A stretch of DNA of 64,000 nt. Origin: Candidatus Eutrophobius brisbanensis (GTDB lineage: Bacteria; Pseudomonadota; Gammaproteobacteria; Eutrophobiales; Eutrophobiaceae). The DNA is taken from the NCBI GenBank assembly GCA_038131795.1, contig JAYPQE010000003.1:525691-589690 (forward strand), given 5' to 3'. The first letter of the stretch is position 1, and each line of letters begins with the position of its first letter. Both the position numbers and the translations under genes were made by a program. Under the pieces are notes generated by a model. It was not told where the DNA came from and searched no databases. It saw nothing but the letters and a program-made list of their open reading frames with translations. Below are positions 1 through 64,000 of this stretch, piece after piece.

Positions 1-2499
1 AGAAGGTAAATATCCTTTTATTTCCAGGTTGTCCGGCATTCCATTTTGTATGAGATTCTGGACATGTTCATTTGCTGGGCCAATTAATAGACATTTTATA
101 TTTGAATCAATTTCATCCAGCTTCTCAGCCATAAGGAAGAAATCTTCGATACCTTTTTTTGGAATATTACTGCTGATCATGGCGACAGTTGTCACACCCT
201 CTTGAACACTGTTTGGCATATCAAATTTCTCTACATTAACAAGGTTATGAACAACATGGGTCTTGTCAGGCGCAGCAAAATACTGACTAACCATTTGTGA
301 GTTAGCGATGAGGTTATCGGCATTTTCAAGCACATGGTCTTTGATCTGGTCTGGACTGGCATTTAAGACATTACATAAGTCAGGGTCTTGTTCAGGCAGC
401 TCTCTTATATGTACAAAATTTGGGATGTTCATACTTCTTGCAGCCAGCAAAGGTTCCCATAGCATCAATGTGTTGGAATAGACTGCATCAATATTGAAAC
501 GATCGAGCAATTCTTCAAAATGATTTAGAGTCTCAGAGCAAGGCGTCCTGCCAAATTGCCACCAGGGATAGGGGAGTACTTTGAGATAAGCATACCTCGC
601 TTGAATTTCATCAATATATGCTTCATTTGATATTTGCGGAACAGAGACAACCGCATTAAGACCTATTGCATTTATACCATCGAGGATATCAAGTAAGCTT
701 CGCTCTGCACCGAATATCTGGGTCCCAGAAGAATGGGCACAGATTAGAACAGTTTTTTTATTTTTGGCTATATCAATATTGCCAGGTATTTCTGGCAAGG
801 CTTGATTCCCTTCTTGTTGGCCTTTGATTAAATATTGGGCCAATGGATTAATGATCTCGGGATAATCTTTGAGGTATTGATATGTATAACCACTGCTACT
901 GAAGTTCGGCCCGGGGTCTCTGCCTTCATAACCGCCATGAAGGAGGTAATGCATGACTGGATCATCACCCGATAATGCCAAGTCGGGATAGTTTTGGAGA
1001 TACCAATTACGGTCAAATATCGTCGACCGAAGCATTAACTTGTAATGTTTATTAACAATTTCTTCATTTGGCGGAACCAGTAATTTCGTAGGAACAAAAA
1101 ATGGCCTTGATTTAGGAGAGAATGATAAATATAAATTTCCTGAACTTAAGTGCCATGCATGGGCCGCATCTTGGTAGTCCCGCCTGACGCCTTTTATCGT
1201 TGTGAGTAGATGAGTGTTATGGTGTTGGCTTAGAGAGTCACGGGAGTGTCTTCCAAAGGAAAGAGGAATTCCTGGTAAAACTTCTAATATTGAATTATCT
1301 CCAAATTGTTTTCGAATGCGGTAGTAATATTCAGTGTCCGCACCAACCCTGACACGGTCCCAGTATCCCAGCTTTTTAAAAACACTCCGTTTAAACATTA
1401 ATGATGAAATGTTCCGGTAAATCCATCCTGTTTCTATTCGCCAGTGAAAGAAAGTCAAATTTGGTTCACATCTGACCCAGTGAGAAACACTAGCGGTCAA
1501 CTTGCTATTTTTTATCAAGGGGATTACCTGCCTTTCTATTTTTTCCGGGTGTGACCAGTCATCACTATCATGAACTGTAATAAACTTACCCTTGGAAATT
1601 TGCAGTCCCTTATTTCTGCAGGTATAAGCGCCCTGGTTAAAATCATTACATATCAATCGTATTCTTTTATCATTCGCCATAAACGCTTTGATAATGTTAA
1701 TAGTATTATCTGTCGAAGCATCATCGACTACGATAATGTCTAGATTTTTCCAGGTCTGTTGTTGTATCGATTCAATCGCTGTGCCAATTGTCCTTTCGGA
1801 ATTGCAAGCAGGAATAATAATTGATATACATGGCGATACAAGGTTTTTGAAAATATCGATAGTCATATTTCCATTAGTGTCAACAGAAGTGATGTTGTCA
1901 ATATTGGCATCTATATTTAGATTTTTTTTTTGTAGAGGGATTAATCCATGATTCGAATAAAGTTTATGAAGTATTGATATCGCTTCAGAGGTGCCTGCCA
2001 TGTTAACTTTTGCTAGTAATAAGTCAGGTAATGCACCACGATTCTCTATTTCATTATCAATTATAACTTCTGCGCGTGAGCTCATTTGTAGCTCAAGTAA
2101 TGCAGAAAATTCGAGTAGGACTGGGCCAAGATGCGGTATTAGTTCAGAACTGAACTGGATATTTTTAAATTCATTAATATATTTCAATACTGCTTGCCAA
2201 TTTCCATGCATACTGTGCCATCTGGCAACTATCCATAAGGCATAAATAGATTCAAAATATTGAATATCTGGTGAAACTGAGAGGTCAGCAAGATGTTTAA
2301 AATATGTTTCAGTGTCTGAATCTAATAATTCAGCCTCAAGTTCAAGCGCCATTGAATGAAAAGGCTGCCGATTTTCAAATCGTCCATATTTATCAAAATG
2401 GTCAAATGGATTAATGTTGCCTTGGGCAACGTCAGGATATCTTTTAAGATACCAGTCTGAGTTGAAAATATTTATCAGTTTGCTTTTATAATCATCCAC
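1..2499 (-). CDS. Large multidomain glycosyltransferase (GT2 core plus C-terminal GT4-like region). The C-terminus runs off the window. Paralog of 13821..16199.
   Basis: By eye, the minus-strand frame is continuously open from a GTG at 2499 to position 1. It is absent from the ORF track because it leaves the window. The translation contains 'SIIIPACNSERTI...IIVVDDASTDNT...VHDSDDWSHPEKIE', which matches the GT2 core of the 792-aa protein. It has 'DWYLQNYPDL..DPVMHYLLHGGYEGRDPGPNF' repeats. The C-terminus has GT4-like 'TVAMISSNIPKKGIEDF'. Start codon uncertain. Confidence 0.6.
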   Translation of the reverse strand, partial: MDDYKSKLINIFNSDWYLKRYPDVAQGNINPFDHFDKYGRFENRQPFHSMALELEAELLDSDTETYFKHLADLSVSPDIQYFESIYALWIVARWHSMHGNWQAVLKYINEFKNIQFSSELIPHLGPVLLEFSALLELQMSSRAEVIIDNEIENRGALPDLLLAKVNMAGTSEAISILHKLYSNHGLIPLQKKNLNIDANIDNITSVDTNGNMTIDIFKNLVSPCISIIIPACNSERTIGTAIESIQQQTWKNLDIIVVDDASTDNTINIIKAFMANDKRIRLICNDFNQGAYTCRNKGLQISKGKFITVHDSDDWSHPEKIERQVIPLIKNSKLTASVSHWVRCEPNLTFFHWRIETGWIYRNISSLMFKRSVFKKLGYWDRVRVGADTEYYYRIRKQFGDNSILEVLPGIPLSFGRHSRDSLSQHHNTHLLTTIKGVRRDYQDAAHAWHLSSGNLYLSFSPKSRPFFVPTKLLVPPNEEIVNKHYKLMLRSTIFDRNWYLQNYPDLALSGDDPVMHYLLHGGYEGRDPGPNFSSSGYTYQYLKDYPEIINPLAQYLIKGQQEGNQALPEIPGNIDIAKNKKTVLICAHSSGTQIFGAERSLLDILDGINAIGLNAVVSVPQISNEAYIDEIQARYAYLKVLPYPWWQFGRTPCSETLNHFEELLDRFNIDAVYSNTLMLWEPLLAARSMNIPNFVHIRELPEQDPDLCNVLNASPDQIKDHVLENADNLIANSQMVSQYFAAPDKTHVVHNLVNVEKFDMPNSVQEGVTTVAMISSNIPKKGIEDFFLMAEKLDEIDSNIKCLLIGPANEHVQNLIQNGMPDNLEIKGYLPS

Positions 2500-2670
2500 G
2501 CAACACCATAACTATTCATATGTTTTATTTTAAATAATAGCTTTTATTTACTATTGTTTTATAATCAAACCTATTTTTTTAGAATTATATATATTTAAAA
2601 TTTGCTAATTATAATCATCATTATAATAGGGAACTCAAGATATTCCTTCTTGATAATAGAATCAAAAAGC

Positions 2671-3825
2671 ATGGCACAAAAGATACTCACTATATTTGGG
2701 ACTCGTCCGGAAGCAATTAAAATGGCCCCGCTTGTGACAAATTTAGCTGAACAGCGAGAGATCCAAATTAAAACCTGTATAACTGGTCAGCATGAAGAGA
2801 TGTTGTTACAGGTACTGAGGCTTTTTGAAATTAAACCGGAATATAACCTTAAGGTTATGAAAGTCAACCAGGACCTTACTGAGTTGACTTCAAAATTATT
2901 ACTATCTATCAGGGACGTACTAGTGGATTGTAAACCTGATTTAGTATTAGTGCATGGAGATACGACGACGACATTGGCTGCATCACTAGCTGCATTTTAT
3001 CAAAAAATACCTGTGGCCCATGTGGAGGCCGGGCTTAGAACCAGAAATTTGCATGCGCCTTGGCCGGAAGAAGCTAACAGAAAATTGACAGATGCAATTA
3101 CCACCTATTATTTTGCTCCTACTCATACAGCTATGGACAACCTGTTGGCAGAAGGCGTAGAGAATAGTAAAATTTATGTGACAGGCAATACAGTAATCGA
3201 TGCACTATTTTACATTGTCAAAAAATTAGAGAAAAACTATCATGCCCGCAGTAACGTAGAAAGGATTTTTAAATTTCTAAAAGATGAGAGAAAGCTGATT
3301 CTGGTAACGGGACACCGGAGGGAGAGTTTTGGCGCGGGTTTCGAACGTATATGTCTGGCTCTGAAAAATATTGCTTTAAAACATCCTGAATTAGACATTG
3401 TCTACCCTGTGCATCTGAATCCGAACGTTACTACTCCAGTGACAAAAAACCTTTCGCAAATTAGTAATATATTCCTTCTGGAGCCACTTGACTATATATC
3501 CTTTGTTTATCTAATGAAAAGAGCTTATATCGTCTTAACCGATTCCGGTGGAATTCAGGAAGAAGCGCCATCTTTGGGTAAACCAGTACTAGTTATGCGT
3601 GATACGACTGAGAGACCGGAAGCTGTTAATGCGGGTACAGTCAGACTGGTGGGGACAGATCCAGATAAAATTTGTAATTACATTACTGAATTAATAATTG
3701 ACGAATCTGTGTATGATACAATGAGCAGGTCACACAATCCTTATGGAGATGGACATGCCTGTGAGAGGATCGTGGATATAATTCTTGATTCATTAAGATC
3801 TAACAATAAAAATAATACTCTCTAG
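2671..3825 (+). CDS. wecB: UDP-N-acetylglucosamine 2-epimerase (non-hydrolysing)
   Basis: ORF 2602..3825. Typical WecB/MnaA N-terminus 'MAQKILTIFGTRPEAIKMAPLV', 'HVEAGLRT', 'DSGGIQEEAPSLGKPVLVMRDTTERPE'. The ATG at 2671 fits the family start; upstream residues are poly-Ile from an AT-rich leader. Confidence 0.9.
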   Translation: MAQKILTIFGTRPEAIKMAPLVTNLAEQREIQIKTCITGQHEEMLLQVLRLFEIKPEYNLKVMKVNQDLTELTSKLLLSIRDVLVDCKPDLVLVHGDTTTTLAASLAAFYQKIPVAHVEAGLRTRNLHAPWPEEANRKLTDAITTYYFAPTHTAMDNLLAEGVENSKIYVTGNTVIDALFYIVKKLEKNYHARSNVERIFKFLKDERKLILVTGHRRESFGAGFERICLALKNIALKHPELDIVYPVHLNPNVTTPVTKNLSQISNIFLLEPLDYISFVYLMKRAYIVLTDSGGIQEEAPSLGKPVLVMRDTTERPEAVNAGTVRLVGTDPDKICNYITELIIDESVYDTMSRSHNPYGDGHACERIVDIILDSLRSNNKNNTL

Positions 3826-3829
3826 CATC

Positions 3830-5083
3830 ATGGTTTTCAGTAAAATATGTGTAATAGGGTTGGGTTACATAGGCTTGCCAACTGCAGCCATTCTAGCTTC
3901 CAGAAAACTCCAAATAATTGGGGTGGATGTCGATCCGAAAGTCGTCAGCACAATTAATTCGGGTAAAATTCATATTATTGAGCCCGATCTTGATATTCTT
4001 GTGCAATCAACTGTAAACCAGGGTTTTCTTCGCGCTTATACAACACCAAAACAGGCAGATGCATATATCATAGCAGTACCAACACCATTTGGTGAAAATA
4101 GTTCCCCCAACCTGAGTTATATAGAATCTGCCAGTAAATCTATAGCTCCATTTCTGGAACCCGGAAACCTTGTGATACTTGAATCAACATCCCCAGTAGG
4201 AACAAGCGAAAAAATGGCAGATTGGCTTGCGGGAGAAAGACCAGACCTAACCTTTCCACAGTCTCATGGAAATAAAGCAGAGATCCGGATTGCCCATTGT
4301 CCTGAAAGAGTGCTGCCAGGATATATAATTAGAGAATTGGTGGAAAATGATCGCGTAATTGGCGGTATATCTGAGGCTTGTGCAATTAGTGCGGCTGAAT
4401 TATACAAAACATTTATCTCCGGTGTGTGCACATTGACAGATATAAGGACTGCAGAAATGTGTAAGCTTGTAGAAAATGCTTTTCGTGATATAAATATTGC
4501 CTATGCAAATGAGTTGTCAATTATATGTGATGATCTTGGGATAAACGTATGGGAACTAATAGAATTGGCAAACAGGCACCCACGAGTTGAAATACTGAAA
4601 CCGGGCCCTGGAGTAGGTGGACATTGTATTGCTGTAGACCCATGGTTTATTGTAAGTCAGTCGAATGGAAAGGCAAAACTGGTAGAAATGGCGCGAAATG
4701 TAAATGATGGTAAGCCTTCATGGGTAATAAACAAGGTTGATCAAGCAGTCCAGAAATTGAAATCTACTGATAAACATCATACCTCATTCAAACTAGCGTG
4801 CTATGGAATTAGTTTCAAAGCTGATATAGACGATATTAGAGAAAGTCCCGCCCTGAGAATTGCTCTGGAACTATCGGATAAGTATCCTGGGAATGTGTAT
4901 ATTACCGATCCCTGTGTTTCTGAACTTGATCGTGTATATCGTGATCGACTACAGATGGTTCCAATTGAGCAGGTCTCAGATGCTGATATTCATGTTCTGT
5001 TGGTTGACCATAACAGCTTCAGGCAAGGGAAACCGGACACTGGAATAATTGTTGATACACGTGGAATCTGGTCGCAAATTTAA
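3830..5083 (+). CDS. wecC: UDP-N-acetyl-D-mannosamine dehydrogenase
   Basis: NAD-binding 'KICVIGLGYIGLPTA', catalytic 'GVGGHCI'. UDP-glucose/GDP-mannose dehydrogenase family. Immediately follows wecB, as in wecB-wecC pairs. Confidence 0.9.
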   Translation: MVFSKICVIGLGYIGLPTAAILASRKLQIIGVDVDPKVVSTINSGKIHIIEPDLDILVQSTVNQGFLRAYTTPKQADAYIIAVPTPFGENSSPNLSYIESASKSIAPFLEPGNLVILESTSPVGTSEKMADWLAGERPDLTFPQSHGNKAEIRIAHCPERVLPGYIIRELVENDRVIGGISEACAISAAELYKTFISGVCTLTDIRTAEMCKLVENAFRDINIAYANELSIICDDLGINVWELIELANRHPRVEILKPGPGVGGHCIAVDPWFIVSQSNGKAKLVEMARNVNDGKPSWVINKVDQAVQKLKSTDKHHTSFKLACYGISFKADIDDIRESPALRIALELSDKYPGNVYITDPCVSELDRVYRDRLQMVPIEQVSDADIHVLLVDHNSFRQGKPDTGIIVDTRGIWSQI

Positions 5084-5406
5084 AGAATCTTATTCAGATG
5101 TTTAATTATAAAATTTTGTTATAAAAATAATAATTCTGAATAGAATGCTGTTTCATTTTTTTGATTTTCGGAATCGATGATATTTTAGGCTAATATTACT
5201 TAGGGAATTAGGCAGTAAGTGCAATACTATTTATTCTTTTCATTAACGAGGTGGTGTAGGATATTCAATCGAATACACCTGTATACAGAGTCTTTTCGAA
5301 AATCAATAATTCTAGCAGATGCATGAACTCATCAAATTATCCCTTTCTCTTAGATGAGTCTGTAATATTTATAATTGGTTACGCTATCTGGGTTCGATAA
5401 GGATTT

Positions 5407-7710
5407 ATGAAAATGGTTATGTCGCTTGTCAATAAAATCCAAAAGTTTGCCTATCGAAATCGCTATAACTATTTGAACCTTTGTTTAATTCATCTCATGG
5501 TAAGGCGGTGCCCCGATAGGCGTATTTACAAACTTGCATTCTGGAGTGCCAACAGGGTTGGGGATGTGGGGTTAATTAGAAAAGTTGTTGATGATTTCAA
5601 TACCTACTTCGATAGTAAAGATAATGTAAGAGACGGATTGTTTCTGGAGCAGATTAAGAAAACACCATATTATGGTAAAGCACTTTCCTTTGAAGGAGCA
5701 GTGAGTTTTACACATTATCTCAGGATACTTGTTGCAACACGCCTAGCAAACCAAATCGAAAATTGGGTTTGGCTAAAACGCAAAAAATATCTGATTATGG
5801 CGTACCTTTACATATCTGATGATTTGGATTTGTTAAAATTAGCATACTGGCAGAGTATTAAAGAAAAGGATATTGAGAATCAGTTTATTTTTAGGATTCT
5901 GGATAAAATATCAGTATATAGTGTAGCTAAAAATGATACGGCTATTAAATTTATTGAAAAAATTCATGACAGTATGTTGTACAGGTTGTATAGCTCAGAT
6001 CCAATGACGTTGATTGAAGAGTCAGGTTTATTTGACCATGAGTGGTATCTATCTGTTAATTCTGATGTGGCAAAAAGCGGTATAGATCCTGTACAACACT
6101 ACCTTAAACATGGTGCAATGGAAAACCGGGATCCAACACCCTGGTTCTCCACCTCTGATTACAGGCAACAATTCTCTGATGAAAGTCGTAAGGGAGTTAA
6201 TCCGTTGTTACATTATATCCTTGTCAAAGATCGTACTATCCTGACCAGTTTTTTATCAAATTCGCTATCTAGGTGTATGCAAATAGGGTTGGTAGGAAAG
6301 GCACAGGAGATAGCAAACTACCTGTTCACTGCAAGGGGTATAGCTACACGTATTAAATCTAGAGCAAAGTTTGTAATAAGCACGCTGCAAGAAGTGGATG
6401 AAGATTGGTTGCCGGAATTACCGGATACATACTATCCTAAACGAATTCTTAACCGACAGCCAGCAAATATTATCCATTTATTTAAGACTGTACTACCTTA
6501 CGAAAACTCTGGTGGTGCTATCCGTTGCAGAAATATTGTTGACTACCAAAAATATATTGGATTATGCCCCGTAGTTGTGACGCCACTTGGTTATCCAGGT
6601 GAAGCCACGGGTAGCATTAGGTCACGTAAGGAAGTAATCAACGGTATAGATTATTATTTCAAGAATTTTGTTTCACTGGATGATGCAAAAAAAATTCCTG
6701 TTTGTAAACGAGAAACATTCGATGTGTTGCTGGATTATCAGCTTTTGAAAAAGCTGCCTGTCGATTTAATTCAGGCCAGTTCAGGTTTCAGGGGGTATGA
6801 ACTCGCGCAAAGGGGGATTGTTTTGGCCAGGGCTTTGGGAGTTCCCTTTGTTTATGAAGTACGTTCCTTTCATGAACATACATGGCGTAGTCATACAGCT
6901 GATGTTCTGGAGGCGGAAATGACACAACTACGTATCCGTAAAGAAAACCGCTGTATGCAAATGGCTGATACAGTTGTGACTATTTGTGATACAATGAAGC
7001 AGAAGTTGATCGATAGAGGCATTAATGGCGATAAAATTTTTGTTATACCCAATGGTGTTAATTCTGAAAAATTTTCTCCGGAACTATCAACGGTTGATAT
7101 AAAAGAAAAATACGCGATCGGTAGTAAGACTGTCATAGGTTATATATCTAACCTGTCTAAGCGCGAAGGACACTCCGTGCTGCTGCAGGCATTAAACGTG
7201 CTTGTCAATCAAAAAGGTCTGGATGTTGCCGGGTTGATTGTAGGAGACGGTCCGACAAATGTCAGTCTGCAAAAACAAAGTAAGATGTTGGGTCTTGGGG
7301 ATAATGTGATATTTACTGGTACTGTTCCCCATGATGAAATTATCGATTATTATAATGCCATTGACATTTTTGTTGTGCCTAGAATAGAAGATTTTGCCAG
7401 TGATTTTGTAACGCCCATGAAACCTTATGAAGCTCTAGCTATGAAAAAACCGGTACTTGTAAGCGACAGGCCGGTATTACAGGAAATCATTCATGACGGT
7501 GAGACTGGTTTGGTATTTAAAACTAATGACGTTGATGACCTTGCAACGAAAATAGCGTATTTGATGGATAATACAGATGTGGCAGCCAGGCTAGCTGAAA
7601 ATGGTCGAAACTGGGTTGAAAAAAATAGTTCATGGGAATCAATTATTCACATATATAAGGATGTATATGCGCACGCGGCTGAATCTCTTCTAAAAAGACA
7701 GTATATTTAA
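5407..7710 (+). CDS. GT4 glycosyltransferase with a ~300-aa N-terminal extension carrying 'DHEWY..DPVQHYLKHG..NRDPTPWF' repeats
   Basis: C-terminal GT4 motifs 'EGHSVLLQALNVL..GLIVGDGP', 'KPYEALAMKKPVLVSD', 'ETGLVF'. The N-terminal extension shares the reiterated motif seen in the other large GTs of this locus. True start possibly downstream of 5407. Confidence 0.75.
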   Translation: MKMVMSLVNKIQKFAYRNRYNYLNLCLIHLMVRRCPDRRIYKLAFWSANRVGDVGLIRKVVDDFNTYFDSKDNVRDGLFLEQIKKTPYYGKALSFEGAVSFTHYLRILVATRLANQIENWVWLKRKKYLIMAYLYISDDLDLLKLAYWQSIKEKDIENQFIFRILDKISVYSVAKNDTAIKFIEKIHDSMLYRLYSSDPMTLIEESGLFDHEWYLSVNSDVAKSGIDPVQHYLKHGAMENRDPTPWFSTSDYRQQFSDESRKGVNPLLHYILVKDRTILTSFLSNSLSRCMQIGLVGKAQEIANYLFTARGIATRIKSRAKFVISTLQEVDEDWLPELPDTYYPKRILNRQPANIIHLFKTVLPYENSGGAIRCRNIVDYQKYIGLCPVVVTPLGYPGEATGSIRSRKEVINGIDYYFKNFVSLDDAKKIPVCKRETFDVLLDYQLLKKLPVDLIQASSGFRGYELAQRGIVLARALGVPFVYEVRSFHEHTWRSHTADVLEAEMTQLRIRKENRCMQMADTVVTICDTMKQKLIDRGINGDKIFVIPNGVNSEKFSPELSTVDIKEKYAIGSKTVIGYISNLSKREGHSVLLQALNVLVNQKGLDVAGLIVGDGPTNVSLQKQSKMLGLGDNVIFTGTVPHDEIIDYYNAIDIFVVPRIEDFASDFVTPMKPYEALAMKKPVLVSDRPVLQEIIHDGETGLVFKTNDVDDLATKIAYLMDNTDVAARLAENGRNWVEKNSSWESIIHIYKDVYAHAAESLLKRQYI

Positions 7711-7731
7711 TTTATTCATTATCATCCTGTT

Positions 7732-8649
7732 ATGCTATCAAAACCTGGTTTTATTGTTTCTATTGATGTCGAAGCTGTAACTTCAAGAGCAGATTCTGAT
7801 CATGTTAAAAAACTAATCTTTGGTGATTTTGATGCTAATGGAAGGCAGGGTATTATCGAAATGATGGACCTAGCTGATAATGCAGGTATCAAGCTAAGTA
7901 TGTTTCTCGATATGGTAGAAGTGGAAGTTCATGGAGATATCATTAACAAGGTCGCAGAATTGATCCATCAAAGGGGACATGATTTGCAATTGCACTTGCA
8001 TCCAAATTTGTTACGGGAGGGATATTGGCACAAGCTAGGGATGGAAAGACCTAATCTAAGGCGATGGGATTATAGTGAGGAATTAACACATATTTTATTG
8101 GAAGACTTTGGCCATAGAATGAAAGTTATTAAAGGGAATATGCCAGAATGTTTCCGGGCTGGTGCATTTCAAACCAGTATGAATTGGTTAAAATCGCAGA
8201 AGCGGCTTGGCATTCCCCTGTCATCCAATCATAATTATGCAAGTTTTCTTAATCAGGGAAGAGAACCACTAGCAGAACCGAATGCAGGAATATTTAAATG
8301 GGATAACGATATTATGGAGATACCAGTAACACAGTTATATGATGGTGAAAAGTGGAGGCCATTTACCTTTCCTGTCAGGAATGTGACCGATGAATCTGCA
8401 TTAAGAAAAATTCTGGAAAAATTATCAACAAATCAAAATCCTAATACGGTTATAGTAATGCTTATGCATTCATGGTCATTGCTGAAATATTCAGGAGTAG
8501 GTAAAAAATTTTCTGGTGTGGCAGAAAATAAACTCAAAAAATTCAAGATACTGATGTCCATTGTTAGGGATTACTTTGAACCCATGACATTTACGACACT
8601 TAAGGACATCAATAGAACGAGCCTTGAAGTAAGAAGCTTTCCATCATAG
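7732..8649 (+). CDS. Putative polysaccharide deacetylase (CE4/ArnD-like)
   Basis: N-terminal 'GFIVSIDVEAV' resembles the 'DVE' catalytic start of ArnD/CE4-like deacetylases. Located in the polysaccharide locus. Assignment by motif only. Confidence 0.45.
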   Translation: MLSKPGFIVSIDVEAVTSRADSDHVKKLIFGDFDANGRQGIIEMMDLADNAGIKLSMFLDMVEVEVHGDIINKVAELIHQRGHDLQLHLHPNLLREGYWHKLGMERPNLRRWDYSEELTHILLEDFGHRMKVIKGNMPECFRAGAFQTSMNWLKSQKRLGIPLSSNHNYASFLNQGREPLAEPNAGIFKWDNDIMEIPVTQLYDGEKWRPFTFPVRNVTDESALRKILEKLSTNQNPNTVIVMLMHSWSLLKYSGVGKKFSGVAENKLKKFKILMSIVRDYFEPMTFTTLKDINRTSLEVRSFPS

Positions 8650-8690
8650 CAATGTAATCAAGAGTGGGCATTTAATTAGGTTTAATTGCA

Positions 8691-9635
8691 ATGATAAGAT
8701 TTTATACTTTCAATGGAGGAGAGATTCCTTACGCACAGGCTTGCTTCGAAAATAAACAGGCCTATATATTTTTCACTGGTGTGATTCCCGTAAAACCAGG
8801 CTCTCATGCGACCATAACATCACAAAAAGCTGATATACCCCCCGTAAAATGTGAAATTAACAGGGTTGAAGACGCAACAAGTACTTTGTATGAAATCGGC
8901 TTTTCCCTGAGAAATAAAGGAAAATATCAAATATCCGTTACTACTGAAGATAATGTTGAATATGCAATGCCACTAACTGTTCTGCCGGAAATGACTAGTG
9001 TTCCTAATAATCCTTTCACAGAAAAAACAGATAAGTACTCAAAAGTAAGTAGTGTTTACATGGATTACCTTTTTTATTTTCTGCCTGATGAAGGAAGCCT
9101 TCTGGAGGCAGGCAGTTCAACCGGTCATTTTTCCATGGAAATGGCAAGAAGAGGATACGATGATATAAGTCTGATTGATGTGCGATCCGAGCCAATACAA
9201 CAGGCTAAAAAGGCTTTTTCTCAGGAAAATTTAAAGGGCAATTTTTTTGTTGGAAACTTTCTTGAGCATGACAATACTTATGATTATATCTGGAATACAG
9301 GGTTAATTTGTTCTGGCTTTCCCGATGATATAAAAGAGGACTTTATTGCCCACGCTGCCTCGCTCGCCCCTAAATTATTTGTAATTTGCGGTGATAACTT
9401 GAGACCGTATAGAGATATTCATGATCCTGATGAACGATGCAGAAGGGGCAATATAGCAAGGGGAGGCAATCCCAACAAGCCCGTAGGAGTAGGTGATGCA
9501 ATTACCTATCCTGGTATTAATGTCCCGCTGATTTTCTCCAAATACTATAGTCGCGTATTAACAGGTATGATATCACCTCGTGAAGGGTTCCCAGGTGGTG
9601 AGAGGTTCTGGACATATGGAGAAAGGATACTGTAA
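8691..9635 (+). CDS. Class I SAM-dependent methyltransferase with N-terminal domain of unknown function
   Basis: Motif I 'LLEAGSSTGHFSMEMARRG', then 'DDISLIDVRSEPIQQAKK'. Confidence 0.55.
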   Translation: MIRFYTFNGGEIPYAQACFENKQAYIFFTGVIPVKPGSHATITSQKADIPPVKCEINRVEDATSTLYEIGFSLRNKGKYQISVTTEDNVEYAMPLTVLPEMTSVPNNPFTEKTDKYSKVSSVYMDYLFYFLPDEGSLLEAGSSTGHFSMEMARRGYDDISLIDVRSEPIQQAKKAFSQENLKGNFFVGNFLEHDNTYDYIWNTGLICSGFPDDIKEDFIAHAASLAPKLFVICGDNLRPYRDIHDPDERCRRGNIARGGNPNKPVGVGDAITYPGINVPLIFSKYYSRVLTGMISPREGFPGGERFWTYGERIL

Positions 9636-9661
9636 ATGCTGATGATTTTTACGAGTAATAT

Positions 9662-10651
9662 ATGAAGATTGGACTGGTTGGATTTTTCGGTTGGGGCAAT
9701 TTTGGCGATGAATTATTTATCAAGGCACATCGGCAATACCTTGGGGATATTGCAACACTGGAACCTATAAATAATTTGATAAAAAAACCGTATTTTACGA
9801 AGGCGGTTAATGAGGTAGTTGAGAATTTTGATGCCTTCATCATAGGTGGAGGTGATCTCATCACACCATGGACAGTTTCAGAATTATACTGGAAAATAGA
9901 ATATTTGGAAAAACCAGTATTTGTTACAGGTATAGGTGTTCCTAAATGGGGTGGGTATAATAAGAATGCCGTCGAGAAATATCGAAAATTTTTTCAGTCA
10001 GACTCAATAAAAACATTTATTGGTAGAGACAAGGAAAGTGCAGACTGGATTAATAAACATGTGAAACCCAGTATATTGTGCAAGAATTTTGCTGATCTTA
10101 TTTGTGCGCTTGATTTGCCTGAACCACCCCAGAGTGGTGAAAAAATCCTCGGCGTATCACTTCGAAGTCGGCGAGGCGGGGAAGATGATTTTACTGAAGT
10201 TCGCCGATTATGTGATTCTGCAAAAAAAATGGGTTATACCATAAAGCATATTGTTCTCGCCAATCAAAGTACTGGCAAAAAAGATTATAACGTGATAAAA
10301 AAATTTGCCGCCAATGATGAAGAAATTTTGTATTCAGAATCCTTGGATGAGATGTGTATGGCAATCGGGCAATGTTCAGCTTTCGTCAGTATGAAATTTC
10401 ATGGGACAGTAGTTGCATCAATGTATGGCATACCATCAATAATACTTTCAGCAACTGATAAGAATCTTAATTTTTCAAGGCTTCTTGAAAGGCCCGATCT
10501 CGTATCATCCTTCAAGGATAAATATCTACATAAAAAACTTGCATATGAGCCTGTCAGGATCCATAGCCAGGTCAGGAATATGCTCCGGGATAATGCCAGG
10601 CGTGGTTATGATGTTATAAGGCATTCGATTCAGATGGAATTTAAGGTGTAA
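9662..10651 (+). CDS. Polysaccharide pyruvyl transferase (CsaB/WcaK family)
   Basis: 'MKIGLVGFFGWGNFGDELF', 'IIGGGDLI', and C-terminal 'SMKFHGTVVASMYGIPSI' are characteristic of PF04230 pyruvyl transferases. Confidence 0.7.
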   Translation: MKIGLVGFFGWGNFGDELFIKAHRQYLGDIATLEPINNLIKKPYFTKAVNEVVENFDAFIIGGGDLITPWTVSELYWKIEYLEKPVFVTGIGVPKWGGYNKNAVEKYRKFFQSDSIKTFIGRDKESADWINKHVKPSILCKNFADLICALDLPEPPQSGEKILGVSLRSRRGGEDDFTEVRRLCDSAKKMGYTIKHIVLANQSTGKKDYNVIKKFAANDEEILYSESLDEMCMAIGQCSAFVSMKFHGTVVASMYGIPSIILSATDKNLNFSRLLERPDLVSSFKDKYLHKKLAYEPVRIHSQVRNMLRDNARRGYDVIRHSIQMEFKV

Positions 10652-10658
10652 TTTTACA

Positions 10659-11372
10659 ATGGCATATATATCACACGAATACAGATTTCTTTTCTATTCA
10701 GCGCCTGCTACAGGTAGTACTGCCATTATCACTGCCTTTCAGGATAGGGAGATTGGTGAATATTATCCCATGGAGGATATTGTTAAAGATGGAATCAGGC
10801 TGGTGCCGAGAAAGCATAGTACCCCCAGGCAAATGGAAAAAGGCGGCTTGCTGGATGATATTATTAAGGCCTATTACAAGATAGTTGGTATTAGAAATCC
10901 TTTTTCTTTTCATCTTGCAAAATATTTGCGTAATAGGACACGCAGGCTAAAGCAAATTGATAATAAAAATTCATGGATAAATAAACTACCGGAAAAGGAC
11001 AAGCTGCGCTATGTGAATACCATCCGTAAGCAGGCCAACATGTCTTTTGAACAATACTTGCGTGATATGTTTGCAAAATACAAGTTGCCCAAGTCTGTGC
11101 AGGAAGAAATGCACACGGAAATTGATTTTTTTATACACCAGGAATCAATAAATGATGACTTGGCGTGTCTTTGTCAAAAACTAAAAATAGAACCTCGGGT
11201 TGAAGCAGGGTTGGTAAATATTACTAATGCGATTCCGGAGGATAAAACTTATCGAGACTACTATACCGATGAATTAATTGAACTGGTCTACAAGTGGAAT
11301 AAACCATCTTTCGAGAGATTTCCAGAGTATGACTTTGATGGATTTCATCCTGATAGGTGTGCCCCCGGATAG
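10659..11372 (+). CDS. Putative carbohydrate sulfotransferase (Sulfotransfer_2-like)
   Basis: 'YRFLFYSAPATGSTAI' resembles the 5'-PSB motif and 'IRNPFSFHLAKY' the 3'-PB 'RDPxxRxxSxY' motif. The C-terminus 'YRDYYTDELIELVYKWNKPSFERFPEYDFDGF' fits the family tail. Motif-level call only. Confidence 0.5.
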   Translation: MAYISHEYRFLFYSAPATGSTAIITAFQDREIGEYYPMEDIVKDGIRLVPRKHSTPRQMEKGGLLDDIIKAYYKIVGIRNPFSFHLAKYLRNRTRRLKQIDNKNSWINKLPEKDKLRYVNTIRKQANMSFEQYLRDMFAKYKLPKSVQEEMHTEIDFFIHQESINDDLACLCQKLKIEPRVEAGLVNITNAIPEDKTYRDYYTDELIELVYKWNKPSFERFPEYDFDGFHPDRCAPG

Positions 11373-11473
11373 GCTTTTTAACTTCAAAATTATATTCGCT
11401 TTTTATACAGGCATAAAGGGCTTCCCATTTACTGGACATTCTTGCAGCGGCACAGCAACTGGGTAAATATACT

Positions 11474-12058
11474 GTGTTGTGTAATAGTTCTTGGCAGGAA
11501 ATGGGTAATGATTATGATGAGATACTTGCACGACTGGATAAATTTATTGTTAGAGATATGGACAGTTATGAGGAATTACAGAAAAAACATGGGATAACCC
11601 CCGAACTCTGTCCTGATCTTACTGTCTGGCATCCAGCAAAACCTGAGGTTATCGGCCAAGGTGATGGAATTATCATGACTGATTTCTATTCCAGGGAGTT
11701 TGATTGTTTTACTCGACCCATGGGCGGAAGACTCTACAGTTTGCCGTTTCTGGAAATGCGTACTATGAGTTGGTATGAAATACTGAACAGGGTGGCACAG
11801 TTTGAATGTCTAATCACTAGTCGGTTTCATGGCATATTTGCAGCTTATAAGGCAAGAATCCCTTTTGTGGCGTATCCTGGCAATACCCATAAGGTAAAAG
11901 GATTTATTCGAATGACAGGCTTTCCTCTTCACTATACCTCGAATCCTCACAAATTAATCTCATTGGCGAGAAGGGCTATTCAGGATAAGTCTATATATAA
12001 TGAGCTTTATCATTGGTTAGATGAACAGAAATTACCCTGCATTTTACCAGACAAATAG
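11474..12058 (+). CDS. Pyruvyl-transferase-family C-terminal fragment. It lacks the N-terminal GNFGDE half and is possibly a decaying paralog.
   Basis: 'ECLITSRFHGIFAAYKARIPFVAYPGNTHKVKGF' parallels 'SAFVSMKFHGTVVASMYGIPSIILSATDKN' of 9662..10651. The frame is closed by TAA at 11414. There is no ATG; the ORF track used a GTG. The N-terminal ~100 aa of the family are absent. Confidence 0.4.
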   Translation: MLCNSSWQEMGNDYDEILARLDKFIVRDMDSYEELQKKHGITPELCPDLTVWHPAKPEVIGQGDGIIMTDFYSREFDCFTRPMGGRLYSLPFLEMRTMSWYEILNRVAQFECLITSRFHGIFAAYKARIPFVAYPGNTHKVKGFIRMTGFPLHYTSNPHKLISLARRAIQDKSIYNELYHWLDEQKLPCILPDK

Positions 12059-12072
12059 GGGAAGACCGTGAT

Positions 12073-13215
12073 ATGCGTGTATCAGATCTTAATACAGGAT
12101 TGAGTAGCTGGTTTGAATTAATGGCTGACGCTGTTCTATCTGGGGCAACGGAGATAGGATTACCCAAGTTATTGATGTACTACCCAGATGCCAAGTTTAA
12201 TCCATTTCAACAGTTATTATATTCACAGGCCTCTGAATATAATTTCGCCACCATTCCGGTAAATAGCTTTGATGAAGTTTCCCGGTTTTCCTGGGGGGGG
12301 GAGAGTGTACTGCATATCCATTGGCTGGCAGGTATATTGCGGGGCGCAAAGAATGATTTTGAACTTGAATCTCGTATAGAAAATTTTGAAAAAAAACTGG
12401 AAGGTTGTTGTGAGAAGGGGCACAGGCTTGTTTGGACCATGCATAATGTACTACCACATGATATTCAGAACGAGGAGGCAGAGATAAGGTTGAGGAAAAT
12501 AGTCTGCAGACTAGCAGATTTTATTCATATACTGGCCCGCGGATCTTCGAGTGCAGCCTCGGTTCATTATGAATTACCAGAACATAAGCTCAGGTACCTG
12601 CCTCATCCATCCTATCAAAACTGGTATCCTGACCTTGTGTCTGCAAGTAACGCACGTGCAGAGCTGGGTATATTACCGGGTGAAACCGTATATCTTTTCT
12701 TTGGTTCAATTCAGCGTTACAAAGGAGTCAGTGGACTAATACAAACATATAAGGAAATGACTGACGAATTTACGAGCAATAAGACAAAATTACTAATCGT
12801 TGGTAAGCCTGTTGATAAGGAATATTTAAACGAATTATATGAACTTGCACAGGGAAATCCGGCGATTGAAATATATCCAACGGCTGTATCAGATAGCTTG
12901 CTACAGTATTATTTCAAGGCGGCTGACGTACTAGTGGCACCCTACGAACACCTTCTGAATTCTGGTATAGCTCTACTGGCAACCGGATTTGGCGTCCCGA
13001 TTATTGCCCCGAATACGGGGGCGGTTGCCGAGATGTTTTCAAAAGATCCGTCATTACTTTATGATTATAAAAAGCCCCTTAAGGAATGCATGCTGGCAGC
13101 CATTGATCAAAATTATAAAAGGTCTATATTGGATAATATTAACAAGGAGGCCAAGTATGATAAGGTATCCTCCGGATTTTTTGACTTACTAGAAGAAATA
13201 ATTTCTGGTGAATAG
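12073..13215 (+). CDS. GT4-family glycosyltransferase. Contains G9 and A9 homopolymeric tracts.
   Basis: C-terminal 'LLIVGKPVD...', 'AADVLVAPYEHLLNSGIALLATGFGVPIIAPNTGAVAEMF' are GT4-like. A G9 run at 12293..12301 encodes 'WGGE'. An A9 run at 12389..12397 encodes 'EKKL'. Confidence 0.65.
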   Translation: MRVSDLNTGLSSWFELMADAVLSGATEIGLPKLLMYYPDAKFNPFQQLLYSQASEYNFATIPVNSFDEVSRFSWGGESVLHIHWLAGILRGAKNDFELESRIENFEKKLEGCCEKGHRLVWTMHNVLPHDIQNEEAEIRLRKIVCRLADFIHILARGSSSAASVHYELPEHKLRYLPHPSYQNWYPDLVSASNARAELGILPGETVYLFFGSIQRYKGVSGLIQTYKEMTDEFTSNKTKLLIVGKPVDKEYLNELYELAQGNPAIEIYPTAVSDSLLQYYFKAADVLVAPYEHLLNSGIALLATGFGVPIIAPNTGAVAEMFSKDPSLLYDYKKPLKECMLAAIDQNYKRSILDNINKEAKYDKVSSGFFDLLEEIISGE

Positions 13216-13243
13216 CTGACAGTTATAGTTTATTATATTTCAG

Positions 13244-13831
13244 TTACATAGAAATATGACGCCGTGCTTCCTTGAGCGCAAATTTCTTAACAGGATTATT
13301 ATAATAAGCTATTAATCGCTCTCCTTTTGGCGATACAATCAGAGGTTCTTGTACTACTACTGAGTAATCCGGGCTGCGGTCTGTCCATTTTTCAAGTTTT
13401 TCCTCATCAACCGGATCATGGATATGGTATTTGCAGTCGCCTTCCGGCCACTTATAGGGCACTGATATCAAAACACTATCTGCAATATTAAACAACTTAC
13501 GGGCAAATGCGCCGGCTTTAGGCACATGTTCTAGAACCTGAAGGCATATAGCAAGATCGTATTTTTGCTGAGGTTCAAAGTTTAAAAAGTCTTCTTTTAT
13601 TCCGGTAACATAATTTGAAGAATATGGTGTGCGTTTATCCAGGGCATGCTTGATCGGTATCCAGTCAAACCACTCAACACAGGAAGTATTACTGGAACCT
13701 ATGTCTATAATACTTCCGGCTTGATTAGCGACACCCCTGACGATCATCTCTACATAGCGGTAATAAATCAGATTTTTACGCCTGGTCCAGTAGTCATTGA
13801 CAGAATTTGGTTTTTCAGCGTTATTTTTCAT
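13244..13831 (-). CDS. Class I SAM-dependent methyltransferase
   Basis: 'GSIIDIGSSNTSCVEW', 'DLAICLQVLEHV' are methyltransferase motifs. Sits between GT genes in the polysaccharide locus. Confidence 0.6.
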   Translation of the reverse strand: MKNNAEKPNSVNDYWTRRKNLIYYRYVEMIVRGVANQAGSIIDIGSSNTSCVEWFDWIPIKHALDKRTPYSSNYVTGIKEDFLNFEPQQKYDLAICLQVLEHVPKAGAFARKLFNIADSVLISVPYKWPEGDCKYHIHDPVDEEKLEKWTDRSPDYSVVVQEPLIVSPKGERLIAYYNNPVKKFALKEARRHISM

Positions 13832-16199
13832 GCTTTATTTTAATTATGTTTAAAAATTTAGATTGAGTTATGTATTCATATGTGCTTGTAGTACAGTTTA
13901 CTGGTTGGCGATTTCTATAGTCAGTTGTTATGGTATTATCTTTGCAGATTACAAAGGTTCTTTCTGATTGTATATCAGGAATATCGTCTGGCACGAAGTC
14001 AAGTAGTTTTGGACTGGTGAGAATGACATATTTGGTATTCCCTATAAATGTCGGGGTAATGATTCTGGTCCCATCTGAGACACAAAAATCATAAATTACA
14101 CCTGATACAGGCTTTTGAACTGACCCGGATTCATATAGGGGCCAGTGGAAGATCGCTAAATTTGGATATTCTGTAGCGAGTTGCTGGAGAAGTGACATAT
14201 TACCCAACATTTCGCAACCCTTGGTACTGTAGTCTGAATAGATGACCAAATCAAATGTATTTATTTCAGTTTGTCTAGGAGACATTCCAACAGGTATAGG
14301 AGTTTTTGTTATTTCCCCCAGGGGGGATTCCTTGAAAATTTCCCGGTTATGCCAGTATGTGTAGGCGTCAAGGTATTGCCAGCGTAATCCATAATAGAGC
14401 GTTTTCACGTGTGTGGATCTGGTACGTGTCAGGGAGTCAGGCCGGGTAAGTGAAAAAGAGAGAGTCTTCTTGTTATTGACCCTGCCAATAGAATTATTGC
14501 CATAGTAGCGTAGAATACGGTGCCGAAATTCCGCATCCCCGGAAACCCTGACGTGAGGCCATTCACCAATGGCATTAAATACTTCACGGCGAATCATTAA
14601 TGAGGAAAAGTTGACGTCAGAGAGGTCTCCTCTTTCAATCCAGGGGCCAACTACATCAAGATTAAAGTTAAATCGAATCCAGTGAGACATGACGGCGACA
14701 TATTTTTTGCTTTTTAAAAGTTCATTTATTTGTACTTCAATTTTCTGTGGGTGTGACCAGTCATCACTGTCATGGACCATGATAAGATCACCATTGGCAT
14801 GTTTTAACCCGGTGTTTCTTGCCATGTATGCACCTTGATTATTGTCTTTTCTCACTAGCTTGATTCGATCATCAGAGCAGATAAATTCTGTTACAACGTC
14901 ACAGGTAGTATCCGTGCTGCAATCATCGACGACAATAATTTCTATATTTTTCCAGGTCTGATTTATAAGGCTTTCCAGTACTGTTTGAATCATTTCAGAA
15001 GCATTGTAAGCAGGGATGATTATACTGACCTTTTCTTTCTGGAGGCTGGTTTCCGGTTTTGAGATAGAGGTGATATTGGTGAAAGATATCGGTTGTGATG
15101 GATCCTTGAGTGTAATGGGTGACATGGATTCTGCTTCAAGATAACAGTTTAACCATGAAAGTTTTACGTCGTCACCGTTATCATTCAACCGTGACATTAT
15201 GGTAGAATTTAGAATATAAAAATCACGGTGCAAACCAAACCTTTCAATCCCTTTGGTAATGTAATGGCTAGCCTCATGATGGCGCCCGAGTTTGACCAGG
15301 CACATAGCAATAGCGACAAAGTGTTTTCGCTGTGATGGCCGTGCTTTCATACTGATTTGTGCATTTTTATATGCCCTAGTGTGTTCCCCATGAAAACCGT
15401 ACCAGCGCATGAGATACCATGCAGCACGTTCTCGTTCCAGACTCGACTTACACGCGTCTAATTTTAGGTTTTCAAGTTCTGGGATGGCATAATTTGAAAA
15501 ACCGCCCCACAAATCCAGTTCAAGTTTACTTGCAATTACACTACCTTTTATGTCACGACCTTCATGAATGCCGAATCGAAGATAGTGTAAGAAAGGGTGT
15601 ATGAGTGATTTTTGCACATCGGGATACTCATTTGTATAGAATCGCATGTCGAAATCAGGACCGGGATTGAGTTTTTCATGGCCGCCATACCGGAGGAAGT
15701 GGTCTGCTGCATCCATATCAGATTCCGCGACATCCGGATATGCTTTGTTATACCAGTCTGCGTCAAACAACTCGGAATTCAAAATCAGTTCAATATTTTC
15801 CTGATAAAGTTTTTTGTTTCCAGGACCACAACGTCCCTCTTTTTGGCCCCATTTAATATAGTGTACGAGTGGATTTATTTCTGCTTTTGCAACATCCGGG
15901 TTTTCCTGCATGTAGAGAACAGAATCAAAATCAGGTGAAGGGTTTCTACCGCCGATTGCCCCACTATATAAATAATCTCTGGCAGCTGAAGATCTGGAAT
16001 GAGGAACATCGGGATATTGTTGGCAATACCATTCTGAATCGAAAAGATCAGAATTTTCTAACAGCTTTATAGCTTGCCTATTTACTGCAATGAAGTGTAC
16101 CCATCTTAAAGATAACAAATCGCTATAGCCTAATAAATATTGCAGCTGATGATGCAATTTTGAACATAGTATCTGTAACCATCCTGATAATATCCACAC
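13821..16199 (-). CDS. Large multidomain glycosyltransferase (four N-terminal 'DWY/YPDV' repeats plus GT2 core plus C-terminal domain)
   Basis: GT2 core 'VSIIIPAYNASEMIQTVLESLINQTWKNIEIIVVDDCSTD', 'VHDSDDWSHPQKIE'. The N-terminus has four copies of the repeat, e.g. 'DSEWYCQQYPDV', 'ENPDVAKAEINPLVHYIKWGQKEGR', 'DADWYNKAYPDV', 'EYPDVQKSLIHPFLHYLRFGIHEGR'. The 5' 77 nt overlap the kpsD-like stop, so the start is uncertain. Confidence 0.75.
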   Translation of the reverse strand: MWILSGWLQILCSKLHHQLQYLLGYSDLLSLRWVHFIAVNRQAIKLLENSDLFDSEWYCQQYPDVPHSRSSAARDYLYSGAIGGRNPSPDFDSVLYMQENPDVAKAEINPLVHYIKWGQKEGRCGPGNKKLYQENIELILNSELFDADWYNKAYPDVAESDMDAADHFLRYGGHEKLNPGPDFDMRFYTNEYPDVQKSLIHPFLHYLRFGIHEGRDIKGSVIASKLELDLWGGFSNYAIPELENLKLDACKSSLERERAAWYLMRWYGFHGEHTRAYKNAQISMKARPSQRKHFVAIAMCLVKLGRHHEASHYITKGIERFGLHRDFYILNSTIMSRLNDNGDDVKLSWLNCYLEAESMSPITLKDPSQPISFTNITSISKPETSLQKEKVSIIIPAYNASEMIQTVLESLINQTWKNIEIIVVDDCSTDTTCDVVTEFICSDDRIKLVRKDNNQGAYMARNTGLKHANGDLIMVHDSDDWSHPQKIEVQINELLKSKKYVAVMSHWIRFNFNLDVVGPWIERGDLSDVNFSSLMIRREVFNAIGEWPHVRVSGDAEFRHRILRYYGNNSIGRVNNKKTLSFSLTRPDSLTRTRSTHVKTLYYGLRWQYLDAYTYWHNREIFKESPLGEITKTPIPVGMSPRQTEINTFDLVIYSDYSTKGCEMLGNMSLLQQLATEYPNLAIFHWPLYESGSVQKPVSGVIYDFCVSDGTRIITPTFIGNTKYVILTSPKLLDFVPDDIPDIQSERTFVICKDNTITTDYRNRQPVNCTTSTYEYITQSKFLNIIKIKHEK

Positions 16200-17772
16200 T
16201 CATGCTAGGCACTGCAGGAAGCGATATGATTTCATCCCCGGGTTGAATCGTAAAATTCCTGGCAGTACGTCCATACACTGGTATTACTTCGCCATTTCTT
16301 CGTAACACCATATGTTTATCATCATCAGCATGCGTTGTATATCCACCAACTCGCTCAATATAGTCTTTTAAGGTTGAACCTGGCTCATAAACTATGGCCT
16401 GGGGAACCATGACTTCGCCACTTACCTGGATAACATTGGTACGTTGTGGGACAAAAATGACATCATCGGGCTGTAATAATGGGTTTGATATGTTGCCGTT
16501 TTTTGCGACTACAAGGATTCCCCGGGGTTCAACATCACGCGCTCTATCGACAAAATCAGATATTAATTGCGCTTCTGCCAGCTGGATCTGTGCGCCTTCC
16601 TGGGTTACAGAGGTTCGGCCTAATATTGCCGTTTCAAGTCGATTTAAACTGTCCTGGATGGCCTGTTTTTGTCTAATTCGGATACTTTCACGTCGCATTG
16701 AGACGGAGTTAATATCACCTAAGTTTGGGTCAACCTGAATACGATTTAATACATCGAGTAAATGCGAGTTTCTGGGTACGGCAAATCGAGATTGGCCGTT
16801 ATGTGCACCTTCAATGTTGACCAAAATTGTGTCATGTGTCTGATCGATTTCAAAAATCACCTGATCGCCATCTGAAATGGTCATACTCTCCAATTCACTA
16901 ATGGGTAAATAATATGAAACCGGTTGATTCTCGCGAGTGCCAAGCAGGGTAGCATAGGTGGCATTAGCCAGTGGTCGGGTATATTGAATAAGCTCTGTAC
17001 CTTTTATTCCCCCCGCAGGAATTTCGAAACTAAAACTATTTCGGATTGCACCTTCAGCGATAACACTTGCGCCTCTACGACCCACAACGATAGTATCTCC
17101 ATCGGTCAATTGAGGTTTGGGCAATAGGCCATTTAGAAGAAAATCGTAAAGGTCAATAGTTTCTATAATTTCATTATCTCGCAAAATTCGTATTTCCCTA
17201 TAGCTACCTCTCTGCAAGTCAATTCCGCCAGCACGCTCAAGGAAATATAGAACAGAATCAGATGCAGTGCCGGCATAACTGCCAGGACGGTTGACAAAAC
17301 CGGTAACAAAGACGATGACGGGTGTCGTTCCCTGTAAATTGGTATATACATTGACATTCTGGGTAAATACTTGCTCGACAGCATTGCGTATACGAATATT
17401 AAGTTGTGCATTAGGAGTGTCTGCGACTTGTATAGGGCCAACTTCAGGAATAAAGATGTTTCCCTGGGTGTCTACCACAACGATTTCATTAATATTAACT
17501 GCCCCCCAAATTTGTAATGCAATCCGGTCTCCGGGTTGGATGATGTATTGAGGATTGATTCCATCTTCACGCTCAGCCACAAAAAAACTGCCCTGAAATA
17601 AATTGGCACCAAATGGCTTGATTGGCTGACTGGAAATTTGTTGGGGAAGTAGACTATTATCAACAGTATCATCAATTGGTTCAGGTGGGACTATTTGCTG
17701 GGCATAGCCACAGTGAGCGATTAACAGAAGAAGAATTAAAGAAATAATATTTATTTTATTTATATTGTGCAT
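16123..17772 (-). CDS. kpsD: Periplasmic/outer-membrane polysaccharide export protein (KpsD/Wza-like)
   Basis: Signal peptide 'IISLILLLLIAHCGYAQQ'. Poly_export motif 'YIIQPGDRIALQIWG'. Multiple SLBB-like 'GDxI' segments. ~550 aa like KpsD. Adjacent to kpsE/T/M. Confidence 0.8.
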   Translation of the reverse strand: MHNINKINIISLILLLLIAHCGYAQQIVPPEPIDDTVDNSLLPQQISSQPIKPFGANLFQGSFFVAEREDGINPQYIIQPGDRIALQIWGAVNINEIVVVDTQGNIFIPEVGPIQVADTPNAQLNIRIRNAVEQVFTQNVNVYTNLQGTTPVIVFVTGFVNRPGSYAGTASDSVLYFLERAGGIDLQRGSYREIRILRDNEIIETIDLYDFLLNGLLPKPQLTDGDTIVVGRRGASVIAEGAIRNSFSFEIPAGGIKGTELIQYTRPLANATYATLLGTRENQPVSYYLPISELESMTISDGDQVIFEIDQTHDTILVNIEGAHNGQSRFAVPRNSHLLDVLNRIQVDPNLGDINSVSMRRESIRIRQKQAIQDSLNRLETAILGRTSVTQEGAQIQLAEAQLISDFVDRARDVEPRGILVVAKNGNISNPLLQPDDVIFVPQRTNVIQVSGEVMVPQAIVYEPGSTLKDYIERVGGYTTHADDDKHMVLRRNGEVIPVYGRTARNFTIQPGDEIISLPAVPSMSVDIIRMVTDTMFKIASSAAIFIRL

Positions 17773-17819
17773 TGTTATCGTTTATCTTTAACGTTTTAAA
17801 TGTTTATGCAAACATCTTT

Positions 17820-18944
17820 TTATAATCTCATATGGTCTTTAATCGCTGCCCATACCAGCCCGCCAATTGCGTACATAATACATAATGATATAAACCAGGT
17901 GATGATTGATAGAAATCTCTCTGGTTCAACAGAATCATCTGGTAATTGAGGCGGCACAAAGGGGATCAGGTATCTTTGTTTTTTCTGGGCATCAATTCGT
18001 GCAAGTTCTAATGATGTCAATGTAGATGCATATTGTTTGGTAGCAAGTTCCTGTTCCAGAACAAGTGGCTGGTAATTGTCTATAAGGTGGGTGAAATCAG
18101 AGTTGTCTTCCTGGTTGTTGTTGAGGCGTTTTCTTTCTTCTTCAACCTGTTGTTGCAGCGCCATGACCTTACCCTTTAAAACTTTAACCTGGATGCTGTC
18201 ACTTTGCATATAGTTTTGGGCTTCAACAAGTTCTGCCCTGGATTCAGCAAGCAGGGCTTCAAGGCGGGTAATAATATTAAGTACAGCCGTTGTTTCCTGA
18301 TCTGGGTTAATTGATTTTGTTTCATTTCTGAATTGGGTAAGCGCTTCGCTCGCTTCACGAACCCTGGACTCAGCAATTTCTACTTCACTTCTGGCAAATT
18401 GTAACGAGTCCTCAATGATTCGGTTAGACATATTATTTACAAGATCTTCACTCAGGCTAATTATGTTCTCTGCAATTAACTTCGCAAAGTCTGGTGTAAA
18501 TGCCCTTACTTTTAATATGCTGACATGTGAAGAGCTGTCTGTAGATGCTTCAATCATTGTATTGAAGTAATCATGGAATTCTTCTAATGAATCATCAGGA
18601 TTAAATCTTGAGATGAAATCTATATTATTAGATGAATAATGATCTAAAATATTTATTCTATTATTTAGCTCGGAAATAATATCTCTTGATTGGATATATT
18701 CCATAACAATATTTGCGTCATCCCCTGAAAATTGAATTCCAGAGCTACCCATCATAAATGAGTCAACTAATCCTAGTGATGGAGATTCTGAACTAACTCT
18801 CAGTGAATATTTTGCTTCTGAAATATATATATCTGAAGCAATTAACAAATAATAAAGTGTCACTATCATTGTCGGAATTAGTACTAGAGAAACAAATAAT
18901 TTTGCCGGCATGGGATATCGGGAAATGTTAGTAATATTATTCAT
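17820..18944 (-). CDS. kpsE: Capsule polysaccharide export inner-membrane protein (PCP-3, KpsE-like)
   Basis: N-terminal TM 'LFVSLVLIPTMIVTLYYLLIASDIYISEAKYSLRV', long coiled-coil middle region, C-terminal TM. Classic KpsE architecture next to kpsT. Confidence 0.8.
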   Translation of the reverse strand: MNNITNISRYPMPAKLFVSLVLIPTMIVTLYYLLIASDIYISEAKYSLRVSSESPSLGLVDSFMMGSSGIQFSGDDANIVMEYIQSRDIISELNNRINILDHYSSNNIDFISRFNPDDSLEEFHDYFNTMIEASTDSSSHVSILKVRAFTPDFAKLIAENIISLSEDLVNNMSNRIIEDSLQFARSEVEIAESRVREASEALTQFRNETKSINPDQETTAVLNIITRLEALLAESRAELVEAQNYMQSDSIQVKVLKGKVMALQQQVEEERKRLNNNQEDNSDFTHLIDNYQPLVLEQELATKQYASTLTSLELARIDAQKKQRYLIPFVPPQLPDDSVEPERFLSIITWFISLCIMYAIGGLVWAAIKDHMRL

Positions 18945-18953
18945 AACTTATTA

Positions 18954-19622
18954 TCATTGCCTTATCTCAGCTGTGATATTTTCGCCATACACTTCCATGC
19001 CTTCTTCAACTGAATCATATAATGTCAACTTTCCATCTTTCAATACGGCTGCCATGTCGCAAAAGTCCATTATAGTCGATGCCTGGTGAGATACCATGAG
19101 TAAACTGGAGTGTTCTTTCCTGTCCATAAAGGCTTTTCGATATTTTTCTCTGAATCGCCGGTCACCAACCGATGTCGCCTCATCAACCAGGTAACATTCA
19201 AAATCTAGTGCCATGCTGATTGCAAAGCCTAACCTGGAGCGCATACCGGATGAGTAGGTTTTCACTTCCATATCAAAATAGCGGCCGAGCTCAGAGAATT
19301 CTTCAACGAAATTTTCTGTCTCATAGATATCGGCACCATAAATTCGGGCAATAAATCGTGTCCCTTCTCTACCGGTCATCTCTGGCTGGATCCCGCCAGT
19401 AAACCCTATAGGCCAGGAAACTACAACATCTTTGTATATTTCACCACTGTCTGGCGGTTCTACATTGCCAATGATTCTAAGCAAGGTAGATTTTCCAGCG
19501 CCATTTAATCCAAGGATACCCACATTCCGGTCACTGGGAAAACATACCGATACATCATCCAGTACAATATTACGACCATGTTGTACCGTATAGGATTTCG
19601 TTATATTTCTGAGCTCAATCAT
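18954..19622 (-). CDS. kpsT: Capsule polysaccharide ABC transporter ATP-binding protein
   Basis: Walker A 'GLNGAGKST', ABC signature 'YSSGMRSRLGFA', Walker B 'CYLVDEA'. ~220 aa like KpsT. Overlaps the kpsM stop by 4 nt. Confidence 0.9.
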   Translation of the reverse strand: MIELRNITKSYTVQHGRNIVLDDVSVCFPSDRNVGILGLNGAGKSTLLRIIGNVEPPDSGEIYKDVVVSWPIGFTGGIQPEMTGREGTRFIARIYGADIYETENFVEEFSELGRYFDMEVKTYSSGMRSRLGFAISMALDFECYLVDEATSVGDRRFREKYRKAFMDRKEHSSLLMVSHQASTIMDFCDMAAVLKDGKLTLYDSVEEGMEVYGENITAEIRQ

Positions 19623-20419
19623 ATTCTGTACGCGTATTTTCTTAATGCCCTTTGTAGTAGCAGACCTGTAAGTAATGTTCCGATAATAGTAAAAAATAAA
19701 TACTTATAATCAACATAAATAGTGTCATAAGAAACAAAGTATGAACTTCGTATAAATTCTATGATTTGTAGCAGGGGATTGAGAGTCGCATATGGTCTTG
19801 CTTCTTCAGGGATCATATCTACGGTAAAAAATACACCAGATAAAAAGAAAAGAGGCCTAAGGTATACTGTTTGAACTAATATTTGAAGAGATGGAAATAA
19901 AGGGATAAGTGCGCCGAGCCCAACTCCGATTCCAAAGGCATAAATACTTATCATAAGGAGCCCCACAAATATTGCTAGAGGACTTTGCACTACAACATTT
20001 TCATAACCAGTATAGAAGATGAGTAGAACGAGTGAAGGGAATACAATTAATGTTGTAGAAAATTCTAATAGAGTCCTGGCAGTAAAGAAATCCATTATTT
20101 GAACTTGGGGGAAATATAATAATTGTAAGTTTCGACGCACGCCTGTCATTAGTTGTGTGACAATATCGCGAAATAGCATAAAAGGAATAAATCCACTAAT
20201 TAAAAATTGGGACAGGGGCATGCCCGGAATATCCCTCATGCGGATATATTTAAAGACAAGACTTAATACAGTGATTACAAGTATGGGCTCTAAAAATGCC
20301 CAAAGATACCCAATTTGTAAACGTCCATAACGTGTTTTGGTTTCTCTTAATATTAGAGCAAAATTTACCCGGCAGATGGTGCGTAAGGCATCAGATAATT
20401 TAGGCTGGATATACTCCAC
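19619..20419 (-). CDS. kpsM: Capsule polysaccharide ABC-2 permease
   Basis: Six predicted TM helices, ABC-2 family size (266 aa). Translationally coupled to kpsT. Confidence 0.85.
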   Translation of the reverse strand: MEYIQPKLSDALRTICRVNFALILRETKTRYGRLQIGYLWAFLEPILVITVLSLVFKYIRMRDIPGMPLSQFLISGFIPFMLFRDIVTQLMTGVRRNLQLLYFPQVQIMDFFTARTLLEFSTTLIVFPSLVLLIFYTGYENVVVQSPLAIFVGLLMISIYAFGIGVGLGALIPLFPSLQILVQTVYLRPLFFLSGVFFTVDMIPEEARPYATLNPLLQIIEFIRSSYFVSYDTIYVDYKYLFFTIIGTLLTGLLLQRALRKYAYRI

Positions 20420-20636
20420 AGTAATTCTTACCGTTTTTAGTTATATTTTTAAATAGTTAATTATTTTCAATAATATAACTTATTGTTATTTATTGAGTTT
20501 TATGGATTTGGAGTATCGCAGAAAATATTCGGAAAAGCCAGAAAGTACAAGATAATAAATAACTATCTTATTGTTTTATATATAAAAAATGGCTTTTTAC
20601 TTAGTCAGGAATACTACGGAGAAGAGCAAGATCCGT

Positions 20637-21083
20637 TCACTTGGATAAAGAATCAATCATAATCTGCAAATCATTGGCCTTCTTTTTACTGCCACCCAGG
20701 AATCCTGGTGCATCAAGATAATATTGTTTTAAGTCCTTCAGGGCATCAAGGTTTGTCTCATCTAGTTCAACGGCTTTTTCAAAGGCCTTCCGAGTTTTTT
20801 TTGCCATTGACATTGCTGTTAGCCAGGCAGCGTTTTCAGCAATTCGCCCATAGCTTTTGCCCAGCCAGTGATAATAAGTTGAATTCTCTGAATCTTCATT
20901 AACAAGGTATTCAAAGACTTCTCTTGCCTGTTGGAATTTTTCTGCCTCATAAAACTTGATGCCATGGTCGAGCGAGATGTTCTTATCGTTCTGTGCAAAT
21001 AATGAATTTGAGATACAGCATAATAATATGCTGCATAAACATAGTTTATAATGGGAAATATTTGATATTGACTGTAATACCAT
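20637..21083 (-). CDS. Secreted TPR-like protein (hypothetical)
   Basis: Signal peptide 'LCLCSILLCCISNSLFAQ'. TPR-like 'FYEAEKFQQAREVFEYLV...YYHWLGKSYG'. Confidence 0.4.
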   Translation of the reverse strand: MVLQSISNISHYKLCLCSILLCCISNSLFAQNDKNISLDHGIKFYEAEKFQQAREVFEYLVNEDSENSTYYHWLGKSYGRIAENAAWLTAMSMAKKTRKAFEKAVELDETNLDALKDLKQYYLDAPGFLGGSKKKANDLQIMIDSLSK

Positions 21084-21170
21084 TCGTTTAAAGGACGCTG
21101 CCTATAATATTCAGAGATTTTATAATCCAAATATATAGACAAATAATGCTTTCTTGAGTTTCAGGATTAA

Positions 21171-21854
21171 TTAGTTATTGATAGATAGTAATTCAATGTC
21201 AAATATCAATGTTGAATTCGGTCCAATGTTGGGGCCAGCTTGTTGTTCACCATAAGCCAGGTTTGAGGGAACAAAAATCTGCCATTTTGAACCCACACTC
21301 ATGAGCGGCAAGGCTTCCTGCCAGCCAGGAATCACGCCATTGACCTGTAAGGTGACAGGTTGCCCGCGTGTATAGGAGCTATCAAACTCTGTCCCATCTA
21401 TTAAAGTCCCGCGATAGTGCACAACAACAGTATCACTTACTGCTGGTTTTTCTCCATCGCCATTAATGATGACCTTATACTGTAAGCCACTTTGTAACTC
21501 TATTACGTCACTGCTTTTTTTATTTTCGGCTAGAAAATTTTCGCCTTCAAGCTTGTTTCTGATTCCAGCAGCCTGTTGACGTTTTTGTTCACCTTCCTGA
21601 ACACTGTCGACTGCTGCCTGCATTTCCTGAACAGTCAATTTCAAACCAGATTGTCTGATAATATCAGAAAGCCCCAAAAGCAATGCATCTGTGTCTATAT
21701 CAACAGATTGCGTACTGATGTTTTGTCCGATTTGTTGGCCAAGTTGGACTCCCAAAGCGTAGCTGAAACGTTGGGTTTCAGATTGCAGGTTTTCCTGGGC
21801 AATTAAGGAAGAAGAAACAGAAAAGATTAGTAGAATTAAGTAGAAATATCTCAT
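21171..21854 (-). CDS. fkpA: FKBP-type peptidyl-prolyl cis-trans isomerase (Mip/FkpA family)
   Basis: Signal peptide. Dimerisation helix. FKBP domain 'VVVHYRGTLIDGTEFDSSY..GQPVTLQVNGVIPGWQEALPLMSVGSKWQIFVPSNLAYGEQQAGPNIGPNSTLIFDIELLSI', closely resembling Mip/FkpA. Confidence 0.85.
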   Translation of the reverse strand: MRYFYLILLIFSVSSSLIAQENLQSETQRFSYALGVQLGQQIGQNISTQSVDIDTDALLLGLSDIIRQSGLKLTVQEMQAAVDSVQEGEQKRQQAAGIRNKLEGENFLAENKKSSDVIELQSGLQYKVIINGDGEKPAVSDTVVVHYRGTLIDGTEFDSSYTRGQPVTLQVNGVIPGWQEALPLMSVGSKWQIFVPSNLAYGEQQAGPNIGPNSTLIFDIELLSINN

Positions 21855-22020
21855 TGGATAGGCCTTTTATATATTTGAATGATCGCAGTTTAAAGAAGAT
21901 TATATATAAGGTAAAGGAATGACCTGGATATAGGATCAGGCATGATCAGGGAGGATTTATTGGTCGACTTCCAATTTTCTCATAAGGTGTTATCTATGTG
22001 CCCTGTATATCTTCTAAAAA

Positions 22021-22097
22021 TTGGTCGGGGTGACAGGATTTGAACCTACGACCCCCACGTCCCGAACGTGGTGCTCTACCAGGCTGAGCTACACCCC
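22021..22097 (-). tRNA. tRNA-Pro (anticodon CGG)
   Basis: The reverse complement gives 'CGGGGTGTAGCTCAGCCTGGTAGAGCACCACGTTCGGGACGTGGGGGTCGTAGGTTCAAATCCTGTCACCCCGACCA'. Anticodon loop TTCGGGA. Cloverleaf and CCA end present. Confidence 0.85.
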
Positions 22098-22149
22098 GAC
22101 AAAAACAAATTCATAAAGTATCCGCCCTGTGGGCGGTATTTTTATTACT

Positions 22150-22176
22150 GGATTCCCGCCTGCGCGGGAATGACGG
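22150..22176. repeat. REP-like palindrome 'GGATTCCCGCCTGCGCGGGAATGACGG' (CGTCATTC family)
   Basis: Perfect 8-bp inverted repeat ATTCCCGC/GCGGGAAT with a 4-nt loop, next to a GTCATTC arm. Same family as the elements at 26388, 26468 and 32351. Confidence 0.6.
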
Positions 22177-22189
22177 CTATCTACGAATC

Positions 22190-23212
22190 TTAATGCGTAC
22201 GTTCTACCGCAAACTTTGCCAGGGTTATTAATGCCTGCTTGTAATTTGAATCAGGCAATCTGGCAATGGCATCAATGGCCTTTTCCGCTTCATCGTTTGC
22301 GCGTTCGGCAGTGTACGAGATTGCGCCGGTCTGTTCAATTGCCTCAAGTACCTGATCAATTTTATCGATGCCGCCATGTTCGATGGCATTTCGTATAACT
22401 ATGGAAGTAGATTGGTCACTGTGTTCCATGGCATAAATGAGTGGCAATGTGGGTTTACCCTCAGACAGGTCATCCCCGATATTTTTACCCAGGGTCTCAG
22501 CCGAGCTACTGTAATCCAGCACGTCATCGATTAGCTGATACGCCGTGCCCAGGTGGCGGCCATAAGAGGCGATGGCATGTTCATCTTCCAGGGGGCGGTG
22601 GCAAATGATGGCCCCGGATTGGGCTGCGGCCTCAAATAACTTGGCGGTCTTGTTCTGGATGACCTTCATATATCGCTCTTCTGTAGTGTCCGGGTCATGG
22701 CAATTAATGAGCTGCTGGACTTCACCCTCGGCAATGACGTTAGTGGTCTCAGACATGATCTCCATTATTCGCATGGAATTGACTTCCACCATCATCTGAA
22801 AGGCCCTGGAATAGAGAAAATCGCCCACCAGGACACTGGCTTGATTTCCCCAGCGTTGATTGGCAGTCTTTTGCCCCCGTCTTAGTAGCGAAGCATCCAC
22901 GACATCATCGTGGAGCAATGTCGCGGTATGGATAAATTCCACAATGGTGGCCATTTCAATATGCAGGTTGCCTCGATAGCTAAATAAGCCCGCACTGAGC
23001 AGCACCAGGGCGGGCCGTAGCCGTTTACCGCCACTATTGACGATATAACTGCTCAGCTGATTGATTAACTCCACCTCCGAATACAGGCGTTTTTCTATGA
23101 GTCGATTCACCATTTCCATATCGTTGGCGATTAGCTGCCGCACAGACTCGATATCCGCGGGTGTTTGTTGTGGTTCTTTTGTCTTATTTTCCTGGGTTTT
23201 TAGTGTATTCAT
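22190..23212 (-). CDS. ispB: Octaprenyl-diphosphate synthase
   Basis: Polyprenyl synthase motifs 'LLHDDVVD' and 'IDDVLD'. Length and context (upstream of rplU) fit ispB. Confidence 0.9.
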   Translation of the reverse strand: MNTLKTQENKTKEPQQTPADIESVRQLIANDMEMVNRLIEKRLYSEVELINQLSSYIVNSGGKRLRPALVLLSAGLFSYRGNLHIEMATIVEFIHTATLLHDDVVDASLLRRGQKTANQRWGNQASVLVGDFLYSRAFQMMVEVNSMRIMEIMSETTNVIAEGEVQQLINCHDPDTTEERYMKVIQNKTAKLFEAAAQSGAIICHRPLEDEHAIASYGRHLGTAYQLIDDVLDYSSSAETLGKNIGDDLSEGKPTLPLIYAMEHSDQSTSIVIRNAIEHGGIDKIDQVLEAIEQTGAISYTAERANDEAEKAIDAIARLPDSNYKQALITLAKFAVERTH

Positions 23213-23439
23213 GTGACATCTCTAGGGAATACCGCGTATTTTGCCAATTTAGTGGACGAATTGTTACTGATTTTTCATCGAGAAACAGTGAATTGAATGA
23301 AATGAAGGAGTTCACAGAAATTTCCTGAAATTGTAAAAAATACCTTAAAAAACATGAATTTTGACTTGTATCTCGGGCTACATTTCCTTAGAATCTGCAA
23401 CCTTTCTAATTAGTCGTCAGTAGATTTTGGAGACCAAAG

Positions 23440-23751
23440 ATGTACGCAGTCATTAAAAGCGGTGGCAAACAATACCGGGTAAAGCAGGGTGATACCATCA
23501 AGGTGGAAAAGTTGACCGCAGATGAAGGTTCAGACATAAAACTTGAGGATGTCATACTGGTAGCGGATGGAGACAATATCAAGGTCGGTAAGCCGACTTT
23601 GGAGGGTGCATCTGTATCGGCAACGGTCAAATCTCATGGCCGCGGGCCGAAAGTCAATATCATTAAAATGAAACGCCGTAAGCACTACCGTCGTCAAATG
23701 GGACACCGTCAGGGCTATACCGAGTTGGCGATAACCGGTATCAACGCGTAA
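23440..23751 (+). CDS. rplU: 50S ribosomal protein L21
   Basis: '[25 protein letters not shown]' is a canonical L21 N-terminus. Confidence 0.95.
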
Positions 23752-23770
23752 CCAGTGGAGAACTAGCAAA

Positions 23771-24028
23771 ATGGCACATAAAAAAGCAGGTGGTAGTACT
23801 CGAAACGGTCGCGATTCAGAATCAAAACGTCTGGGCGTGAAAAAATTTGGCGGTGAAGTAGTTAAAGCGGGAAACATTATCGTCAGACAGCGTGGCACCA
23901 AGATGCATCCCGGGACCAATGTGGGTTGTGGCAAAGACTATACCTTGTTTGCCACAGCAGACGGCCAGGTTAAATTTGAAAAGAAGGGTCCAAAGAACAG
24001 GACATTTGTCAGCGTGGTGGCAGGCTGA
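23771..24028 (+). CDS. rpmA: 50S ribosomal protein L27
   Basis: '[29 protein letters not shown]' is a canonical L27. Confidence 0.95.
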
Positions 24029-24052
24029 GTAGTAAGATAATATCTAATGTCT

Positions 24053-24080
24053 AAAACCCCGCCACTGAGCGGGGTTTTTT
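24053..24080 (+). terminator. Rho-independent terminator/attenuator after rpmA
   Basis: 'AAAACCCCGCCACTGAGCGGGGTTTTTT': GC hairpin followed by a T-run, with an A-tract upstream. Lies between rpmA and obgE. Confidence 0.6.
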
Positions 24081-24194
24081 ATTTGCAGATTCATATCAGG
24101 AACAGTTAATTAAAATATAATAGACAGGATTAACAAAATTTACAGGATTAGAGGTTTATCCAAAGATATTTTTTTTATCTTGTAAACCCTGTAA

Positions 24195-26373
<2,179 letters not shown>

Positions 26374-26387
26374 TAACTGCGGTAATT

Positions 26388-26445
26388 CGTCATTCTCGCA
26401 AAAAGCCAATACCGGCACAGAGTTGAGCCGGGCGTGGAATGAGCC
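26388..26445. repeat. REP/MITE-like imperfect palindrome (CGTCATTCTCGC...GCGTGGAATGAG)
   Basis: 'CGTCATTC' head with ATTCTCGC / GCGTGGAAT inverted arms around a ~35-nt loop. In the proB-rpsT convergent gap. Confidence 0.5.
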
Positions 26446-26467
26446 TTCCTATTAGAAAGTGATTACT

Positions 26468-26493
26468 CGTCATTCTGGCGAAAGCCAGAATCT
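26468..26493. repeat. REP-like palindrome 'CGTCATTCTGGCGAAAGCCAGAATCT'
   Basis: Perfect ATTCTGGC-GAAA-GCCAGAAT hairpin with a CGTCATTC head. Confidence 0.6.
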
Positions 26494-26577
26494 AATAGAT
26501 TAAAGTGCGCCAAGGGCGCTCATTATGAGCGAACTTTAGCCTCAGCGATTAAGATAATGACCAGAAGCTAGTGGTTT

Positions 26578-26841
26578 TTAAGCCAAAGCAAGAATTTGTT
26601 TGTTTAACCGGCTCTTATGACGGGCAGCCTTGTTACGATGGATTAGACCCTTGTTTGCCATCTGGTCAATGACAGGAACGGCTTCCTGATAGGCGGATTG
26701 TGCGGCTGATTTGTCGCCTTTTTGTATGGCTAAAATAACGTGTTTGATCTGACTACGTAAAAAAGACCGCTGGCTGGCATTACGTCCACGGCGGACAATT
26801 GCCTGGCGGGCCCTTTTCTTGGCTGATTGAATGTTGGCCAA
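26578..26841 (-). CDS. rpsT: 30S ribosomal protein S20
   Basis: 'MANIQSAKKRARQAIVRRGRNASQRS' is a canonical S20. Confidence 0.95.
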   Translation of the reverse strand: MANIQSAKKRARQAIVRRGRNASQRSFLRSQIKHVILAIQKGDKSAAQSAYQEAVPVIDQMANKGLIHRNKAARHKSRLNKQILALA

Positions 26842-27015
26842 TGCAAACTCCTGAATTAATTAATGAATGAAAGGCGCGCACTATGCTGATTTAGCAGCAA
26901 TTTGTCAATCCTTGCGTCGGATTATGATATCCTCCCAAAGGTGAATATTTCTTATATAAACAACCAGATAAGCATTTTTTATAATGTGATGCTGGAAATA
27001 CAGGTAAAGCGATAA

Positions 27016-28557
27016 ATGGCCAGTATGCTCAAATCTACCCGTCTGGTGGGTGGTATGACGATAATTTCTCGGGTATTTGGCATGATCCGCGACATCATCC
27101 TGGCCCGCCTGTTCGGGGCCGGGCTGGGCTTTGATGTCTTTATCGTGGCGTTTAGGATACCCAATTTTCTACGCCGGTTATTTGCTGAAGGCGGCTTTTC
27201 CCAGGCCTTTGTCCCGGTCCTGTCTGAATATCGTGAAAAACGTGATAAGGAAGAGGTGCGTGCGTTAATCGATCAGACCGGGGCCACACTGGGACTGATT
27301 CTATTAATTATTAGTGCCCTCGGTGTCATTTTGGCACCGCTACTGATTGGCATATTTGCCCCTGGGTTTATAGGTGAGACTGAGAAGTTCGAGCTGGCCT
27401 CAAAGATGTTGCAGGTGACATTTCCTTATATCCTGTTTATCTCCCTGACGGCCTTTGCCGGCGCCATTCTCAATACCTATCATAACTTTGGCGTCCCGGC
27501 ATTTACTCCTGTTTTACTCAACCTGTCACTTATTGGTTGTGCCATCTGGTTGGCCCCCACATTTCCGGAAGGGCAACAGGTAGTCGCTCTGGCTTGGGGG
27601 GTGTTGATCGCCGGCGTTATACAGTTAAGTTTCCAGGTGCCATTTTTACTGAAGATCAAATTGTTACCCATTCCTCGTTTCAACCGTGACAGGGAAGGGG
27701 TAAACAAAATAATGAAGTTGATGTTGCCCACCTTGTTTGCCGTGTCTATTACCCAGATAAATTTATTAATTGATACGTTGATAGCATCGTTTTTACAGAC
27801 TGGCAGTATCTCCTGGCTGTACTACTCTGACCGTATGGTTGAATTACCATTGGGTGTATTTGGTGTGGCCCTGGCAACAGTGATCCTGCCGAACCTCTCC
27901 ACCGAACATGCCAGGGGGAACAATGCTACCTTCAGTGGTATCGTTTCCTGGGCCCTGGGTCTGGTCTTTATGATAGCCATACCCGCTGCAGCAGGCCTTG
28001 CCTTGTTATCAGTACCCATATTGACGACGTTGTTCCAGTATGCCGAATTCACCACCCATGATGTGATCATGTCCAGTAAGAGCCTGATGGCCTATGCAAT
28101 CGGTTTGCCGGGTTTCATCCTGATCAAGGTATTTTCCTCGGCGTTCTTTTCCCGGCAGGATACCAGTACCCCGGTGAAGATCGCGGCCATAGCTATGGTC
28201 GCGAATATTGTGCTTAATCTCCTGTTGGTAGGATATTTTCAGCATGCTGGCCTGGCATTGGCATCATCCTTATCGGCTTACCTGAATTCAGGACTGTTAT
28301 ATATGAAATTAAGACAGTCCGGGATATTTGTGTCGCTGAAACCAGAGATCAAAATGCTACGCATTGCCTTTATTGCCGTAATTCTAATGTCAGTATTTTT
28401 ATTGGTACTGACGCCAGAACAGGATATATGGTTTCAATGGGACGTATATCAACGTGTAATGCAATTGGTCCTCTGGATTGTTGCTGGTATTGTCACCTAT
28501 ACTGCTGGCATTTTTATCCAGGGAGTTCGTTTGCGGGACCTGACCTCACCAAAGTAA
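27016..28557 (+). CDS. murJ: Lipid II flippase MurJ (MviN)
   Basis: 'MASMLKSTRLVGGMTIISRVFGMIRDIILARLFGAG'. 14-TM MOP family. Divergent from rpsT. Confidence 0.9.
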   Translation: MASMLKSTRLVGGMTIISRVFGMIRDIILARLFGAGLGFDVFIVAFRIPNFLRRLFAEGGFSQAFVPVLSEYREKRDKEEVRALIDQTGATLGLILLIISALGVILAPLLIGIFAPGFIGETEKFELASKMLQVTFPYILFISLTAFAGAILNTYHNFGVPAFTPVLLNLSLIGCAIWLAPTFPEGQQVVALAWGVLIAGVIQLSFQVPFLLKIKLLPIPRFNRDREGVNKIMKLMLPTLFAVSITQINLLIDTLIASFLQTGSISWLYYSDRMVELPLGVFGVALATVILPNLSTEHARGNNATFSGIVSWALGLVFMIAIPAAAGLALLSVPILTTLFQYAEFTTHDVIMSSKSLMAYAIGLPGFILIKVFSSAFFSRQDTSTPVKIAAIAMVANIVLNLLLVGYFQHAGLALASSLSAYLNSGLLYMKLRQSGIFVSLKPEIKMLRIAFIAVILMSVFLLVLTPEQDIWFQWDVYQRVMQLVLWIVAGIVTYTAGIFIQGVRLRDLTSPK

Positions 28558-28561
28558 TAAT

Positions 28562-29494
28562 ATGAAAGTAATCCGAGGAATCTCAGCTATAAGAAAGCAT
28601 GCGCCCTGTGTGTTGAGTGTAGGCAATTTTGATGGCCTGCACAGGGGACATCAATCAATCATCAGGCAGTTAACAGATTATGCCAGTCAGCATAATGTGA
28701 CACCTGTGATGATGACGTTTGAACCATACCCTATGGAGTATTTTTCTCCGCAAACAGCACCGGTGCGATTGACAGATTTCAGGCAAAAGCTTGAGCTTTT
28801 AGCAAAGATGAATATCAGTAATGTGATTTGTCTTAGGTTTAATGATGCATTGGCATCTGTGACGGCCAGGTCTTTTGTTGAAGATATTCTGGTGGAGAAA
28901 TTAAATGTTCAGGGCTTGATTGTGGGAGACGATTTCAGATTTGGTAACAAGCGAGAAGGGGATATAGACCTGCTGAGAGAAATGTCAGAGAAGTATAAAT
29001 TTGAACTTATCCCCGTTGAGACATTTCATTATAATGGCATGCGAGTCAGTAGCAGCCTGGTGAGAGGCCATTTGGCCCTGGGAGATTTTAACCTCGTCAG
29101 TGAATTGCTTGGCCGACCTTATACAATTGATGGCACGGTGATTCATGGTGATAAGCTAGGTAGAGAACTGGGATATCCCACCGCAAATATTGCCTGTAGA
29201 AGGGTAAACTACCCGTTATCCGGTGTATTTGTCGTCAGGATCCATGGTCTGAATGATACAATCTACGATGGTGTCGCGAGTATCGGTACCCGGCCTGTAT
29301 TTAACGGTGTAAAAATGCTACTGGAAGTGAATATTTTTGATTTTCAACAGGAAATTTATGGAAAGCGTATCAGTGTGGAGTTCTGTAAAAAACTGCGGGA
29401 TGAACAGCAGTTCCATTCAGTGGAAGCATTGTGTGAGCAAATAACCGCCGATGTAAAAAAGTCAAAAGCGTACTTCAATCAAACTAATCAATAA
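28562..29494 (+). CDS. ribF: Bifunctional riboflavin kinase / FMN adenylyltransferase
   Basis: 'LSVGNFDGLHRGHQ', riboflavin kinase C-terminal domain. Precedes ileS. Confidence 0.9.
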   Translation: MKVIRGISAIRKHAPCVLSVGNFDGLHRGHQSIIRQLTDYASQHNVTPVMMTFEPYPMEYFSPQTAPVRLTDFRQKLELLAKMNISNVICLRFNDALASVTARSFVEDILVEKLNVQGLIVGDDFRFGNKREGDIDLLREMSEKYKFELIPVETFHYNGMRVSSSLVRGHLALGDFNLVSELLGRPYTIDGTVIHGDKLGRELGYPTANIACRRVNYPLSGVFVVRIHGLNDTIYDGVASIGTRPVFNGVKMLLEVNIFDFQQEIYGKRISVEFCKKLRDEQQFHSVEALCEQITADVKKSKAYFNQTNQ

Positions 29495-29512
29495 CAATTT
29501 AATTATTAACTA

Positions 29513-32332
29513 ATGTCAAATTATAAAGATTCATTAAACCTTCCAAAAACGGACTTCCCCATGAAAGGTAATCTTTCCCGCCGGGAACCTGAGACCTTAC
29601 AACGATGGAAGGTGACAAAACTCTATGAAAAGATCCGCGAGGCCAAATCCGGGAAGCCTGCTTATATCCTTCATGATGGACCTCCTTATGCCAATGGGGA
29701 GATCCACATTGGTCACGCAGTAAACAAAATATTAAAAGACATCATCATCAAGGCAAAGGGATTGAGTGGGTATGATGCCCCCTATGTCCCTGGTTGGGAT
29801 TGCCATGGACTGCCTATTGAATTACAGGTGGAAAAAAAGATCGGTAAAGCCGGCCATAAGGTCGATACCCATACCTTTCGAGACCATTGCCGAAAATACG
29901 CTGCTAAACAAATAGACAGTCAACGGGAAGACTTTATTCGTTTAGGTGTGCTGGGTGACTGGGACAAGCCGTATACCACCATGGCGTTTGAGACCGAGGC
30001 CAATATCGTCCGAGCCCTGGGTAAGATGATCCAGGCAGGGCACCTGATTAAAGGGTACAAACCGGTTTATTGGTGTACTGACTGTGGTTCGGCGCTGGCT
30101 GAAGCAGAAGTTGAATATCAGGACAAACAATCCCCTTCGGTGGATGTAAGATTTTCCGTAGTGGACCTGGATGATTTTGCAACAAAATCTGGGATAGAGA
30201 GTGAGATATTAAAAGAAGGTGACATCTCACTGGTGATCTGGACGACAACGCCCTGGACATTACCGGCAAACCAGGCAGTGGCACTAAATCCCGCACTTGA
30301 ATACCAACTGCTAAAAATTGAATTAGATACAGGTGTGAAATTTATTTTACTGGCAACTGATTTAATTGATTCGGCCATGGCCCGCTATCAGATCGATAAT
30401 TTTGAAAGTATTAAGACGATTAAAGGTCAGGATCTTGAGGGGCTGATACTTTCACATCCATTTTATGACCGTGAAGTCCCTGTGGTCCTGGGTGATCATG
30501 TGACCACGGAATCCGGTACCGGTGCCGTGCACACAGCACCCGGTCACGGAATGGACGACTATGTGGTGGGCGTACATTACGGACTGAAAGTTGAAAATCC
30601 TGTCGCGGCCAATGGTTGTTTTGTAGAAGGTACAGAATATTTCGCGGGTGAATATGTCTTTAAGGCCAATGACCATGTAATAGAAGTGTTAACCAATAAT
30701 AATAAACTGCTGGCGCATAAGACCATAGATCACAGTTATCCCCATTGCTGGCGCCATAAAACGCCTATTATCTTTCGCGCGACCCCACAGTGGTTTTTCA
30801 GTATGGATGATAAGGGCCTGCGCGCTAAGGCACTGGATCAGATTAAAAAAGTCGCATGGACCCCGGATTGGGGCCAGCAGCGGATTGAAAAGATGGTGGC
30901 CGATCGTACAGACTGGTGTATCTCACGGCAACGTACCTGGGGTGTCCCTATAGCAGTCTTTATCCATTGTGAAACCGGAGAGCTGCACCCAGATACTGAA
31001 CTACTCATGGAGCAGGCGGCAAAACTGATCGAAAATGAAGGTATTGATGCCTGGCATGAACTGGATATGGAGGCATTACTCGGTGACGATGCCAGTCAAT
31101 ATGAAAAGGTTGAAGATATCCTGGATGTCTGGTTTGATTCAGGGGTCACGCATGCCACAGTGCTGGAAGCAGACGAGAGGCTACAATTCCCCGCCGATCT
31201 CTATCTAGAGGGATCAGATCAACATAGAGGATGGTTTCAATCTTCACTTTTGACTTCTGTTGGGATGAACGGTGTTGCATCGTATAAGAATGTATTAACA
31301 CATGGATTTACCGTGGATGCCCAGGGCAAGAAAATGTCCAAGTCAAAAGGCAACGTGGTTGCACCACAAAAGGTTATGAATACTCTGGGGGCAGATATTC
31401 TTCGGCTCTGGGTGGCCGCAACAGATTATCGTGGCGAAATGAGTGTCTCGGATGAGATTATGAAACGCACGGCCGATGCCTACCGCCGTATCCGAAATAC
31501 CTCCCGGTATTTGCTTGCAAACCTGGACGGGTTTGACCCAAACCAACACCTGGTGTCGGCAGATGAATTGCTCGAGCTGGATGCCTGGGTACTGTTTAAA
31601 ACACGTGAACTTCAGGAAGAAGTAATTGAAGCCTACGAAACCTTTCAGTTTCATCACATCTACCAGAAGCTTCATCACTTTTGTGTAGTGGTGATGGGGA
31701 ATTTTTATCTAGACATTATTAAAGACAGAATTTATACAACGCAAACCAATAGTATAGCAAGACGTTCATCACAAACTGTGCTGTATCATATTGTACATGC
31801 CTTTGTTCGTTGGATTGCGCCTATTCTAAGTTTTACCGCAGATGAGATCTGGCAGTATTTGCCGGACGAGTCTACCGAATCTGTTTTCCTGGATGAATGG
31901 TATCAGGGTATCCCTTTATTAGAGAATGTTGAGGATTCAAAATGGAACACTATCATCCAGGTGCGAGATGAAGTCAGTCGTGTCCTGGAGAAATTGCGTA
32001 AAGATGATTTAATCGGCGCGGGACTGGATGCAGAAGTGACATTATTCTGTGGCGGACAAATGCTGGAACATCTGGCCTCACTTGATGATGAAATACGTTT
32101 TGTGTTGATTACCTCCGCTGCTAATGTAAAGTCAGAACACGAAAGACCCGAGGATGCAGTTGAGTCTGAAATGTCGGGACTCTGGATCAAGGCTATACCT
32201 TCCAGGAAAGACAAATGTGTACGTTGCTGGCACCACCGCGAGGAGGTTGGAAAGAACGATATACACCCTGAATTATGTGGGCGTTGTATAGAGAATGTTG
32301 ACGGTAGTGGTGAAACCAGGAAGTTTGCCTGA
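29513..32332 (+). CDS. ileS: Isoleucine--tRNA ligase
   Basis: HIGH '[14 protein letters not shown]', KMSKS 'KMSKSKGN', C-terminal zinc-finger cysteines. 939 aa. Confidence 0.95.
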
Positions 32333-32350
32333 GGAAAATTTTACCATGTA

Positions 32351-32430
32351 CGTCATTCCGGTTAATCCGTTCACCGTCATTCCCGCGCAGAGCTTGCCCC
32401 TGTGGATTGTAGGCAGAGGCGGGAATCCAG
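32351..32430. repeat. MITE/REP-like element, CGTCATTC family (80 bp)
   Basis: 'CGTCATTCCGG...CGTCATTCCCGCGCAGAG...AGAGGCGGGAATCCAG'. Duplicated CGTCATTC head. ATTCCCGC/GCGGGAAT arms separated by ~40 nt. In the ileS-lspA gap. Confidence 0.55.
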
Positions 32431-32487
32431 TTAAATTAAAAATGTCCGTATTTTGGACATTATAAAGTTTGGAGATATCAATAATCC

Positions 32488-32994
32488 ATGAAATCCAGTG
32501 CGATAAAATGGATCTGGTTGTCGATTGTTGTCATCATCCTTGATCAAATAACAAAATATTATATTAGTCACCAGTTTTCATTATATGAAATGCTTTCGGT
32601 ATTTCCAGGTCTGAATCTCACCTATGTTCATAACACGGGGGCAGCATTCAGTTTCTTAAGTGACGCCGGTGGTTGGCAATGCTGGTTATTTATCTCACTA
32701 AGTTCAATCATCAGTGTCATACTCATCGTCTGGATGAAAAGACACCCTGCCGCGGATATCTGGATGGCCATTGCCCTGGCACTGATCCTCGGTGGCGCAA
32801 TAGGTAATCTAATAGACAGGGTGATGTTTGGCTATGTTATTGATTTTATAGTTTTTTATTATCAGCGCTGGTATTGGCCTGCCTTTAACGTAGCCGATTC
32901 TGCCATTAGTGTCGGTGTGGTCATGATGATTATTGATTCATTCTGGTTTGACCATGCAAAAGTCTCAACCCATTCCGGTGAGATCAAAAAATAG
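32488..32994 (+). CDS. lspA: Lipoprotein signal peptidase II
   Basis: 'NTGAAFSFL', 'FNVADSAISVG' LspA motifs. 168 aa. Confidence 0.9.
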   Translation: MKSSAIKWIWLSIVVIILDQITKYYISHQFSLYEMLSVFPGLNLTYVHNTGAAFSFLSDAGGWQCWLFISLSSIISVILIVWMKRHPAADIWMAIALALILGGAIGNLIDRVMFGYVIDFIVFYYQRWYWPAFNVADSAISVGVVMMIIDSFWFDHAKVSTHSGEIKK

Positions 32995-33065
32995 TATTTC
33001 ATGGATACTGTGAAGTTAAATAACGACCGTGTATCATGAACATCTGGAATTCAAAGGAGTAAACC

Positions 33066-34019
33066 ATGCAGATAACCCTTGCCAACCCCAGGGGATTTTG
33101 TGCCGGTGTAGATCGGGCAATTGAAATAGTAGAGCGGGCACTGGAAATATTTGGTGCGCCTGTGTATGTTCGACATGAAGTTGTGCATAACAAATATGTC
33201 GTGGAAACCCTGAGAAAGATGGGGGCGGTATTTGTCGAAGAGCTTGATGAGGTTCCTGACAATTCCACTGTGATCTTCAGTGCGCATGGCGTATCAATCG
33301 CCGTGAGAGAAGAAGCGACCCGAAGAAAGCTGCGTGTGTTTGATGCCATTTGCCCCCTTGTGACCAAGGTCCATATGGAGGTTAGCCGTTACCAGCAGGA
33401 AGGCAGGGAATGTATTTTAATTGGACATGCCGGCCATCCTGAAGTGGAAGGGACACTGGGGCAGTACCGCAAAAAGAATGGCAAGGGCGGAATGTACCTG
33501 GTGGAATCAGTGGAAGATGTCTGGAAAATGGAGGTACATAATCCCGACTTTCTTGCCTTTGTTACGCAAACGACACTTTCCATGGATGATACGGCAGAAG
33601 TGATCAATGCCTTAACAGAACGCTTTCCCAGTATTCATGGTCCCAAGAAAGAGGACATCTGTTACGCAACACAGAATCGTCAGGATGCCGTTAAAAAACT
33701 TTCTAAAGATTGTGATTTGATCCTGGTTGTGGGTTCACAAAATAGTTCAAATTCAACCAGGTTAATGGAAATATCACAGAAGAAGGGTGTGCCAGCTTAT
33801 CTGATTGATAACGCCTCGGAAATTCAACAGGAATGGCTGGATGGTAAATCCAATATCGGGGTGACCGCTGGCGCTTCGGCCCCGGAGATCCTGGTAGAAG
33901 AAGTCATTGATAAAATACAAAGGCACACTGATGCCAATGTTGTTGATGCACCAGGAATAAAAGAACAGGTGGTTTTTTCTCTTCCACGAGAACTTGCGAA
34001 AGAATCTAGCCTGAATTAA
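33066..34019 (+). CDS. ispH: 4-hydroxy-3-methylbut-2-enyl diphosphate reductase
   Basis: '[26 protein letters not shown]', 'HEVVHN', 'GSQNSSNS' LytB motifs. Confidence 0.95.
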
Positions 34020-34036
34020 TAACAGGTTTCAGGTAA

Positions 34037-34480
34037 TTAATCTGATATGTGGCCCGATTCTGTCAGGGTTTGTCGTAATTGAGTCCTATTGTAGCCTGTT
34101 AGAACCTTGTCTCCTATTATTAGAGTAGGTACCTGAAGTTCTCCAGCGATTTCCTTTAATTCAGTTTGAAGTTCGATATCACTAGATACGTCTATTTCCG
34201 TATACCCCAGATTTCTAACCTGTAAAAATTCTTTCAACTGATCGCAGGTATCACAATCAGGTACTGCATAGAGCATTAAGGGCGAGACAGGGTCGCTTTC
34301 AGTTGCATCAGTTGCATCAGTCGCATATGTTCTTTGATTTACAGGGGTTGTGCCCGGTGGACAGCGATCTTGAAATGTAATGTTGCCATTCGCGTCTTCG
34401 CATTCAAAAATATTAATTGCGAAGGCGGGATTGATAACAAGTAAAAAGGTAAACAAGATTAAATATTGTTTTATCTGCAT
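34037..34480 (-). CDS. Secreted DUF4124-like / glutaredoxin-like protein
   Basis: Signal peptide. N-terminal 'IFECEDANGNITFQD..CPPG'. C-terminal thioredoxin-fold-like 'VPDCDTCDQLKEF...VPTLIIGDKVLTGYN'. Contains a 'DATDATDATE' hexanucleotide repeat. Confidence 0.45.
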   Translation of the reverse strand: MQIKQYLILFTFLLVINPAFAINIFECEDANGNITFQDRCPPGTTPVNQRTYATDATDATESDPVSPLMLYAVPDCDTCDQLKEFLQVRNLGYTEIDVSSDIELQTELKEIAGELQVPTLIIGDKVLTGYNRTQLRQTLTESGHISD

Positions 34481-35097
34481 TTATTTCACCTCAGAATCGT
34501 TTATCCACATGAATGTATGTGCCTTTGATGATTAATAATAGAATGATTGAAATGGAACCTCAAATTATTCTATCAATCAGGCATATACGAGACGTAATTT
34601 CAGTGCTTTTTAATCTGTAATTAAATAATAATTAAAGATTTAGATATAATTAGCGCGGCAGAAAGTTCCTGTATAAAACTGATATATTCGGTTCTGTTGA
34701 TATTGCTGGGCGTGCTGAGTGAGATCTGGGTCCGGATGTACAAATGAGTAGATGAAGATGGTAATTTGAATTATATCTAGTCGCCATCACCCCGCGTGAA
34801 TATGGAAATAGCCAGTAGACAACTGGAAAACATGTTAAGTAACCTGGATAGACAGATTGTAGAGGAGGGCCCCTCTAATTGAGTGATCCTAAAATGCTTA
34901 CCCGCTCCCCACTATTGCATATAAATGAAGATTACCATTGGGTTTTTGAGAATAAACAGACTCCCTTATTGAGCTACTTTATGGTTTAATACACGCGTTT
35001 TTAGCAGGGGTGTTTTAATAACCTTTGGATTTCCTGGTTATATAAGGGGAATCGTGCGTGACAATATATGATGTAACTATCTGATATATATAATATT

Positions 35098-35173
35098 GCC
35101 GGAATAGCTCAGTTGGTAGAGCGGCGCATTCGTAATGCGTAGGTCGGAGGTTCGAATCCTCTTTCCGGCACCA
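35098..35173 (+). tRNA. tRNA-Thr (anticodon CGT). Integration target of the island.
   Basis: 'GCCGGAATAGCTCAGTTGGTAGAGCGGCGCATTCGTAATGCGTAGGTCGGAGGTTCGAATCCTCTTTCCGGCACCA'. Anticodon loop TTCGTAA. Its 3' 20 nt are repeated at 46995..47014. Confidence 0.9.
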
Positions 35174-35276
35174 CTTTCACTTCCCGTAACGTCCAGAGCA
35201 GTCTAAAATAGTTTTAAAATATGCTTAAATAATCATTTTTTCTTCCAGAGACGTCCAGAAGTGTATATTGACATCT

Positions 35277-35336
35277 GGGGGCACATGGGGGCATATTTGG
35301 GGGCACATTTCAATTAAAGTCCGAGGATGTGCCCCC
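35277..35336. promoter_or_regulatory. Putative integrase arm-type binding sites: three direct 'GGGGGCA(C/T)AT' repeats plus an inverted copy overlapping the int start
   Basis: 'GGGGGCACATGGGGGCATATTTGGGGGCACATTTC...ATGTGCCCCCAA'. Related 'TGGGGGCATAT(A)TGGGGGCACATTTC' lies at 45291..45316, and 'TGGGGGCATATT' at 46929..46940, each ~55-65 bp left of an att copy. Confidence 0.4.
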
Positions 35337-35337
35337 A

Positions 35338-36549
35338 ATGAAGCTGACTAACACCGCAATCAGCAACCTGAAAAAGCTCTCAAAAACCACCCGCCTGTTT
35401 GATGGTGGAGGTTTATATCTTGAAGCTACGCCTCAGGGTGGTAAGTACTGGCGTTTGAAATACCGGTTCCTTGGTAAAGAGAAACGTTTGGCACTGGGAG
35501 TTTATCCTGATGTCACCCTGAAAATGGCCAGGGATCGTCGTGAGGAGGCCAGACGGTTACTGGCAGATGGTATAGACCCTGGAGAACATAAAAAATCCTT
35601 GCTGGACTCGAAAAAAGAAAACCTCAATAACACCTTCCAATCCGTTGCGGATGAGTGGCATCAGAAACAATCTAAAGACTGGACCGAACAACATTCACTG
35701 AGCGTAAAACGCAGACTGGAATTGAATGTGTTTCCCTGGCTAGGAGACAGACCGATAGCAGACATAAACCCGAAAGAGATTTTGTCGGTAATATGCCGAA
35801 TCGAGGATCGTGGTGCCCTGGAAACAGCTCACCGAGTATATTGGTCTTGTGGTCAGGTTTTCCGTTATGGCGTGGCGACCGGAAGGGTTATGACCGACCC
35901 TTGCCGTGATCTCAGAGGGTTCTTACCCCCGACCAGGGTTAACCATAGAGCAGCAATCACTGAGCCTGTCAAAGTAGGGGAGTTGCTACGTGCAATTGAC
36001 GGATATGATGGAACGATGATTGTAAAGAACGCGATGAAACTCGCTCCGTTAGTATTTGTACGGCCAGGGGAACTCCGGCAGGCAGAATGGAAGGATATTG
36101 ACCTTGATAAGGCAGAATGGCGCTACACCATTTCAAAGACCAATACCCCCCATATTGTACCTCTCTCAAATCAGGCACTTAAAATACTCGAAGAAATTCA
36201 ACCTCTCACGGGCAAGGGCCAATATGTGTTTCCAAGTGCAAGGTCTGCAAAGCGGCCAATGAGTGATAATGCAATCCTAGCTGCATTTAGGCGCATGGGA
36301 TATGACAAGGAAGAAATGAGTGTTCATGGCTTTCGTGCGATGGCCAGAACAATTCTTGATGAGGTGTTAGGATTTCGTCCTGATTTTATAGAACATCAGT
36401 TGGCTCATGCTGTACGCGATCCGAATGGTCGGGCATATAACAGAACATCACATCTAAAAGAACGGACAATAATGATGCAGAAGTGGGCAGATTATCTCGA
36501 CACACTAAAAGCGGGCGCAGAGGTTATTTCTATCAAAAGAAATTCTTAA
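35338..36549 (+). CDS. int: P4-type tyrosine integrase (DUF4102 arm-binding N-terminus)
   Basis: 'MKLTNTAISNLKK..RLFDGGGLYLEATPQGGKYWRLKYRFLGKEKRLALGVYPDVTLKMARDRREEARRLLADGIDP' is the P4-family N-terminus. The catalytic region has 'HGFRAMART' and 'LAH'. The ORF track begins at the GTG at 35329; the ATG at 35338 is preferred. Confidence 0.9.
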   Translation: MKLTNTAISNLKKLSKTTRLFDGGGLYLEATPQGGKYWRLKYRFLGKEKRLALGVYPDVTLKMARDRREEARRLLADGIDPGEHKKSLLDSKKENLNNTFQSVADEWHQKQSKDWTEQHSLSVKRRLELNVFPWLGDRPIADINPKEILSVICRIEDRGALETAHRVYWSCGQVFRYGVATGRVMTDPCRDLRGFLPPTRVNHRAAITEPVKVGELLRAIDGYDGTMIVKNAMKLAPLVFVRPGELRQAEWKDIDLDKAEWRYTISKTNTPHIVPLSNQALKILEEIQPLTGKGQYVFPSARSAKRPMSDNAILAAFRRMGYDKEEMSVHGFRAMARTILDEVLGFRPDFIEHQLAHAVRDPNGRAYNRTSHLKERTIMMQKWADYLDTLKAGAEVISIKRNS

Positions 36550-36602
36550 AAATTAAATGATATAATTATGGCGTATATCTCCTTCTTCACTTCTTAAAGA
36601 GT

Positions 36603-36790
36603 TCAATTAACATTAGTGCATCTGACCGTTAACAATAGTACCTTTGCGTCTTAACTGACCATTCTCATAATAATACTCAAAAGGACCATTTGCTTTGCCG
36701 TCAACATAAGTTTCTTTTTCCCATAACTGACCATTTTCCCTTAGTTGAAATCGAGGTCGGCCGGGGCACTCTTGCTCTGGAGTTTGCAAA
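36603..36790 (-). pseudogene. Remnant of a MORN-variant / YwqK-like repeat protein
   Basis: The minus strand translates '..QLRENGQLWEKETYVDGKANGPFEYYYENGQLRRKGTIVNGQMH*' (YENGQL..G..DGK..G.W repeats). There is no ATG, and an in-frame TAA lies upstream. Less than 60 aa, so absent from the ORF track. Confidence 0.3.
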
Positions 36791-36917
36791 TAGATGTGCT
36801 TTTAGAATCCAATAAACATATCTTGGAATTGAAGATGATTTGCATGATTTTTTTCGTAATTTTAAAGACTATGTATAATGTAGCAACATTTACTTCCATT
36901 AAACTAGTTTTAGCCAA

Positions 36918-37457
36918 TTGGTAATTATGATGAGCGATGACGTAAAAATTCTGGCTGCAAACATAGCTAGCGCATTAGAAAGCGCATTAGAAAAGGGTGA
37001 CCATTCATCTGAAAATTTTAGAAATCTTTGCAGAAAATTAGAAGGTGATGAGCCGCCAGAGGAGTTCGAGCGTTTTGCAGTTTTAATTGAAAGGGAAGAT
37101 TGGCGGTTTTGTGATAGTGAGCTAATCGATTGGTGGGACACTGAGTCAGAAAAAATCTCTGACGAACTTAGATGTGATTATATGAGAGAGGTGCTCACTC
37201 TTGCCATAGATGAGCCCACTGAAGATACATGTTCCGCACATTGGGAAGAAATTCCTCTCTCACCTGAAAAATCTTTGTATTGTTGTGCTTTAATATATTT
37301 AGTAGGGCATTCACTAAGTATTAATTGGTTTGGTGCTTACCTTTCTGTTAAGCAATTTTATGTAGCATTGACTGAAGCTGGTTTTGTGACATGTGAAGAG
37401 GATGTAGCTGCTCTGAATAATGAGACTTTACTAAAGTATTGGAGATTTGATGAATAA
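36918..37457 (+). CDS. Hypothetical acidic protein (island cargo)
   Basis: 179-aa ORF, pI acidic, no recognisable motifs. Followed at ~37655..37685 by a hairpin plus T7 run (terminator-like). Confidence 0.35.
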   Translation: MVIMMSDDVKILAANIASALESALEKGDHSSENFRNLCRKLEGDEPPEEFERFAVLIEREDWRFCDSELIDWWDTESEKISDELRCDYMREVLTLAIDEPTEDTCSAHWEEIPLSPEKSLYCCALIYLVGHSLSINWFGAYLSVKQFYVALTEAGFVTCEEDVAALNNETLLKYWRFDE

Positions 37458-37770
37458 TCATAATTACTTGCCAAATCAAAATTGGAAAATATGATTAAAA
37501 AAATATGAGAGAACAGGTAGAAAGCATAGACTAGCTACAAATCTGACACTGAATAGATTATTTTTGAAATACATACTATAATACATGACTAACGCCGATT
37601 TGATTTCAGCTTGCGGGCGTTTTATAAATACAGCTAAAGAGAGGGCAACCTGCTTTAGCATATGCTGAGCGGGTTTTTTTGTGGCTGATCGATCCTTATT
37701 CGATTCGGTATTTGTTAACCAGCTTGTACACCGAGGCATCGTGCCTAAAGTACTAAAGAGGAGAAATATT

Positions 37771-38343
37771 ATGTCTTTTACACGTCGGCAGTTCCTGTTA
37801 ACCACTTGTGGTTCAGGTATCGGTTTTATCCTTCCATCTTTCTATGACGAAGCCCTCACCTTATGGGAAAACCATGGCGAGATACTACTTCGCCCGGCGC
37901 CTGATGCTAAAACCATACTATATGCCTACCAGGAAATGGAACTTGAGCTTAACCTGGGTGACCCTAGGACTCGACCCCCGCAAATGATACGCAGAGAGTA
38001 TATTGAAAAGTATGTATATGGTGGACTTGAAACCTATTTTGAAGAATTATCGGACCTTGATGGATGCGAAGGATATGACCTGGATGCCGAGGTTGATTTC
38101 TGGGAGGTATTAGATGTCTGGGGGTTAGTTGATAGCCCATGGGCAAAAGCATATAAGTATTTAAAAAGCCTTGATCTTGGTCCTGATTTTACCAGTCCTG
38201 ATGCTGTTGGCGGTATTAGTACAGGGACAGGTGCACCAGGCACCAACCACATAGCATTACATGCCAACGATGACATTTCCCTCAGTCTACTTCAGGAGCG
38301 TCTTAATCAACTGAATACGGGCGTTCGTATCGAGCTTGTGTAA
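37771..38343 (+). CDS. Hypothetical Tat-signal protein (island cargo)
   Basis: ORF 37681..38343. The internal 'MSFTRRQFLLTTCGSGIGFILP' is a twin-arginine signal-peptide-like start. No homology recognised for the rest. Confidence 0.4.
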   Translation: MSFTRRQFLLTTCGSGIGFILPSFYDEALTLWENHGEILLRPAPDAKTILYAYQEMELELNLGDPRTRPPQMIRREYIEKYVYGGLETYFEELSDLDGCEGYDLDAEVDFWEVLDVWGLVDSPWAKAYKYLKSLDLGPDFTSPDAVGGISTGTGAPGTNHIALHANDDISLSLLQERLNQLNTGVRIELV

Positions 38344-38363
38344 TTTTATGAAAAAAAGAAAAA

Positions 38364-38668
38364 GAGGAGGGTTGACCAGATTGTTGCTGAGTCGAGAGCA
38401 GCCCGGCACCTACAAGACCGAGAACTAGTTAAGGTAACAGTCCAGCGTCAACAAGCTCTCGAACCTTCGCAAAACCGCCCTCACTTAAAGCTTGTCGAGT
38501 AGTCATGATGGTCTCCTTGGATAAGGTCAAAATTGGGTAAAGGCGGTTCAAGAAAAGGCTCTGGCAGGAAATCTAAACCTTATAGATTTCTTGAGATTGG
38601 TGGATTCTGTGAGAATCTTAATCATCAACTTTTGAATGAGATTAAACGCTCGAGGGTCGCAGCAAGCC
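38364..38668. repeat. Direct repeat copy A (X+Y module, ~300 bp) upstream of the nuclease-helicase gene
   Basis: '..GTTGCTGAGTCGAGAGCAGCCC..CCAGCGTCAACAAGCTCTCGAACCTTCGCAAAACCGCCCTCACTTAAAGCTTGTCGAGTAG' (X) plus 'GATCTCCTTGGATAAG.TCAAAATTGGGTAAAGG.GGTTCAAGAAAAGGCTCTGGCAGGAAATCTAAACC..' (Y). X recurs at 38958..39096. X-partial+Y recurs at 42809..43037. Confidence 0.8.
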
Positions 38669-38754
38669 TGCCCCCAGTAATGACACCAGATTTTGAGTCA
38701 AAAAAAACAGCTCAAAAAGTAGTAAAATTTACTGTAAAGGATATTAGTTTTTAA
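38533..38754 (+). CDS. Truncated/diverged duplicate of the basic small protein (shares its first 47 aa with 42900..43388)
   Basis: 'MGKGGSRKGSGRKSKPYRFLEIGGFCENLNHQLLNEIKRSRVAASL' is identical to the N-terminus of the 162-aa ORF, then diverges where the DNA repeat ends. TTG start in the ORF track. Confidence 0.3.
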   Translation: MGKGGSRKGSGRKSKPYRFLEIGGFCENLNHQLLNEIKRSRVAASLPPVMTPDFESKKTAQKVVKFTVKDISF

Positions 38755-38890
38755 ATGAACCTATAAACCCACTATTCAAATTTTTATATAAATATGTGAG
38801 AGCACTATTTTGTAATTTCATTTTTTATTATACAATAAGCACTGCGATTTATAACCTACTTGCTGCATAACGCTAAAGGGAGACACATCA

Positions 38891-39094
38891 ATGTACATAG
38901 ACTTTAATAAAACTGACCATCCTGAACTATACGCTGCTAAAATTAGGCGATTCAGGAGGGAGGTTGCCCAGATTGTTGCTGAGTCGAGAGCAGCCCAGCC
39001 CCTACAAGACCGAGAACTAGTGAAGGTAACAGTCCAGCGTCAACAAGCTCTCGAACCTTCGCAAAACCGCCCTCACTTAAAGCTTGTCGAGTAG
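38891..39094 (+). CDS. Small hypothetical protein (67 aa). Its 3' half lies in repeat X.
   Basis: 'MYIDFNKTDHPELYAAKIRRFRREVAQIVAESRAAQPLQDRELVKVTVQRQQALEPSQNRPHLKLVE'. Start-less copies of the C-terminal 40 aa occur at 38377..38502 and 42809..42870. Confidence 0.3.
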   Translation: MYIDFNKTDHPELYAAKIRRFRREVAQIVAESRAAQPLQDRELVKVTVQRQQALEPSQNRPHLKLVE

Positions 39095-39191
39095 TTTTGA
39101 CAATCTCGCTTCTTTGGCAATGGGAGTCTCACCAGGGTGATGAAATAAACTTGTGTTTATCCAAAATAAAAAAAACTAGCAAAATATTGAA

Positions 39192-42100
39192 ATGGCAACC
39201 TTAGAACAACTCATCTCCACCTTTGAAGGTCATGAAACTGCTAGAGGGAAGATGTTTGAAAGAGCCTGTAAATGGCTACTGGAGAACGACCCTACCTATA
39301 GTAATCTTAAAAAAGTTTGGCTATGGGATGACTGGCCAGGGCGTTGGGATATAGATAGAGGAATTGACCTTATCGCTGAGGATGAAGACGGAAAAATTTG
39401 GGGAATACAGGCCAAGCTTTATCGTCCTGAAAATAGTATTAATAGAAAAGATATAGACACATTCCTTACCGAATCAAGCAACAAATATATTCATCAACGA
39501 TTATTGATTGGCACCACTGACAATGTCTCTCGTGGCGGAATAGGTGCGATGAAGCGATGTGCTGAGCTTATTCCAGTAAATCAATTATTGCGCTCTGAGC
39601 TGTTAGCTAAACAAATAGAGTGGCCTGAGTCACTTGATAAGCTCTCTACCGGAGGCTTAAAAGCTAAAAATAACCCGCGCCCAGATCAAGAGAGAGCTAT
39701 TGAAGATGTTGTTACTAACTTTAAAGATCAATCCCGAGGCCAACTCATCATGGCTTGCGGAACTGGAAAGACTCTTACAGCGCTATGGATAGCGGAAAAG
39801 CTAAAGAGTGAGACAACCCTTGTATTATTACCATCATTATTGCTTCTATCAAAGACACTATCGGAATGGGTGACACAGTCTTCAGAACCATTTTCTTTTT
39901 TACCAGTCTGCTCTGATGACTCTGTCTCTAAATCCGATGATTCAATAAACTATTCCACAACAGAACTTGGCTTTCCTTCGACTACTGATGCAGCAGAAAT
40001 CGCTAAATTTCTTGATAAATCTGGCAGAAAGGTAATTTTTTCAACATATCAGTCATCTCAGCAAATAGCTGATGCTTTTGAAAAGAAGAAAATTAAGCCC
40101 TTTGAGTTAGTCATTGCTGATGAAGCTCATCGTTGTGCAGGTAAAGCTGGAGCAGATTACACAACCGTATTAGATAACAAAGCTATACCGGCTAAGAAAC
40201 GTCTATTTATGACTGCTACTCCAAAGATATTCCAGACCTTTGTTAAGAAAGAAGCAGAAGATAGAGGTGTTGAAGTCTATTCAATGGATGATGAGGCTTT
40301 ATTTGGCAAGGTATTTCATAAGCTTTCCTTTGGAGAAGCTATAGAGCAAAAACTACTTACGGATTATCAAGTATCTATCGTAGGTATTGATGAGCCAATA
40401 TTAGCGGAAATGATAAGTAAAAGAGAACTTGTTAAGACCGATACTGGTATTGAAACAGATGCACAGACTATTGCGGCTCATATAGGGTTGGCGAAAGCCA
40501 TAAAAACCTATGACCTTAAACGAATAATCACGTTTCACTCTAAAGTTAAATCAGCTGATGAGTTCCAAGGGGACTTCAAAAAAGTTTTAGATTGGATGCC
40601 TAATGAGCATAAACCTGATGGAAAGTTCATTACTAACTTCGTTTCAGGAGCAATGACAACAGCTACAAGGAATACCAGACTAGGAGAACTGGGAGAGATT
40701 GCTGAAGGCAAAAGAGGAATCCTTTCAAATGCCAGATGCTTATCTGAAGGTGTAGATGTCCCAACTTTAGATGGGATTGCTTTCATAGACCCAAGAAACT
40801 CTGAGATCGATATCGTTCAAGCAGTAGGTCGCGCGATTAGGCTAGCTAAAGGAAAAGACAAAGGCACAATTGTTATTCCCATTTTTATTTCTGATTTTGA
40901 TGACCCTGAAGAAGTATTAAATGACTCGTCATATAAGAAGATTTGGGCGGTTATCAACGCGCTACGGGCACATGATGAAAATCTTGGTATCGAGCTTGAT
41001 AATTTAAGAAAAATGATGGGCAAAAGAGGCAGCGTAGGTCGCTCTGAAAAGATTCATTTTGATTTGCCTGTAACTATTGATGCAGAGTTTGCAGAATGTT
41101 TTAGTATTAAACTACTTGAGACTACTACTGCATCTTGGGAGTTTTGGTTTGGATTATTAGAAGAATACAAAGATGCACATGGTCATGCTAATCCGTCACA
41201 AAGTTATATAACAAATACTAAATATCAATTAGGTACTTGGTGCGACAAAAACCGACAAAATTATAAAAAAAATAAGTTAACCTCTGAGAAAATCAATCGA
41301 CTTGAGGCTTTAGGATTTATCTGGGACCTTCTAGCTCAGCAATGGGAGGAAGGATTCAAGGAGCTATCTGCATACAAAGATGCACATGGTCATGCTAACC
41401 CAGCAACCAATCATAAAACAGATACTGATTATCAATTAGGTACTTGGTGCAACACAAACCGAACAAATTATAAAAAAAATAAGTTAACCTCTGAGAAAAT
41501 CAATCGACTTGAGGCTTTGGGATTTATCTGGGACCCTCTAGCTCAGCAATGGGAGGAAGGATTCAAGGAGCTATCTGCATACAAAGATGCACATGGTCAT
41601 GCTAATCCGTCAAGCAGATATATAACAAATACTAAATATCAATTAGGTACTTGGTGCGACAAAAACCGAACAAATTATAAAAAAAATAAGTTAACCTCTG
41701 AGAAAATCAATCGACTTGAGGCTTTAGGATTTATCTGGAACCCTCAAGCTCAGCAATGGGAGCAAGGATTCAAGGAGCTATCTGCATACAAAGATGCACA
41801 TGGTCATGCTAATCCGTCAAAAAGTTATATAACAAATACTAAATATCAATTAGGTGCTTGGTGCGACGCAAACCGACAAAATTATAAAAAAAATAAGTTA
41901 ACCTCTGAGAAAATCAATCGACTTGAGGCTTTAGGATTTATCTGGGACCCTCTAGCTCAGCAATGGGAGGAAGGATTCAAGGAGCTATCTGCATACAAAG
42001 ATGCACATGGTCATGCTAATCCGCCACAAAGTTATATAACAAATACTAAATATCAATTAGGTACTTGGTGCGACACAAACCGAACAAATTATAAAAAAAA

Positions 42101-42785
42101 TAAGTTAACCTCTGAGAAAATCAATCGACTTGAGGCTTTGGGATTTATCTGGGACCCTCTAGCTCAGCAATGGGAGGAAGGATTCAAGGAGCTATCTGCA
42201 TACAAAGATGCACATGGTCATGCTAATCCGTCAAAAAGTTATATAACAAATACTAAATATCAATTAGGTGCTTGGTGCGACACAAACCGACAAAATTATA
42301 AAAAAAATAAGTTAACCTCTGAGAAAATCAATCGACTTGAGGCTTTAGGATTTATCTGGGACCTTCTAGCTCAGCAATGGGAGGAAGGATTCAAGGAGCT
42401 ATCTGCATACAAAGATGCACATGGTCATGCTAACCCAGCAACCAATCATAAAACAGATACTGATTATCAATTAGGTGCTTGGTGCAACACAAACCGACAA
42501 AATTATAAAAAAAATAAGTTAACCTCTGAGAAAATCAATCGACTTGAGGCTTTAGGATTTATCTGGGACCCTCTAGCTCAGCAATGGGAGGAAGGATTCA
42601 AGGAGCTATCTGCATACAAAGATACACATGGTCATGCTAATCCGCCACAAAGTTATATAACAAATACTAAATATCAATTAGGTACTTGGTGCAACACAAA
42701 CCGACGAAATTATAAAAAAAATAAGTTAACCTCTGAGAAAATCAATCGACTTGAGGCTTTAGGATTTAAGTGGTCTATAAAATAA
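39192..42785 (+). CDS. Mrr-like PD-(D/E)xK nuclease fused to an SF2 DEAH-box helicase and 8 tandem helicase-associated (HA) domains
   Basis: The N-terminus has the Mrr_cat motif 'DIDRGIDLIAEDEDGKIWGIQAKLY'. Walker A 'MACGTGKTLTALW'. DEAH 'VIADEAHRCAG'. Helicase-C motif VI 'QAVGRAIRLAKGK'. The C-terminus (from ~aa 648) has 8 x 69-aa repeats 'WEEGFKELSAYKDAHGHANP..YQLGTWCD.NR.NYKKNKLTSEKINRLEALGFIWDPLAQQ', which is the HA-domain consensus (LG.W...R......L......L..LGF.W). Confidence 0.85.
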   Translation: MATLEQLISTFEGHETARGKMFERACKWLLENDPTYSNLKKVWLWDDWPGRWDIDRGIDLIAEDEDGKIWGIQAKLYRPENSINRKDIDTFLTESSNKYIHQRLLIGTTDNVSRGGIGAMKRCAELIPVNQLLRSELLAKQIEWPESLDKLSTGGLKAKNNPRPDQERAIEDVVTNFKDQSRGQLIMACGTGKTLTALWIAEKLKSETTLVLLPSLLLLSKTLSEWVTQSSEPFSFLPVCSDDSVSKSDDSINYSTTELGFPSTTDAAEIAKFLDKSGRKVIFSTYQSSQQIADAFEKKKIKPFELVIADEAHRCAGKAGADYTTVLDNKAIPAKKRLFMTATPKIFQTFVKKEAEDRGVEVYSMDDEALFGKVFHKLSFGEAIEQKLLTDYQVSIVGIDEPILAEMISKRELVKTDTGIETDAQTIAAHIGLAKAIKTYDLKRIITFHSKVKSADEFQGDFKKVLDWMPNEHKPDGKFITNFVSGAMTTATRNTRLGELGEIAEGKRGILSNARCLSEGVDVPTLDGIAFIDPRNSEIDIVQAVGRAIRLAKGKDKGTIVIPIFISDFDDPEEVLNDSSYKKIWAVINALRAHDENLGIELDNLRKMMGKRGSVGRSEKIHFDLPVTIDAEFAECFSIKLLETTTASWEFWFGLLEEYKDAHGHANPSQSYITNTKYQLGTWCDKNRQNYKKNKLTSEKINRLEALGFIWDLLAQQWEEGFKELSAYKDAHGHANPATNHKTDTDYQLGTWCNTNRTNYKKNKLTSEKINRLEALGFIWDPLAQQWEEGFKELSAYKDAHGHANPSSRYITNTKYQLGTWCDKNRTNYKKNKLTSEKINRLEALGFIWNPQAQQWEQGFKELSAYKDAHGHANPSKSYITNTKYQLGAWCDANRQNYKKNKLTSEKINRLEALGFIWDPLAQQWEEGFKELSAYKDAHGHANPPQSYITNTKYQLGTWCDTNRTNYKKNKLTSEKINRLEALGFIWDPLAQQWEEGFKELSAYKDAHGHANPSKSYITNTKYQLGAWCDTNRQNYKKNKLTSEKINRLEALGFIWDLLAQQWEEGFKELSAYKDAHGHANPATNHKTDTDYQLGAWCNTNRQNYKKNKLTSEKINRLEALGFIWDPLAQQWEEGFKELSAYKDTHGHANPPQSYITNTKYQLGTWCNTNRRNYKKNKLTSEKINRLEALGFKWSIK
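41136..42785 (+). repeat. Tandem array of 8 x 207-bp near-identical coding repeats (HA domains)
   Basis: The unit starts 'TGGGAG(GAAGGATTCAAGGAGCTATCTGCATACAAAGATGCACATGGTCATGCTAA)'. It recurs at 41136, 41343, 41550, 41757, 41964, 42171, 42378 and 42585. Differences are confined to a few codon positions. Confidence 0.9.
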
Positions 42786-42808
42786 ATGGGAACGGCGCAG
42801 GAAGAACT

Positions 42809-43037
42809 CCAGCGTCAACAAGCTCTCGAACTCTCGCAAAACCGCCCTCACTTAAAGCTTGTCGAGTAGTTCTGATGATCTCCTTGGATAAGTTCAAAAT
42901 TGGGTAAAGGTGGTTCAAGAAAAGGCTCTGGCAGGAAATCTAAACCTTATAGATTTCTTGAGGTTGGTGGATTCTGTGAGAATCTTAATCATCAACTTTT
43001 GAATGAGATTAAACGCTCGAGGGTCGCGGCAAGCCTG
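42809..43037. repeat. Direct repeat copy C (X-partial + Y) downstream of the nuclease-helicase gene
   Basis: 'CCAGCGTCAACAAGCTCTCGAACTCTCGCAAAACCGCCCTCACTTAAAGCTTGTCGAGTAGTTCTGATGATCTCCTTGGATAAGTTCAAAATTGGGTAAAGGTGGTTCAAG...GCAAGCCTG' is >90% identical to 38440..38668. Confidence 0.8.
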
Positions 43038-43388
43038 TCAGCTTATGACGAAGCCGTCTATAAAGCCAAATCTAAAGGCGTCCGAGCTTATGTGAATCCA
43101 AAGACCGACGAACAAGAAGACCATCATGAAAATATTCAAGAAGCATTATTGAAAGACAAAAAGAAGTTTAAGAAATCAGTAGCACTACTTAATAAGCTTG
43201 TAGCGGGGCAGTTATCTGAAGAAATCTATCTCCAGCAGAAACCGTCCATCCCAAGGTATCAACAATTAAAGAATCCAAGACCTCCAAGACAGGAGGTGCT
43301 GAAACAAGCATCTAAACACTTTTGCTTAAAGATAAGCACCATTGATAAGTACTGGAAGGATTTCAGGAAAACTCTAAAAGATAAATAA
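42900..43388 (+). CDS. Hypothetical highly basic protein (162 aa)
   Basis: 'MGKGGSRKGSGRKSKPYRFLEVGGFCENLNHQLLNEIKRSRVAASLSAYDEAVYKAKSKG...'. Lys/Arg-rich. TTG start in the ORF track. Full-length version of 38533..38754. Confidence 0.4.
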   Translation: MGKGGSRKGSGRKSKPYRFLEVGGFCENLNHQLLNEIKRSRVAASLSAYDEAVYKAKSKGVRAYVNPKTDEQEDHHENIQEALLKDKKKFKKSVALLNKLVAGQLSEEIYLQQKPSIPRYQQLKNPRPPRQEVLKQASKHFCLKISTIDKYWKDFRKTLKDK

Positions 43389-43489
43389 AATCAATAACAT
43401 ATTTGAAAAAATACCTCTTAAAAAAAATATCCTAGCGGCATCTGCTTAAATCCCCTTGAATCTTAATATGTCCAAAGGAGGACAATGAT

Positions 43490-43711
43490 ATGGAGCATGC
43501 CGCAGAAATTCGACTCATTAGACTGCCCGAAGTCAAATCACGCACGGGGTTATCTCGTTCAACTATTTATTTATGGATTAAAGAAGGTAAATTTCCGGCT
43601 CCTATATCTCTTGGTATGAGGGCTGTAGGATGGCTCGAATTCGATATTCAGCAATGGCTGGATGACAGGATCAAAATAAGCCGCCCGGACCACATTGATG
43701 CGAAAGCATAA
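43490..43711 (+). CDS. alpA: AlpA-family phage/island transcriptional regulator (excisionase-like HTH)
   Basis: 'IRLIRLPEVKSRTGLSRSTIYLWIKEGKFPAPISLGMRAVGWLEFDIQQWL' is the AlpA/MerR-type HTH consensus. Typical partner of P4-type integrases. Confidence 0.85.
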   Translation: MEHAAEIRLIRLPEVKSRTGLSRSTIYLWIKEGKFPAPISLGMRAVGWLEFDIQQWLDDRIKISRPDHIDAKA

Positions 43712-44132
43712 TCCTCGGCTTGTAAAGATTCACAGAAATTATACGGTTGAGGAAATAGCTATCCTGTTCGGCATTCATAAGAACACAGTTCACCAATGGA
43801 TTAAGCGTGGTTTGCCTGTTATGGATAACAAAAGACCAAAACTAATACATGGCGAGGAGTTATTAGGTTTTATCAAGGAGTGTCGCACCAAAAATAAGAA
43901 ATCATGTAAGCCTGGTGAGATTTACTGTGTGAAGTGTCGTGAACCTCGGTCACCATTAAATTTGGAAGTTTGTTACCGCCCGATTACCGAAAAACTGGGG
44001 GATTTAGTTGGTATATGCCCCTGTTGTGAGATAGCTATCTATCGAAGAGCAAGTATGGCTAAATTGCAGTGTATTCGAGGTGAACTATCGATAATGATGC
44101 CGAAAGGTTTGGAACACTTAGTAGAGACATAA
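43695..44132 (+). CDS. HTH domain protein with C-terminal C4 zinc ribbon (hypothetical regulator)
   Basis: 'YTVEEIAILFGIHKNTVHQWIKRGLPV' HTH. 'CVKCREP....CPCCE' zinc ribbon. Overlaps alpA by 17 nt. Confidence 0.5.
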   Translation: MMRKHNPRLVKIHRNYTVEEIAILFGIHKNTVHQWIKRGLPVMDNKRPKLIHGEELLGFIKECRTKNKKSCKPGEIYCVKCREPRSPLNLEVCYRPITEKLGDLVGICPCCEIAIYRRASMAKLQCIRGELSIMMPKGLEHLVET

Positions 44133-44174
44133 TCACTCTCCGTAAACAGTGACTTCCAATAGTGAGGTAAAATA

Positions 44175-45260
44175 ATGTCAAAATACAATGCTGAAAATGA
44201 ACGTATCAAGCGCCAGTATTTTACTTTTTTGAAAGAGGCAAAGCGTCAAGACGAATCAACTATTGATGCGGTTGCCAAGGCCATACGGCGGTTTGAAGAT
44301 TACTGTAGTCAGCGTAGTTTCAAGAAATTCAATTTCAACCAGGCGGTTGCTTTTAAGAAGCATTTAGCTAACCAGAGGAATATACAGACAGGCAGGAATT
44401 TAAGTAAGGCAACGATAAATTCCACGTTGGGTCACTTAAAACGGTTATTTCAATGGTTGTCCGATAAACCTGGATATAAATCCCGGATTAGCTACTCCGA
44501 TGCTGATTATTTCAACCTTTCCGAGAAAGATACCCGTGTAGCCAAGGCCGTCCACCCTAGACAGGTACCGACACTTGACCAGATACGGCATGTCCTTGGT
44601 TGTATGCCGGTAGATTCGGATATTTCCTCGCGCAATCGGGCGATTATCGCTTTTACGATCCTGACGGGTGCCAGGGACAACGCCATTGCCTCATTGAAAT
44701 TGAAACACATAGATTTGATTGGAAGAAGTGTTTACCAGGATGCCCGAGAAGTCAGGACGAAATTCAGTAAATCCTTCACAACTTATTTTTTCCCGGTAGG
44801 TGAGGATATACGGGAAATTGTTGAACAATGGATACAATACCTTAGAGAAGGATTGTTATGGGGCAATGAGGACCCCTTATTTCCTGCTACAGCGGTCAGG
44901 GTAGGGGAGTCCAGGCAATTTGAAGCTAATGGGCTGAAAAAGAGCCATTGGAGTAACGCCAGTCCAATAAGGTCCATTTTTAAGGATGCGTTTACACAGG
45001 CTGGATTAGACTATTTTAATCCCCATACATTCCGGAATACCCTGGTTGGGTTGGGTGAGAAAATTTGCAATACTCCCGAAGACTTCAAGGCATGGAGTCA
45101 AAATCTGGGACATGAGGAAGTTCTAACCACTTTTAATAGCTATGGTGAGGTATCGAACCAGCGCCAATCTGAAATCATCCGATCCCTGGGTGCCGAAGAA
45201 GGTGATGAATCGGAAGAAATAAAATTACTCAGAAAATTGGTAAAAAAACATAATCTTTAA
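44175..45260 (+). CDS. Tyrosine-type site-specific recombinase (second integrase of the island)
   Basis: N-terminal SAM-like 'FNQAVAFKKHLANQR'. Catalytic 'R' in 'GARDNAI'. 'HTFRNT' (HxxR) and 'LGHEEVLTTFNSYGEV' (catalytic Tyr). Followed 30 bp downstream by the GGGGGCA repeats and the internal att copy. Confidence 0.85.
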   Translation: MSKYNAENERIKRQYFTFLKEAKRQDESTIDAVAKAIRRFEDYCSQRSFKKFNFNQAVAFKKHLANQRNIQTGRNLSKATINSTLGHLKRLFQWLSDKPGYKSRISYSDADYFNLSEKDTRVAKAVHPRQVPTLDQIRHVLGCMPVDSDISSRNRAIIAFTILTGARDNAIASLKLKHIDLIGRSVYQDAREVRTKFSKSFTTYFFPVGEDIREIVEQWIQYLREGLLWGNEDPLFPATAVRVGESRQFEANGLKKSHWSNASPIRSIFKDAFTQAGLDYFNPHTFRNTLVGLGEKICNTPEDFKAWSQNLGHEEVLTTFNSYGEVSNQRQSEIIRSLGAEEGDESEEIKLLRKLVKKHNL

Positions 45261-45506
45261 ACCAATAATACAGGGTATGACTTCGGTACTTGGGGGCATA
45301 TATGGGGGCACATTTCTGGAGCATGATGCATCAATTATATTGAAAACAGATAGATACGGTTGCTTATAGAATCCTCTTTCCGCCCATTTTCATTTCCAGC
45401 AACATAAGGAATACAATAATCACTTGAACCCAAATCCTAACTTTGAAAATGGTACCGTTACTGGGAGTAGGTCACAAGTTATCTAGTATCACAAAGGATC
45501 ACTTAG

Positions 45507-46421
45507 TTGAATATTTTTGATTCATATGTAATTGTTGATTGGAGTTCTTCAAATAAACCTAATACGGGTAAAGATAGTATATGGTATTGCCAAATTATTT
45601 GGAAAGATGGTGAAATAGCTATAAAAAATCTTAAGAATCCATCGACAAGGCATCAAGCTTTTAATGAAATACGCGAAATATTAATCCAATCTAAAGATAA
45701 AAATCATAGAACATTAGTTGGGTTCGATTTTTCTTATGGTTATCCATCAGGTTTCTCAAAATATCTAGGGTTAGAACAAGAAAATAAATGGTTATCTATA
45801 TGGAGACATATTGATTCTCTTATAGTAGATAATATAGATAACGAAAATAATAGGTTCGAGGTCGCTAATAAAATCAATGATCTATTAAGCGGGGCAAATT
45901 ACCCCTTTTGGGGCTGTCCAAGTAGTGAAACACGTGAAAACCTTACCTCAACAAAAGCAGAAAAACCTTTGCATTTTGAAATCGATGATTTCAGAATAAC
46001 TGAAAAAAAAATACAGCGAGCGCAATCGGTTTGGAAACTATTCTATTCGGGTAGTGTTGGCGGCCAAGTTTTAACTGGTATTCCAAAGCTTTGGAACCTA
46101 TATAAAGATAAAGAATTATTTAAATATTCAATAGTTTGGCCTTTCGAAACAGGCCTTCATCATATAAATCAAGATAAACTTAAAAATAAATTAATTGTTC
46201 ATGCTGAAATTTATCCTTCGATTATAGATATTAATGCTGACAATAATGAGGCGAAGGATAAAGCTCAGGTTAGGGAGCTTGCCAGCCATTTTGCAAAGTT
46301 AGATAAAGATAATAAACTCGGAGAATTGTTTGCAGGTCCTATGAATCTGACTTTTGATGAAAGAAAAATAATTGAAGATGAAGAAGGGTGGATTCTAGGG
46401 GTTGTTGATAAAAATCACTAA
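45507..46421 (+). CDS. Hypothetical protein, possibly RNase-H-like fold (DUF429-like N-terminus). Very AT-rich.
   Basis: 'MNIFDSYVIVDWSSSNKPNTGKDSIWYCQI' resembles the (I/V)GxDxS... start of RNase-H-like DUF429/YqgF proteins. Weak motif-level call. Lies between the internal att and attR. Confidence 0.3.
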   Translation: MNIFDSYVIVDWSSSNKPNTGKDSIWYCQIIWKDGEIAIKNLKNPSTRHQAFNEIREILIQSKDKNHRTLVGFDFSYGYPSGFSKYLGLEQENKWLSIWRHIDSLIVDNIDNENNRFEVANKINDLLSGANYPFWGCPSSETRENLTSTKAEKPLHFEIDDFRITEKKIQRAQSVWKLFYSGSVGGQVLTGIPKLWNLYKDKELFKYSIVWPFETGLHHINQDKLKNKLIVHAEIYPSIIDINADNNEAKDKAQVRELASHFAKLDKDNKLGELFAGPMNLTFDERKIIEDEEGWILGVVDKNH

Positions 46422-46425
46422 TCGG

Positions 46426-46894
46426 TGAAACCGTCCGCGTGCATACTGAACCAGGACGGGTGATCCTCACCTACCGCCACCGAAGCGGCGGAGAGGATTG
46501 AAAGGAAGAAAGTTATCCCGTCTATCTCGATTGGACTGCCTGTAATCTTGGCGGGCAACGGCCCTGGTTTCTTTGTCCTGTCCATGGTTGCGGGCGGCGC
46601 GTGGCGATCCTCTACGGGGGCGGCATCTTCGCTTGCCGTCACTGCTACCAGTTAGCCTATACCAGCCAGCGGGAAACCTGGGATGATCGGGCTGCACGGA
46701 AGGCGGATCGCATCAGAGACAAGCTGGGATGGGAGCCGGGCATCCTGAATGGTAATGGCTTAAAGCCCAAGGGGATGCACTGGAACACCTTCGAGCGGTT
46801 GACCGCACAGCATGATGCGTTTGTGAATATCTCCCTTGTCAGGATGGCACGAAGGTTTAATCTATTAGGTGAATCGCTTGAAGACTGGATATAA
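46426..46894 (+). pseudogene. High-GC gene fragment with an internal stop (foreign-origin remnant)
   Basis: One frame reads '..TEPGRVILTYRHRSGGED*KEESYPVYLDWTACNLGGQRPWFLCPVHGCGRRVAILYGGGIFACRHCYQLAYTSQRETWDDRAARKADRIRDKLGWEPG..LEDWI*'. It has a zinc-ribbon-like CPxC..CRHC. GC is visibly much higher than the flanks (~35%). No start codon; it begins at the stop of the upstream gene. Confidence 0.4.
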
Positions 46895-47162
46895 ATTTGC
46901 AATAAATATACATAGTGAGAATTGCCGATGGGGGCATATTGCGCATTATATCTTTAATAAACTTAATAATAACAGATAGATACGGTTACTTATAGAATCC
47001 TCTTTCCGGCACCATTTTAACGAGGGTCCATACCGGGCACATGGGTAACAGATTATTCCGAGAACATTGATAACACTTTTTTGTATAAATCAAATGGACG
47101 CTGGATCTCGACGAAATGCCTGTAAATCAACATCACCAGGTAGCGGTGAATGTATTCGCTTT

Positions 47163-48962
47163 TTAAAATGGCCAGAAGATGGGGATCAATACTGTAGCGA
47201 TACCCCATATGCCTATTGATAATGGGACACCTATTAGCAGGTAATCAGTAAACTTATAGCCACCAACACCGTATATCATGAGGTTGGTAGGGTAGCCAAT
47301 AGGGGTTGCCAAGGACGTTGCAGAAGCAATCATTACCGCAATGATATAAGGCATAATTGATACCCCCATTGATTCGGATATGGCAGAGATAATTGGCAGC
47401 ATTAACACCGCAGATGCCTTTGCCGTAATTATATTTCCCAAAATCATAGTTATGGCGAATATAGTCGATAGCATAAGTAAGGGGTGATGGCCAAACAGCA
47501 GTAATAACCAATCTGACAGGTTGGATGCGAGACCGCTGACTTCAATGGCTTTCCCCAAACATAAAGCGGCAACGATAACGAGAATTGTTTCAAGATCAAT
47601 CGATCGCCTGGCATTATTTGCAGAGCAACATCCGGTCAATATCATCAGGATAGCTGTAATCATCGCACCCGTCATTATCGATGTAATCCCACTAGTAATA
47701 AGTATTATCATCATTGCTATTAGGGCGATGGCTACATACACCTGTTTATGTTCTACATAGGGTGAATCAGATGCCTTGCTGACAAGGTAAAAGTCGGGTC
47801 TGTTTTTTTGTTGTTCAAGAAAGTTAGACCGAGCTTCAAGCAAAAGTACATCACCTGCCTGTAATATAATATCACCAATTTTTTTATTAATTTTTTCTCC
47901 ACTTCTGGCAACGGCAATAATGGCGGCATTATAATTGGTTCTGAATTTACCTTCGCGGATGGTTTTGCCAATGAGGGGGCACTTGTTACTGACGACGGCC
48001 TCTACTAAATGCCTTCTACGACGAGGTTCAGTTAATTTAAATATCTGGTTAGTAGCGGGTATTAAACCACGAAAATTTTGCAAATCAACAACCGAATCGA
48101 TAATGCCGGCAAAGATAAGCCTGTCATTGCCATGTAATATGATTTCTGATGAGACGGCAGCCAGGATTTCTCCATCACGGTCTATTTCAATCAGATATAA
48201 ACCATTTAAACCACGCAAGCCGGCTTGTTCAATGGATTTGCCTACAAGTACTCCGCCATCTTCCACTAACATTTCAACTGTGTATTGACGTGAATCATCT
48301 GCTTGATCCAAGACTGGCGTTCGGTCAATCAACAACCACCGACTGAAGAATAGAATAAAAAGGGACCCAAATATAGCAATGGGGACCCCCACTTTGCTGA
48401 GTTCAAAAATACTCAACCCTTCATGATTTAACTCGCTGATTATCCAGCCGTTGACTATCAGGTTTGAACTTGTCCCAATTAAGGTACATGCCCCACCCAG
48501 GATAGAGGCATATGAAAGTGGAATTAACAACTTGGATAATGAAATATTATTTCTTCGTGACCAGTCATCAACTGCCGATAACATTATGGCAACCAGAGGG
48601 GTATTGTTCATGAATGCACTCATGACAGCACTAGACCAAATAATACGATTTTGTGCATTTTGGACAGATTTGGTGACACCAAGAATATTCTGTGAAATTA
48701 TTTGCAACAGTCCGGTTTCCCTCAGGCCAGAGGCGATAATGAAGAAAGCAGCAATGGTAATGACACCTTCATTGGCAAAATTATCCAGGATATGGGTCGT
48801 TTCCAGGATGCCAATCTGCCATGCATCATGGAAATGGTAGGGAACGACCAATAACAGAATTACACCTGACCATAAAATGATATCCGGAGATCGATTCCAA
48901 TGGATAAGCGCGCTAAAAACTAGCACAATTGATATTAAGGTAATGATTGCAGGTATGGTCAT
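47163..48962 (-). CDS. Anion permease with two central TrkA-C domains (DASS/ArsB-NhaD superfamily transporter)
   Basis: The N- and C-terminal halves are polytopic membrane domains (e.g. 'SILGGACTLIGTSSNLIVNG', 'LATPIGYPTNLMIYG'). The middle has 'VEDGGVLVGKSIEQAGLRGLNGLYLIEIDRDGE' and 'VVSNKCPLIGKTIREGKFRTNYNAAIIAVARSGE', which are TrkA_C motifs. Confidence 0.75.
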   Translation of the reverse strand: MTIPAIITLISIVLVFSALIHWNRSPDIILWSGVILLLVVPYHFHDAWQIGILETTHILDNFANEGVITIAAFFIIASGLRETGLLQIISQNILGVTKSVQNAQNRIIWSSAVMSAFMNNTPLVAIMLSAVDDWSRRNNISLSKLLIPLSYASILGGACTLIGTSSNLIVNGWIISELNHEGLSIFELSKVGVPIAIFGSLFILFFSRWLLIDRTPVLDQADDSRQYTVEMLVEDGGVLVGKSIEQAGLRGLNGLYLIEIDRDGEILAAVSSEIILHGNDRLIFAGIIDSVVDLQNFRGLIPATNQIFKLTEPRRRRHLVEAVVSNKCPLIGKTIREGKFRTNYNAAIIAVARSGEKINKKIGDIILQAGDVLLLEARSNFLEQQKNRPDFYLVSKASDSPYVEHKQVYVAIALIAMMIILITSGITSIMTGAMITAILMILTGCCSANNARRSIDLETILVIVAALCLGKAIEVSGLASNLSDWLLLLFGHHPLLMLSTIFAITMILGNIITAKASAVLMLPIISAISESMGVSIMPYIIAVMIASATSLATPIGYPTNLMIYGVGGYKFTDYLLIGVPLSIGIWGIATVLIPIFWPF

Positions 48963-49047
48963 TCGATTTTACTTTGATTTAGCTCAATGTTTCCAGGTAT
49001 GTATAAAGTTATTATAATCCACAAACTTGTTTAATAAGGGGTATTTT

Positions 49048-49545
49048 AATGTTAATTGAAGTAGAAGGAGACATATTATTAACTGATGCTCAGGTTATTG
49101 TACATGGAATTGCGCCTAATGATCCCATGAACCAGGGATTGGCCCATGTCATTAAATGAGCGCTATCTCGCAATGCATAAAGATTTTCATCATTGGTGCC
49201 ATACTGCCCATCCAAAACATGGCGAGGCATAGTTATGGGGTGGGGCTGATGGGATAAAGATCATCAATTTATTGACCCAGGAAGGTGGCTATGGTGCCAA
49301 TAAAAACCCTGGAAAGGCAACCGAGGAAACGTAAATCATGCACTGCGTGCACTCAAAAAGATTCTTATAAAAGAAAAATTTGAATCAGTGGCATTGCCGA
49401 AATTAGCAACCGGAGTGGGTGGTCTGGACTGGAATCAGGTTTATCCTTTAACTAAATCTCAATTAGGTGAGTTGGAAATTCCAGTTTATGTTAATGTGGT
49501 TTTCCACCAGGGACAAAAGGCAATGGAAAAGGGGGGGAGAATGTC
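49048..49545 (+). pseudogene. Macro-domain (ADP-ribose-binding/O-acetyl-ADP-ribose deacetylase-like) gene disrupted by stops and frameshifts
   Basis: 'MLIEVEGDILLTDAQVIVHGIAPNDPMNQGLAHVIK*', then in other frames '..ALPKLATGVGGLDWNQVYPLTKSQLGELEIPVYVNVVF'. These are the conserved N- and C-terminal macro-domain blocks. A G7 tract lies at ~49531. No ORF of 60 aa or more. Confidence 0.5.
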
Positions 49546-49706
49546 TAATGCAGTGCTGTAATTCCCGCTGATGTAGGCTGCGCGAACTTAATCATGGGTT
49601 TGAGCGTACACCGAGCCCTAAGCTAATAACTGCCAGCATATAATAAGAAAAATTGTATTAATGATTTGTTTAATAGCTCGACATTCGCGACTCTCAATTT
49701 AGGATT

Positions 49707-50564
49707 CTATACCATTTCTCTGGCCATTCTAAATATTTCATCCACATCCAGTTCCAGATCATTTTGTTCAAATAATCTTCCAATACATTTGCGTTGTAAT
49801 GCAAGCTTTAAGGGACCGAAGCCAATTGATCCCCAGGTGGTTTTACCATGACGCGATTCAGCCTTATCAGTCATTTTTATACCTTTTATCCCTGCGGGTG
49901 GGACAGCGTTGGCGTCAACCAGGACTTCAATATTTGGATTATCTTTCCAGTCGTTTTCATCCAGTAAACTAACACCGGCGGCACCTGTTGCAAGGACAAT
50001 TTGTGCATTTTCTATCAATTTTGCCCTGTTTTCATTGGTTTTGGCCTCTTGAGGCTGAATATCGACAGAAAAACGTCTTTTCAGGTAGTCGCAAGCCTGC
50101 TGGGAACGTTCCATTCCTCTTGATGAGATAATCACATTGGCCCCTAATTTTGACATGATTACAGCGGCCCTTCCTCCTACAGGCCCAGTACCTGCAAGTA
50201 TAACGGCGATTTTTCCTGAGATATCGCCAGATTTTAATATACTGGCAACTGCAGCTGCCGCAGTGGTATTACAACCATTACTATCCAGCATGATAGATAC
50301 CCTAAAACTGTCAAAGAAGTTTTTACGTATAGCTTCATACAGGGAATCGCCAGATGTGATATCGCTGCCACCTACAAACAGCGCGGTATTTTTTTTGTTG
50401 GATCCTGAGCGGGTAAATATTGCCCCTTCCACCAGGGGGGTGATCATATCCGCATGACAGTTGGCGTATGCTGTAACATGATCTGCACCGCCATCGTATG
50501 CAACAACATTATCAAATACTGACGGTTGAGAGTCTGTGTCAAGTTGGTATAGAAGTTTTTTCAT
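49707..50564 (-). CDS. NAD(P)-dependent methylene-tetrahydromethanopterin/tetrahydrofolate dehydrogenase (MtdA/MtdB family)
   Basis: 'MKKLLYQLDTDSQPSVFDNVVAYDGGADHVTAY', 'FRVSIMLDSNGCNTTAAAAVA', 'AVILAGTGPVG', 'LKLALQRKCIGRLFE' align closely with methylotroph MtdA/MtdB. Confidence 0.85.
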   Translation of the reverse strand: MKKLLYQLDTDSQPSVFDNVVAYDGGADHVTAYANCHADMITPLVEGAIFTRSGSNKKNTALFVGGSDITSGDSLYEAIRKNFFDSFRVSIMLDSNGCNTTAAAAVASILKSGDISGKIAVILAGTGPVGGRAAVIMSKLGANVIISSRGMERSQQACDYLKRRFSVDIQPQEAKTNENRAKLIENAQIVLATGAAGVSLLDENDWKDNPNIEVLVDANAVPPAGIKGIKMTDKAESRHGKTTWGSIGFGPLKLALQRKCIGRLFEQNDLELDVDEIFRMAREMV

Positions 50565-50722
50565 AACATATCAGGTATTTTTTTAGGCCATTATACGGTA
50601 ATTCATTCAGCACTGGTCAAACTGGTGTTATTTTTTTTATTATACCGAGATTGCAGTTTGTATTTGAAAGAAACAATTTTGATTAATTAACATCACTCAA
50701 GAGTGATAAACAGGAAGATTAA

Positions 50723-51352
50723 ATGATAAAAGATAGCAGTATTGAGCAGTTTCTAGAAGATCTGGCTGGTAAATCATCTACCCCAGGCGGCGGAAGTGCA
50801 GCAGCTGTGATAGGGGCAATGGGCGCTGCCCTGGTGAGTATGGTGGCGAATTTTACTGCCGGGAAAAAAGGATATGAGGATGTGAATGATGAAATGGTTT
50901 CGGTATTGTCACGATCAGAAAAATATCGCGATGAGTTTGTTGGAATGATACAGGCAGATGTCGATGTGTTTAATGGCGTAATGGCTGCGTATGGGATGCC
51001 CCGTGAAACAGATGAAGAAAAAAGTAAACGTTCCGATGCCATTCAGGCGGCGTTAAAGAAGGCAACGGATGTGCCCTTGCAATGTGCCATGTTGTGTCTG
51101 GATGTCATTGAACTATCAAGGCAGGTAGCAGAAAAAGGCAATAAGAATGTAATCAGTGATGCAGGAGTCGCAGTATTGGCCGCGGAAGCGGCATTGGGCA
51201 GTGCTGCATTAAATGTTTATATCAATATCGCAAATATCAAAGATAAAGAATTTGCCACAGATAGAAGAAAGCGGCTGGAAGGTATTCTCACTGCCAGTGG
51301 ACCGTTGACTGAAGAGGTTTATACACTGGTAAAACAAAAAGTAGAAGGGTAG
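50723..51352 (+). CDS. fch: Methenyltetrahydrofolate cyclohydrolase (Fch; formiminotransferase-cyclodeaminase family)
   Basis: 'FLEDLAGKSSTPGGGSAAAVIGAMGAALVSMVANFTAGKK' matches the Fch/cyclodeaminase N-terminus. Divergent partner of mtd, as in methylotrophs. Confidence 0.85.
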   Translation: MIKDSSIEQFLEDLAGKSSTPGGGSAAAVIGAMGAALVSMVANFTAGKKGYEDVNDEMVSVLSRSEKYRDEFVGMIQADVDVFNGVMAAYGMPRETDEEKSKRSDAIQAALKKATDVPLQCAMLCLDVIELSRQVAEKGNKNVISDAGVAVLAAEAALGSAALNVYINIANIKDKEFATDRRKRLEGILTASGPLTEEVYTLVKQKVEG

Positions 51353-51371
51353 TCTGGATTTAAGGCACAGA

Positions 51372-52211
51372 CTATTTTTCTATTCGCATTGAAAAATCTA
51401 TTGCCCTGACATTTTTTGTCAGCGCGCCCACTGATATAAAATTAACGCCGGTTTCTGCAAATGATCTAATGGTATCGTGGGTAACGCCTCCTGATACTTC
51501 CAGTGTGGCCCTTCCGGCACAAATGGAGACGGCCTGTGACATCATTTCCAGACTAAAGTTATCAAGCAGGACCTGGTTTGCACCAGCATCTAATGCCTGG
51601 TGTAGTTCATCAATAGATTCAACCTCTATCTCTACATTATCGTGAATTTCAATGGCGTTTTTATATGCATTTGCGATGCTTCCAGCAGCTTCGATATGGT
51701 TTTCCTTAATGAGTATGGCATCAAATAAGCCCATGCGGTGATTTTTTCCGCCCCCGCAGACAACGGCATATTTCTGGGCGGTTCGTAATCCGGGTATGGT
51801 TTTGCGTGTGTCCAGTAATTGGGTTTTGGTGCCATCTATTAATTGTAAGTATTCATGCGCAACCGTTGCTGTTCCAGATAGCAGCTGGATAAAGTTTAAT
51901 GCAGTACGTTCTCCTGTTACCAGGACCCTGGTGTTACCCTCCAGGGTGCATATGGTTGTATTTTTTTTGAGCAAATCACCATCTGAAACATTCCAGGTAA
52001 TATTAAATTTCAGGTCTAATTGCCGGTAGACTTCATTAAACCAGGGTATACCACACATTATGGCATTTTCACGGCAGGTGACCAGGGCCGATGAATGTGA
52101 ATCTTCAGGCAATAGTTGTGAGGTGAGATCCCCTTTGCCAATATCTTCTTCCAGGGCTGCTTTAACAGTCTTTGATATATCTTCAGGGATTGTCATGTGG
52201 TTCATTATCAT
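51372..52211 (-). CDS. nadC: Nicotinate-nucleotide pyrophosphorylase (quinolinate phosphoribosyltransferase)
   Basis: 'VKAALEEDIGKGDLTS', 'RKTIPGLR', 'ILIKENHI', 'ILLDNF' are QPRTase motifs. Confidence 0.9.
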   Translation of the reverse strand: MIMNHMTIPEDISKTVKAALEEDIGKGDLTSQLLPEDSHSSALVTCRENAIMCGIPWFNEVYRQLDLKFNITWNVSDGDLLKKNTTICTLEGNTRVLVTGERTALNFIQLLSGTATVAHEYLQLIDGTKTQLLDTRKTIPGLRTAQKYAVVCGGGKNHRMGLFDAILIKENHIEAAGSIANAYKNAIEIHDNVEIEVESIDELHQALDAGANQVLLDNFSLEMMSQAVSICAGRATLEVSGGVTHDTIRSFAETGVNFISVGALTKNVRAIDFSMRIEK

Positions 52212-52226
52212 TAAGTAATATCTAGA

Positions 52227-53591
52227 TTAGTCAGATGATTTTGCAAAATAATCACGGGTCACCTGAAATATTACCGGGCTAAGAAGTAACAGGGCAATTA
52301 GATTTGGAATCGCCATTAAACCATTTAAGGCATCCGCCAGTAGCCATACAAATTCCAGTTCAAACGTGGATCCAATAAACACTGCGCTGACCCATGCAAT
52401 TCTAAATGGTTTTATAATTTTGATACCGAACAGATATTCTCCACAGCGTTCGCCATAATAACTCCAGCCCAGCATCGTAGTGAATGCAAAGACCAGGATG
52501 CCGAAAGATACAATGTATTGGCCGAACCCGGGCATTCCGGTCTCAAATGCGAGAGAGGATAAGGGTGCACCAGTCACACCACTGTCCCAAACACCGGTTA
52601 GAATGATGACCAGTGCCGTCATGGTGCAAACGATAATGGTATCGATGAATGTTCCTAACATGGCAATCAGTCCCTGTCTCACCGGGTCTCTGGTCCTGGC
52701 GGCAGCGTGGGCTATGGGGGCACTTCCCAGACCTGATTCGTTTGAGAATATTCCCCTGGCCACCCCCCATCTGATGGCCATCATTATTGTGGCTCCGGCA
52801 AAGCCGCCACTGGCAGCCGTCCCATTAAATGCGCTCTGGACTATCAGGACAATTGCATCAGGTATACCGCTGATATTGATTAAAATGATGACCAATGCGC
52901 CCGCAAAATATGCAATAGCCATAATGGGGACTATTTTGCCCGCAACTTCAGCAATTCGTTTGATCCCTCCCAGAATAACGCTGGCAACAAGAATTGCCAT
53001 AACCAATCCACTGATCCATGGAGTGATATTAAACGTATTGTGGATTTCGTCTGCGACACTGTTGGATTGGACCATATTTCCTAAACCGAATCCGGCAATC
53101 ATTCCAAAAAAAGCAAAAGCACCGCCTAACCAGTGCCATTGTTTTTTCAGGCCATTTTTTATGTAGTACATTGGGCCGCCGACATAGTTTCCAATTTCAT
53201 CCACTTCCCTGTATTTCACTGCGAGTACCGCTTCGGCATACTTGGTGGCCATGCCAAACAGGGCGATAACCCACATCCAGAAGATGGCCCCAGGACCACC
53301 GAAATAGATTGCTGTAGCAACCCCTGCAATATTACCGGTGCCTATGGTTGCGGATAATGCTGTCATCAAGGCCTGGAAAGGGGAGATGTCACCTGATTCA
53401 TCTGCATCTGCCTTGCGGCCTTTCCACAATAGTCCAGTGGCATAAAGCAGTTTACGCCAGGGAAGAAAATACAGACCGATAGTCAGATATATGCCCACCA
53501 GGCCTAGCAGCGGGATAAGCAATGGGAAGCCCAGTCTGTCACCCCACAAAATACCATTAATTAAATCGATTAGGTTGTTAATTAGATCCAT
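52227..53591 (-). CDS. agcS: Sodium:alanine (amino acid:cation) symporter, AGCS family
   Basis: 'ALSATIGTGNIAGVATAIYFGGPGAIFWMWVIALFGMATKYAE' is the AGCS signature region. 454 aa polytopic. Confidence 0.85.
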   Translation of the reverse strand: MDLINNLIDLINGILWGDRLGFPLLIPLLGLVGIYLTIGLYFLPWRKLLYATGLLWKGRKADADESGDISPFQALMTALSATIGTGNIAGVATAIYFGGPGAIFWMWVIALFGMATKYAEAVLAVKYREVDEIGNYVGGPMYYIKNGLKKQWHWLGGAFAFFGMIAGFGLGNMVQSNSVADEIHNTFNITPWISGLVMAILVASVILGGIKRIAEVAGKIVPIMAIAYFAGALVIILINISGIPDAIVLIVQSAFNGTAASGGFAGATIMMAIRWGVARGIFSNESGLGSAPIAHAAARTRDPVRQGLIAMLGTFIDTIIVCTMTALVIILTGVWDSGVTGAPLSSLAFETGMPGFGQYIVSFGILVFAFTTMLGWSYYGERCGEYLFGIKIIKPFRIAWVSAVFIGSTFELEFVWLLADALNGLMAIPNLIALLLLSPVIFQVTRDYFAKSSD

Positions 53592-53606
53592 AGTTACCAG
53601 GCCCAG

Positions 53607-54191
53607 TTATTTTTGCTGTGTAAGCACAAGTTCACCATTTGCATGTGAAAATGTTAGTTTATCGAGAAAGCTCATCCCTAACAGGATAACGTTCTCGTCC
53701 ATATATGGATTAATACTAGCACGGACATCATGTAAAATAATATCGCCTAGTTTTATCGAATCTACCCGAGTTGAGTATACGGTGATAGTGCCATTGGCAG
53801 TGGTGGCATTGATATTCGCGCCCCTGACTAATCCAAGTTGCTCCGCTATGTTACCCGGTATACTGACATCGGTTGCGCCCGTATCAACAATAATGTCAAC
53901 AGGGAACTGATTAATAAATGCCGTGGCGACATAATGTCCCGAACGGTTTTGCTTAAGCTTGATTTCAGTTTTTTCCTGATACTGCAGGCTTTGGATAGAT
54001 TGATTTGGGTTTGATTGACGTTGCAGATAGTTACTAAAGATAAATGTCAGCATCCCCAGAACAATAATCCAGGCGAATATTGTCATCCTTGTGCCAATTT
54101 TTTTATTAAAATTGTTGCCAGATTGTTTTTCATTCCACATAAGTTTATAACCAGGGCAATTACAGCATTTATAGCTTAAAATTATACTCAA
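53607..54191 (-). CDS. Membrane-anchored retropepsin-like aspartic protease (TIGR02281 family)
   Basis: N-terminal TM. 'VDIIVDTGATDVSIP' (D-T/S-G-A catalytic motif). 194 aa. Confidence 0.7.
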   Translation of the reverse strand: MSIILSYKCCNCPGYKLMWNEKQSGNNFNKKIGTRMTIFAWIIVLGMLTFIFSNYLQRQSNPNQSIQSLQYQEKTEIKLKQNRSGHYVATAFINQFPVDIIVDTGATDVSIPGNIAEQLGLVRGANINATTANGTITVYSTRVDSIKLGDIILHDVRASINPYMDENVILLGMSFLDKLTFSHANGELVLTQQK

Positions 54192-54272
54192 ATGCTTTCA
54201 TACTATCTTTAAATGTATTGTGGTCAATATATCAGGAGATGACAAATAGAACTGGACAGTAAAAAACAGTGG

Positions 54273-54794
54273 TTGAAGAATATTCGACGAGTAACCTCAC
54301 CAAACTGTGACCAGCGACCGGACAACACACAGGTGTCGCTTCTTGTTGTTCACGGGATCAGCCTGCCACCAGGACGGTATGGTGGCCGGTATATTGAACA
54401 ATTATTTACGAACTGCCTGAATGTAGATGACCATGAGTATTTTGAGCAAATTCAACATTTGCGTGTGTCAGCACATTTATTGATAGATAGAAAAGGCGAT
54501 ATGATTCAATTTGTCCCATTTGATAAACGTGCCTGGCATGCGGGTGAATCAGTATTTGATAATTGTCCAAATTGTAATGACTTTTCAATTGGTATTGAAT
54601 TGGAAGGTGTAGACGATGCACCGTATGAGCCAATCCAGTATTCTCGTTTATCACAGGCTGCAAGGGTAATTATGAAACATTGGCCTGGTATTACCAGGAG
54701 TAGAATAACGGGGCACAGCGATATATCACCGGGAAGAAAAACTGACCCAGGACCTCATTTTAACTGGGATTATTTTTATAAATGTCTGGATTAG
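54273..54794 (+). CDS. ampD: 1,6-anhydro-N-acetylmuramyl-L-alanine amidase
   Basis: 'RAWHAGES', 'SIGIELEG', 'TGHSDISPGRKTDPGPHF' are amidase_2/AmpD motifs. Confidence 0.85.
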   Translation: MKNIRRVTSPNCDQRPDNTQVSLLVVHGISLPPGRYGGRYIEQLFTNCLNVDDHEYFEQIQHLRVSAHLLIDRKGDMIQFVPFDKRAWHAGESVFDNCPNCNDFSIGIELEGVDDAPYEPIQYSRLSQAARVIMKHWPGITRSRITGHSDISPGRKTDPGPHFNWDYFYKCLD

Positions 54795-54830
54795 CGGTAT
54801 AATTCAAGCTTCCAGATACAGGATGACTAC

Positions 54831-55697
54831 ATGAACCTTATTAGTATATTGCTCGCATTGGCATTGGAATATTTTCTTGGGCCTATGGATCGATTTCGGA
54901 ATTTTCAATGGTTTGAAAATTATCTGAATTGGCTGGAATTAAAATGCCAATCATATTCATTCTGGGATGGTAATCTGGGTGTGTTAATCACAATCGGGCT
55001 ACCAATAACCGGCCTGTTGTTAGTCGATCTGTTACTGGGAGAGCTTTTTATTGGTCTGTCATTTATTTTATCTATATTGGTGTTTGTATATTGCCTGGGA
55101 CCAGACCTGAATATCTTATTGTCTAATTATACCCAGGCCCTGGAAGGTAATATAGAAGAAGATATTGCCGTCATCGAATCCAGCTTGAATTTAAATTCCG
55201 GAGAAAACCAATATGATGAAACACATACCATCTCCGCAATTCTAATTAAGTCTCATGAACACATATTCGGGGTATTGTTCTGGTTTATTATCCTGGGCAT
55301 GTCCGGTGCCTTGCTATTTAGCCTGTCACTGTTAGTGAGAAACCGCTACGAGGGTGTACACGGTGGATTCGCAACTGCAACTGGAGAACTATTTAAAATT
55401 CTAATCTGGCCTTCATCCAGGTTGTTAGCTGTAGGTTTTGCCATCAGTGGCAGTCTGGTGGATACCTTGGAGCGTTGGCGAAAAGTTGAAGGCGATACGC
55501 GTGAAGTCAGTCAGCAGATTATTTCAGAAAGTGGACTGGGGGCCCTGCAATATGAAGAGAATGAGGTTGCAGATTCAGATGAGGCCAAATCAAATTATAT
55601 ACAGTGCATTAAAGAAACCCAGGCCCTGATCAATAGAAGTTTGATTGTCTGGTTGACAATTTTGGGGTTGATGACGCTGGGCGGGATCCTGTCCTGA
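54831..55697 (+). CDS. ampE: AmpE-like inner-membrane regulatory protein (CobD-related)
   Basis: Polytopic membrane protein immediately downstream of ampD. Size ~288 aa as AmpE. Confidence 0.55.
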   Translation: MNLISILLALALEYFLGPMDRFRNFQWFENYLNWLELKCQSYSFWDGNLGVLITIGLPITGLLLVDLLLGELFIGLSFILSILVFVYCLGPDLNILLSNYTQALEGNIEEDIAVIESSLNLNSGENQYDETHTISAILIKSHEHIFGVLFWFIILGMSGALLFSLSLLVRNRYEGVHGGFATATGELFKILIWPSSRLLAVGFAISGSLVDTLERWRKVEGDTREVSQQIISESGLGALQYEENEVADSDEAKSNYIQCIKETQALINRSLIVWLTILGLMTLGGILS

Positions 55698-55702
55698 TGA
55701 CT

Positions 55703-56458
55703 TTAATCTTGACTGTGTTTTTGCAAGAAATTTTCAATACTTATTAATTCAATCTCATTACCCTTTTCAACCAGTATTTCACCTTTTCTATACCAGTCAC
55801 CCAGCACAATTCTTTGTCCTGGTTTGTTATCAATAATCAGATTATTAATACCAGGTTTGTGGGTATGACCGTGTACGAGTAATGTGGTCTTATGTTTACG
55901 CATCTTGTCCAATACCGTTTCTGGCTGGACATCCATAATGGTATCTTTTTTTGTCTTTTTATGGCGGCTCATGCTAGGTCTTATTCCGTGGGCAAGTCTG
56001 GTCCTGATGGAGTAAGGCAACAGTTTAATTAGAAACTGCACAAGGCTGTTGGTCATGACGTTGCGAAAGAGTTGATATTTCCAGTCCAGGGTGCAAAGTA
56101 AATCACCATGCATGATCAGGGCACTTTGACCCGCAATCATTACTTCTGATATATCTGGCAGGACGGTTACCCCGGAAATATTTTCAAAGTCGGATTGCAG
56201 TAGTAGTTCACGGTTGCCCCTTATGAAGTAGACTTGAATACCACTTTCAATACAGCTTCTTAATTTCAATAATATGTCAGGGTTAGGGGGAGTAATGTCA
56301 TCGTTCCCAACCCAGAACTCCTCAAACAGATCGCCCAGAATATAAATGGAGTCATACTGACCAACGATGAGGGTCAAGAGTCTATTAAACGCCTTTAGAT
56401 GTTCAGGACGTGCTGTGCTGAGGTGCAGATCGGATATAAACAAGGCCGACATAGTCAA
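55703..56458 (-). CDS. lpxH: UDP-2,3-diacylglucosamine hydrolase
   Basis: 'SALFISDLHL', 'YILGDLFEFW', 'GNRE', 'HGD' are calcineurin-like LpxH motifs. ppiB-lpxH adjacency as in E. coli. Confidence 0.85.
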   Translation of the reverse strand: MTMSALFISDLHLSTARPEHLKAFNRLLTLIVGQYDSIYILGDLFEEFWVGNDDITPPNPDILLKLRSCIESGIQVYFIRGNRELLLQSDFENISGVTVLPDISEVMIAGQSALIMHGDLLCTLDWKYQLFRNVMTNSLVQFLIKLLPYSIRTRLAHGIRPSMSRHKKTKKDTIMDVQPETVLDKMRKHKTTLLVHGHTHKPGINNLIIDNKPGQRIVLGDWYRKGEILVEKGNEIELISIENFLQKHSQD

Positions 56459-56521
56459 CCTGATAAATACCAGTTAGCCATCATTTACAGCTGGAGACAG
56501 TATTGAATAATGTAGTCTGTA

Positions 56522-57022
56522 TTATTCACTGATAATTTCAATTTTTTCAATCATAATCACGTCATTCGGAACGTCCTGATAACCAGAACGATTTGTTGTT
56601 GGTGATTCTTCTATTTTTTTAACGATATCCATTCCGTCAATCACTTTACCGAATACACAATATCCCCAGCCATCTTCCACCTTTCCACGATGATCCAGAA
56701 ATGCATTATCAGTCGTATTGATGAAAAACTGGGAAGATGCTGAATGCGGTTCCACAGTTCTTGCCATGGCTATGGTACCTTCAAGGTTACTAAGACCATT
56801 ATCAGCTTCATTTTCTATGGGGTCCATTGTGGACCTGGTATTCATTTCTGCATCAAGGCCTCCACCCTGGATCATAAAATCTTCAATCACGCGGTGAAAT
56901 ATCGTCCCTTCATAGTGACCGGATTCAATATAGGCTTTAAAATTTTCAACTGTTTTTGACGCTTTTTCCCTGTCCAGTTCCAATTGAATGTTGCCCATTG
57001 TGGTCAGAATTTGTATTTTCAT
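56522..57022 (-). CDS. ppiB: Peptidyl-prolyl cis-trans isomerase B (cyclophilin)
   Basis: 'HRVIEDFMIQGGG', 'GTIAMARTVEPHSASSQFFINT' cyclophilin motifs. 166 aa. Confidence 0.9.
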   Translation of the reverse strand: MKIQILTTMGNIQLELDREKASKTVENFKAYIESGHYEGTIFHRVIEDFMIQGGGLDAEMNTRSTMDPIENEADNGLSNLEGTIAMARTVEPHSASSQFFINTTDNAFLDHRGKVEDGWGYCVFGKVIDGMDIVKKIEESPTTNRSGYQDVPNDVIMIEKIEIISE

Positions 57023-57110
57023 CTTACTTCTCCGTGAATTTACTTAAGATATAATGATAACAATTTTTTCCTGATAGTGTTTCTTTTGCTAACATTCGCG
57101 CTTTGCTTTA

Positions 57111-58508
57111 TTGGAAAATAATGTGAGTTTGAAAATATACAATACCTTGACCAGGTCAAAACAGCACTTCGCGCCCATTGAATCTGGCAAAGTGAAAATC
57201 TATGTCTGCGGAATTACTGTATATGATTACTGCCATCTGGGACATGCCCGTATGTTACTGGTCTTTGATATGGTCACCCGCTATTTACGATCAAGAGGAT
57301 ATGATGTCACTTATGTTAGAAATATCACGGATATAGATGACAAAATTATCGCCAGGGCAAATGAGAATGGAGAATCCATTCAGTCATTAACCTCAAGATT
57401 CATTGATGCAATGATTGAGGATGAACAGGCATTGGGAATCATTCGGCCCGACATAGAGCCCAGGGCAACGGAATATATGGACCAGATTATTAAAATGATC
57501 CAGGCCCTGGAAAAAAATGGATATGGATATGCGGCAGAGAATGGCGATGTATTTTATGATGTCAGTCAGTATGAAAATTATGGCAAATTATCCGGTAAGC
57601 ATATAGAAGACCTGCGGGCGGGAGAACGGGTCAATATTCAGGAAGCCAAAGATGACCCATTAGATTTTGCATTGTGGAAAAATGCCAAGCCTGAAGAACC
57701 CAGTTGGGAGTCGCCATGGGGCAAAGGCAGACCAGGCTGGCATATAGAATGTTCCGCCATGTCAGTAAATACTCTGGGAGAGACTTTTGATATTCATGGT
57801 GGTGGACAGGACCTGCAGTTTCCTCATCATGAAAATGAAATTGCCCAGTCATGTGGGGCAACTGGCAAACCATTTGTTAAATTTTGGATGCATAATGGTT
57901 TTGTCAGGGTTGATGATGAAAAAATGTCAAAGTCATTGGGGAATTTTTTCACAGTCAGGGAAATCCTGAAGCAATACCCGCCGGAGGTCATACGGTTCTT
58001 TATTTTATCCAGTCATTACCGTAGTCCCCTGAATTATTCTGATGCGAACTTGAATGAGGCTAAGTCTGCATTAACCAGATTATATACATCGCTGCGTAAT
58101 GTCAGTACTGAAGGTATGGATTATCTGGATAACTATGTCCAGCGATTTACCGATGTTATGGACGATGACTTTAATACCCGAGAAGCCATTACCCTGTTGC
58201 ATGAAATTGCCCATGAACTAAATAAAGTGGATGATAAGGCTGGTGACCATTCCAGAAAACTGGCGGCAACGATCAGGTATCTGGGTGGTATTTTGGGACT
58301 GCTCCAGGAAAGCCCCGAGTCGTTTTTAACAGCGACTGACTCCAATGATGATTTGAGTACAGAAGTAATCAATAAATTGATTGAAGAACGTGCTACGGCA
58401 AAACAAAACAAGGACTATGCCAGGGCAGATGATATCCGCGATCAGCTGAGCGGGCAGGGCATAGTCATTGAAGACATGCCCTCAGGGACAGTCTGGCGCC
58501 GTTCCTGA
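57111..58508 (+). CDS. cysS: Cysteine--tRNA ligase
   Basis: HIGH '[13 protein letters not shown]', KMSKS 'KMSKSLGN', zinc ligands. The ORF-track start is TTG at 57111; the likely true start is GTG at 57123 or TTG at 57129 ('(M)KIYNTLTR'). Confidence 0.9.
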
Positions 58509-58629
58509 TTGAAACATCTCGAAAATAGGTTAAAAATAACCATGAAATTGACGCTGCGAGCCTGCACGAGTATTATCGCATTCCCCATAACAATGGGACG
58601 ATTGATAAGAAGTTGGTAGCGCAATTTGT

Positions 58630-58705
58630 CGGGGCATAGCGCAGTCTGGTAGCGCATCTGCTTTGGGAGCAGAGGGTCGGGAGTTCGAATCTCTCTGCCC
58701 CGACC
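58630..58705 (+). tRNA. tRNA-Pro (anticodon TGG)
   Basis: 'CGGGGCATAGCGCAGTCTGGTAGCGCATCTGCTTTGGGAGCAGAGGGTCGGGAGTTCGAATCTCTCTGCCCCGACCA'. Anticodon loop TTTGGGA. Confidence 0.85.
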
Positions 58706-58756
58706 AATATATTATCCAAATACACGGATAAGAATTGTAGTGAAAGGCTTTGAATA

Positions 58757-58833
58757 GCGCCCGTAGCTCATCTGGATAGAGCATCGGCCTTCTAAGCCGA
58801 GGGTAGCAGGTTCGAATCCTGCCGGGCGCGCCA
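58757..58833 (+). tRNA. tRNA-Arg (anticodon TCT)
   Basis: 'GCGCCCGTAGCTCATCTGGATAGAGCATCGGCCTTCTAAGCCGAGGGTAGCAGGTTCGAATCCTGCCGGGCGCGCCA'. Anticodon loop CTTCTAA. Confidence 0.85.
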
Positions 58834-58878
58834 AAACAAAAATTACATGTCACTTAGTAACTTATGACAATTTTTAAT

Positions 58879-58955
58879 GGTGGGTGTAGCTCAGTTGGTA
58901 GAGCGCTGGATTGTGGCTCCGGAGGTCGTGGGTTCAAGCCCCATCACTCACCCCA
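58879..58955 (+). tRNA. tRNA-His (anticodon GTG, with G-1)
   Basis: 'GGTGGGTGTAGCTCAGTTGGTAGAGCGCTGGATTGTGGCTCCGGAGGTCGTGGGTTCAAGCCCCATCACTCACCCCA'. Anticodon loop TTGTGGC. Extra 5' G typical of tRNA-His. Confidence 0.85.
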
Positions 58956-59012
58956 TTTTTAAGATCAAAGTGAAAAGGAAATTAATTTTCACTTTTTACT
59001 TTAATTAAAATA

Positions 59013-59088
59013 GGGCCGTTAGCTCAGTTGGTAGAGCAGGGGACTCTTAATCCCAAGGTCATAGGTTCGACCCCTATACGGCCCACCA
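59013..59088 (+). tRNA. tRNA-Lys (anticodon CTT)
   Basis: 'GGGCCGTTAGCTCAGTTGGTAGAGCAGGGGACTCTTAATCCCAAGGTCATAGGTTCGACCCCTATACGGCCCACCA'. Anticodon loop CTCTTAA. Confidence 0.85.
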
Positions 59089-59170
59089 TTTTTTATCTGT
59101 AATCCTAAAGATTATTCTTTATAATCCCCTTTGAATTATAAAAATATTAAAAAGCAGTACGGGGGGGATT

Positions 59171-59524
59171 ATGAGCAAACAGCATTACGACCATATCCGA
59201 AATAATGAGAAATTTCAGGACCTGGTCGCCAGGCGTTCTAAACTGAGCTGGACACTGGCAGCATTAATATTAATTGTTTATTACAGCTTTATATTAGTCA
59301 TAGCATTCTCTCCTGATTTATTTGGTGTGCCTATAAGCGATGGTTCCACGATTACCTGGGGGATCATTATTGGCATATCAGTCATTCTATTTACCTTTGT
59401 GATTACCGGTGTGTATGTGCACAAGGCCAATACCAATTTTGATCAAATCCTACAGGATGTCGTCGATGCATCCTATGATTATGTTAATTCACAAAATCCA
59501 GAAGATAGTGAAAAGGGAGAGTAG
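59171..59524 (+). CDS. DUF485 (YjcH-like) small inner-membrane protein
   Basis: Two TM helices. Located immediately upstream of actP (yjcH-actP arrangement). Confidence 0.7.
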
Positions 59525-59526
59525 TT

Positions 59527-61095
59527 ATGGGTGATATCAATGTGACTGCAATCACTATGTTTCTGATATTCATATCTGCAACACTGGGGATTACCTATTG
59601 GGCTGCAAAGCGAACAAAGTCAGCAAGTGATTATTATGCTGCAGGTGGAGGTATAACCGGTTTTCAAAATGGACTTGCCATTGCCGGGGATTACATGTCG
59701 GCCGCTTCCTTTCTCGGAATATCAGCACTCGTTTTTGCCTCCGGATTCGATGGGCTGATCTATTCCATTGGCTTTCTTGTAGGGTGGCCCATCATATTAT
59801 TTTTAATTGCTGAAAGATTACGTAACCTTGGTAAGTATACCTTTGCTGACGTCGCGTCTTATAGGTTACAGCAAAAGCCCATTCGATTGCTGTCAGCTTG
59901 TGGTTCTTTGGCGGTTATTTTGTTGTATCTGATCGCACAAATGGTTGGTGCAGGAAAATTGATACAGGTGTTGTTTGGTCTGCCATACGAGGTTGCTGTG
60001 GTATTGGTAGGAATACTGATGGTGATTTATGTCAGTGTCGGTGGCATGTTGGCAACTACCTGGGTACAAATCATCAAGGCGTGCCTGTTATTATTTGGCG
60101 CGACAGTTATGGCTTTTCTCGTACTGAAAAATCTTGATTTCTCTGTAAACAATATGTTCACTCAAGCTGTCAACATCCATGAAAAAGGCATTGCTATCAT
60201 GTCACCAGGGACATTGGTGTCAGATCCTGTATCTGCAATTTCGCTAGGGCTGGCTTTGATGTTTGGCACGGCGGGACTGCCGCACATATTAATGCGCTTC
60301 TTTACTGTACCCGATGCCAAGCAGGCAAGGCGGTCGGTGTTTTTTGCCACCGGCTTTATTGGATATTTTTACATTTTGACCTTTGTGATTGGCTTTGGAG
60401 CCATTGTCTTTATTTCCACCAACCCGGAATTTATGGATGAGGCAGGGGCGTTGCTAGGGGGTAATAATATGTCTGCCGTCCATCTGTCAAAGGCCATGGG
60501 AGGGGATATTCTGCTTGGATTTATATCTGCCGTTGCCTTTGCTACCATCCTGGCGGTGGTATCCGGATTGACCCTGGCAGGTGCCGCAGCAGTCTCCCAT
60601 GATTTATATGCTAATTGCATGAAAAATGGCCATGCGAATGAAGAACAGGAGGTGATGGTATCCAGGATGGCAACCATAGGCCTTGGGGTAGCGGCTATAT
60701 TACTGGGAATATTGTTTGAACAGCAAAATATAGCATTTATGGTGGGATTGGCATTTGCCATTGCTGCCAGCGCTAATTTTCCCGTCCTGTTTTACAGCAT
60801 GTTCTGGGAAAAGACGACAACCAGGGGGGCGATGATAGGTGGTTGGATAGGCCTCATTTCGGCTGTCACTCTGGTGATTCTTGGTCCCATAGTCTGGGTG
60901 GATATCCTTGGCAATGCTGAACCCATCTTTCCATATGTCTATCCAGCGGTGTTCTCAATGAGTGCTGGTATGATTTTTGTCTATGTATTTTCCGTCCTGG
61001 ACAAGAGTCAACGGGCAGAAGAGGAAAGAAAGGCATTTAGCGATCAATTTGTACGATCTATGACCGGCGTTGGAATCGAAACGGGTTCTCATTAA
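59527..61095 (+). CDS. actP: Cation/acetate symporter (SSS family)
   Basis: '[54 protein letters not shown]' is the SSF signature. 522 aa. Paired with yjcH-like gene. Confidence 0.85.
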
Positions 61096-61317
61096 TACTA
61101 AGATACAGCTTTTAATCGTTGCCTGTTTGCACCTAAATTCCCCTGAATTTTATACAGGTTTCTATTATTCTTGGTCTTATGAATACTGATTTTTAACGGT
61201 ACTTATAAGAAATTTACAAAAATCTAATTTACAACCAGGTATATATCTTTCACTATTGATTTTAGAAATATACTGAAATTGATGATTATGAGTATTAGAT
61301 GTAGCAGGAGATCATAA

Positions 61318-61800
61318 ATGGAATGGCACAGGGTGATACTGTCCGAAGCACAAATTGAAGAACAGGGTATGTTAAATAAACTGAAAGAATTGTCGTGTCT
61401 GCAAGGTTAAAATCCCATCTGCGCAAAGTGGACCATTTTCGTGAATTAGAAAAAATCCGTAACTATACCAACCGGATTTACAAAAATAGCAGGCAAATAT
61501 AATCTACCTGTGGGGATTGGCATTCATTACGGAGATGTTATGCTTGGCAATATAGGATCAGCAGAGCACCTGGGCTATTCTGCAATAGGTGAGACCGTTA
61601 TAACCTGGCTGCCAGACTATGTGGACATGCCAGCTAACTGGAAGTGAATATCTCTGAAGATGTAATGAATTTTGATAAATCTAACCCTGATTTTGAATTT
61701 TCAGAACCCAAATTAATTAACCTGAAAAGTCTGGATAGCCCGGTGCTCATATACCGGTTATCACATAAGTTTCACCGACTATCTAATCACAATCATCAAT
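61318..61800 (+). pseudogene. Decayed class-III adenylate/guanylate cyclase catalytic-domain remnant
   Basis: Frames give '..FTKIAGKYNLPVGIGIHYGDVMLGNIGSAEHLGYSAIGETV', then after a -1 shift 'YNLAARLCGHAS*', then 'NISEDVMNFDKSNPDFEFSEPKLINLKSLDSPVLIYRL'. This is the order of cyclase motifs (GxH.G.V..G.iG, GDTVNLAARL, then the C-terminal beta strands), interrupted by a frameshift and TAA. Confidence 0.45.
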
Positions 61801-61879
61801 AACCGGCTTGATTTTATATCGTATTGTAATAGCATTTCTGGTATGAAACTTGTGTGTAACTAACAGGTCATAATTAATT

Positions 61880-62236
61880 GTGATGAACAAGGCATTCAAC
61901 GTTAACTTATTGAGACTGACCGTTTGGCTGTGTACATGGCTGTTTTTAGCTGTTGTGAATGCTCAGAATACCATGCAGATAGAGAACCCCGGTGATCAGG
62001 CGGAGGAAGCTTTTAACCTGGTCCAAAATAGTAGTTCTCAATCTAATATACCCCCACCTCCTTCCGGAACCATTATTTTGCCTGATTCACTCGTAAATAA
62101 GCCTGATGAAGAAAAGAAATGTATGACGGTGTGTGCGAGATGGGGTGAAGAGTGTACATACATCAACCGTGGCGCCGGTGGAATGACAAGAAGTTGCAGG
62201 CGTACCTGCCAGCAATTTACGGAAGAGTGCTTCTAA
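61880..62236 (+). CDS. Small secreted cysteine-rich protein (hypothetical)
   Basis: Signal peptide 'LTVWLCTWLFLAVVNAQ'. Pro-rich linker. Six Cys in the last 45 aa ('CMTVCARWGEECTY..SCRRTCQQFTEEC'). Confidence 0.35.
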   Translation: MMNKAFNVNLLRLTVWLCTWLFLAVVNAQNTMQIENPGDQAEEAFNLVQNSSSQSNIPPPPSGTIILPDSLVNKPDEEKKCMTVCARWGEECTYINRGAGGMTRSCRRTCQQFTEECF

Positions 62237-62353
62237 TACTGAGATTTGTGGTCATCGGTGGCATCACGTCCAGGTAGATAGTTTTTTTCTCATAATTCGT
62301 TTTACGGATATTCCCCACCTTTGTAAAATGCCGGGTGTTTTAATATTAATAAT

Positions 62354-62438
62354 GCGAAAGTGGCGGAATTGGTAGACGCACTGGCTTTAGGTGCCAGCGG
62401 GGTAACCCGTGAGAGTTCGAGTCTCTCCTTTCGCACCA
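62354..62438 (+). tRNA. tRNA-Leu (anticodon TAG)
   Basis: 'GCGAAAGTGGCGGAATTGGTAGACGCACTGGCTTTAGGTGCCAGCGGGGTAACCCGTGAGAGTTCGAGTCTCTCCTTTCGCACCA'. Long variable arm. Anticodon loop TTTAGGT. Confidence 0.9.
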
Positions 62439-62485
62439 AATAACTATAACTAACTGAAATTAAAGATAAATTGCGAGAAATGACA

Positions 62486-63802
62486 ATGCAGGTATCAGTA
62501 GAATCTACAGGCGCCCTGAAACGGGAAATGAAAGTTACCATTCCAGAAGAAAAAATAGCTGGCGAGGTCAATAATCGTCTGGTGTCCATGTCGAAAACGA
62601 CAAAAATTGATGGCTTTCGTAAAGGTAAAGTACCTATGAAGGTGCTGGAGAAGCGTTATGGGCAACAGGTCAGACAGGAAGTCCTTGGAGAGGTGGTGCA
62701 GAACAGTTACTACGAAGCACTGCAGCAGGAGAAATTAACACCGGCAGGTTCACCTCAAATCAATCCCGTAGACAATGAAGGTGACGGTCTGATTTATACC
62801 GCTGTATTTGAGGTCATGCCTAAAGTATCTGTAGGTAATTTAGAAGATTTGGAGATTGATAAGACAAAGTGGGATATTTCAGATGATGATTATGAAACAA
62901 TGGTTGAGACATTGCGGAAACAACGTACTAATCTTGAGGAAGCTAATAGGGAATCCAGGTCCGGCGATACAGTAGAAATAGATTTTGATGGTTATATTGA
63001 CGATGAGCCGTTTGAAGGTGGTAGTGCCAAGGAATTTAAGCTTGAATTAGGGCAGAATAGGTTTATAGAAGGGTTTGAAGACGGATTAATAGGCAAAAAG
63101 GCAGGTAATCATGTTAGCCTTGAACTGAAATTTCCTGAAGAATATCACCAGGAAAGTGTTGCCGGTAAACCGGTCAGGTTTGAGGTAACGATTCATAAGA
63201 TTTTAGAACCCGTGTTACCAGAATTAAATGATGAATTTTTTGAGTTATTTGGCGTAAAAGAGGGCGGCGAAGAGGCTTTTAAAAAAGAAGTGTTAAATCA
63301 TATGAAAAAAGAGGCTGAATCAGCACAGCGCAATAAATTACGTGATTCGGTGATGAATAAGCTTTATGAAGCCAATCCTGTTGACCTGCCAGAGGCCCTT
63401 GTCCATGATGAGATTCACCGGTTGGAACATCAGTACCTGGAGCGTTTGCGTTCCTATGGTATCGATCCGGCTACCCAGAAAGATGCTGCACCGAATCATG
63501 ATATGTTCAGGGACCAGGCAAAAAAACGCGTGGCGTTACAGTTGCTTGTTATGGAAATCATTAAAAATCAAGGCTTTAAAGCCGATCCTGGAAAAGTGAG
63601 AGAGATTATAGAAAAAAATGCGGCAAATTATGAAGACCCAGAAGTCGTGAAAAACTGGTATTACCAGGAAAAACAGCGCTTGGCCGAGATCGAAGCCGTG
63701 GTTTTGGAAGATCAGGTCATAGACTGGGTCTGTGATAATGCAAAAATTAATCAAGTTGACGTAAAATTTGACGATTTGATGAATAACGGGCAGACTGCCT
63801 AA
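62486..63802 (+). CDS. tig: Trigger factor
   Basis: 'MQVSVESTGALKREMKVTIPEE', FKBP-like middle domain. 439 aa. Followed by clpP. The ORF-track start at 62471 is TTG; the ATG at 62486 is preferred. Confidence 0.9.
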   Translation: MQVSVESTGALKREMKVTIPEEKIAGEVNNRLVSMSKTTKIDGFRKGKVPMKVLEKRYGQQVRQEVLGEVVQNSYYEALQQEKLTPAGSPQINPVDNEGDGLIYTAVFEVMPKVSVGNLEDLEIDKTKWDISDDDYETMVETLRKQRTNLEEANRESRSGDTVEIDFDGYIDDEPFEGGSAKEFKLELGQNRFIEGFEDGLIGKKAGNHVSLELKFPEEYHQESVAGKPVRFEVTIHKILEPVLPELNDEFFELFGVKEGGEEAFKKEVLNHMKKEAESAQRNKLRDSVMNKLYEANPVDLPEALVHDEIHRLEHQYLERLRSYGIDPATQKDAAPNHDMFRDQAKKRVALQLLVMEIIKNQGFKADPGKVREIIEKNAANYEDPEVVKNWYYQEKQRLAEIEAVVLEDQVIDWVCDNAKINQVDVKFDDLMNNGQTA

Positions 63803-63836
63803 ATTACTATTTACATGAATAAATGTTGGTAACACT

Positions 63837-64000
63837 ATGAAAAATGGGGAAGTTAAAGCGCTTAATCTAATCCCAATGGTGGTGGAGCAAACCTCCAGAG
63901 GCGAGCGGTCCTACGATATTTACTCCAGGCTACTGAAGGAGCGGGTGGTGTTTCTGGTTGGACCGGTGGAGGACAATGTGGCTAACCTCATTGTCGCTCA
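63837..64000 (+). CDS. clpP: ATP-dependent Clp protease proteolytic subunit (N-terminal part; continues beyond window)
   Basis: '[55 protein letters not shown]' is a canonical ClpP N-terminus. tig-clpP order. Confidence 0.85.

Follow-up and report, generated by a model that had tools for sequence, protein, structure and literature searches.

A nine-G tract in a capsule-locus glycosyltransferase gene of Candidatus Eutrophobius brisbanensis: a candidate site of slipped-strand variation

Organization of the capsule locus

The window, by which we mean the whole 64,000-nucleotide stretch of DNA analyzed here, comes from a contig of Candidatus Eutrophobius brisbanensis, an uncultured gammaproteobacterium. 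A capsule locus occupies about the first 21 kb, and one of its glycosyltransferase genes contains a run of nine G residues (G9). The features of the locus, in order along the window, are as follows:

2499 to beyond position 1, − strand: gene for a bifunctional GT2+GT4 protein of at least 833 aa, running off the window; it carries a run of ten A (A10) at 1922..1931
2602..12058, + strand: first part of the upstream operon, from profile matches: wecB, UDP-ManNAc dehydrogenase, a 767-aa GT4, a 305-aa unknown, a methyltransferase
2602..12058, + strand: rest of the upstream operon, also from profile matches: a pyruvyl transferase, a 237-aa unknown, a truncated pyruvyl-transferase-like ORF
12073..13215, + strand: the G9 gene, an intact GT4 (GT-B fold) glycosyltransferase gene of 380 aa, from Pfam, alignment and a structure model
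12293..12301, + strand: the G9 tract
12354..12379, + strand: premature stops after slippage (G10 stop at ~12354, G8 stop at ~12377)
12389..12396, + strand: a run of eight A (A8) in E-K-K codons, seen in the sequence, downstream of both frameshift stops
13244..20419, − strand: convergent capsule genes, from family-level matches: a methyltransferase-like gene, a 792-aa GT2, then KpsD-, KpsE-, KpsT- and KpsM-like export genes

The + strand genes form an operon with intergenic gaps of 4–323 nt. The G9 gene is its terminal member, with a 28-nt gap to the convergent genes of the − strand. Since the gene is the last of its operon and only convergent genes lie beyond it, an OFF state is expected to be non-polar. 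Promoter and terminator scans gave counts equal to those of shuffled sequences.

What does the locus make? The first two genes of the operon match wecB (8.6e-152) and UDP-ManNAc dehydrogenase (2.3e-193), and the product is probably a polysaccharide that contains ManNAc or ManNAcA. The export genes include matches to the KpsM model (6.2e-39) and to the KpsE/BexC/CtrB family (2.2e-82), together with a polysaccharide-export (OPX) protein and a TagH/Wzt/VexC-like ATPase, all of them below equivalog cut-offs. Judged by these profiles, and at the family level only, the set has the composition of an ABC exporter (KpsM/KpsT with a KpsE PCP-3 and a KpsD OPX protein). The beta-Kdo linker transferases KpsC and KpsS had no match among the scanned ORFs of the capsule locus, and for this reason the locus is called KpsMTED-type here rather than a bona fide group 2 capsule locus. 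KpsC and KpsS may be encoded elsewhere in the genome, or the polysaccharide may have a different lipid anchor. Three ORFs (7732..8649, 10659..11372 and 20637..21083) matched no Pfam family.

Some minor observations belong to the same region. The 194-aa ORF at 11474..12058 (+), directly upstream of the G9 gene, corresponds to positions 116–276 only of the profile for polysaccharide pyruvyl transferases, which has 280 positions. Its N-terminal third is absent and is not supplied by any upstream frame, and a full-length paralogue lies at 9662..10651; the ORF is possibly the remnant of a 5'-truncated gene. A motif of roughly 50 aa, F-D-x-x-W-Y-x-x-x-Y-P-D-V ... H-[YF]-x-x-x-G-x-x-E-G-R, recurs several times in each of the two large glycosyltransferases of the − strand (13821..16199 and 2499..<1); no Pfam family was reported for it. 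The G+C content of the capsule locus (1..21854) is 0.37–0.42, as against 0.44–0.475 in the housekeeping block at 22000..34000, and the locus adjoins a tRNA-Pro(cgg) gene at 22022..22098.

The glycosyltransferase and its tract

The G9 gene encodes a glycosyltransferase of family GT4. Its protein matches PF00534 (Glycos_transf_1; E 9.9e-12, 45.2 bits against a gathering cut-off of 26.4) and PF13692 (Glyco_trans_1_4; E 7.4e-11, 42.9 bits against a cut-off of 27). Over its whole length it can be aligned with 17 homologues (32–43% identity), with which it has 39 invariant residues in common; the alignment reaches the C-terminus and has no gap across the G9 site. An AlphaFold model built on the homologue alignment (pLDDT 87, pTM 0.86) has the two-domain GT-B fold, its two Rossmann-like domains in this predicted structure resembling those of solved GT4 enzymes. 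The best PDB matches by Foldseek are MshA, GlgM, HepE, BshA and WaaG, all GT4 enzymes, and a sequence comparison with the PDB likewise pointed to GT4 enzymes. MshA, BshA and WaaG (PDB 3c4q, 3mbo and 8b5s) share with the G9-gene protein the fold (Foldseek E 1e-15 to 1e-11, TM 0.6–0.7) and the Glycos_transf_1 C-domain, but their identity to it is only 12–16%, and the invariant N-domain motifs HxHW and WxxHNxLPH are specific to the G9-gene family. A specific enzyme assignment was dropped, since no NCBIfam equivalog matched the protein at cut-off. Some of the homologues are labelled "beta-1,4-mannosyltransferase" by JGI, as an annotation only.

The nine G residues lie at 12293..12301 of the + strand, as inspection of the sequence confirmed, in the context ...TTTTCC T GGGGGGGGG AGAGTG.... 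The first-pass annotation had placed them at this position in a GT4 coding sequence and had read them in frame as "WGGE"; the exact coordinates, the Pfam matches and the codons all agree with it. The tract is found at gene offset 220 of ORF 12073..13215, 19% into the coding sequence, where codons 74–77 (TGG GGG GGG GAG) specify W74-G75-G76-E77. In the model these residues are part of the loop immediately before the N-domain strand 78–82. The homologues have the consensus W-[A/R]-[G/D/N]-R-S at this site, and W74 and G76 are conserved in the family, so that part of the run is already supplied by them. The departures from the consensus, A/R75 to G and the strongly conserved R77 to E (GAG), each lengthen the G run.

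The same annotation spoke of "a genome this AT-rich," which is overstated: the G+C content is 41.3% over the window and 37–42% in 2-kb bins over the capsule locus (about 1–21 kb), and the base composition is AT-rich to a moderate degree but not extreme. G9 is the sole G/C run of at least eight in the 64-kb window, and another 180 kb from other loci added none (~244 kb inspected in total). Within the ~21-kb capsule locus, neither a second G/C tract of at least eight nor any other short repeat occurs; in the whole window, the only other short repeat is (AT)5.

Consequences of slippage

A slip of one base truncates the enzyme, as had been claimed. With G8 the product is 101 aa long and ends at a stop at ~12377, and with G10 it is 94 aa long and ends at ~12354, compared with 380 aa for the intact protein (stop coordinates were worked out from the product lengths). 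G6 and G12 keep the reading frame. Both short products are without the invariant H124-N125-P128-H129 motif and the entire C-terminal nucleotide-sugar domain, and are presumably null. The shifted frames contain no long alternative ORF that could yield a fusion or an alternative product. Since G9 is in frame and both G8 and G10 would truncate the protein, the gene is currently ON.

A second tract in the same gene had been reported as nine A at 12389..12397. It is a run of eight at 12389..12396, base 12397 being C, and thus falls short of the poly-A/T cut-off of at least 10 that is applied to phase-variable tracts (PMC6321876). Such runs are common: the window has 24 A8/T8 matches against 13.3 expected, eight of the 24 within one 207-bp tandem repeat. 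Since both premature stops lie upstream of it, the A8 run is unable to restore the frame. It was rejected as a partner tract or a means of frame rescue on all three counts.

For G and C, the phasome cut-off is a run of at least seven (PMC6321876). G9 exceeds this length, and it lies inside a coding sequence in which a change of ±1 leads to a premature stop. In C. jejuni NCTC11168, all tracts of at least eight have been observed to vary (PMC6321876).

These properties suggest that G9 may be a working, reversible slipped-strand ON/OFF switch of a capsule gene, a tentative reading that we give nearly an even chance of being right. On this reading the tract, located within the first fifth of an intact GT4 gene that is presently ON and closes a capsule biosynthetic operon, would be prone to slippage. 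Strand slippage during replication would convert G9 to G8 or G10, and the shifted frame would stop at 101 or 94 aa, with the loss of most of the N-domain and all of the C-domain and, in all likelihood, a null product. The cells concerned would lose their capsule or make an altered one, until a second slip brought G9 back. The outcome would be reversible mutational ON/OFF control of one sugar-transfer step in capsule synthesis. For an environmental bacterium, pressure from phages or grazers would be the most plausible setting. A useful rate of slippage, reversibility in this host and a change in the capsule are the inferred parts of this scheme.

When a slipped-strand switch was first proposed for this gene, the argument was partly anatomical and partly statistical. 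The anatomy does match such a switch: the length of the tract, its 5' location in a gene for a surface-polysaccharide glycosyltransferase, the stops in both shifted frames and the position of the gene at the end of the operon. The statistics and the A tract, on the other hand, do not carry the weight that had been placed on them. Against a switch, the tract is a singleton in its locus, it is unremarkable under shuffle nulls and the codons that compose it are ordinary ones.

Is the tract beyond chance?

The run had been described as highly non-random. However, when the window was shuffled 100 times with its dinucleotides preserved, 26 of the shuffles had at least one G9 or C9 (mean 0.44), and a G/C run of at least nine occurred in 8.8% of 2000 shuffles in which synonymous codons were permuted within each of the 48 window ORFs (51 kb of coding sequence; mean 0.09). 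Scaled up from the codon-shuffle mean, and thus by extrapolation, about four such tracts would be expected by chance in a 2.5-Mb genome. Shorter runs are not depleted in the window either, with 12 G/C runs of at least six against 8.3 expected and 2 of at least seven against 1.9 expected from the codon shuffle. Nor is there avoidance of the codons involved: GGG makes up 16% of the glycine codons, and 3 of the 82 Gly-Gly pairs are GGG-GGG, compared with about 2.1 expected. G9 is not clearly in excess of chance.

The nulls themselves are probably too generous. Poly-G/C is the most indel-prone and the most avoided mononucleotide repeat in the coding regions of 42 species, and long G/C runs are usually fewer in real coding sequences than shuffles predict (PMC3315296). 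Because of this avoidance, and because no run of at least eight was found in the 180 kb of other loci, the shuffles probably overstate what chance would produce.

The A10 run near the start of the window, read as T10 at 1922..1931 on the + strand, bears on the same question. It lies in frame in codons 190–193 (Q-K-K-N) of the GT2+GT4 gene, upstream of the GT2 domain (residues 226–362), and a change to A9 or A11 gives products of 193 or 200 aa, both of which stop before that domain. The run reaches the poly-A/T cut-off of at least 10. However, it was reproduced in about 50% of the codon shuffles, where its frequency reflects the lysine AAA bias, and in 56 of the 100 dinucleotide shuffles. The protein that bears it and the 792-aa GT2 encoded at 13821..16199 are paralogues (31% identity). 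G9 and A10 are the longest runs of their kind, and both fall in capsule glycosyltransferase genes; this joint outcome arose in 2.1% of codon shuffles, a post hoc figure that is driven by G9 and covers 64 kb of ~2.5 Mb. From the joint figure and the recurrence of A10 alone in about half of the shuffles, we infer that a G/C run of at least nine would fall in one of the four glycosyltransferase genes in about 4% of codon shuffles.

The main alternative to a switch follows from these numbers. The tract may be incidental and have no adaptive role, arising simply because the peptide W-G-G-E is encoded by unexceptional codons (TGG, GGG twice and GAG); it would then be effectively stable, slipping as rarely as any other homopolymer does where repair is proficient. 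We regard this as a serious contender, if somewhat short of an even chance. It accords with the recurrence of G9/C9 in the shuffles and the four or so tracts extrapolated for the genome, with GGG-GGG pairs at expectation, with the contribution of two family-conserved residues to the run, with the presence of a single such tract in the locus, and with its absence from all homologues of the enzyme. What tells against it is that coding sequences are usually poorer in long G/C runs than their shuffles (PMC3315296), with none of at least eight in the 180 kb of other loci, and that the site is a textbook one, within the first fifth of a gene for a capsule glycosyltransferase.

An E. coli example also speaks against stability. 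In the group 3 capsule strain K96, a reversible A7-to-A6 frameshift in kpsC leads to recurrent capsule loss (PMC13410964). Like the present case, this concerns an ABC-transporter capsule in a gammaproteobacterium; it differs in that the tract is poly-A, the gene, kpsC, is an initiation gene, and switching is rare (PMC13410964), while no KpsC/KpsS homologue was seen in the window of our host. K96 serves as a model for an incidental tract with real consequences, and an incidental origin is therefore not the same as a lack of effect. Since an ordinary A7 in K96 kpsC gives reversible capsule loss at a low rate, a switch and an incidental hot-spot are better seen as the ends of a continuum.

Homologues and relatives

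The protein database searched (5.8 billion protein clusters) contains one copy of the G9-gene protein, recorded from the source contig alone, and the next match is 43% identical. Protein scans for a close copy gave a best identity of 30% in a collection of genome contigs and of 35% among metagenome proteins. A metagenome search with the flanks of the tract and a variable gap (N5–15) returned 0 matches, and the E. coli genomes contained no match to the gene. Neither an intact nor a fragmented close copy turned up in any of these collections, and look-ups with the exact protein led to no indexed contig.

The tract is absent from all 17 aligned homologues. The closest of them (P0002, 43% identity) reads TGG CGT GGA CGT at the site, and its 20-kb locus contains no G/C run of at least seven. 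That locus has the layout seen in the host, with wecB, the dehydrogenase and a large GT4 preceding the homologue of the G9 gene, and the enzyme is therefore viewed as a conserved component of a module for polysaccharides of the ManNAc(A) type. The absence of the tract from the homologues is no argument against a switch, since the poly-G of pgtA in N. gonorrhoeae is likewise found in only some strains (PMC2193922).

As for the host itself, its IleS has an identity of 85% to the IleS of MAG GCA_040265195.1, and of no more than 73% to proteins that carry the label "MAG: Gammaproteobacteria bacterium." Some matches bear the name "Kaarinaea lacus," which belongs to a cyanobacterium; we take this for a wrong label or a contaminant from co-culture. 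The ispB...ileS...ispH synteny is common to the host and these IleS relatives. Three contigs of a relative at 73% IleS identity (P0041) stop at or next to the FKBP/ispB boundary, which is where the capsule locus of the host starts. Together with the lower G+C content and the tRNA-Pro(cgg) junction, the ends of these contigs suggest that the capsule region may be strain-variable and possibly horizontally acquired.

Miscounting and recoding

Could the tract length simply be wrong? If the consensus or the assembly was miscounted, the true length would be G8 or G10 and the gene a pseudogene, or a mixed population would be hidden behind a single sequence. Homopolymers are error-prone in long-read assemblies, and the source contig, at 2,524,515 bases, is consistent with an assembly of this kind. 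Homopolymer length errors are a known artefact (PMC8808543). However, with G9 the ORF is intact and gapless at the site in the alignment with the 17 homologues, and the modelled protein has a complete GT-B fold. A wrong length would most likely have broken the frame, which makes a miscount very unlikely.

Transcriptional slippage is possible on long homopolymers, but recoding by slippage of RNA polymerase or the ribosome, which would give two products from one gene, has nothing specific in its favour and can be set aside almost entirely: the zero frame encodes the full conserved enzyme, the shifted frames stop after 17–25 codons and encode nothing recognizable, and the A8 run lies past both stops.

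Comparison with known systems

The first-pass annotation had likened the tract to the classical switches of Neisseria, Haemophilus and Campylobacter. The likeness holds for the anatomy of the site; the host, on the other hand, is an uncultured gammaproteobacterium, and its ~21-kb locus has a single tract. One parallel is siaD of the N. meningitidis capsule, in which a homopolymer frameshift turns the capsule off and reversion turns it on (1996 work, as cited in PMC2686086). In both cases the capsule locus depends on an ABC transporter, and a homopolymer interrupts no flank but the coding sequence itself of a gene for a capsule-polymer transferase, as far as siaD is described in PMC2686086. By that account, variation, reversibility and phenotype are all documented for siaD, whereas the G9 gene is known from sequence alone. 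The enzyme family and the organism are also different, the present tract being a poly-G in a GT4 enzyme.

Another parallel is offered by the capsule and lipooligosaccharide genes of C. jejuni, which share with the G9 gene an in-frame poly-G of 8–9 in a surface-glycan transferase and an early stop upon a −1 slip. For example, wlaN is ON at G8 with a product of 303 aa and OFF at G7 with 148 aa (PMC8437040, PMC6321876). However, C. jejuni has 29 tracts per genome, with switching up to about 1e-2 (PMC8437040, PMC6321876), and the capsule cluster of NCTC11168 alone contains 6 (PMC8437040), compared with the single tract in the ~21-kb capsule locus of our host. In N. gonorrhoeae, pgtA, the gene for the pilin galactosyltransferase, resembles the G9 gene in carrying poly-G in a glycosyltransferase gene in some lineages only (PMC2193922). 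The difference is that phase variation of pgtA has been shown by experiment and correlates with disease type (PMC2193922), while G9 is known from one sequence.

Possible significance

To our knowledge, repeat-driven phase variation of capsules has so far been documented mainly in host-adapted pathogens. A broader proposal is that G9, perhaps together with A10, forms a contingency locus by which a gammaproteobacterium that is free-living or was sampled from the environment would switch a ManNAcA-type capsule ON and OFF, or change its structure, under phage pressure. We consider this rather unlikely. If it were true, repeat-driven capsule phase variation would be extended to an environmental lineage.

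If the tract does vary, capsule-positive and capsule-altered subpopulations could arise by cheap, reversible mutation, and both the surface properties of the cells and their susceptibility to phages would be affected. Phase variation driven by a homopolymer would then have an example beyond the usual host-adapted pathogens. In practical terms, the tract is a site at which assemblies, annotation and strain comparisons of the lineage may differ by one base. The mechanism is already textbook material, and the tract would represent at most a new candidate instance of it in an uncultured gammaproteobacterium. An incidental tract would be an ordinary finding, a slightly risky run of codons in an otherwise normal capsule gene.

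Other features of the window

A probable integrated island lies at 35098..46421, away from the capsule locus:

35098..35173: tRNA-Thr, the start of the island
35329..36549: tyrosine integrase, followed by a nuclease-helicase gene
44175..45260: second integrase
45507..46421: unknown ORF with the only A9 of the window (46003..46011)

The nuclease-helicase gene (39192..42785, +) encodes a protein of 1197 aa in which an Mrr-like nuclease and ResIII/DEAD helicase domains are followed at the C-terminal end by eight HA (helicase-associated) domains. The DNA for these HA domains is a 207-bp tandem repeat at 41165..42768 (7.7 copies, 93% matches), with an A8 run in each copy. In relatives whose IleS is 73% identical, the glutaredoxin gene is followed by DUF4124 and pilus genes in place of the island.

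What the first reader, a model, noticed from the sequence alone, without database searches (positions are those of the whole stretch)
39192..42785. Island-borne Mrr-nuclease / SF2-helicase / 8xHA-repeat fusion: candidate novel single-gene defence (type-IV-like or abortive) system
One 1197-aa ORF combines three parts. The first is an Mrr-cat PD-(D/E)xK nuclease (DIDRGIDLIAEDEDGKIWGIQAK). The second is a complete DEAH helicase core (Walker A GTGKT, DEAH, motif VI QAVGRAIR). The third is an unusually long array of eight helicase-associated (HA) domains. The gene sits on an AT-rich integrative island (P4-type int, AlpA) and is bracketed by ~230-bp direct repeats. Nuclease+helicase fusions on mobile islands are the hallmark of restriction/defence modules (HsdR, SauUSI, Hna and Nhi are analogues). 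An N-terminal Mrr-like nuclease combined with an 8-fold HA array is not one of the described systems, as far as I know. The HA array plausibly replaces a target-recognition domain.
Basis: partly seen in the sequence, partly recalled or inferred. Interest (0 to 1): 0.8.

Follow-up and report, generated by a model that had tools for sequence, protein, structure and literature searches.

The report
Mobile-island nuclease-helicase with HA repeats
A single 1197-residue gene carried as optional cargo on a small mobile island joins the DNA-cutting and DNA-tracking parts of a known restriction enzyme type (Type ISP) to eight copies of a small DNA-binding repeat instead of the usual methylase; it belongs to a large, untested family that probably attacks foreign or rival DNA.

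Summary
ORF 39192-42785 encodes an Mrr_cat_2 nuclease, an SF2 ATPase and eight HA domains, and every catalytic motif is intact.

Residues 1-610 are a close homologue of the nuclease-motor of Type ISP restriction-modification enzymes (LlaBIII, E 4e-91). The ISP coupler, methyltransferase and target-recognition domain are missing, and the HA array sits in their place.

The architecture is not rare. More than 4,000 database proteins share it, all generically named and none functionally tested in the literature I could search.

Here the gene is a 3.7-kb single-gene cassette in the variable cargo region of a 10-kb island integrated at tRNA-Thr. Near-identical islands in two other assemblies lack it. 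Seven of nine homologue contexts examined also lie in mobile elements.

New points:
- HA units vary mainly on one face of helix 2 and in the preceding loop.
- Homologues whose motors are 90-98% identical carry unrelated arrays, so the array behaves like a swappable specificity module.

Best reading: a methylase-less, ATP-driven translocating endonuclease targeted by the HA array, used in defence or conflict between mobile elements. Rivals are a TtrA-like DNA-transfer role, an anti-defence role, and modification-dependent restriction. I class it as a new variant of a known kind; interest 0.6.

The parts
39192..42785 (+). Complete gene, 1197 aa: Mrr-family nuclease + SF2 ATPase + 8 HA units
   Evidence: AF2 full-length model pLDDT 87.6
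39192..39641 (+). Mrr-family PD-(D/E)xK nuclease domain (aa 1-150). Motif I is E23, motif II is D55-R-G-I-D59, motif III is Q73-A-K75.
   Evidence: Pfam Mrr_cat_2, E 1.6e-28. Aligns to LlaBIII residues 29 onward. The motifs correspond to LlaGI E38, D74/D78 and Q92/K94, which were shown by mutagenesis to be needed for cleavage (PMC2790908). D59, Q73 and K75 are invariant, and E23 and D55 at least 90% conserved, in 68 homologues.
39669..40889 (+). SF2 helicase-like ATPase (aa 160-566). Walker A is G190TGKT, motif II is D310EAH, motif III is T341ATP, motif VI is Q543..R550.
   Evidence: ResIII and Helicase_C; LlaBIII and LlaGI; Foldseek top hit 4xqk, E 4e-40; motifs invariant
40890..41135 (+). 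Conserved helical extension and linker (aa 567-648) joining the motor to the array. Its first part (to aa 610) is shared with LlaBIII. There is no ISP_coupler match.
   Evidence: alignment to LlaBIII ends at aa 610; helices 579-594, 596-612 and 631-645; invariant W585, H594, D595, R606; PF22240 absent here but found in a true ISP enzyme
41136..42782 (+). Array of eight 69-aa HA units (aa 649-1197), encoded by 207-bp tandem DNA repeats. The repeat-variable residues are at unit positions 21-25, 27, 29, 34, 37, 38 and 41.
39108..42807 (+). 3.7-kb single-gene cassette, absent from otherwise 98-99% identical islands in L081 and L083
   Evidence: blastn of L081/L083 against the window; GC 38.3%
39033..39107 (.). 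Left copy of the 75-bp duplication that flanks the cassette (3' end of the 67-aa backbone ORF)
   Evidence: L081 9909-9983 aligns on both sides of the cassette; sequence read
42808..42882 (.). Right copy of the 75-bp duplication
38364..38672 (.). Extra partial copy of island backbone (3' half of the small ORF plus the 5' part of the 162-aa ORF).
42799..43037 (.). Right arm of the 239-bp, 95% direct repeat. It runs into the intact 162-aa backbone ORF (42900-43388).
35098..35173 (+). tRNA-Thr(CGU). Its 3' end is the left attachment site of the island.
35329..36549 (+). P4-type tyrosine integrase
   Evidence: 98.7% identical to L081
43490..45260 (+). Island backbone: AlpA (43490-43711), HTH protein (43695-44132), second tyrosine recombinase (44175-45260)
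45369..45390 (.). Repeat of the tRNA-Thr 3' end, taken as the right end of the 10.2-kb island. A further copy at 46995-47018 closes a 1.6-kb remnant element.

Best explanation
The gene encodes a stand-alone, ATP-dependent DNA translocase-endonuclease. It derives from the nuclease-motor module of Type ISP restriction-modification enzymes. The coupler, methyltransferase and target-recognition domain have been replaced by an array of HA three-helix DNA-binding units.

Proposed mechanism:
1. The HA array binds DNA and sets which DNA is attacked (inferred).
2. Binding licenses the SF2 motor to track along double-stranded DNA using ATP (inferred by homology with LlaGI/LlaBIII).
3. The Mrr-type nuclease cuts when the motor stalls or collides with another enzyme (inferred by homology).
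4. There is no methylase, so the host would be spared because the composite target is absent from, or wrongly arranged in, its own DNA rather than because it is marked (inferred).

The gene rides as an optional single-gene cassette in the cargo hotspot of a tRNA-Thr integrative island. It most likely serves to destroy incoming phage or plasmid DNA, or the DNA of rival mobile elements.

Shown here: the domain homologies, the intact catalytic motifs, the cassette and island structure, the mobile contexts, and the hypervariable, swappable arrays.

Not shown here: any enzymatic activity, DNA binding by this array, or any phenotype.
For: Homology of the nuclease-motor:
- LlaBIII E 4e-91 over aa 14-610 and LlaGI E 3e-73.
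- PADLOC REase_MTase_IIG profile positions 3-646 of 1646, E 3e-144.
- Foldseek top hit 4xqk, E 4e-40.

Catalytic residues:
- The nuclease residues that are essential in LlaGI (PMC2790908), Walker A, DEAH and motif VI are invariant or nearly so in 68 homologues.

Absence of a methylase:
- No MTase or coupler in the protein, on the island, or recurrently next to homologues.

The HA array as the specificity module:
- Within-array variability across 123 homologues peaks at unit positions 22, 23, 34, 37, 38 and 41. These are the positions that differ among the window's otherwise 90-98% identical units.
- Positions 34/37/38/41 follow an i, i+3, i+4, i+7 spacing on helix 2.
- These positions are rich in S/T/N/Q/R/K. 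Glutamate is 2% there against 17% at other exposed positions.
- 98% of the units within an array have distinct signatures.
- pN/pS is 1.38 over all 69 codons of units 2-7.
- Of 53 pairs of homologues with motors at least 90% identical, 34 differ in unit number. On average they share 9% of unit signatures. In the 50 pairs below 99% motor identity, best-matching units are 58% identical at scaffold positions. This parallels LlaGI and LlaBIII, which are >95% alike except in the TRD (PMC3553950).
- HA is reported to bind DNA (Mills 2013, as cited in PMC12191111). Tandem HA domains occur in TniQ target selectors and in TtrA (bioRxiv 10.1101/2024.11.13.623437).

Mobile, optional cargo:
- The cassette is missing from islands that are 98-99% identical, while the chromosomal flanks are only 70-79% identical.
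- Homologues sit in an ICE, in integrase or resolvase islets, in an excisionase/RepA/RT element, and in a VapE-primase satellite-like element.
- 695 plasmid records hit. The family is almost absent from phage genomes.
Against: - No experiment exists for any member with this architecture.
- PADLOC has no dedicated family for it, and the neighbourhoods of 23 genome loci are mixed. They hold housekeeping genes plus only a few defence hits: AbiH once, MkoA three times, and kinase-type PD-T4-6 twice. I did not compute an enrichment statistic.
- Two of nine homologue contexts show no mobile hallmark (Chlamydia suis; Methylobacter).
- A long, sequence-specific target would rarely occur in phages, so broad antiphage protection is not an obvious outcome.
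- Without a methylase, any specificity swap risks cutting the host's own DNA.
- The best-studied HA-helicase, TtrA, acts in conjugal transfer, not restriction.
- The 11 hypervariable codons were chosen after looking at the data, so their pN/pS of 9.4 is inflated. Units 2 and 7 share one block variant, so the differences are not independent events.
Confidence: 0.45

Rival explanations
1. Modification-dependent (Type IV-like) restriction. The HA array senses modified or hypermodified bases in phage DNA, and the motor-nuclease then degrades that DNA. The unmodified host DNA is ignored, which would explain why there is no methylase.
For: No MTase anywhere. The Mrr nuclease family includes the modification-dependent enzyme Mrr (PMC2790908). 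SauUSI is a precedent for a helicase-nuclease Type IV enzyme. The END-nuclease preprint lists PLD-nuclease + HA fusions beside modification sensors.
Against: No known modified-base reader (SRA, EVE/PUA, YTH, iEndoIII) is detected. Known sensors are single base-flipping domains. They are not arrays of 3-20 units that all differ from one another. HA arrays in TniQ target selectors and in telomere-associated TtrA suggest sequence or site recognition.
Confidence: 0.15
2. TtrA-like DNA-processing helper of the mobile element. The protein recognises a site on its own element, or on a co-resident replicon, and promotes its transfer, replication or recombination rather than destroying foreign DNA.
For: A Streptomyces plasmid helicase with four HA units is colinear with aa 163-918 (32% identity, E 2e-127). 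TtrA is required for conjugation of SLP2 and sits at telomeres. A full Mrr+HA homologue lies 12-16 kb from the end of a linear Rhodococcus plasmid. One homologue is embedded among ICE transfer genes.
Against: The TtrA-like example examined lacks the nuclease. Its motor is more distant from this one (263 bits) than Type ISP motors are (296-323 bits). Islands of the same family exist without the gene, and the island's 98-99% identity against 70-79% identical chromosomal flanks points to recent spread, so the gene is not needed for the element's life cycle. The nuclease catalytic residues are strictly conserved.
Confidence: 0.15
3. Anti-defence or establishment factor of the mobile element. It would act, for example, by displacing or competing with host defence proteins on DNA, or by degrading host DNA.
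For: COG4889+HA helicases are the most frequent non-Acr/Aca domain in acr-aca2 operons, and the authors propose them as anti-defence candidates. One homologue sits beside an Apyc1-like anti-Pycsar gene and a Macro-domain gene.
Against: This is purely an association; nothing has been tested. The closest characterised relatives of the nuclease-motor are restriction enzymes. The gene is almost absent from phage genomes. No acr or aca gene lies on this island.
Confidence: 0.1
4. Chromosomal DNA-repair or replication-restart helicase-nuclease (a housekeeping role).
For: Weak similarity to RadD, UvrB and XPB. Two homologues lie in non-mobile chromosomal settings.
Against: The gene is present or absent within the same island family. 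Homologue loci share no synteny. The distribution across phyla is patchy. Array length and content turn over quickly. Codon composition is foreign. The repair-helicase matches cover only generic SF2 motifs and score far below their family cut-offs.
Confidence: 0.05

Closest known systems
[quoted passage not shown]
   Same: Both are single polypeptides with an N-terminal Mrr-family nuclease carrying the same motifs I-III, followed by the same clade of SF2 dsDNA-translocase ATPase and its helical C-terminal extension. Similarity: E 4e-91 over aa 14-610, and Foldseek E 4e-40. Both are carried on mobile elements. Both keep the motor conserved while the recognition module varies.
   Different: This protein has no coupler domain (PF22240), no gamma-class N6-adenine methyltransferase (no NPPY/F motif) and no TRD. 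Eight HA units stand in their place. It therefore cannot mark host DNA.
TtrA-type HA helicases of actinomycete linear replicons
   Same: The same SF2 motor family is followed by the same linker and tandem HA units, colinear over about 750 residues. They are also plasmid- or element-borne.
   Different: The Streptomyces TtrA-like helicase examined (762 aa) has no Mrr nuclease, and many plasmid matches likewise begin near query residue 160. TtrA genes sit next to telomeres and act in conjugal transfer. The motor of that example is more diverged from this protein than Type ISP motors are.
ATP-dependent Type IV enzyme SauUSI, and nuclease-helicase single-gene systems (Hna, Nhi)
   Same: Each is a single polypeptide with a nuclease and a helicase-like motor and no methylase. 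Each restricts foreign DNA (SauUSI; Hna and Nhi from my own knowledge).
   Different: SauUSI uses a PLD nuclease and an SRA-like reader of 5mC, and its sequence match here is marginal (7clg, E 3e-4). No PADLOC model other than the RM, PbeA and DinG helicase cores matches. None of these systems has HA repeats.
HA domain BVU_0683(627-691), PDB 2KTA

Membership tests
Type ISP restriction-modification enzyme | N-terminal Mrr-family nuclease with motifs I (E), II (DxGxD) and III (QxK) | tested here: met
   Mrr_cat_2, E 1.6e-28. E23, D55/D59 and Q73/K75 align with LlaBIII and match the LlaGI mutagenesis residues. They are conserved in 68 homologues.
Type ISP restriction-modification enzyme | ISP-clade SF2 helicase-like ATPase | tested here: met
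   LlaBIII E 4e-91 and LlaGI E 3e-73; PADLOC REase_MTase_IIG E 3e-144; Foldseek 4xqk E 4e-40
Type ISP restriction-modification enzyme | Coupler domain (Pfam ISP_coupler PF22240) | tested here: not met
   No hit at E<=0.1. The same search finds it at E 4.5e-51 in a true ISP relative, L059.
Type ISP restriction-modification enzyme | gamma-class N6-adenine methyltransferase domain (NPPY/F motif) | tested here: not met
   No MTase family in Pfam. No [ND]PP[YFW] motif in any of the HA-type proteins found in the genome loci, whereas nearly all full-length ISP-type loci have it at about residue 1000-1050.
Type ISP restriction-modification enzyme | C-terminal target-recognition domain | tested here: not met
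   The PADLOC profile is matched only over positions 3-646 of 1646. The C-terminus is eight HA units.
Type ISP restriction-modification enzyme | ATP-driven translocation from an unmethylated site and cleavage on head-on collision | not testable with these tools
   Biochemical property; known for LlaGI and LlaBIII (PMC3553950, PMC4666363).
Type IV (modification-dependent) restriction enzyme | No cognate methyltransferase | tested here: met
   None in the protein, on the island, or recurrently beside homologues.
Type IV (modification-dependent) restriction enzyme | A recognised modified-base reader domain (SRA, EVE/PUA, YTH, iEndoIII, Mrr N-terminal winged helix) | tested here: not met
   Pfam finds only Mrr_cat_2, the helicase families and HA. 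PADLOC mREase_IV models match only helicase motif VI, at E 4e-5 and 1e-3.
Type IV (modification-dependent) restriction enzyme | Cleavage only of modified DNA | not testable with these tools
   Needs enzyme assays or phage panels with defined modifications.
TtrA-type HA helicase | SF2 helicase followed by tandem HA domains | tested here: met
   Colinear with the Streptomyces plasmid protein L093:3956-6241 (E 2e-127).
TtrA-type HA helicase | Protein starts at the helicase, with no nuclease domain | tested here: not met
   The window protein has a 150-aa Mrr nuclease. The Streptomyces example (L093) has none, and many plasmid hits start at about query aa 160.
TtrA-type HA helicase | Subtelomeric position on a linear replicon | tested here: not met
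   The gene sits in a tRNA-Thr integrative island between ileS/ispH and a CitMHS transporter gene. The topology of the 2.52-Mb contig is unknown.
TtrA-type HA helicase | Required for conjugal transfer | not testable with these tools
   Genetic property reported for SLP2 (PMC8743542).
Catalogued single-gene nuclease-helicase defence systems (PADLOC-DB v2) | Full-length match to a dedicated defence-family model | tested here: not met
   Only partial matches to RM REase_MTase profiles and to helicase cores of PbeA, DinG and mREase_IV.

The most novel reading that the evidence does not exclude
HA arrays are a natural modular DNA-sequence-reading repeat system, comparable in logic to zinc-finger or TALE arrays. 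Each unit would read through a variable helix face at positions i, i+3, i+4, i+7 plus a loop. Units would be reshuffled by recombination between near-identical 207-bp repeats. On this reading the array programmes a Type ISP-type translocating nuclease against long targets in rival mobile elements or phages, with no methyltransferase at all. That would make this a distinct class of restriction enzyme with exchangeable, repeat-encoded specificity.
Probability: 0.2. Interest if true: 0.85.

Novelty: new variant of a known kind. Interest (0 to 1): 0.6.

Why it matters
Thousands of bacterial proteins share this architecture, spread over Actinomycetota, Proteobacteria, Chlamydiae, Planctomycetota, Cyanobacteria and other phyla. 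Many sit on plasmids, ICEs, islands and satellites. They are labelled only 'DEAD/DEAH box helicase' or 'Helicase associated domain protein'.

Showing that they are methylase-less descendants of Type ISP restriction enzymes, with a swappable HA array as the specificity module, gives the family a testable mechanism. It would add a widespread single-gene player to defence or inter-element conflict.

It would also assign a function to the HA domain, which is also found in TtrA, in TniQ target selectors and in PLD-nuclease fusions.

If the array reads sequence in a modular way, it could become a new scaffold for designed DNA recognition.

Tried and rejected
- **Organism identity.** Exact-sequence look-ups of 21 window proteins returned clusters with no organism names. 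The window's own contig is not in the gene-position index. The genome-contig scan did not return it. The source remains an unnamed NCBI assembly with a 2.52-Mb contig.
- **Conserved partner gene.** All-vs-all BLAST of neighbours in 25 loci found none. Small nuclease genes directly upstream (GIY-YIG in L091, HNH in L097-L099) are lineage-specific and absent here.
- **Defence-island enrichment.** The Pfam and PADLOC family tallies over 113 neighbours were too heterogeneous to support a claim, so I rely on ten individually read contexts.
- **Promoter and terminator.** The consensus scan found no + strand promoter upstream of the gene and fewer sites than in shuffles. It is uninformative; the gene may be read through from the 67-aa ORF upstream.
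- **Mills 2013 HA paper.** It could not be opened. Its conclusion is quoted second-hand.
- **Transposon-type insertion of the cassette.** Rejected, because a 75-bp flanking duplication is far too long for a target-site duplication. Recombination at a shared backbone segment fits better.
- **Pseudogene or assembly artefact.** Rejected, because the frame is open, every motif is intact, and the repeats differ at specific codons.

Full report
**Observation**

The window holds an uninterrupted ORF at 39192-42785 on the + strand, 1197 aa. Pfam finds Mrr_cat_2 (aa 32-146, E 1.6e-28), ResIII (161-345), Helicase_C (439-551) and eight HA domains (summed E 6e-167).

The array is encoded by eight 207-bp tandem repeats. 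The copies are 90-98% identical except the last, truncated one.

**What the N-terminal 610 residues are**

- The best PADLOC model is REase_MTase_IIG. It is matched only over profile positions 3-646 of 1646 (E 3e-144). The next is REase_MTase_I, matched over its first 658 of 1591 positions.
- Among solved structures the best sequence matches are the Type ISP enzymes LlaBIII (aa 14-610, E 4e-91) and LlaGI (E 3e-73).
- The AlphaFold2 model (pLDDT 87.6) finds LlaBIII first by Foldseek (E 4e-40).
- LlaGI mutagenesis defined motif I (E38), motif II (D74, D78) and motif III (Q92, K94). D74, D78 and K94 are essential for cleavage (PMC2790908). The equivalents here are E23, D55-R-G-I-D59 and Q73-A-K75.
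- These residues, Walker A (G190TGKT), DEAH (310-313), TATP (341-344) and motif VI (Q543..R550) are invariant or at least 90% conserved in 68 homologues.

So the nuclease and the motor are very probably active. They belong to the Type ISP clade.

**What is missing**

Type ISP enzymes continue with a coupler, an N6-adenine methyltransferase and a TRD (PMC4666363). None of these is present here.

- The Pfam ISP_coupler model does not match, although it matches a true ISP relative at E 4.5e-51.
- No MTase family and no NPPY-type motif is found.
- In 80 loci from the species-representative genomes, relatives fall into clear classes. HA-type proteins score 600-670 bits on aa 1-640, carry 1-12 HA units and have no NPPY. 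True ISP enzymes are about 1600 aa, have NPPY near residue 1000-1050 and score 360-415 bits. A small Planctomycete/Kuenenia group has about 400 C-terminal residues with no Pfam match.

The protein fails three defining features of Type ISP and should not be filed as one.

**How common it is**

The architecture is abundant. The protein search returned 4,365 hits at E<=1e-10 from 8,000 scored candidates. All but two of the 120 listed share all four Pfam domains. They come from Nocardia, Mycobacterium, Rhodococcus, Methylomicrobium, Chlamydia suis, Porticoccaceae and many metagenomes. They are named only 'DEAD/DEAH box helicase' or 'Helicase associated domain protein'.

The closest relative is 49% identical overall, and no other listed hit exceeds 62%, so this particular gene is a singleton. 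Array length ranges from 3 to 20 units, with mode 10. Eight is ordinary.

**The island and the cassette**

- tRNA-Thr(CGU) at 35098-35173 is followed by a P4-type integrase. AlpA, an HTH protein and a second tyrosine recombinase lie to the right.
- The 3' end of the tRNA is repeated at about 45369-45390 and again at 46995-47018. This gives a 10.2-kb island plus a 1.6-kb remnant.
- Two metagenome or MAG contigs (L081, L083) carry the same island. The integrase is 98.7% identical and the right part 97.8-98.8% identical, while the chromosomal flanks are only 70-79% identical. The island has therefore moved recently between lineages. Both copies lack the helicase gene.
- By comparison with them, the gene is a 3.7-kb cassette (39108-42807) inserted between a 65-67-aa backbone ORF and a 162-aa backbone ORF. 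It is flanked by a 75-bp duplication of backbone sequence (39033-39107 and 42808-42882).
- The region between the integrase and this segment differs between islands. L081 has TonB_C, a 171-aa ORF and SRAP there, and L082 has nothing. It is a cargo hotspot.
- The cassette is 38.3% GC, and the gene has GC3 29.8% against 40-45% for neighbouring chromosomal genes.
- No other island protein matches PADLOC beyond weak HTH hits.

**Contexts of homologues**

No neighbour is conserved across 25 loci. Pfam and PADLOC tallies over 113 neighbours are heterogeneous and contain no recurrent methylase.

Nine contexts were read individually:
- Methylomicrobium: inside an ICE with F-type transfer genes.
- An unnamed JGI metagenome contig: an integrase/resolvase/AAA_25 islet.
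- Mycobacterium colombiense: an excisionase/RepA-like element with a reverse transcriptase next door.
- Njordibacter: an integrase island with a GIY-YIG gene directly upstream.
- An unnamed ENA metagenome contig: a serine-recombinase/IS91/PemK region.
- A marine protein seen in 37 blocks of the contig index: a satellite-like element with a VapE-type primase, an overlapping HNH gene, an Apyc1-like gene and a Macro gene.
- Rhodococcus: a subtelomeric site on a linear plasmid, beside a NACHT protein.
- Chlamydia suis and Methylobacter: no mobile hallmark.

In addition, 695 plasmid records hit (Streptomyces 326, Pseudomonas 115, Rhodococcus 32). Phage genomes almost never do (3 records). The family is accessory cargo of non-phage mobile elements.

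**The HA array**

In the window's array, units 2-7 differ almost only by amino-acid changes at positions 3, 21-25, 27, 29, 34, 37, 38, 41 and 64-66. Only three codons carry purely synonymous differences. pN/pS is 1.38 over all 69 codons. It is 9.4 for the 11 variable codons, which were chosen after looking at the data and are therefore inflated. It is 0.21 for the other codons.

An independent check supports this. Across 1,170 units from 123 homologues, within-array entropy is highest at positions 22, 23, 34, 37, 38 and 41. Positions 34/37/38/41 have the i, i+3, i+4, i+7 spacing of one helix face.

These positions are rich in S, T, N, Q, R, K, A and G. Glutamate is 2% there against 17% at other exposed positions. 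98% of the units within an array have distinct signatures. This is what a nucleic-acid-contacting, specificity-determining surface looks like, but it is an inference.

**Conserved motors, unrelated arrays**

Among the retrieved homologues, 53 pairs have aa 1-620 at least 90% identical. Of these, 34 differ in unit number. On average they share 9% of unit signatures. In the 50 pairs below 99% motor identity, best-matching units are only 58% identical at scaffold positions and 19% at the variable positions. One example is P0031 and P0038: motors 97.9% identical, seven versus six units, no shared signature.

This is the pattern of LlaGI and LlaBIII, which are more than 95% alike except in the TRD (PMC3553950). 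It is the strongest evidence here that the array is the exchangeable specificity module.

**Literature**

I found no experimental work on an Mrr+helicase+HA protein. Relevant pieces are:
- HA is reported to bind DNA (Mills 2013, quoted in PMC12191111).
- PLD-nuclease + HA fusions are listed among candidate restriction enzymes.
- TtrA, a helicase with tandem HA domains at Streptomyces telomeres, is needed for conjugal transfer of SLP2. TniQ target selectors of telomeric Tn7-like transposons also carry tandem HA domains.
- COG4889+HA helicases are the commonest non-Acr/Aca domain in acr-aca2 operons and were proposed, without a test, as anti-defence candidates.

A Streptomyces TtrA-like protein (762 aa, four HA units, no nuclease) is colinear with aa 163-918 (E 2e-127). 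Its motor scores lower against this protein (263 bits) than Type ISP motors do (296-323 bits). Mrr-bearing HA-type motors score 426-528 bits.

**Interpretation**

Molecular activity: I consider an ATP-dependent, DNA-translocating Mrr-type endonuclease whose substrate choice is set by the HA array to be likely, at about 0.8. This rests on homology and conservation.

Biological role: destroying incoming or rival DNA, without methylation-based self-marking, is the best-supported reading. I give the whole statement, mechanism plus role, 0.45. It fits the restriction-enzyme ancestry, the optional mobile cargo status, the rapid array turnover and the absence of any partner.

How self is spared is unknown. 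I propose that the composite target, possibly needed in a particular pairwise orientation as in Type ISP, is absent from host DNA.

The rivals remain open, in this order: modification-dependent restriction, a TtrA-like transfer function, an anti-defence role, and housekeeping repair. The evidence for and against each is given in the rival entries.

**Verdict**

However, the architecture is a common, unnamed family rather than a rarity, and its ancestry in Type ISP can be stated precisely. I class it as a new variant of a known kind.

Interest is 0.6. The family is large, mobile and untested. The repeat-encoded, swappable recognition module is an unusual feature that makes the long-unassigned HA domain directly testable.

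Noticed in passing
window 37582-37654 and 37697-37766 (+): Two tandem SAM-II-clan riboswitch-like aptamers lie in the island's cargo region, both just under Rfam gathering scores. SAM_alpha scores 33.5 bits against 36, and SAM-V scores 34.1 against 41. The second ends in AGGAG a few bases before ATG 37771. That ATG would start a protein with a twin-arginine-like signal (MSFTRRQFLL...) inside the 220-aa ORF 37681-38343, which has no Pfam, PADLOC or PHROG match.
   Followed up: partly
window 35098-47018; L081 6390-12493; L083 512-3451: The same tRNA-Thr island occurs in other assemblies. The island is 98-99% identical while the chromosomal flanks are only 70-79% identical, so it has spread recently between lineages. 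The cargo between the integrase and the 65-aa/162-aa/AlpA module differs in each copy (SRAP and others in L081). In L082 the integrase is followed directly by the 162-aa ORF, with no cargo between them.
   Followed up: partly
window 38364-38515, 38956-39107, 42808-42882: There are three copies of the 3' end of the small backbone ORF (...QRQQALEPSQNRPHLKLVE*), each preceded by different cargo. This looks like a recurrent recombination or docking point for cargo modules. I did not examine whether the island's second tyrosine recombinase (44175-45260) acts on it.
   Followed up: no
window 45391-47018: A 1.6-kb segment is bounded by a second and a third copy of the tRNA-Thr 3' end. It holds one 304-aa ORF (45507-46421) with no family match and is absent from L083. 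It is probably a remnant of a second element integrated in tandem.
   Followed up: partly
L020 9923-13060, L022 1926-5255, L024 1411-4284, L025 2340-5339: Planctomycete and Kuenenia relatives have the same nuclease-motor (406-458 bits for L020 and L025 on aa 160-640) but carry about 400 C-terminal residues with no Pfam match instead of HA units. This is possibly a third kind of recognition module.
   Followed up: partly
L091 9180-9998; L097 9315-10001; L098 4938-5624; L099 1339-2025: In some marine homologue loci a small nuclease gene ends at or overlaps the start of the HA-helicase gene. It is LEM-3-type GIY-YIG in L091 and HNH in L097-L099. In L097/L098 an Apyc1-like metallo-beta-lactamase lies further upstream, joined in L098 by a Macro-domain gene. 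No such gene is present in the window.
   Followed up: no
L094 8001-11606 (Rhodococcus qingshengii linear plasmid RQCS_2, record 469694-473299 of 485693): A full Mrr + helicase + 8 HA homologue lies 12-16 kb from the end of a linear plasmid, next to a NACHT-domain gene. This subtelomeric position is reminiscent of nuclease-less TtrA.
   Followed up: no
window 1-22000: A low-GC (38.9%) polysaccharide biosynthesis and export cluster (UDP-GlcNAc 2-epimerase, several glycosyltransferases, Poly_export/SLBB) ends at tRNA-Pro(CGG) 22022-22098. GC rises to about 45% beyond it.
   Followed up: partly
window 58630-59088: Four tRNA genes lie in tandem (Pro-UGG, Arg-UCU, His-GUG, Lys-CUU), and tRNA-Leu(UAG) is at 62354-62438.
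   Followed up: no

Follow-up and report, generated by a model that had tools for sequence, protein, structure and literature searches.

Type ISP enzymes are the closest described systems for the gene examined here: in LlaGI (5ffj) and LlaBIII (4xqk), a single polypeptide carries an N-terminal Mrr-type nuclease, then an SF2 motor, and then a coupler-MTase-TRD half. Tandem HA (helicase-associated) domains have been described in other settings, namely the TtrA-like telomere-associated helicases of Streptomyces linear replicons, where they accompany an SF2 helicase, and the HA-bearing TniQ of Tn7-like transposons, a target selector. Recognition of DNA or of a target by the HA part has been proposed for these TtrA and TniQ proteins (10.1101/2024.11.13.623437; 10.1101/2025.07.27.667033). 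A single HA domain is reported as DNA-binding (Mills 2013, as cited in PMC12191111), a statement that goes back to one NMR study. The only solved relative of the units described below is BVU_0683(627-691), PDB 2kta, an isolated single domain determined by NMR, which is silent on arrays, inter-unit geometry, and specificity positions. It matches one whole unit by profile (E 2e-7) and has the W...LGxWxxxQR...L..G..W signature in common with it.

We analysed a window of 64,000 nucleotides (the whole stretch of DNA studied), which holds a gene combining these parts (Table 1). Its exact protein is present in NCBI on a 2.52-Mb contig, and its relatives are named in databases as "Helicase associated domain protein" or "DEAD/DEAH box helicase"; the gene is a further member of an already annotated but uncharacterised family. 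By sequence, residues 14-610 are homologous to the nuclease and ATP-driven motor of Type ISP enzymes with catalytic motifs intact (LlaBIII, E 9e-92 over that range; LlaGI, E 7e-74), and LlaBIII is also the top structural match of the predicted full-length AF2 model (pLDDT 87.8, pTM 0.64; Foldseek E 9e-41). The motifs in common with both enzymes are the nuclease motif (D..DL.AE..QAK), Walker A, DEAH, and motif VI. The nuclease motif, D55-x-G-I-D59-L-I-A-E ... I-Q73-A-K75, aligns residue for residue with DTGVDLVAE...IQAK of LlaBIII, and no substitution of D59, Q73, or K75 was observed among 93 family members. The motor motifs (Walker A GTGKT 190-194, DEAH 310-313, TATP 341-344, and QAVGRAIR 543-550) are likewise invariant in the family.

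The likeness to LlaBIII ends within the helical linker, at query residue ~610 (LlaBIII residue 659 of 1578). The PADLOC REase_MTase_IIG profile is covered only over its positions 3-646 of 1646, and no model in the defence-model search spans the whole protein. Unlike LlaBIII and LlaGI, the protein is without the coupler-MTase-TRD half and has eight HA domains in its place. Pfam and PADLOC found no methyltransferase domain in the protein or its island and no adjacent methyltransferase gene is present at the locus, so that, again unlike the two enzymes, no methylation-based host protection is encoded there. Matches on Streptomyces and Kitasatospora plasmids, located about 1 kb away from the ends of their records, start only at query residue ~160, so the Mrr nuclease has no counterpart in those alignments; unlike the TtrA-like genes, the gene in the window lies on a gammaproteobacterial chromosome, within a tRNA island.

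Table 1. Features of the island and of the nuclease-motor-HA gene (window positions).
Feature	Position	Strand	Evidence or remark
tRNA-Thr (CGU)	35098..35173	+	ARAGORN; left attachment site formed by its 3' end, 35154-35173
Tyrosine integrase	35329..36549	+	Pfam Arm-DNA-bind_3, Phage_int_M, Phage_integrase; NCBIfam PRK09692, E 5e-71
Repeated element, full copy (~305 bp)	38366..38670	+	repeat search, blastn
Repeated element, partial copies	38959-39111, 42808-43037		flank the nuclease-helicase gene on both sides; 39033-39111 corresponds to 42808-42885
CDS	39192..42785	+	1197 aa; Mrr-like nuclease, SF2 ATPase motor, 8 HA domains; ORF list, translation, Pfam
Mrr_cat_2 PD-(D/E)xK-type nuclease domain	39285..39629	+	aa 32-146; Pfam PF13156, E 1.6e-28
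SF2 helicase-like ATPase motor	39672..40844	+	aa 161-551; Pfam ResIII, DEAD, Helicase_C
Helical linker	40845..41129	+	aa 552-646; DSSP helices 579-645
Array of eight in-frame 207-bp / 69-aa HA units	41130..42785	+	TRF, unit table, Pfam PF03457
HA units 1-4	41130-41336, 41337-41543, 41544-41750, 41751-41957	+	unit table
HA units 5-8	41958-42164, 42165-42371, 42372-42578, 42579-42785	+	unit table; stop codon included in unit 8
Hypervariable patch, unit 1	41190..41258	+	unit nt 61-129, codons 21-43
Hypervariable patch, units 2-8	41397-41465, 41604-41672, 41811-41879, 42018-42086, 42225-42293, 42432-42500, 42639-42707	+
A8 homopolymer, unit 1	41265..41272	+	codons Y-K-K-N
A8 homopolymers, other units (start)	41472, 41679, 41886, 42093, 42300, 42507, 42714	+	one per unit
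Divergent "ATNHKTDTD" cassette, unit 2	41399..41429	+	unit nt 63-93; identical copy in unit 7, 42434-42464
HTH_17 / excisionase-like small DNA-binding protein	43695..44132	+	Pfam HTH_17, E 1e-6; NCBIfam "excise", weak
Second tyrosine recombinase, XerC/D-like	44175..45260	+	Pfam Phage_integrase and SAM-like N-terminal domain; NCBIfam
Degenerate inner att copy	45369-45382		within 45-nt repeat 45338-45382 / 46964-47008
Right attachment site	46995..47014	+	exact 20-bp copy of tRNA-Thr 3' end; 0 chance matches expected

An integrase island of 11.8 kb at tRNA-Thr carries the gene as cargo. Copies of the repeated element align by blastn at 96% over 230 bp, 96% over 138 bp, and 92% over 79 bp. Relatives are also often island cargo, in integrase islands and in an ICE. 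In one relative (L004), a gene of its own for an N6-methyltransferase lies immediately upstream; therefore, in some lineages the HA array may act alongside an MTase-TRD and not instead of it.

The initial annotation had described eight near-identical 207-bp tandem repeats within a CDS. This was confirmed by TRF, which reports a single array wholly within the ORF (41165-42768, period 207, 7.7 copies, 93% matches, score 2791), by the unit table, and by Pfam, with eight HA stretches (E 6e-167) and one domain per unit; the repeat register given earlier was off by a few bases, though where a unit starts is arbitrary. The motif YKD[AT]HGHANP occurs eight times at a spacing of exactly 69 residues. 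DNA identity between units is 91-99% within units 2-7 and 80-91% for pairs that include edge unit 1 or 8, the divergent array edges being the opening 12 codons of unit 1 and the closing 6 of unit 8. AF2 predicts with high confidence that the units build up a C-terminal arm of helices (pLDDT 85-90 over the array; pLDDT 96 and pTM 0.74 for a model of three units). In the model, each unit would consist of helix A (position 67 of the preceding unit to 17), a loop of 16 residues, and then helices B (34-46) and C (52-60); helix A begins in the preceding unit, and the predicted inter-unit linker is only about 6 residues. The A8 tracts make up 8 of the 21 A8+/T8+ runs in the window, and a +1 or -1 slip at any of them leads to a stop within 1-2 codons.

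Differences between units are mostly non-synonymous, mosaic, and concentrated in one patch. Within units 2-7, 19 of 24 variable nucleotide columns fall in unit nt 61-129 (p<1e-5; none of 100,000 random placements equalled it), and invariant stretches of 49 and 54 nt border the patch. All the variants previously listed at unit positions 21-29 (PSQSYITNT, PATNHKTDT, PSSRYITNT, PSKSYITNT, PPQSYITNT) and 36-42 (CDKNRQN and the others) and at WDL/WDP/WNP were found again in the unit comparison. That list was incomplete, having missed T/A at position 36 (LG[TA]W), E5Q in unit 4, A16T in unit 8, the synonymous changes at nt 63, 66, and 183, and the combinations CDKNRTN, CDTNRQN, and CNTNRQN. On the predicted structure, the variation maps to the loop (positions 23-31) and to the exposed face of helix B (36/39/40/43), where it adjoins invariant W37, Q/N41, and R42; the buried face of the helix (L34, W37, V38, Y45) is conserved. 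The exposed face of any amphipathic helix is expected to be more variable in any case.

The units also bear the marks of exchange among themselves. Units 2 and 7 have in common a 31-nt patch with 10 linked nucleotide differences found in no other unit, including the synonymous 63 and 66, while their flanks disagree at nt 106, 127/128, and 183. The PATNHKTDTD cassette noted in these two units was thus recovered, and the shuffling proposed from it is borne out by the differing flanks and by the four-gamete test, in which 37 of the 105 informative pairs of sites are incompatible. The further proposal, that the array expanded recently or evolves in concert, fits with an array that is 93% identical at the DNA level next to relatives whose arrays are far less alike: in the closest relative (L002) no tandem repeat can be detected in the DNA of the array, and the array of another (L035) reaches 73-76%. 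The mean unit identity of 0.85 is the highest of 120 arrays examined (median 0.49). We conclude that units exchange sequence, that homogenisation has brought the scaffold of this gene to ~93% DNA identity, and that the array evolves by unit gain or loss and gene conversion.

On this homogenised scaffold, differences are kept or selected at loop positions 23-31 and at 36/39/40/43. Over whole units, pN/pS is 1.3-3.3, only modestly above 1. At codons 24, 25, 36, 39, 40, and 43, which were picked independently from other proteins, pN is 0.355 vs a pS of ~0.05, and the control, the exposed codons of helices A and C, gives a pN of 0.009. Three to four different residues occur at each of codons 23, 24, 40, and 43 across eight otherwise near-identical units. 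The expectation that the variable positions are non-random and recurrent held up in 24 arrays from independent members of the family (Spearman 0.53, p 3e-6); in these homogeneous arrays the same six positions vary most (0.70-0.85), beside near-invariant L34, G35, W37, Q41, and R42. Across 1128 units, most residues at the six positions are either small or polar (S, T, N, Q, A, G, R, K). In orthologous arrays they differ most between units (0.86-0.92), whereas between orthologous units they change less (0.20-0.41) than other exposed positions (up to 0.55), a comparison of 11 non-independent pairs from 3 clades in which positions 25, 36, and 43 reach only ranks 24, 10, and 13.

These values bear on a first alternative, that the arm binds DNA non-specifically, as a tether or for processivity, and that unit differences are neutral drift after a recent burst of duplication. 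Such an arm would suit the mildly positive net charge of each unit by sequence, variable residues that lie on an exposed helix face opposite a conserved buried one as in any amphipathic helix, and a synonymous count (3 of 24 variable sites) that is not significant by itself (binomial p 0.25). It would also suit the 914 distinct residue quartets among the 1128 units, which argue against a small discrete code. Drift, however, does not readily account for the contrast between helix B and the exposed positions of helices A and C, for the number of residues at single codons, for the same positions leading within-array variability in other proteins, or for their not being the fastest to change between orthologous units. 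Whole-array swaps between proteins with 92-99% identical motors are hard to fit to a generic tether as well, and we regard this alternative as unlikely.

The swaps are a property of the family at large. At E<1e-10, 4365 database proteins have the same domain order (Mrr_cat_2, ResIII/Helicase_C, HA repeats), with 3-20 units of 66-73 residues each; Gammaproteobacteria, Actinomycetota, and Chlamydia suis are among the organisms that have them. Among ten pairs of relatives examined, identity falls from 92-100% to 35-55% in the array in seven, with the breakpoint at about residue 650, just past the helical linker, and drops more mildly, to about 70-90%, in two further pairs. Unit number differs in 198 of 255 pairs with 80-98% N-terminal identity; one of two proteins with 98% N-terminal identity has 7 units and the other 6, and P0004 (12 units) and P0081 (6 units), at 94%, differ by a clean indel of 6 units. 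In the family as a whole, the array is an exchangeable, fast-diverging module on a conserved motor.

The proneness to copy-number change claimed in the initial annotation is supported by this variation between close family relatives; its slipped-strand route is not, since 207-bp units would change by homologous recombination and not by classical slipped-strand phase variation. The claim taken literally, that the array is a high-frequency, reversible contingency VNTR whose copy number switches within a population and tunes arm length or specificity, is compatible with the explanation we favour and differs from it in rate only. Units at 91-99% identity suit unequal homologous recombination, unit number does change between close relatives, and slippage at the A8 tract of each unit would truncate the arm. 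The family data, however, speak to evolutionary and not population time scales; the best relative is only 49-64% identical, and no close orthologue or second strain in which polymorphism might be seen was found in any collection searched. Every unit also has its own residue combination, so recent scrambling by frequent unequal exchange is not indicated, and classical contingency loci are 1-10-bp repeats that switch expression on or off, whereas this array stays in frame. We therefore consider high-frequency switching doubtful; array changes here would alter length or specificity.

Relatives with conserved motors and divergent arrays, together with the clustered, recurrent variation, lead us to read the array as an exchangeable specificity module. 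Our main reading, to which we assign a probability of roughly 0.6, is that it is an exchangeable arm of the nuclease-motor whose variable surface contacts the target and plays the part of the MTase-TRD. Because nearly all variation lies on one exposed loop-and-helix surface, this surface is likely the target-binding, probably the DNA-binding, part of the HA domain. Like C2H2 zinc fingers, TALE, PUF, and PPR proteins, the array repeats a small helical unit with a constant scaffold and fixed variable helix positions, and the residues at these positions are specific to the unit, with relative conservation among orthologous units. The 36/39/40/43 spacing (i, i+3, i+4, i+7) is that of zinc-finger positions -1, 2, 3, and 6. 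The analogy is functional only, as the array, unlike these modular readers, has no demonstrated unit-to-base correspondence and no small residue code.

The ligand could instead be a protein, with the array as a sensor comparable to the TPR, ankyrin, or LRR parts of immune ATPases, in an arms race with a phage, plasmid, or partner protein, and the nuclease-motor as effector. All-helical repeats with a hypervariable surface typically bind proteins, module swapping and diversifying positions do not alone identify the ligand, and a Foldseek search of the PDB with the array gave no match at E<1 and no fold like a solved DNA-binding repeat. Against this, HA domains occur in fusions with modules that act on DNA (SF2 helicases, PLD nucleases, and the TniQ of Tn7-like transposons), the only solved one is reported as DNA-binding, and the array is located exactly where Type ISP enzymes have their DNA-recognition module. 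The variable helix also has an invariant Q41-R42 pair, of a type typical of nucleic-acid contacts, and a protein ligand appears improbable to us. Finally, that array length or order is a mis-assembly artefact is very improbable: near-identical 207-bp arrays are hard for short-read assemblers, but the frame is intact across all eight units, the edges are distinct, the unique variants of each unit would anchor reads, the source contig is long, and relatives share the design.

The "DNA-binding arm" of the initial annotation would follow from statements on a single HA domain cited in the literature, and its "defence gene" from the similarity to Type ISP enzymes and the mobile-island setting; the literature searched held no binding, cleavage, or defence experiment on this architecture. 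If the array is the exchangeable specificity module proposed here, the loop and helix B surface of each unit would make its own contacts to a ligand, most likely DNA. Through these per-unit contacts, the array would direct the nuclease-motor, setting where it loads or what it attacks, and ATP-driven translocation and then cleavage would follow. The role of such an enzyme would likely be in conflict with foreign DNA, that of a phage, a plasmid, or a rival element.

Tandem Repeats Finder reported a single array, spanning 41165-42768 with a period of 207, 7.7 copies, 93% matches, and a score of 2791, all of it inside one open reading frame of 1197 aa (39192..42785, + strand). In the encoded protein, the motif YKD[AT]HGHANP was found eight times at a spacing of exactly 69 residues. 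The array and the in-frame units listed in the table below bear out the eight near-identical repeats described in the initial annotation. The Pfam HA profile (PF03457) matched the protein over 8 stretches with 542.6 bits (cutoff 28.4, E 6e-167), single units scored 79-81 bits each, and a Pfam scan of one unit matched HA as the only family. Pairwise DNA identity among units 2-7 is 91-99%, with pairs 4/6 (98.6%) and 2/7 (98.1%) being the closest. The array diverges at its edges, which comprise 12 codons at the start of unit 1 and 6 codons at the end of unit 8.

Features of the repeat array, the encoded protein, and the surrounding island (nucleotide positions in the window, unless marked aa)
Feature	Position	Strand	Remark
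HA units 1 to 8, in-frame starts	41130, 41337, 41544, 41751, 41958, 42165, 42372, 42579	+	from YKD[AT]HGHANP motif spacing
A8 tracts, one per HA unit	41265, 41472, 41679, 41886, 42093, 42300, 42507, 42714		8 nt each
Mrr_cat_2 nuclease	aa 32-146		Pfam, E 1.6e-28
ResIII/DEAD	aa 161-345		Pfam
Helicase_C	aa 439-551		Pfam
Eight HA domains (PF03457)	C-terminal 551 residues		Pfam
tRNA-Thr	35098-35173		last 20 bases, 35154-35173, repeated exactly at 46995-47014
Degenerate inner att copy	45369-45382		inside the 45-nt repeat 45338-45382 / 46964-47008
Tyrosine integrase	35329-36549
HTH/excisionase-like ORF	43695-44132
Second tyrosine recombinase	44175-45260
~305-bp element, full copy	38366-38670		partial copies bracket the nuclease-helicase gene
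~305-bp element, partial copies	38959-39111, 42808-43037
GGGGGCA[CT]AT motifs	35277-35308, 45300-45316, 46930-46940		near both island ends

Near-identical tandem repeats inside a gene are one mark of a VNTR-like contingency locus, as which the initial annotation had read the array; such a locus would also vary in copy number among strains of a lineage and switch often and reversibly, with an effect on phenotype. The substrate would be compatible with this putative role, given that, besides the 207-bp repeats, each unit has a run of eight A (A8; codons Y-K-K-N) in which a +1 or -1 slip leads to a stop within 1-2 codons, cutting the arm back to the preceding units. Slippage in A8 is thus a possible second route to variation in arm length. 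The tracts account for 8 of the 21 A8+/T8+ runs in the window.

Variation between the units is both clustered and mosaic. Across units 2-7, 19 of the 24 variable nucleotide columns fall within nt 61-129 of the unit (p<1e-5 under random placement), a patch flanked by invariant stretches of 49 and 54 nt. Variation affects codons 23-27, 29, and 31 in a loop, 36, 39, 40, and 43 in helix B, and 66-68 in the inter-unit linker; codons 23, 24, 40, and 43 have 3-4 residues each among the eight units. All of the peptide variants listed in the initial annotation were found, but the list had overlooked a T/A difference at unit position 36, the singletons E5Q and A16T, and three synonymous sites. Whole-unit pN/pS was 1.3-3.3. 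To avoid the circularity of codons picked post hoc, six test codons (24, 25, 36, 39, 40, and 43) were chosen from other proteins. At these, pN was 0.355 and pS ~0.05, while pN was 0.009 at twelve exposed control codons (helices A and C; positions 44-49). The synonymous count alone, 3 among the 24 variable sites where 20% of sites are synonymous, is not significant (p 0.25). All four gametes were observed in 37 of 105 informative site pairs, and units 2 and 7 have in common a patch of 31 nt, where 10 differences (two synonymous) are linked, in flanks that are unlike. These incompatibilities and the common patch show sequence exchange between units, in line with the shuffling proposed earlier.

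In both AF2 models, helix A runs from position 67 of the previous unit to position 17 and is followed by a 16-residue loop (positions 18-33), helix B (34-46), and helix C (52-60). Positions 36, 39, 40, and 43 are spaced i, i+3, i+4, i+7 and alternate with conserved L34, W37, V38, and Y45, so they are predicted to form the exposed face of helix B, where they adjoin the invariant polar pair Q/N41-R42. The three-unit model has three helices per unit, a pLDDT of 96, and a pTM of 0.74; this confidence and the ~6-residue linker between units suggest that the array would form a defined arm, not beads on a string. By sequence profile, the isolated HA domain 2kta is the only solved relative (E 2e-7), and the modelled helices together with this match fit a small three-helix fold related to it. 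A Foldseek search of the PDB with the three-unit model returned no match with E<1 and did not retrieve 2kta. Similar predicted arrays were found in giant-virus SF2 helicases and in one siphovirus protein.

The protein database contains 4365 proteins of the same architecture at E<1e-10. None is a near-identical orthologue, with the best being 49% identical overall. The window gene is part of a large annotated family, 'Helicase associated domain protein', which is functionally uncharacterised. A contig look-up with the exact protein returned nothing, species-representative genomes contain no close orthologue (best match 64% in the N-terminus), and an exact 35-mer from the invariant part of the unit had 0 matches in metagenome contigs. 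Among the best 120 relatives, arrays comprise 3-20 units of 66-73 residues each, and the window array is the most homogeneous of them, with a mean unit identity of 0.85 against a median of 0.49. At the closest relative's locus (L002), the array is undetectable as a DNA tandem repeat, and at another relative's locus (L035) it has 73-76% matches. Compared with the 93% in the window, these values uphold the recent expansion or homogenisation that had been proposed for the array. In the P0020 array (L035:9991-11339), a 402-bp two-unit period is stronger than the 201-bp one (76% vs 73% matches), which hints at duplication in two-unit blocks.

We profiled within-array variability in 24 independent proteins whose arrays are fairly homogeneous. 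It was highest at positions 40, 36, 43, 24, 39, and 25 (0.70-0.85), and the adjoining L34, G35, W37, Q41, and R42 were near-invariant. The profile correlates with the variable positions of the window (Spearman 0.53, p 3e-6); the same variable positions recur in relatives. S, T, N, Q, A, G, R, and K predominate at these positions. Nearly every residue quartet is unique (914 in 1128 units), which leaves no small discrete code.

Arrays are also exchanged, and units gained and lost, between close relatives. Unit number differs in 198 of the 255 protein pairs with 80-98% identity over the first 620 residues, and the family proteins P0004 and P0081 are separated by a clean 6-unit indel, with their other units 69-90% identical. 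The copy-number change that had been anticipated for the array was therefore observed at the level of the family. In sliding identity profiles of ten pairs, identity fell abruptly near residue 650, from 92-100% to 35-55%, in seven (P0059/P0081, P0086/P0103, P0087/P0096, P0031/P0038, P0050/P0109, P0077/P0081, and P0030/P0073), while P0067/P0072 and P0029/P0047 had a milder drop, to about 70-90%. In 11 pairs of orthologous arrays from 3 clades, the six positions differ most between units of an array (0.86-0.92), yet between orthologous units they change at 0.20-0.41, with other exposed positions reaching up to 0.55. This limited test, in which positions 25, 36, and 43 were mid-table, suggests unit-specific constraint at the six positions, since they are distinct between units yet slower between orthologous ones. 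The excess of within-array over between-orthologue difference was not confined to the six.

The nuclease-motor body is related to that of the Type ISP restriction enzymes, with which the window protein shares an N-terminal Mrr-like PD-(D/E)xK nuclease and an SF2 ATPase motor with intact motifs. A search of solved structures matched residues 14-609 to the Type ISP enzyme LlaBIII (4xqk, E 9e-92), and LlaGI (5ffj) matched as well; 4xqk was also the best structural match of the full-length AF2 model (E 9e-41; pLDDT 87.8, pTM 0.64). The nuclease motif DxG[IV]DL[IV]AE...IQAK, Walker A GTGKT, DEAH, TATPK, and QAVGR are conserved in the alignment with LlaBIII, and D59, Q73, K75, G190-T194, D310-H313, and others are invariant in 93 family members. 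Judged by sequence, the catalytic motifs of both nuclease and motor are intact. The alignment ends at residue 659 of the 1578 of LlaBIII, a point that we take, from the published domain order, to precede its methyltransferase and target-recognition domains (TRD). Similarly, the match to the PADLOC Type IIG profile (REase_MTase_IIG) takes in only positions 3-646 of 1646, and no methyltransferase family was found by Pfam or NCBIfam in the protein or in neighbouring ORFs. Type ISP enzymes, which use ATP to translocate away from a recognition site and cleave when they collide, carry an N6-adenine methyltransferase in the same polypeptide and a TRD C-terminal to it; in the window protein both are absent, and the eight HA domains occupy this end. 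We therefore rejected Type ISP membership and regard the protein as the nuclease-motor half of such an enzyme, with the HA array in place of the methyltransferase and TRD. A scan for sigma-70 promoters and terminators gave no match on either side of the gene.

The combination of a helicase with tandem HA domains is shared with the TtrA-like telomeric helicases. Tandem HA domains have been described in the Streptomyces telomere helicase TtrA and in the TniQ target selectors of Tn7-like transposons, and the authors call for more study of what the domains recognise (10.1101/2024.11.13.623437, 10.1101/2025.07.27.667033). The window gene encodes an Mrr nuclease and lies in a tRNA-Thr island, not near the telomere of a linear actinomycete replicon, and we rejected it as a TtrA orthologue on both counts. 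Helicase-HA proteins of Streptomyces/Kitasatospora plasmids (PLSDB hits H51-H67) and Pseudomonas megaplasmids (H43-H49) align only from query residue ~160, and so no Mrr nuclease is aligned in them. The Streptomyces genes are located ~1 kb from where the linear plasmid records end, a position expected of TtrA-like genes. Zinc-finger, TALE, PUF, and PPR arrays likewise have hypervariable residues at set positions of an otherwise conserved scaffold. Neither the Foldseek search nor the single-unit Pfam scan found any similarity to them in fold or sequence, so a TALE-, PUF-, or ZnF-type homologue was rejected, and the resemblance is an analogy of design only.

The stretch from the tRNA-Thr to the far att site is a composite integrative island of ~11.8 kb that holds the nuclease-helicase gene; the 20-bp att repeat had 0 chance matches in shuffles. 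The inner att copy suggests two elements integrated in tandem, one of about 10.2 kb and a 1.6-kb remnant carrying ORF 45507..46421. The GGGGGCA[CT]AT motifs may be arm-type binding sites of the integrase. Small neighbouring ORFs had no family match in PADLOC, PHROGs, or Pfam. The gene itself looks like a 3.7-kb cassette inserted into, or recombined between, copies of the ~305-bp element, because removal of 39112-42885 would restore one intact copy; 39033-39111 is 92% identical to 42808-42885, and 38441-38670 is 96% identical to 42808-43037. A 162-aa ORF (42900..43388) starts within the downstream copy. The relatives' genes were found in integrase islands (L001, L033, and L035) and, at L034, between tra genes of an ICE. 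In Antrihabitans sp. YC2-6 (L004), a gene for a 697-aa N6-adenine methyltransferase (5818-7911) lies directly upstream of the homologue (7968-11558), an arrangement that may represent either a Type ISP-like system in split form or just a neighbouring system; there was no adjacent N6-methyltransferase gene in the window or in five other contexts examined. Elsewhere in the window, 22000-34000 has a GC content of 0.44-0.475 against 0.37-0.41 in its flanks, with its left edge at a tRNA-Pro (22022-22098, minus strand).

The variable loop and helix B surface is the likely place where the arm contacts its ligand, which would probably be DNA. The array would then direct the nuclease-motor, by analogy with the methyltransferase-TRD of Type ISP enzymes, and the gene may act against foreign DNA. 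A bolder reading, to which we give roughly one chance in four, is that HA arrays make up a class of modular nucleic-acid readers that has so far gone unrecognised, with helix B and the loop of each unit reading a short stretch of DNA. The exposed face 36/39/40/43, anchored by invariant W37, Q41, and R42, and the preceding loop would make the contacts, and units of 66-73 residues strung together would specify a long target. Type ISP-like nuclease-motors would be reprogrammed in nature by swapping, adding, or editing units, and the same would extend to TtrA helicases, TniQ transposon target selectors, and giant-virus helicases.

A surface that senses protein would fit the evolutionary pattern equally well, and only two points disfavour it: HA is consistently fused to DNA-acting modules, and DNA binding by a single HA domain is reported from NMR (Mills et al. 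2013, as cited in PMC12191111). Also disfavoured is a non-specific tether whose surface drifts neutrally, against which stand the contrast between the variable and the other exposed positions, the multi-allelic codons, and the swapping of whole arrays. That the repeats are an assembly artefact is unlikely, with the reading frame intact through the array, a unique combination of variants in each unit, and a source contig of 2.52 Mb.

The HA domain is widespread, occurring in bacterial helicases, PLD nucleases, Tn7 target selectors, giant-virus helicases, and eukaryotes. The literature we found says only that it 'may bind DNA', and our search returned nothing on specificity positions in HA arrays or on a recognition code for them. 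Conserved nuclease-motor and exchangeable array together define a relative of the Type ISP enzymes that lacks the methyltransferase and is carried on mobile elements. Because the scaffold of the window array has been homogenised, the differences it retains pick out a single loop and a single helix face, and the locus thereby provides a short list of candidate specificity residues, at positions that stand out in independent relatives as well. This offers a concrete hypothesis, cheap to test, for the ligand-contact sites of HA arrays and for the way their specificity changes. If the modular-reader reading is true, the window array, whose scaffold is nearly invariant and whose variation is limited to the contact residues, would indicate the specificity positions more clearly than any other natural example, and the array would be a candidate programmable DNA-binding scaffold.
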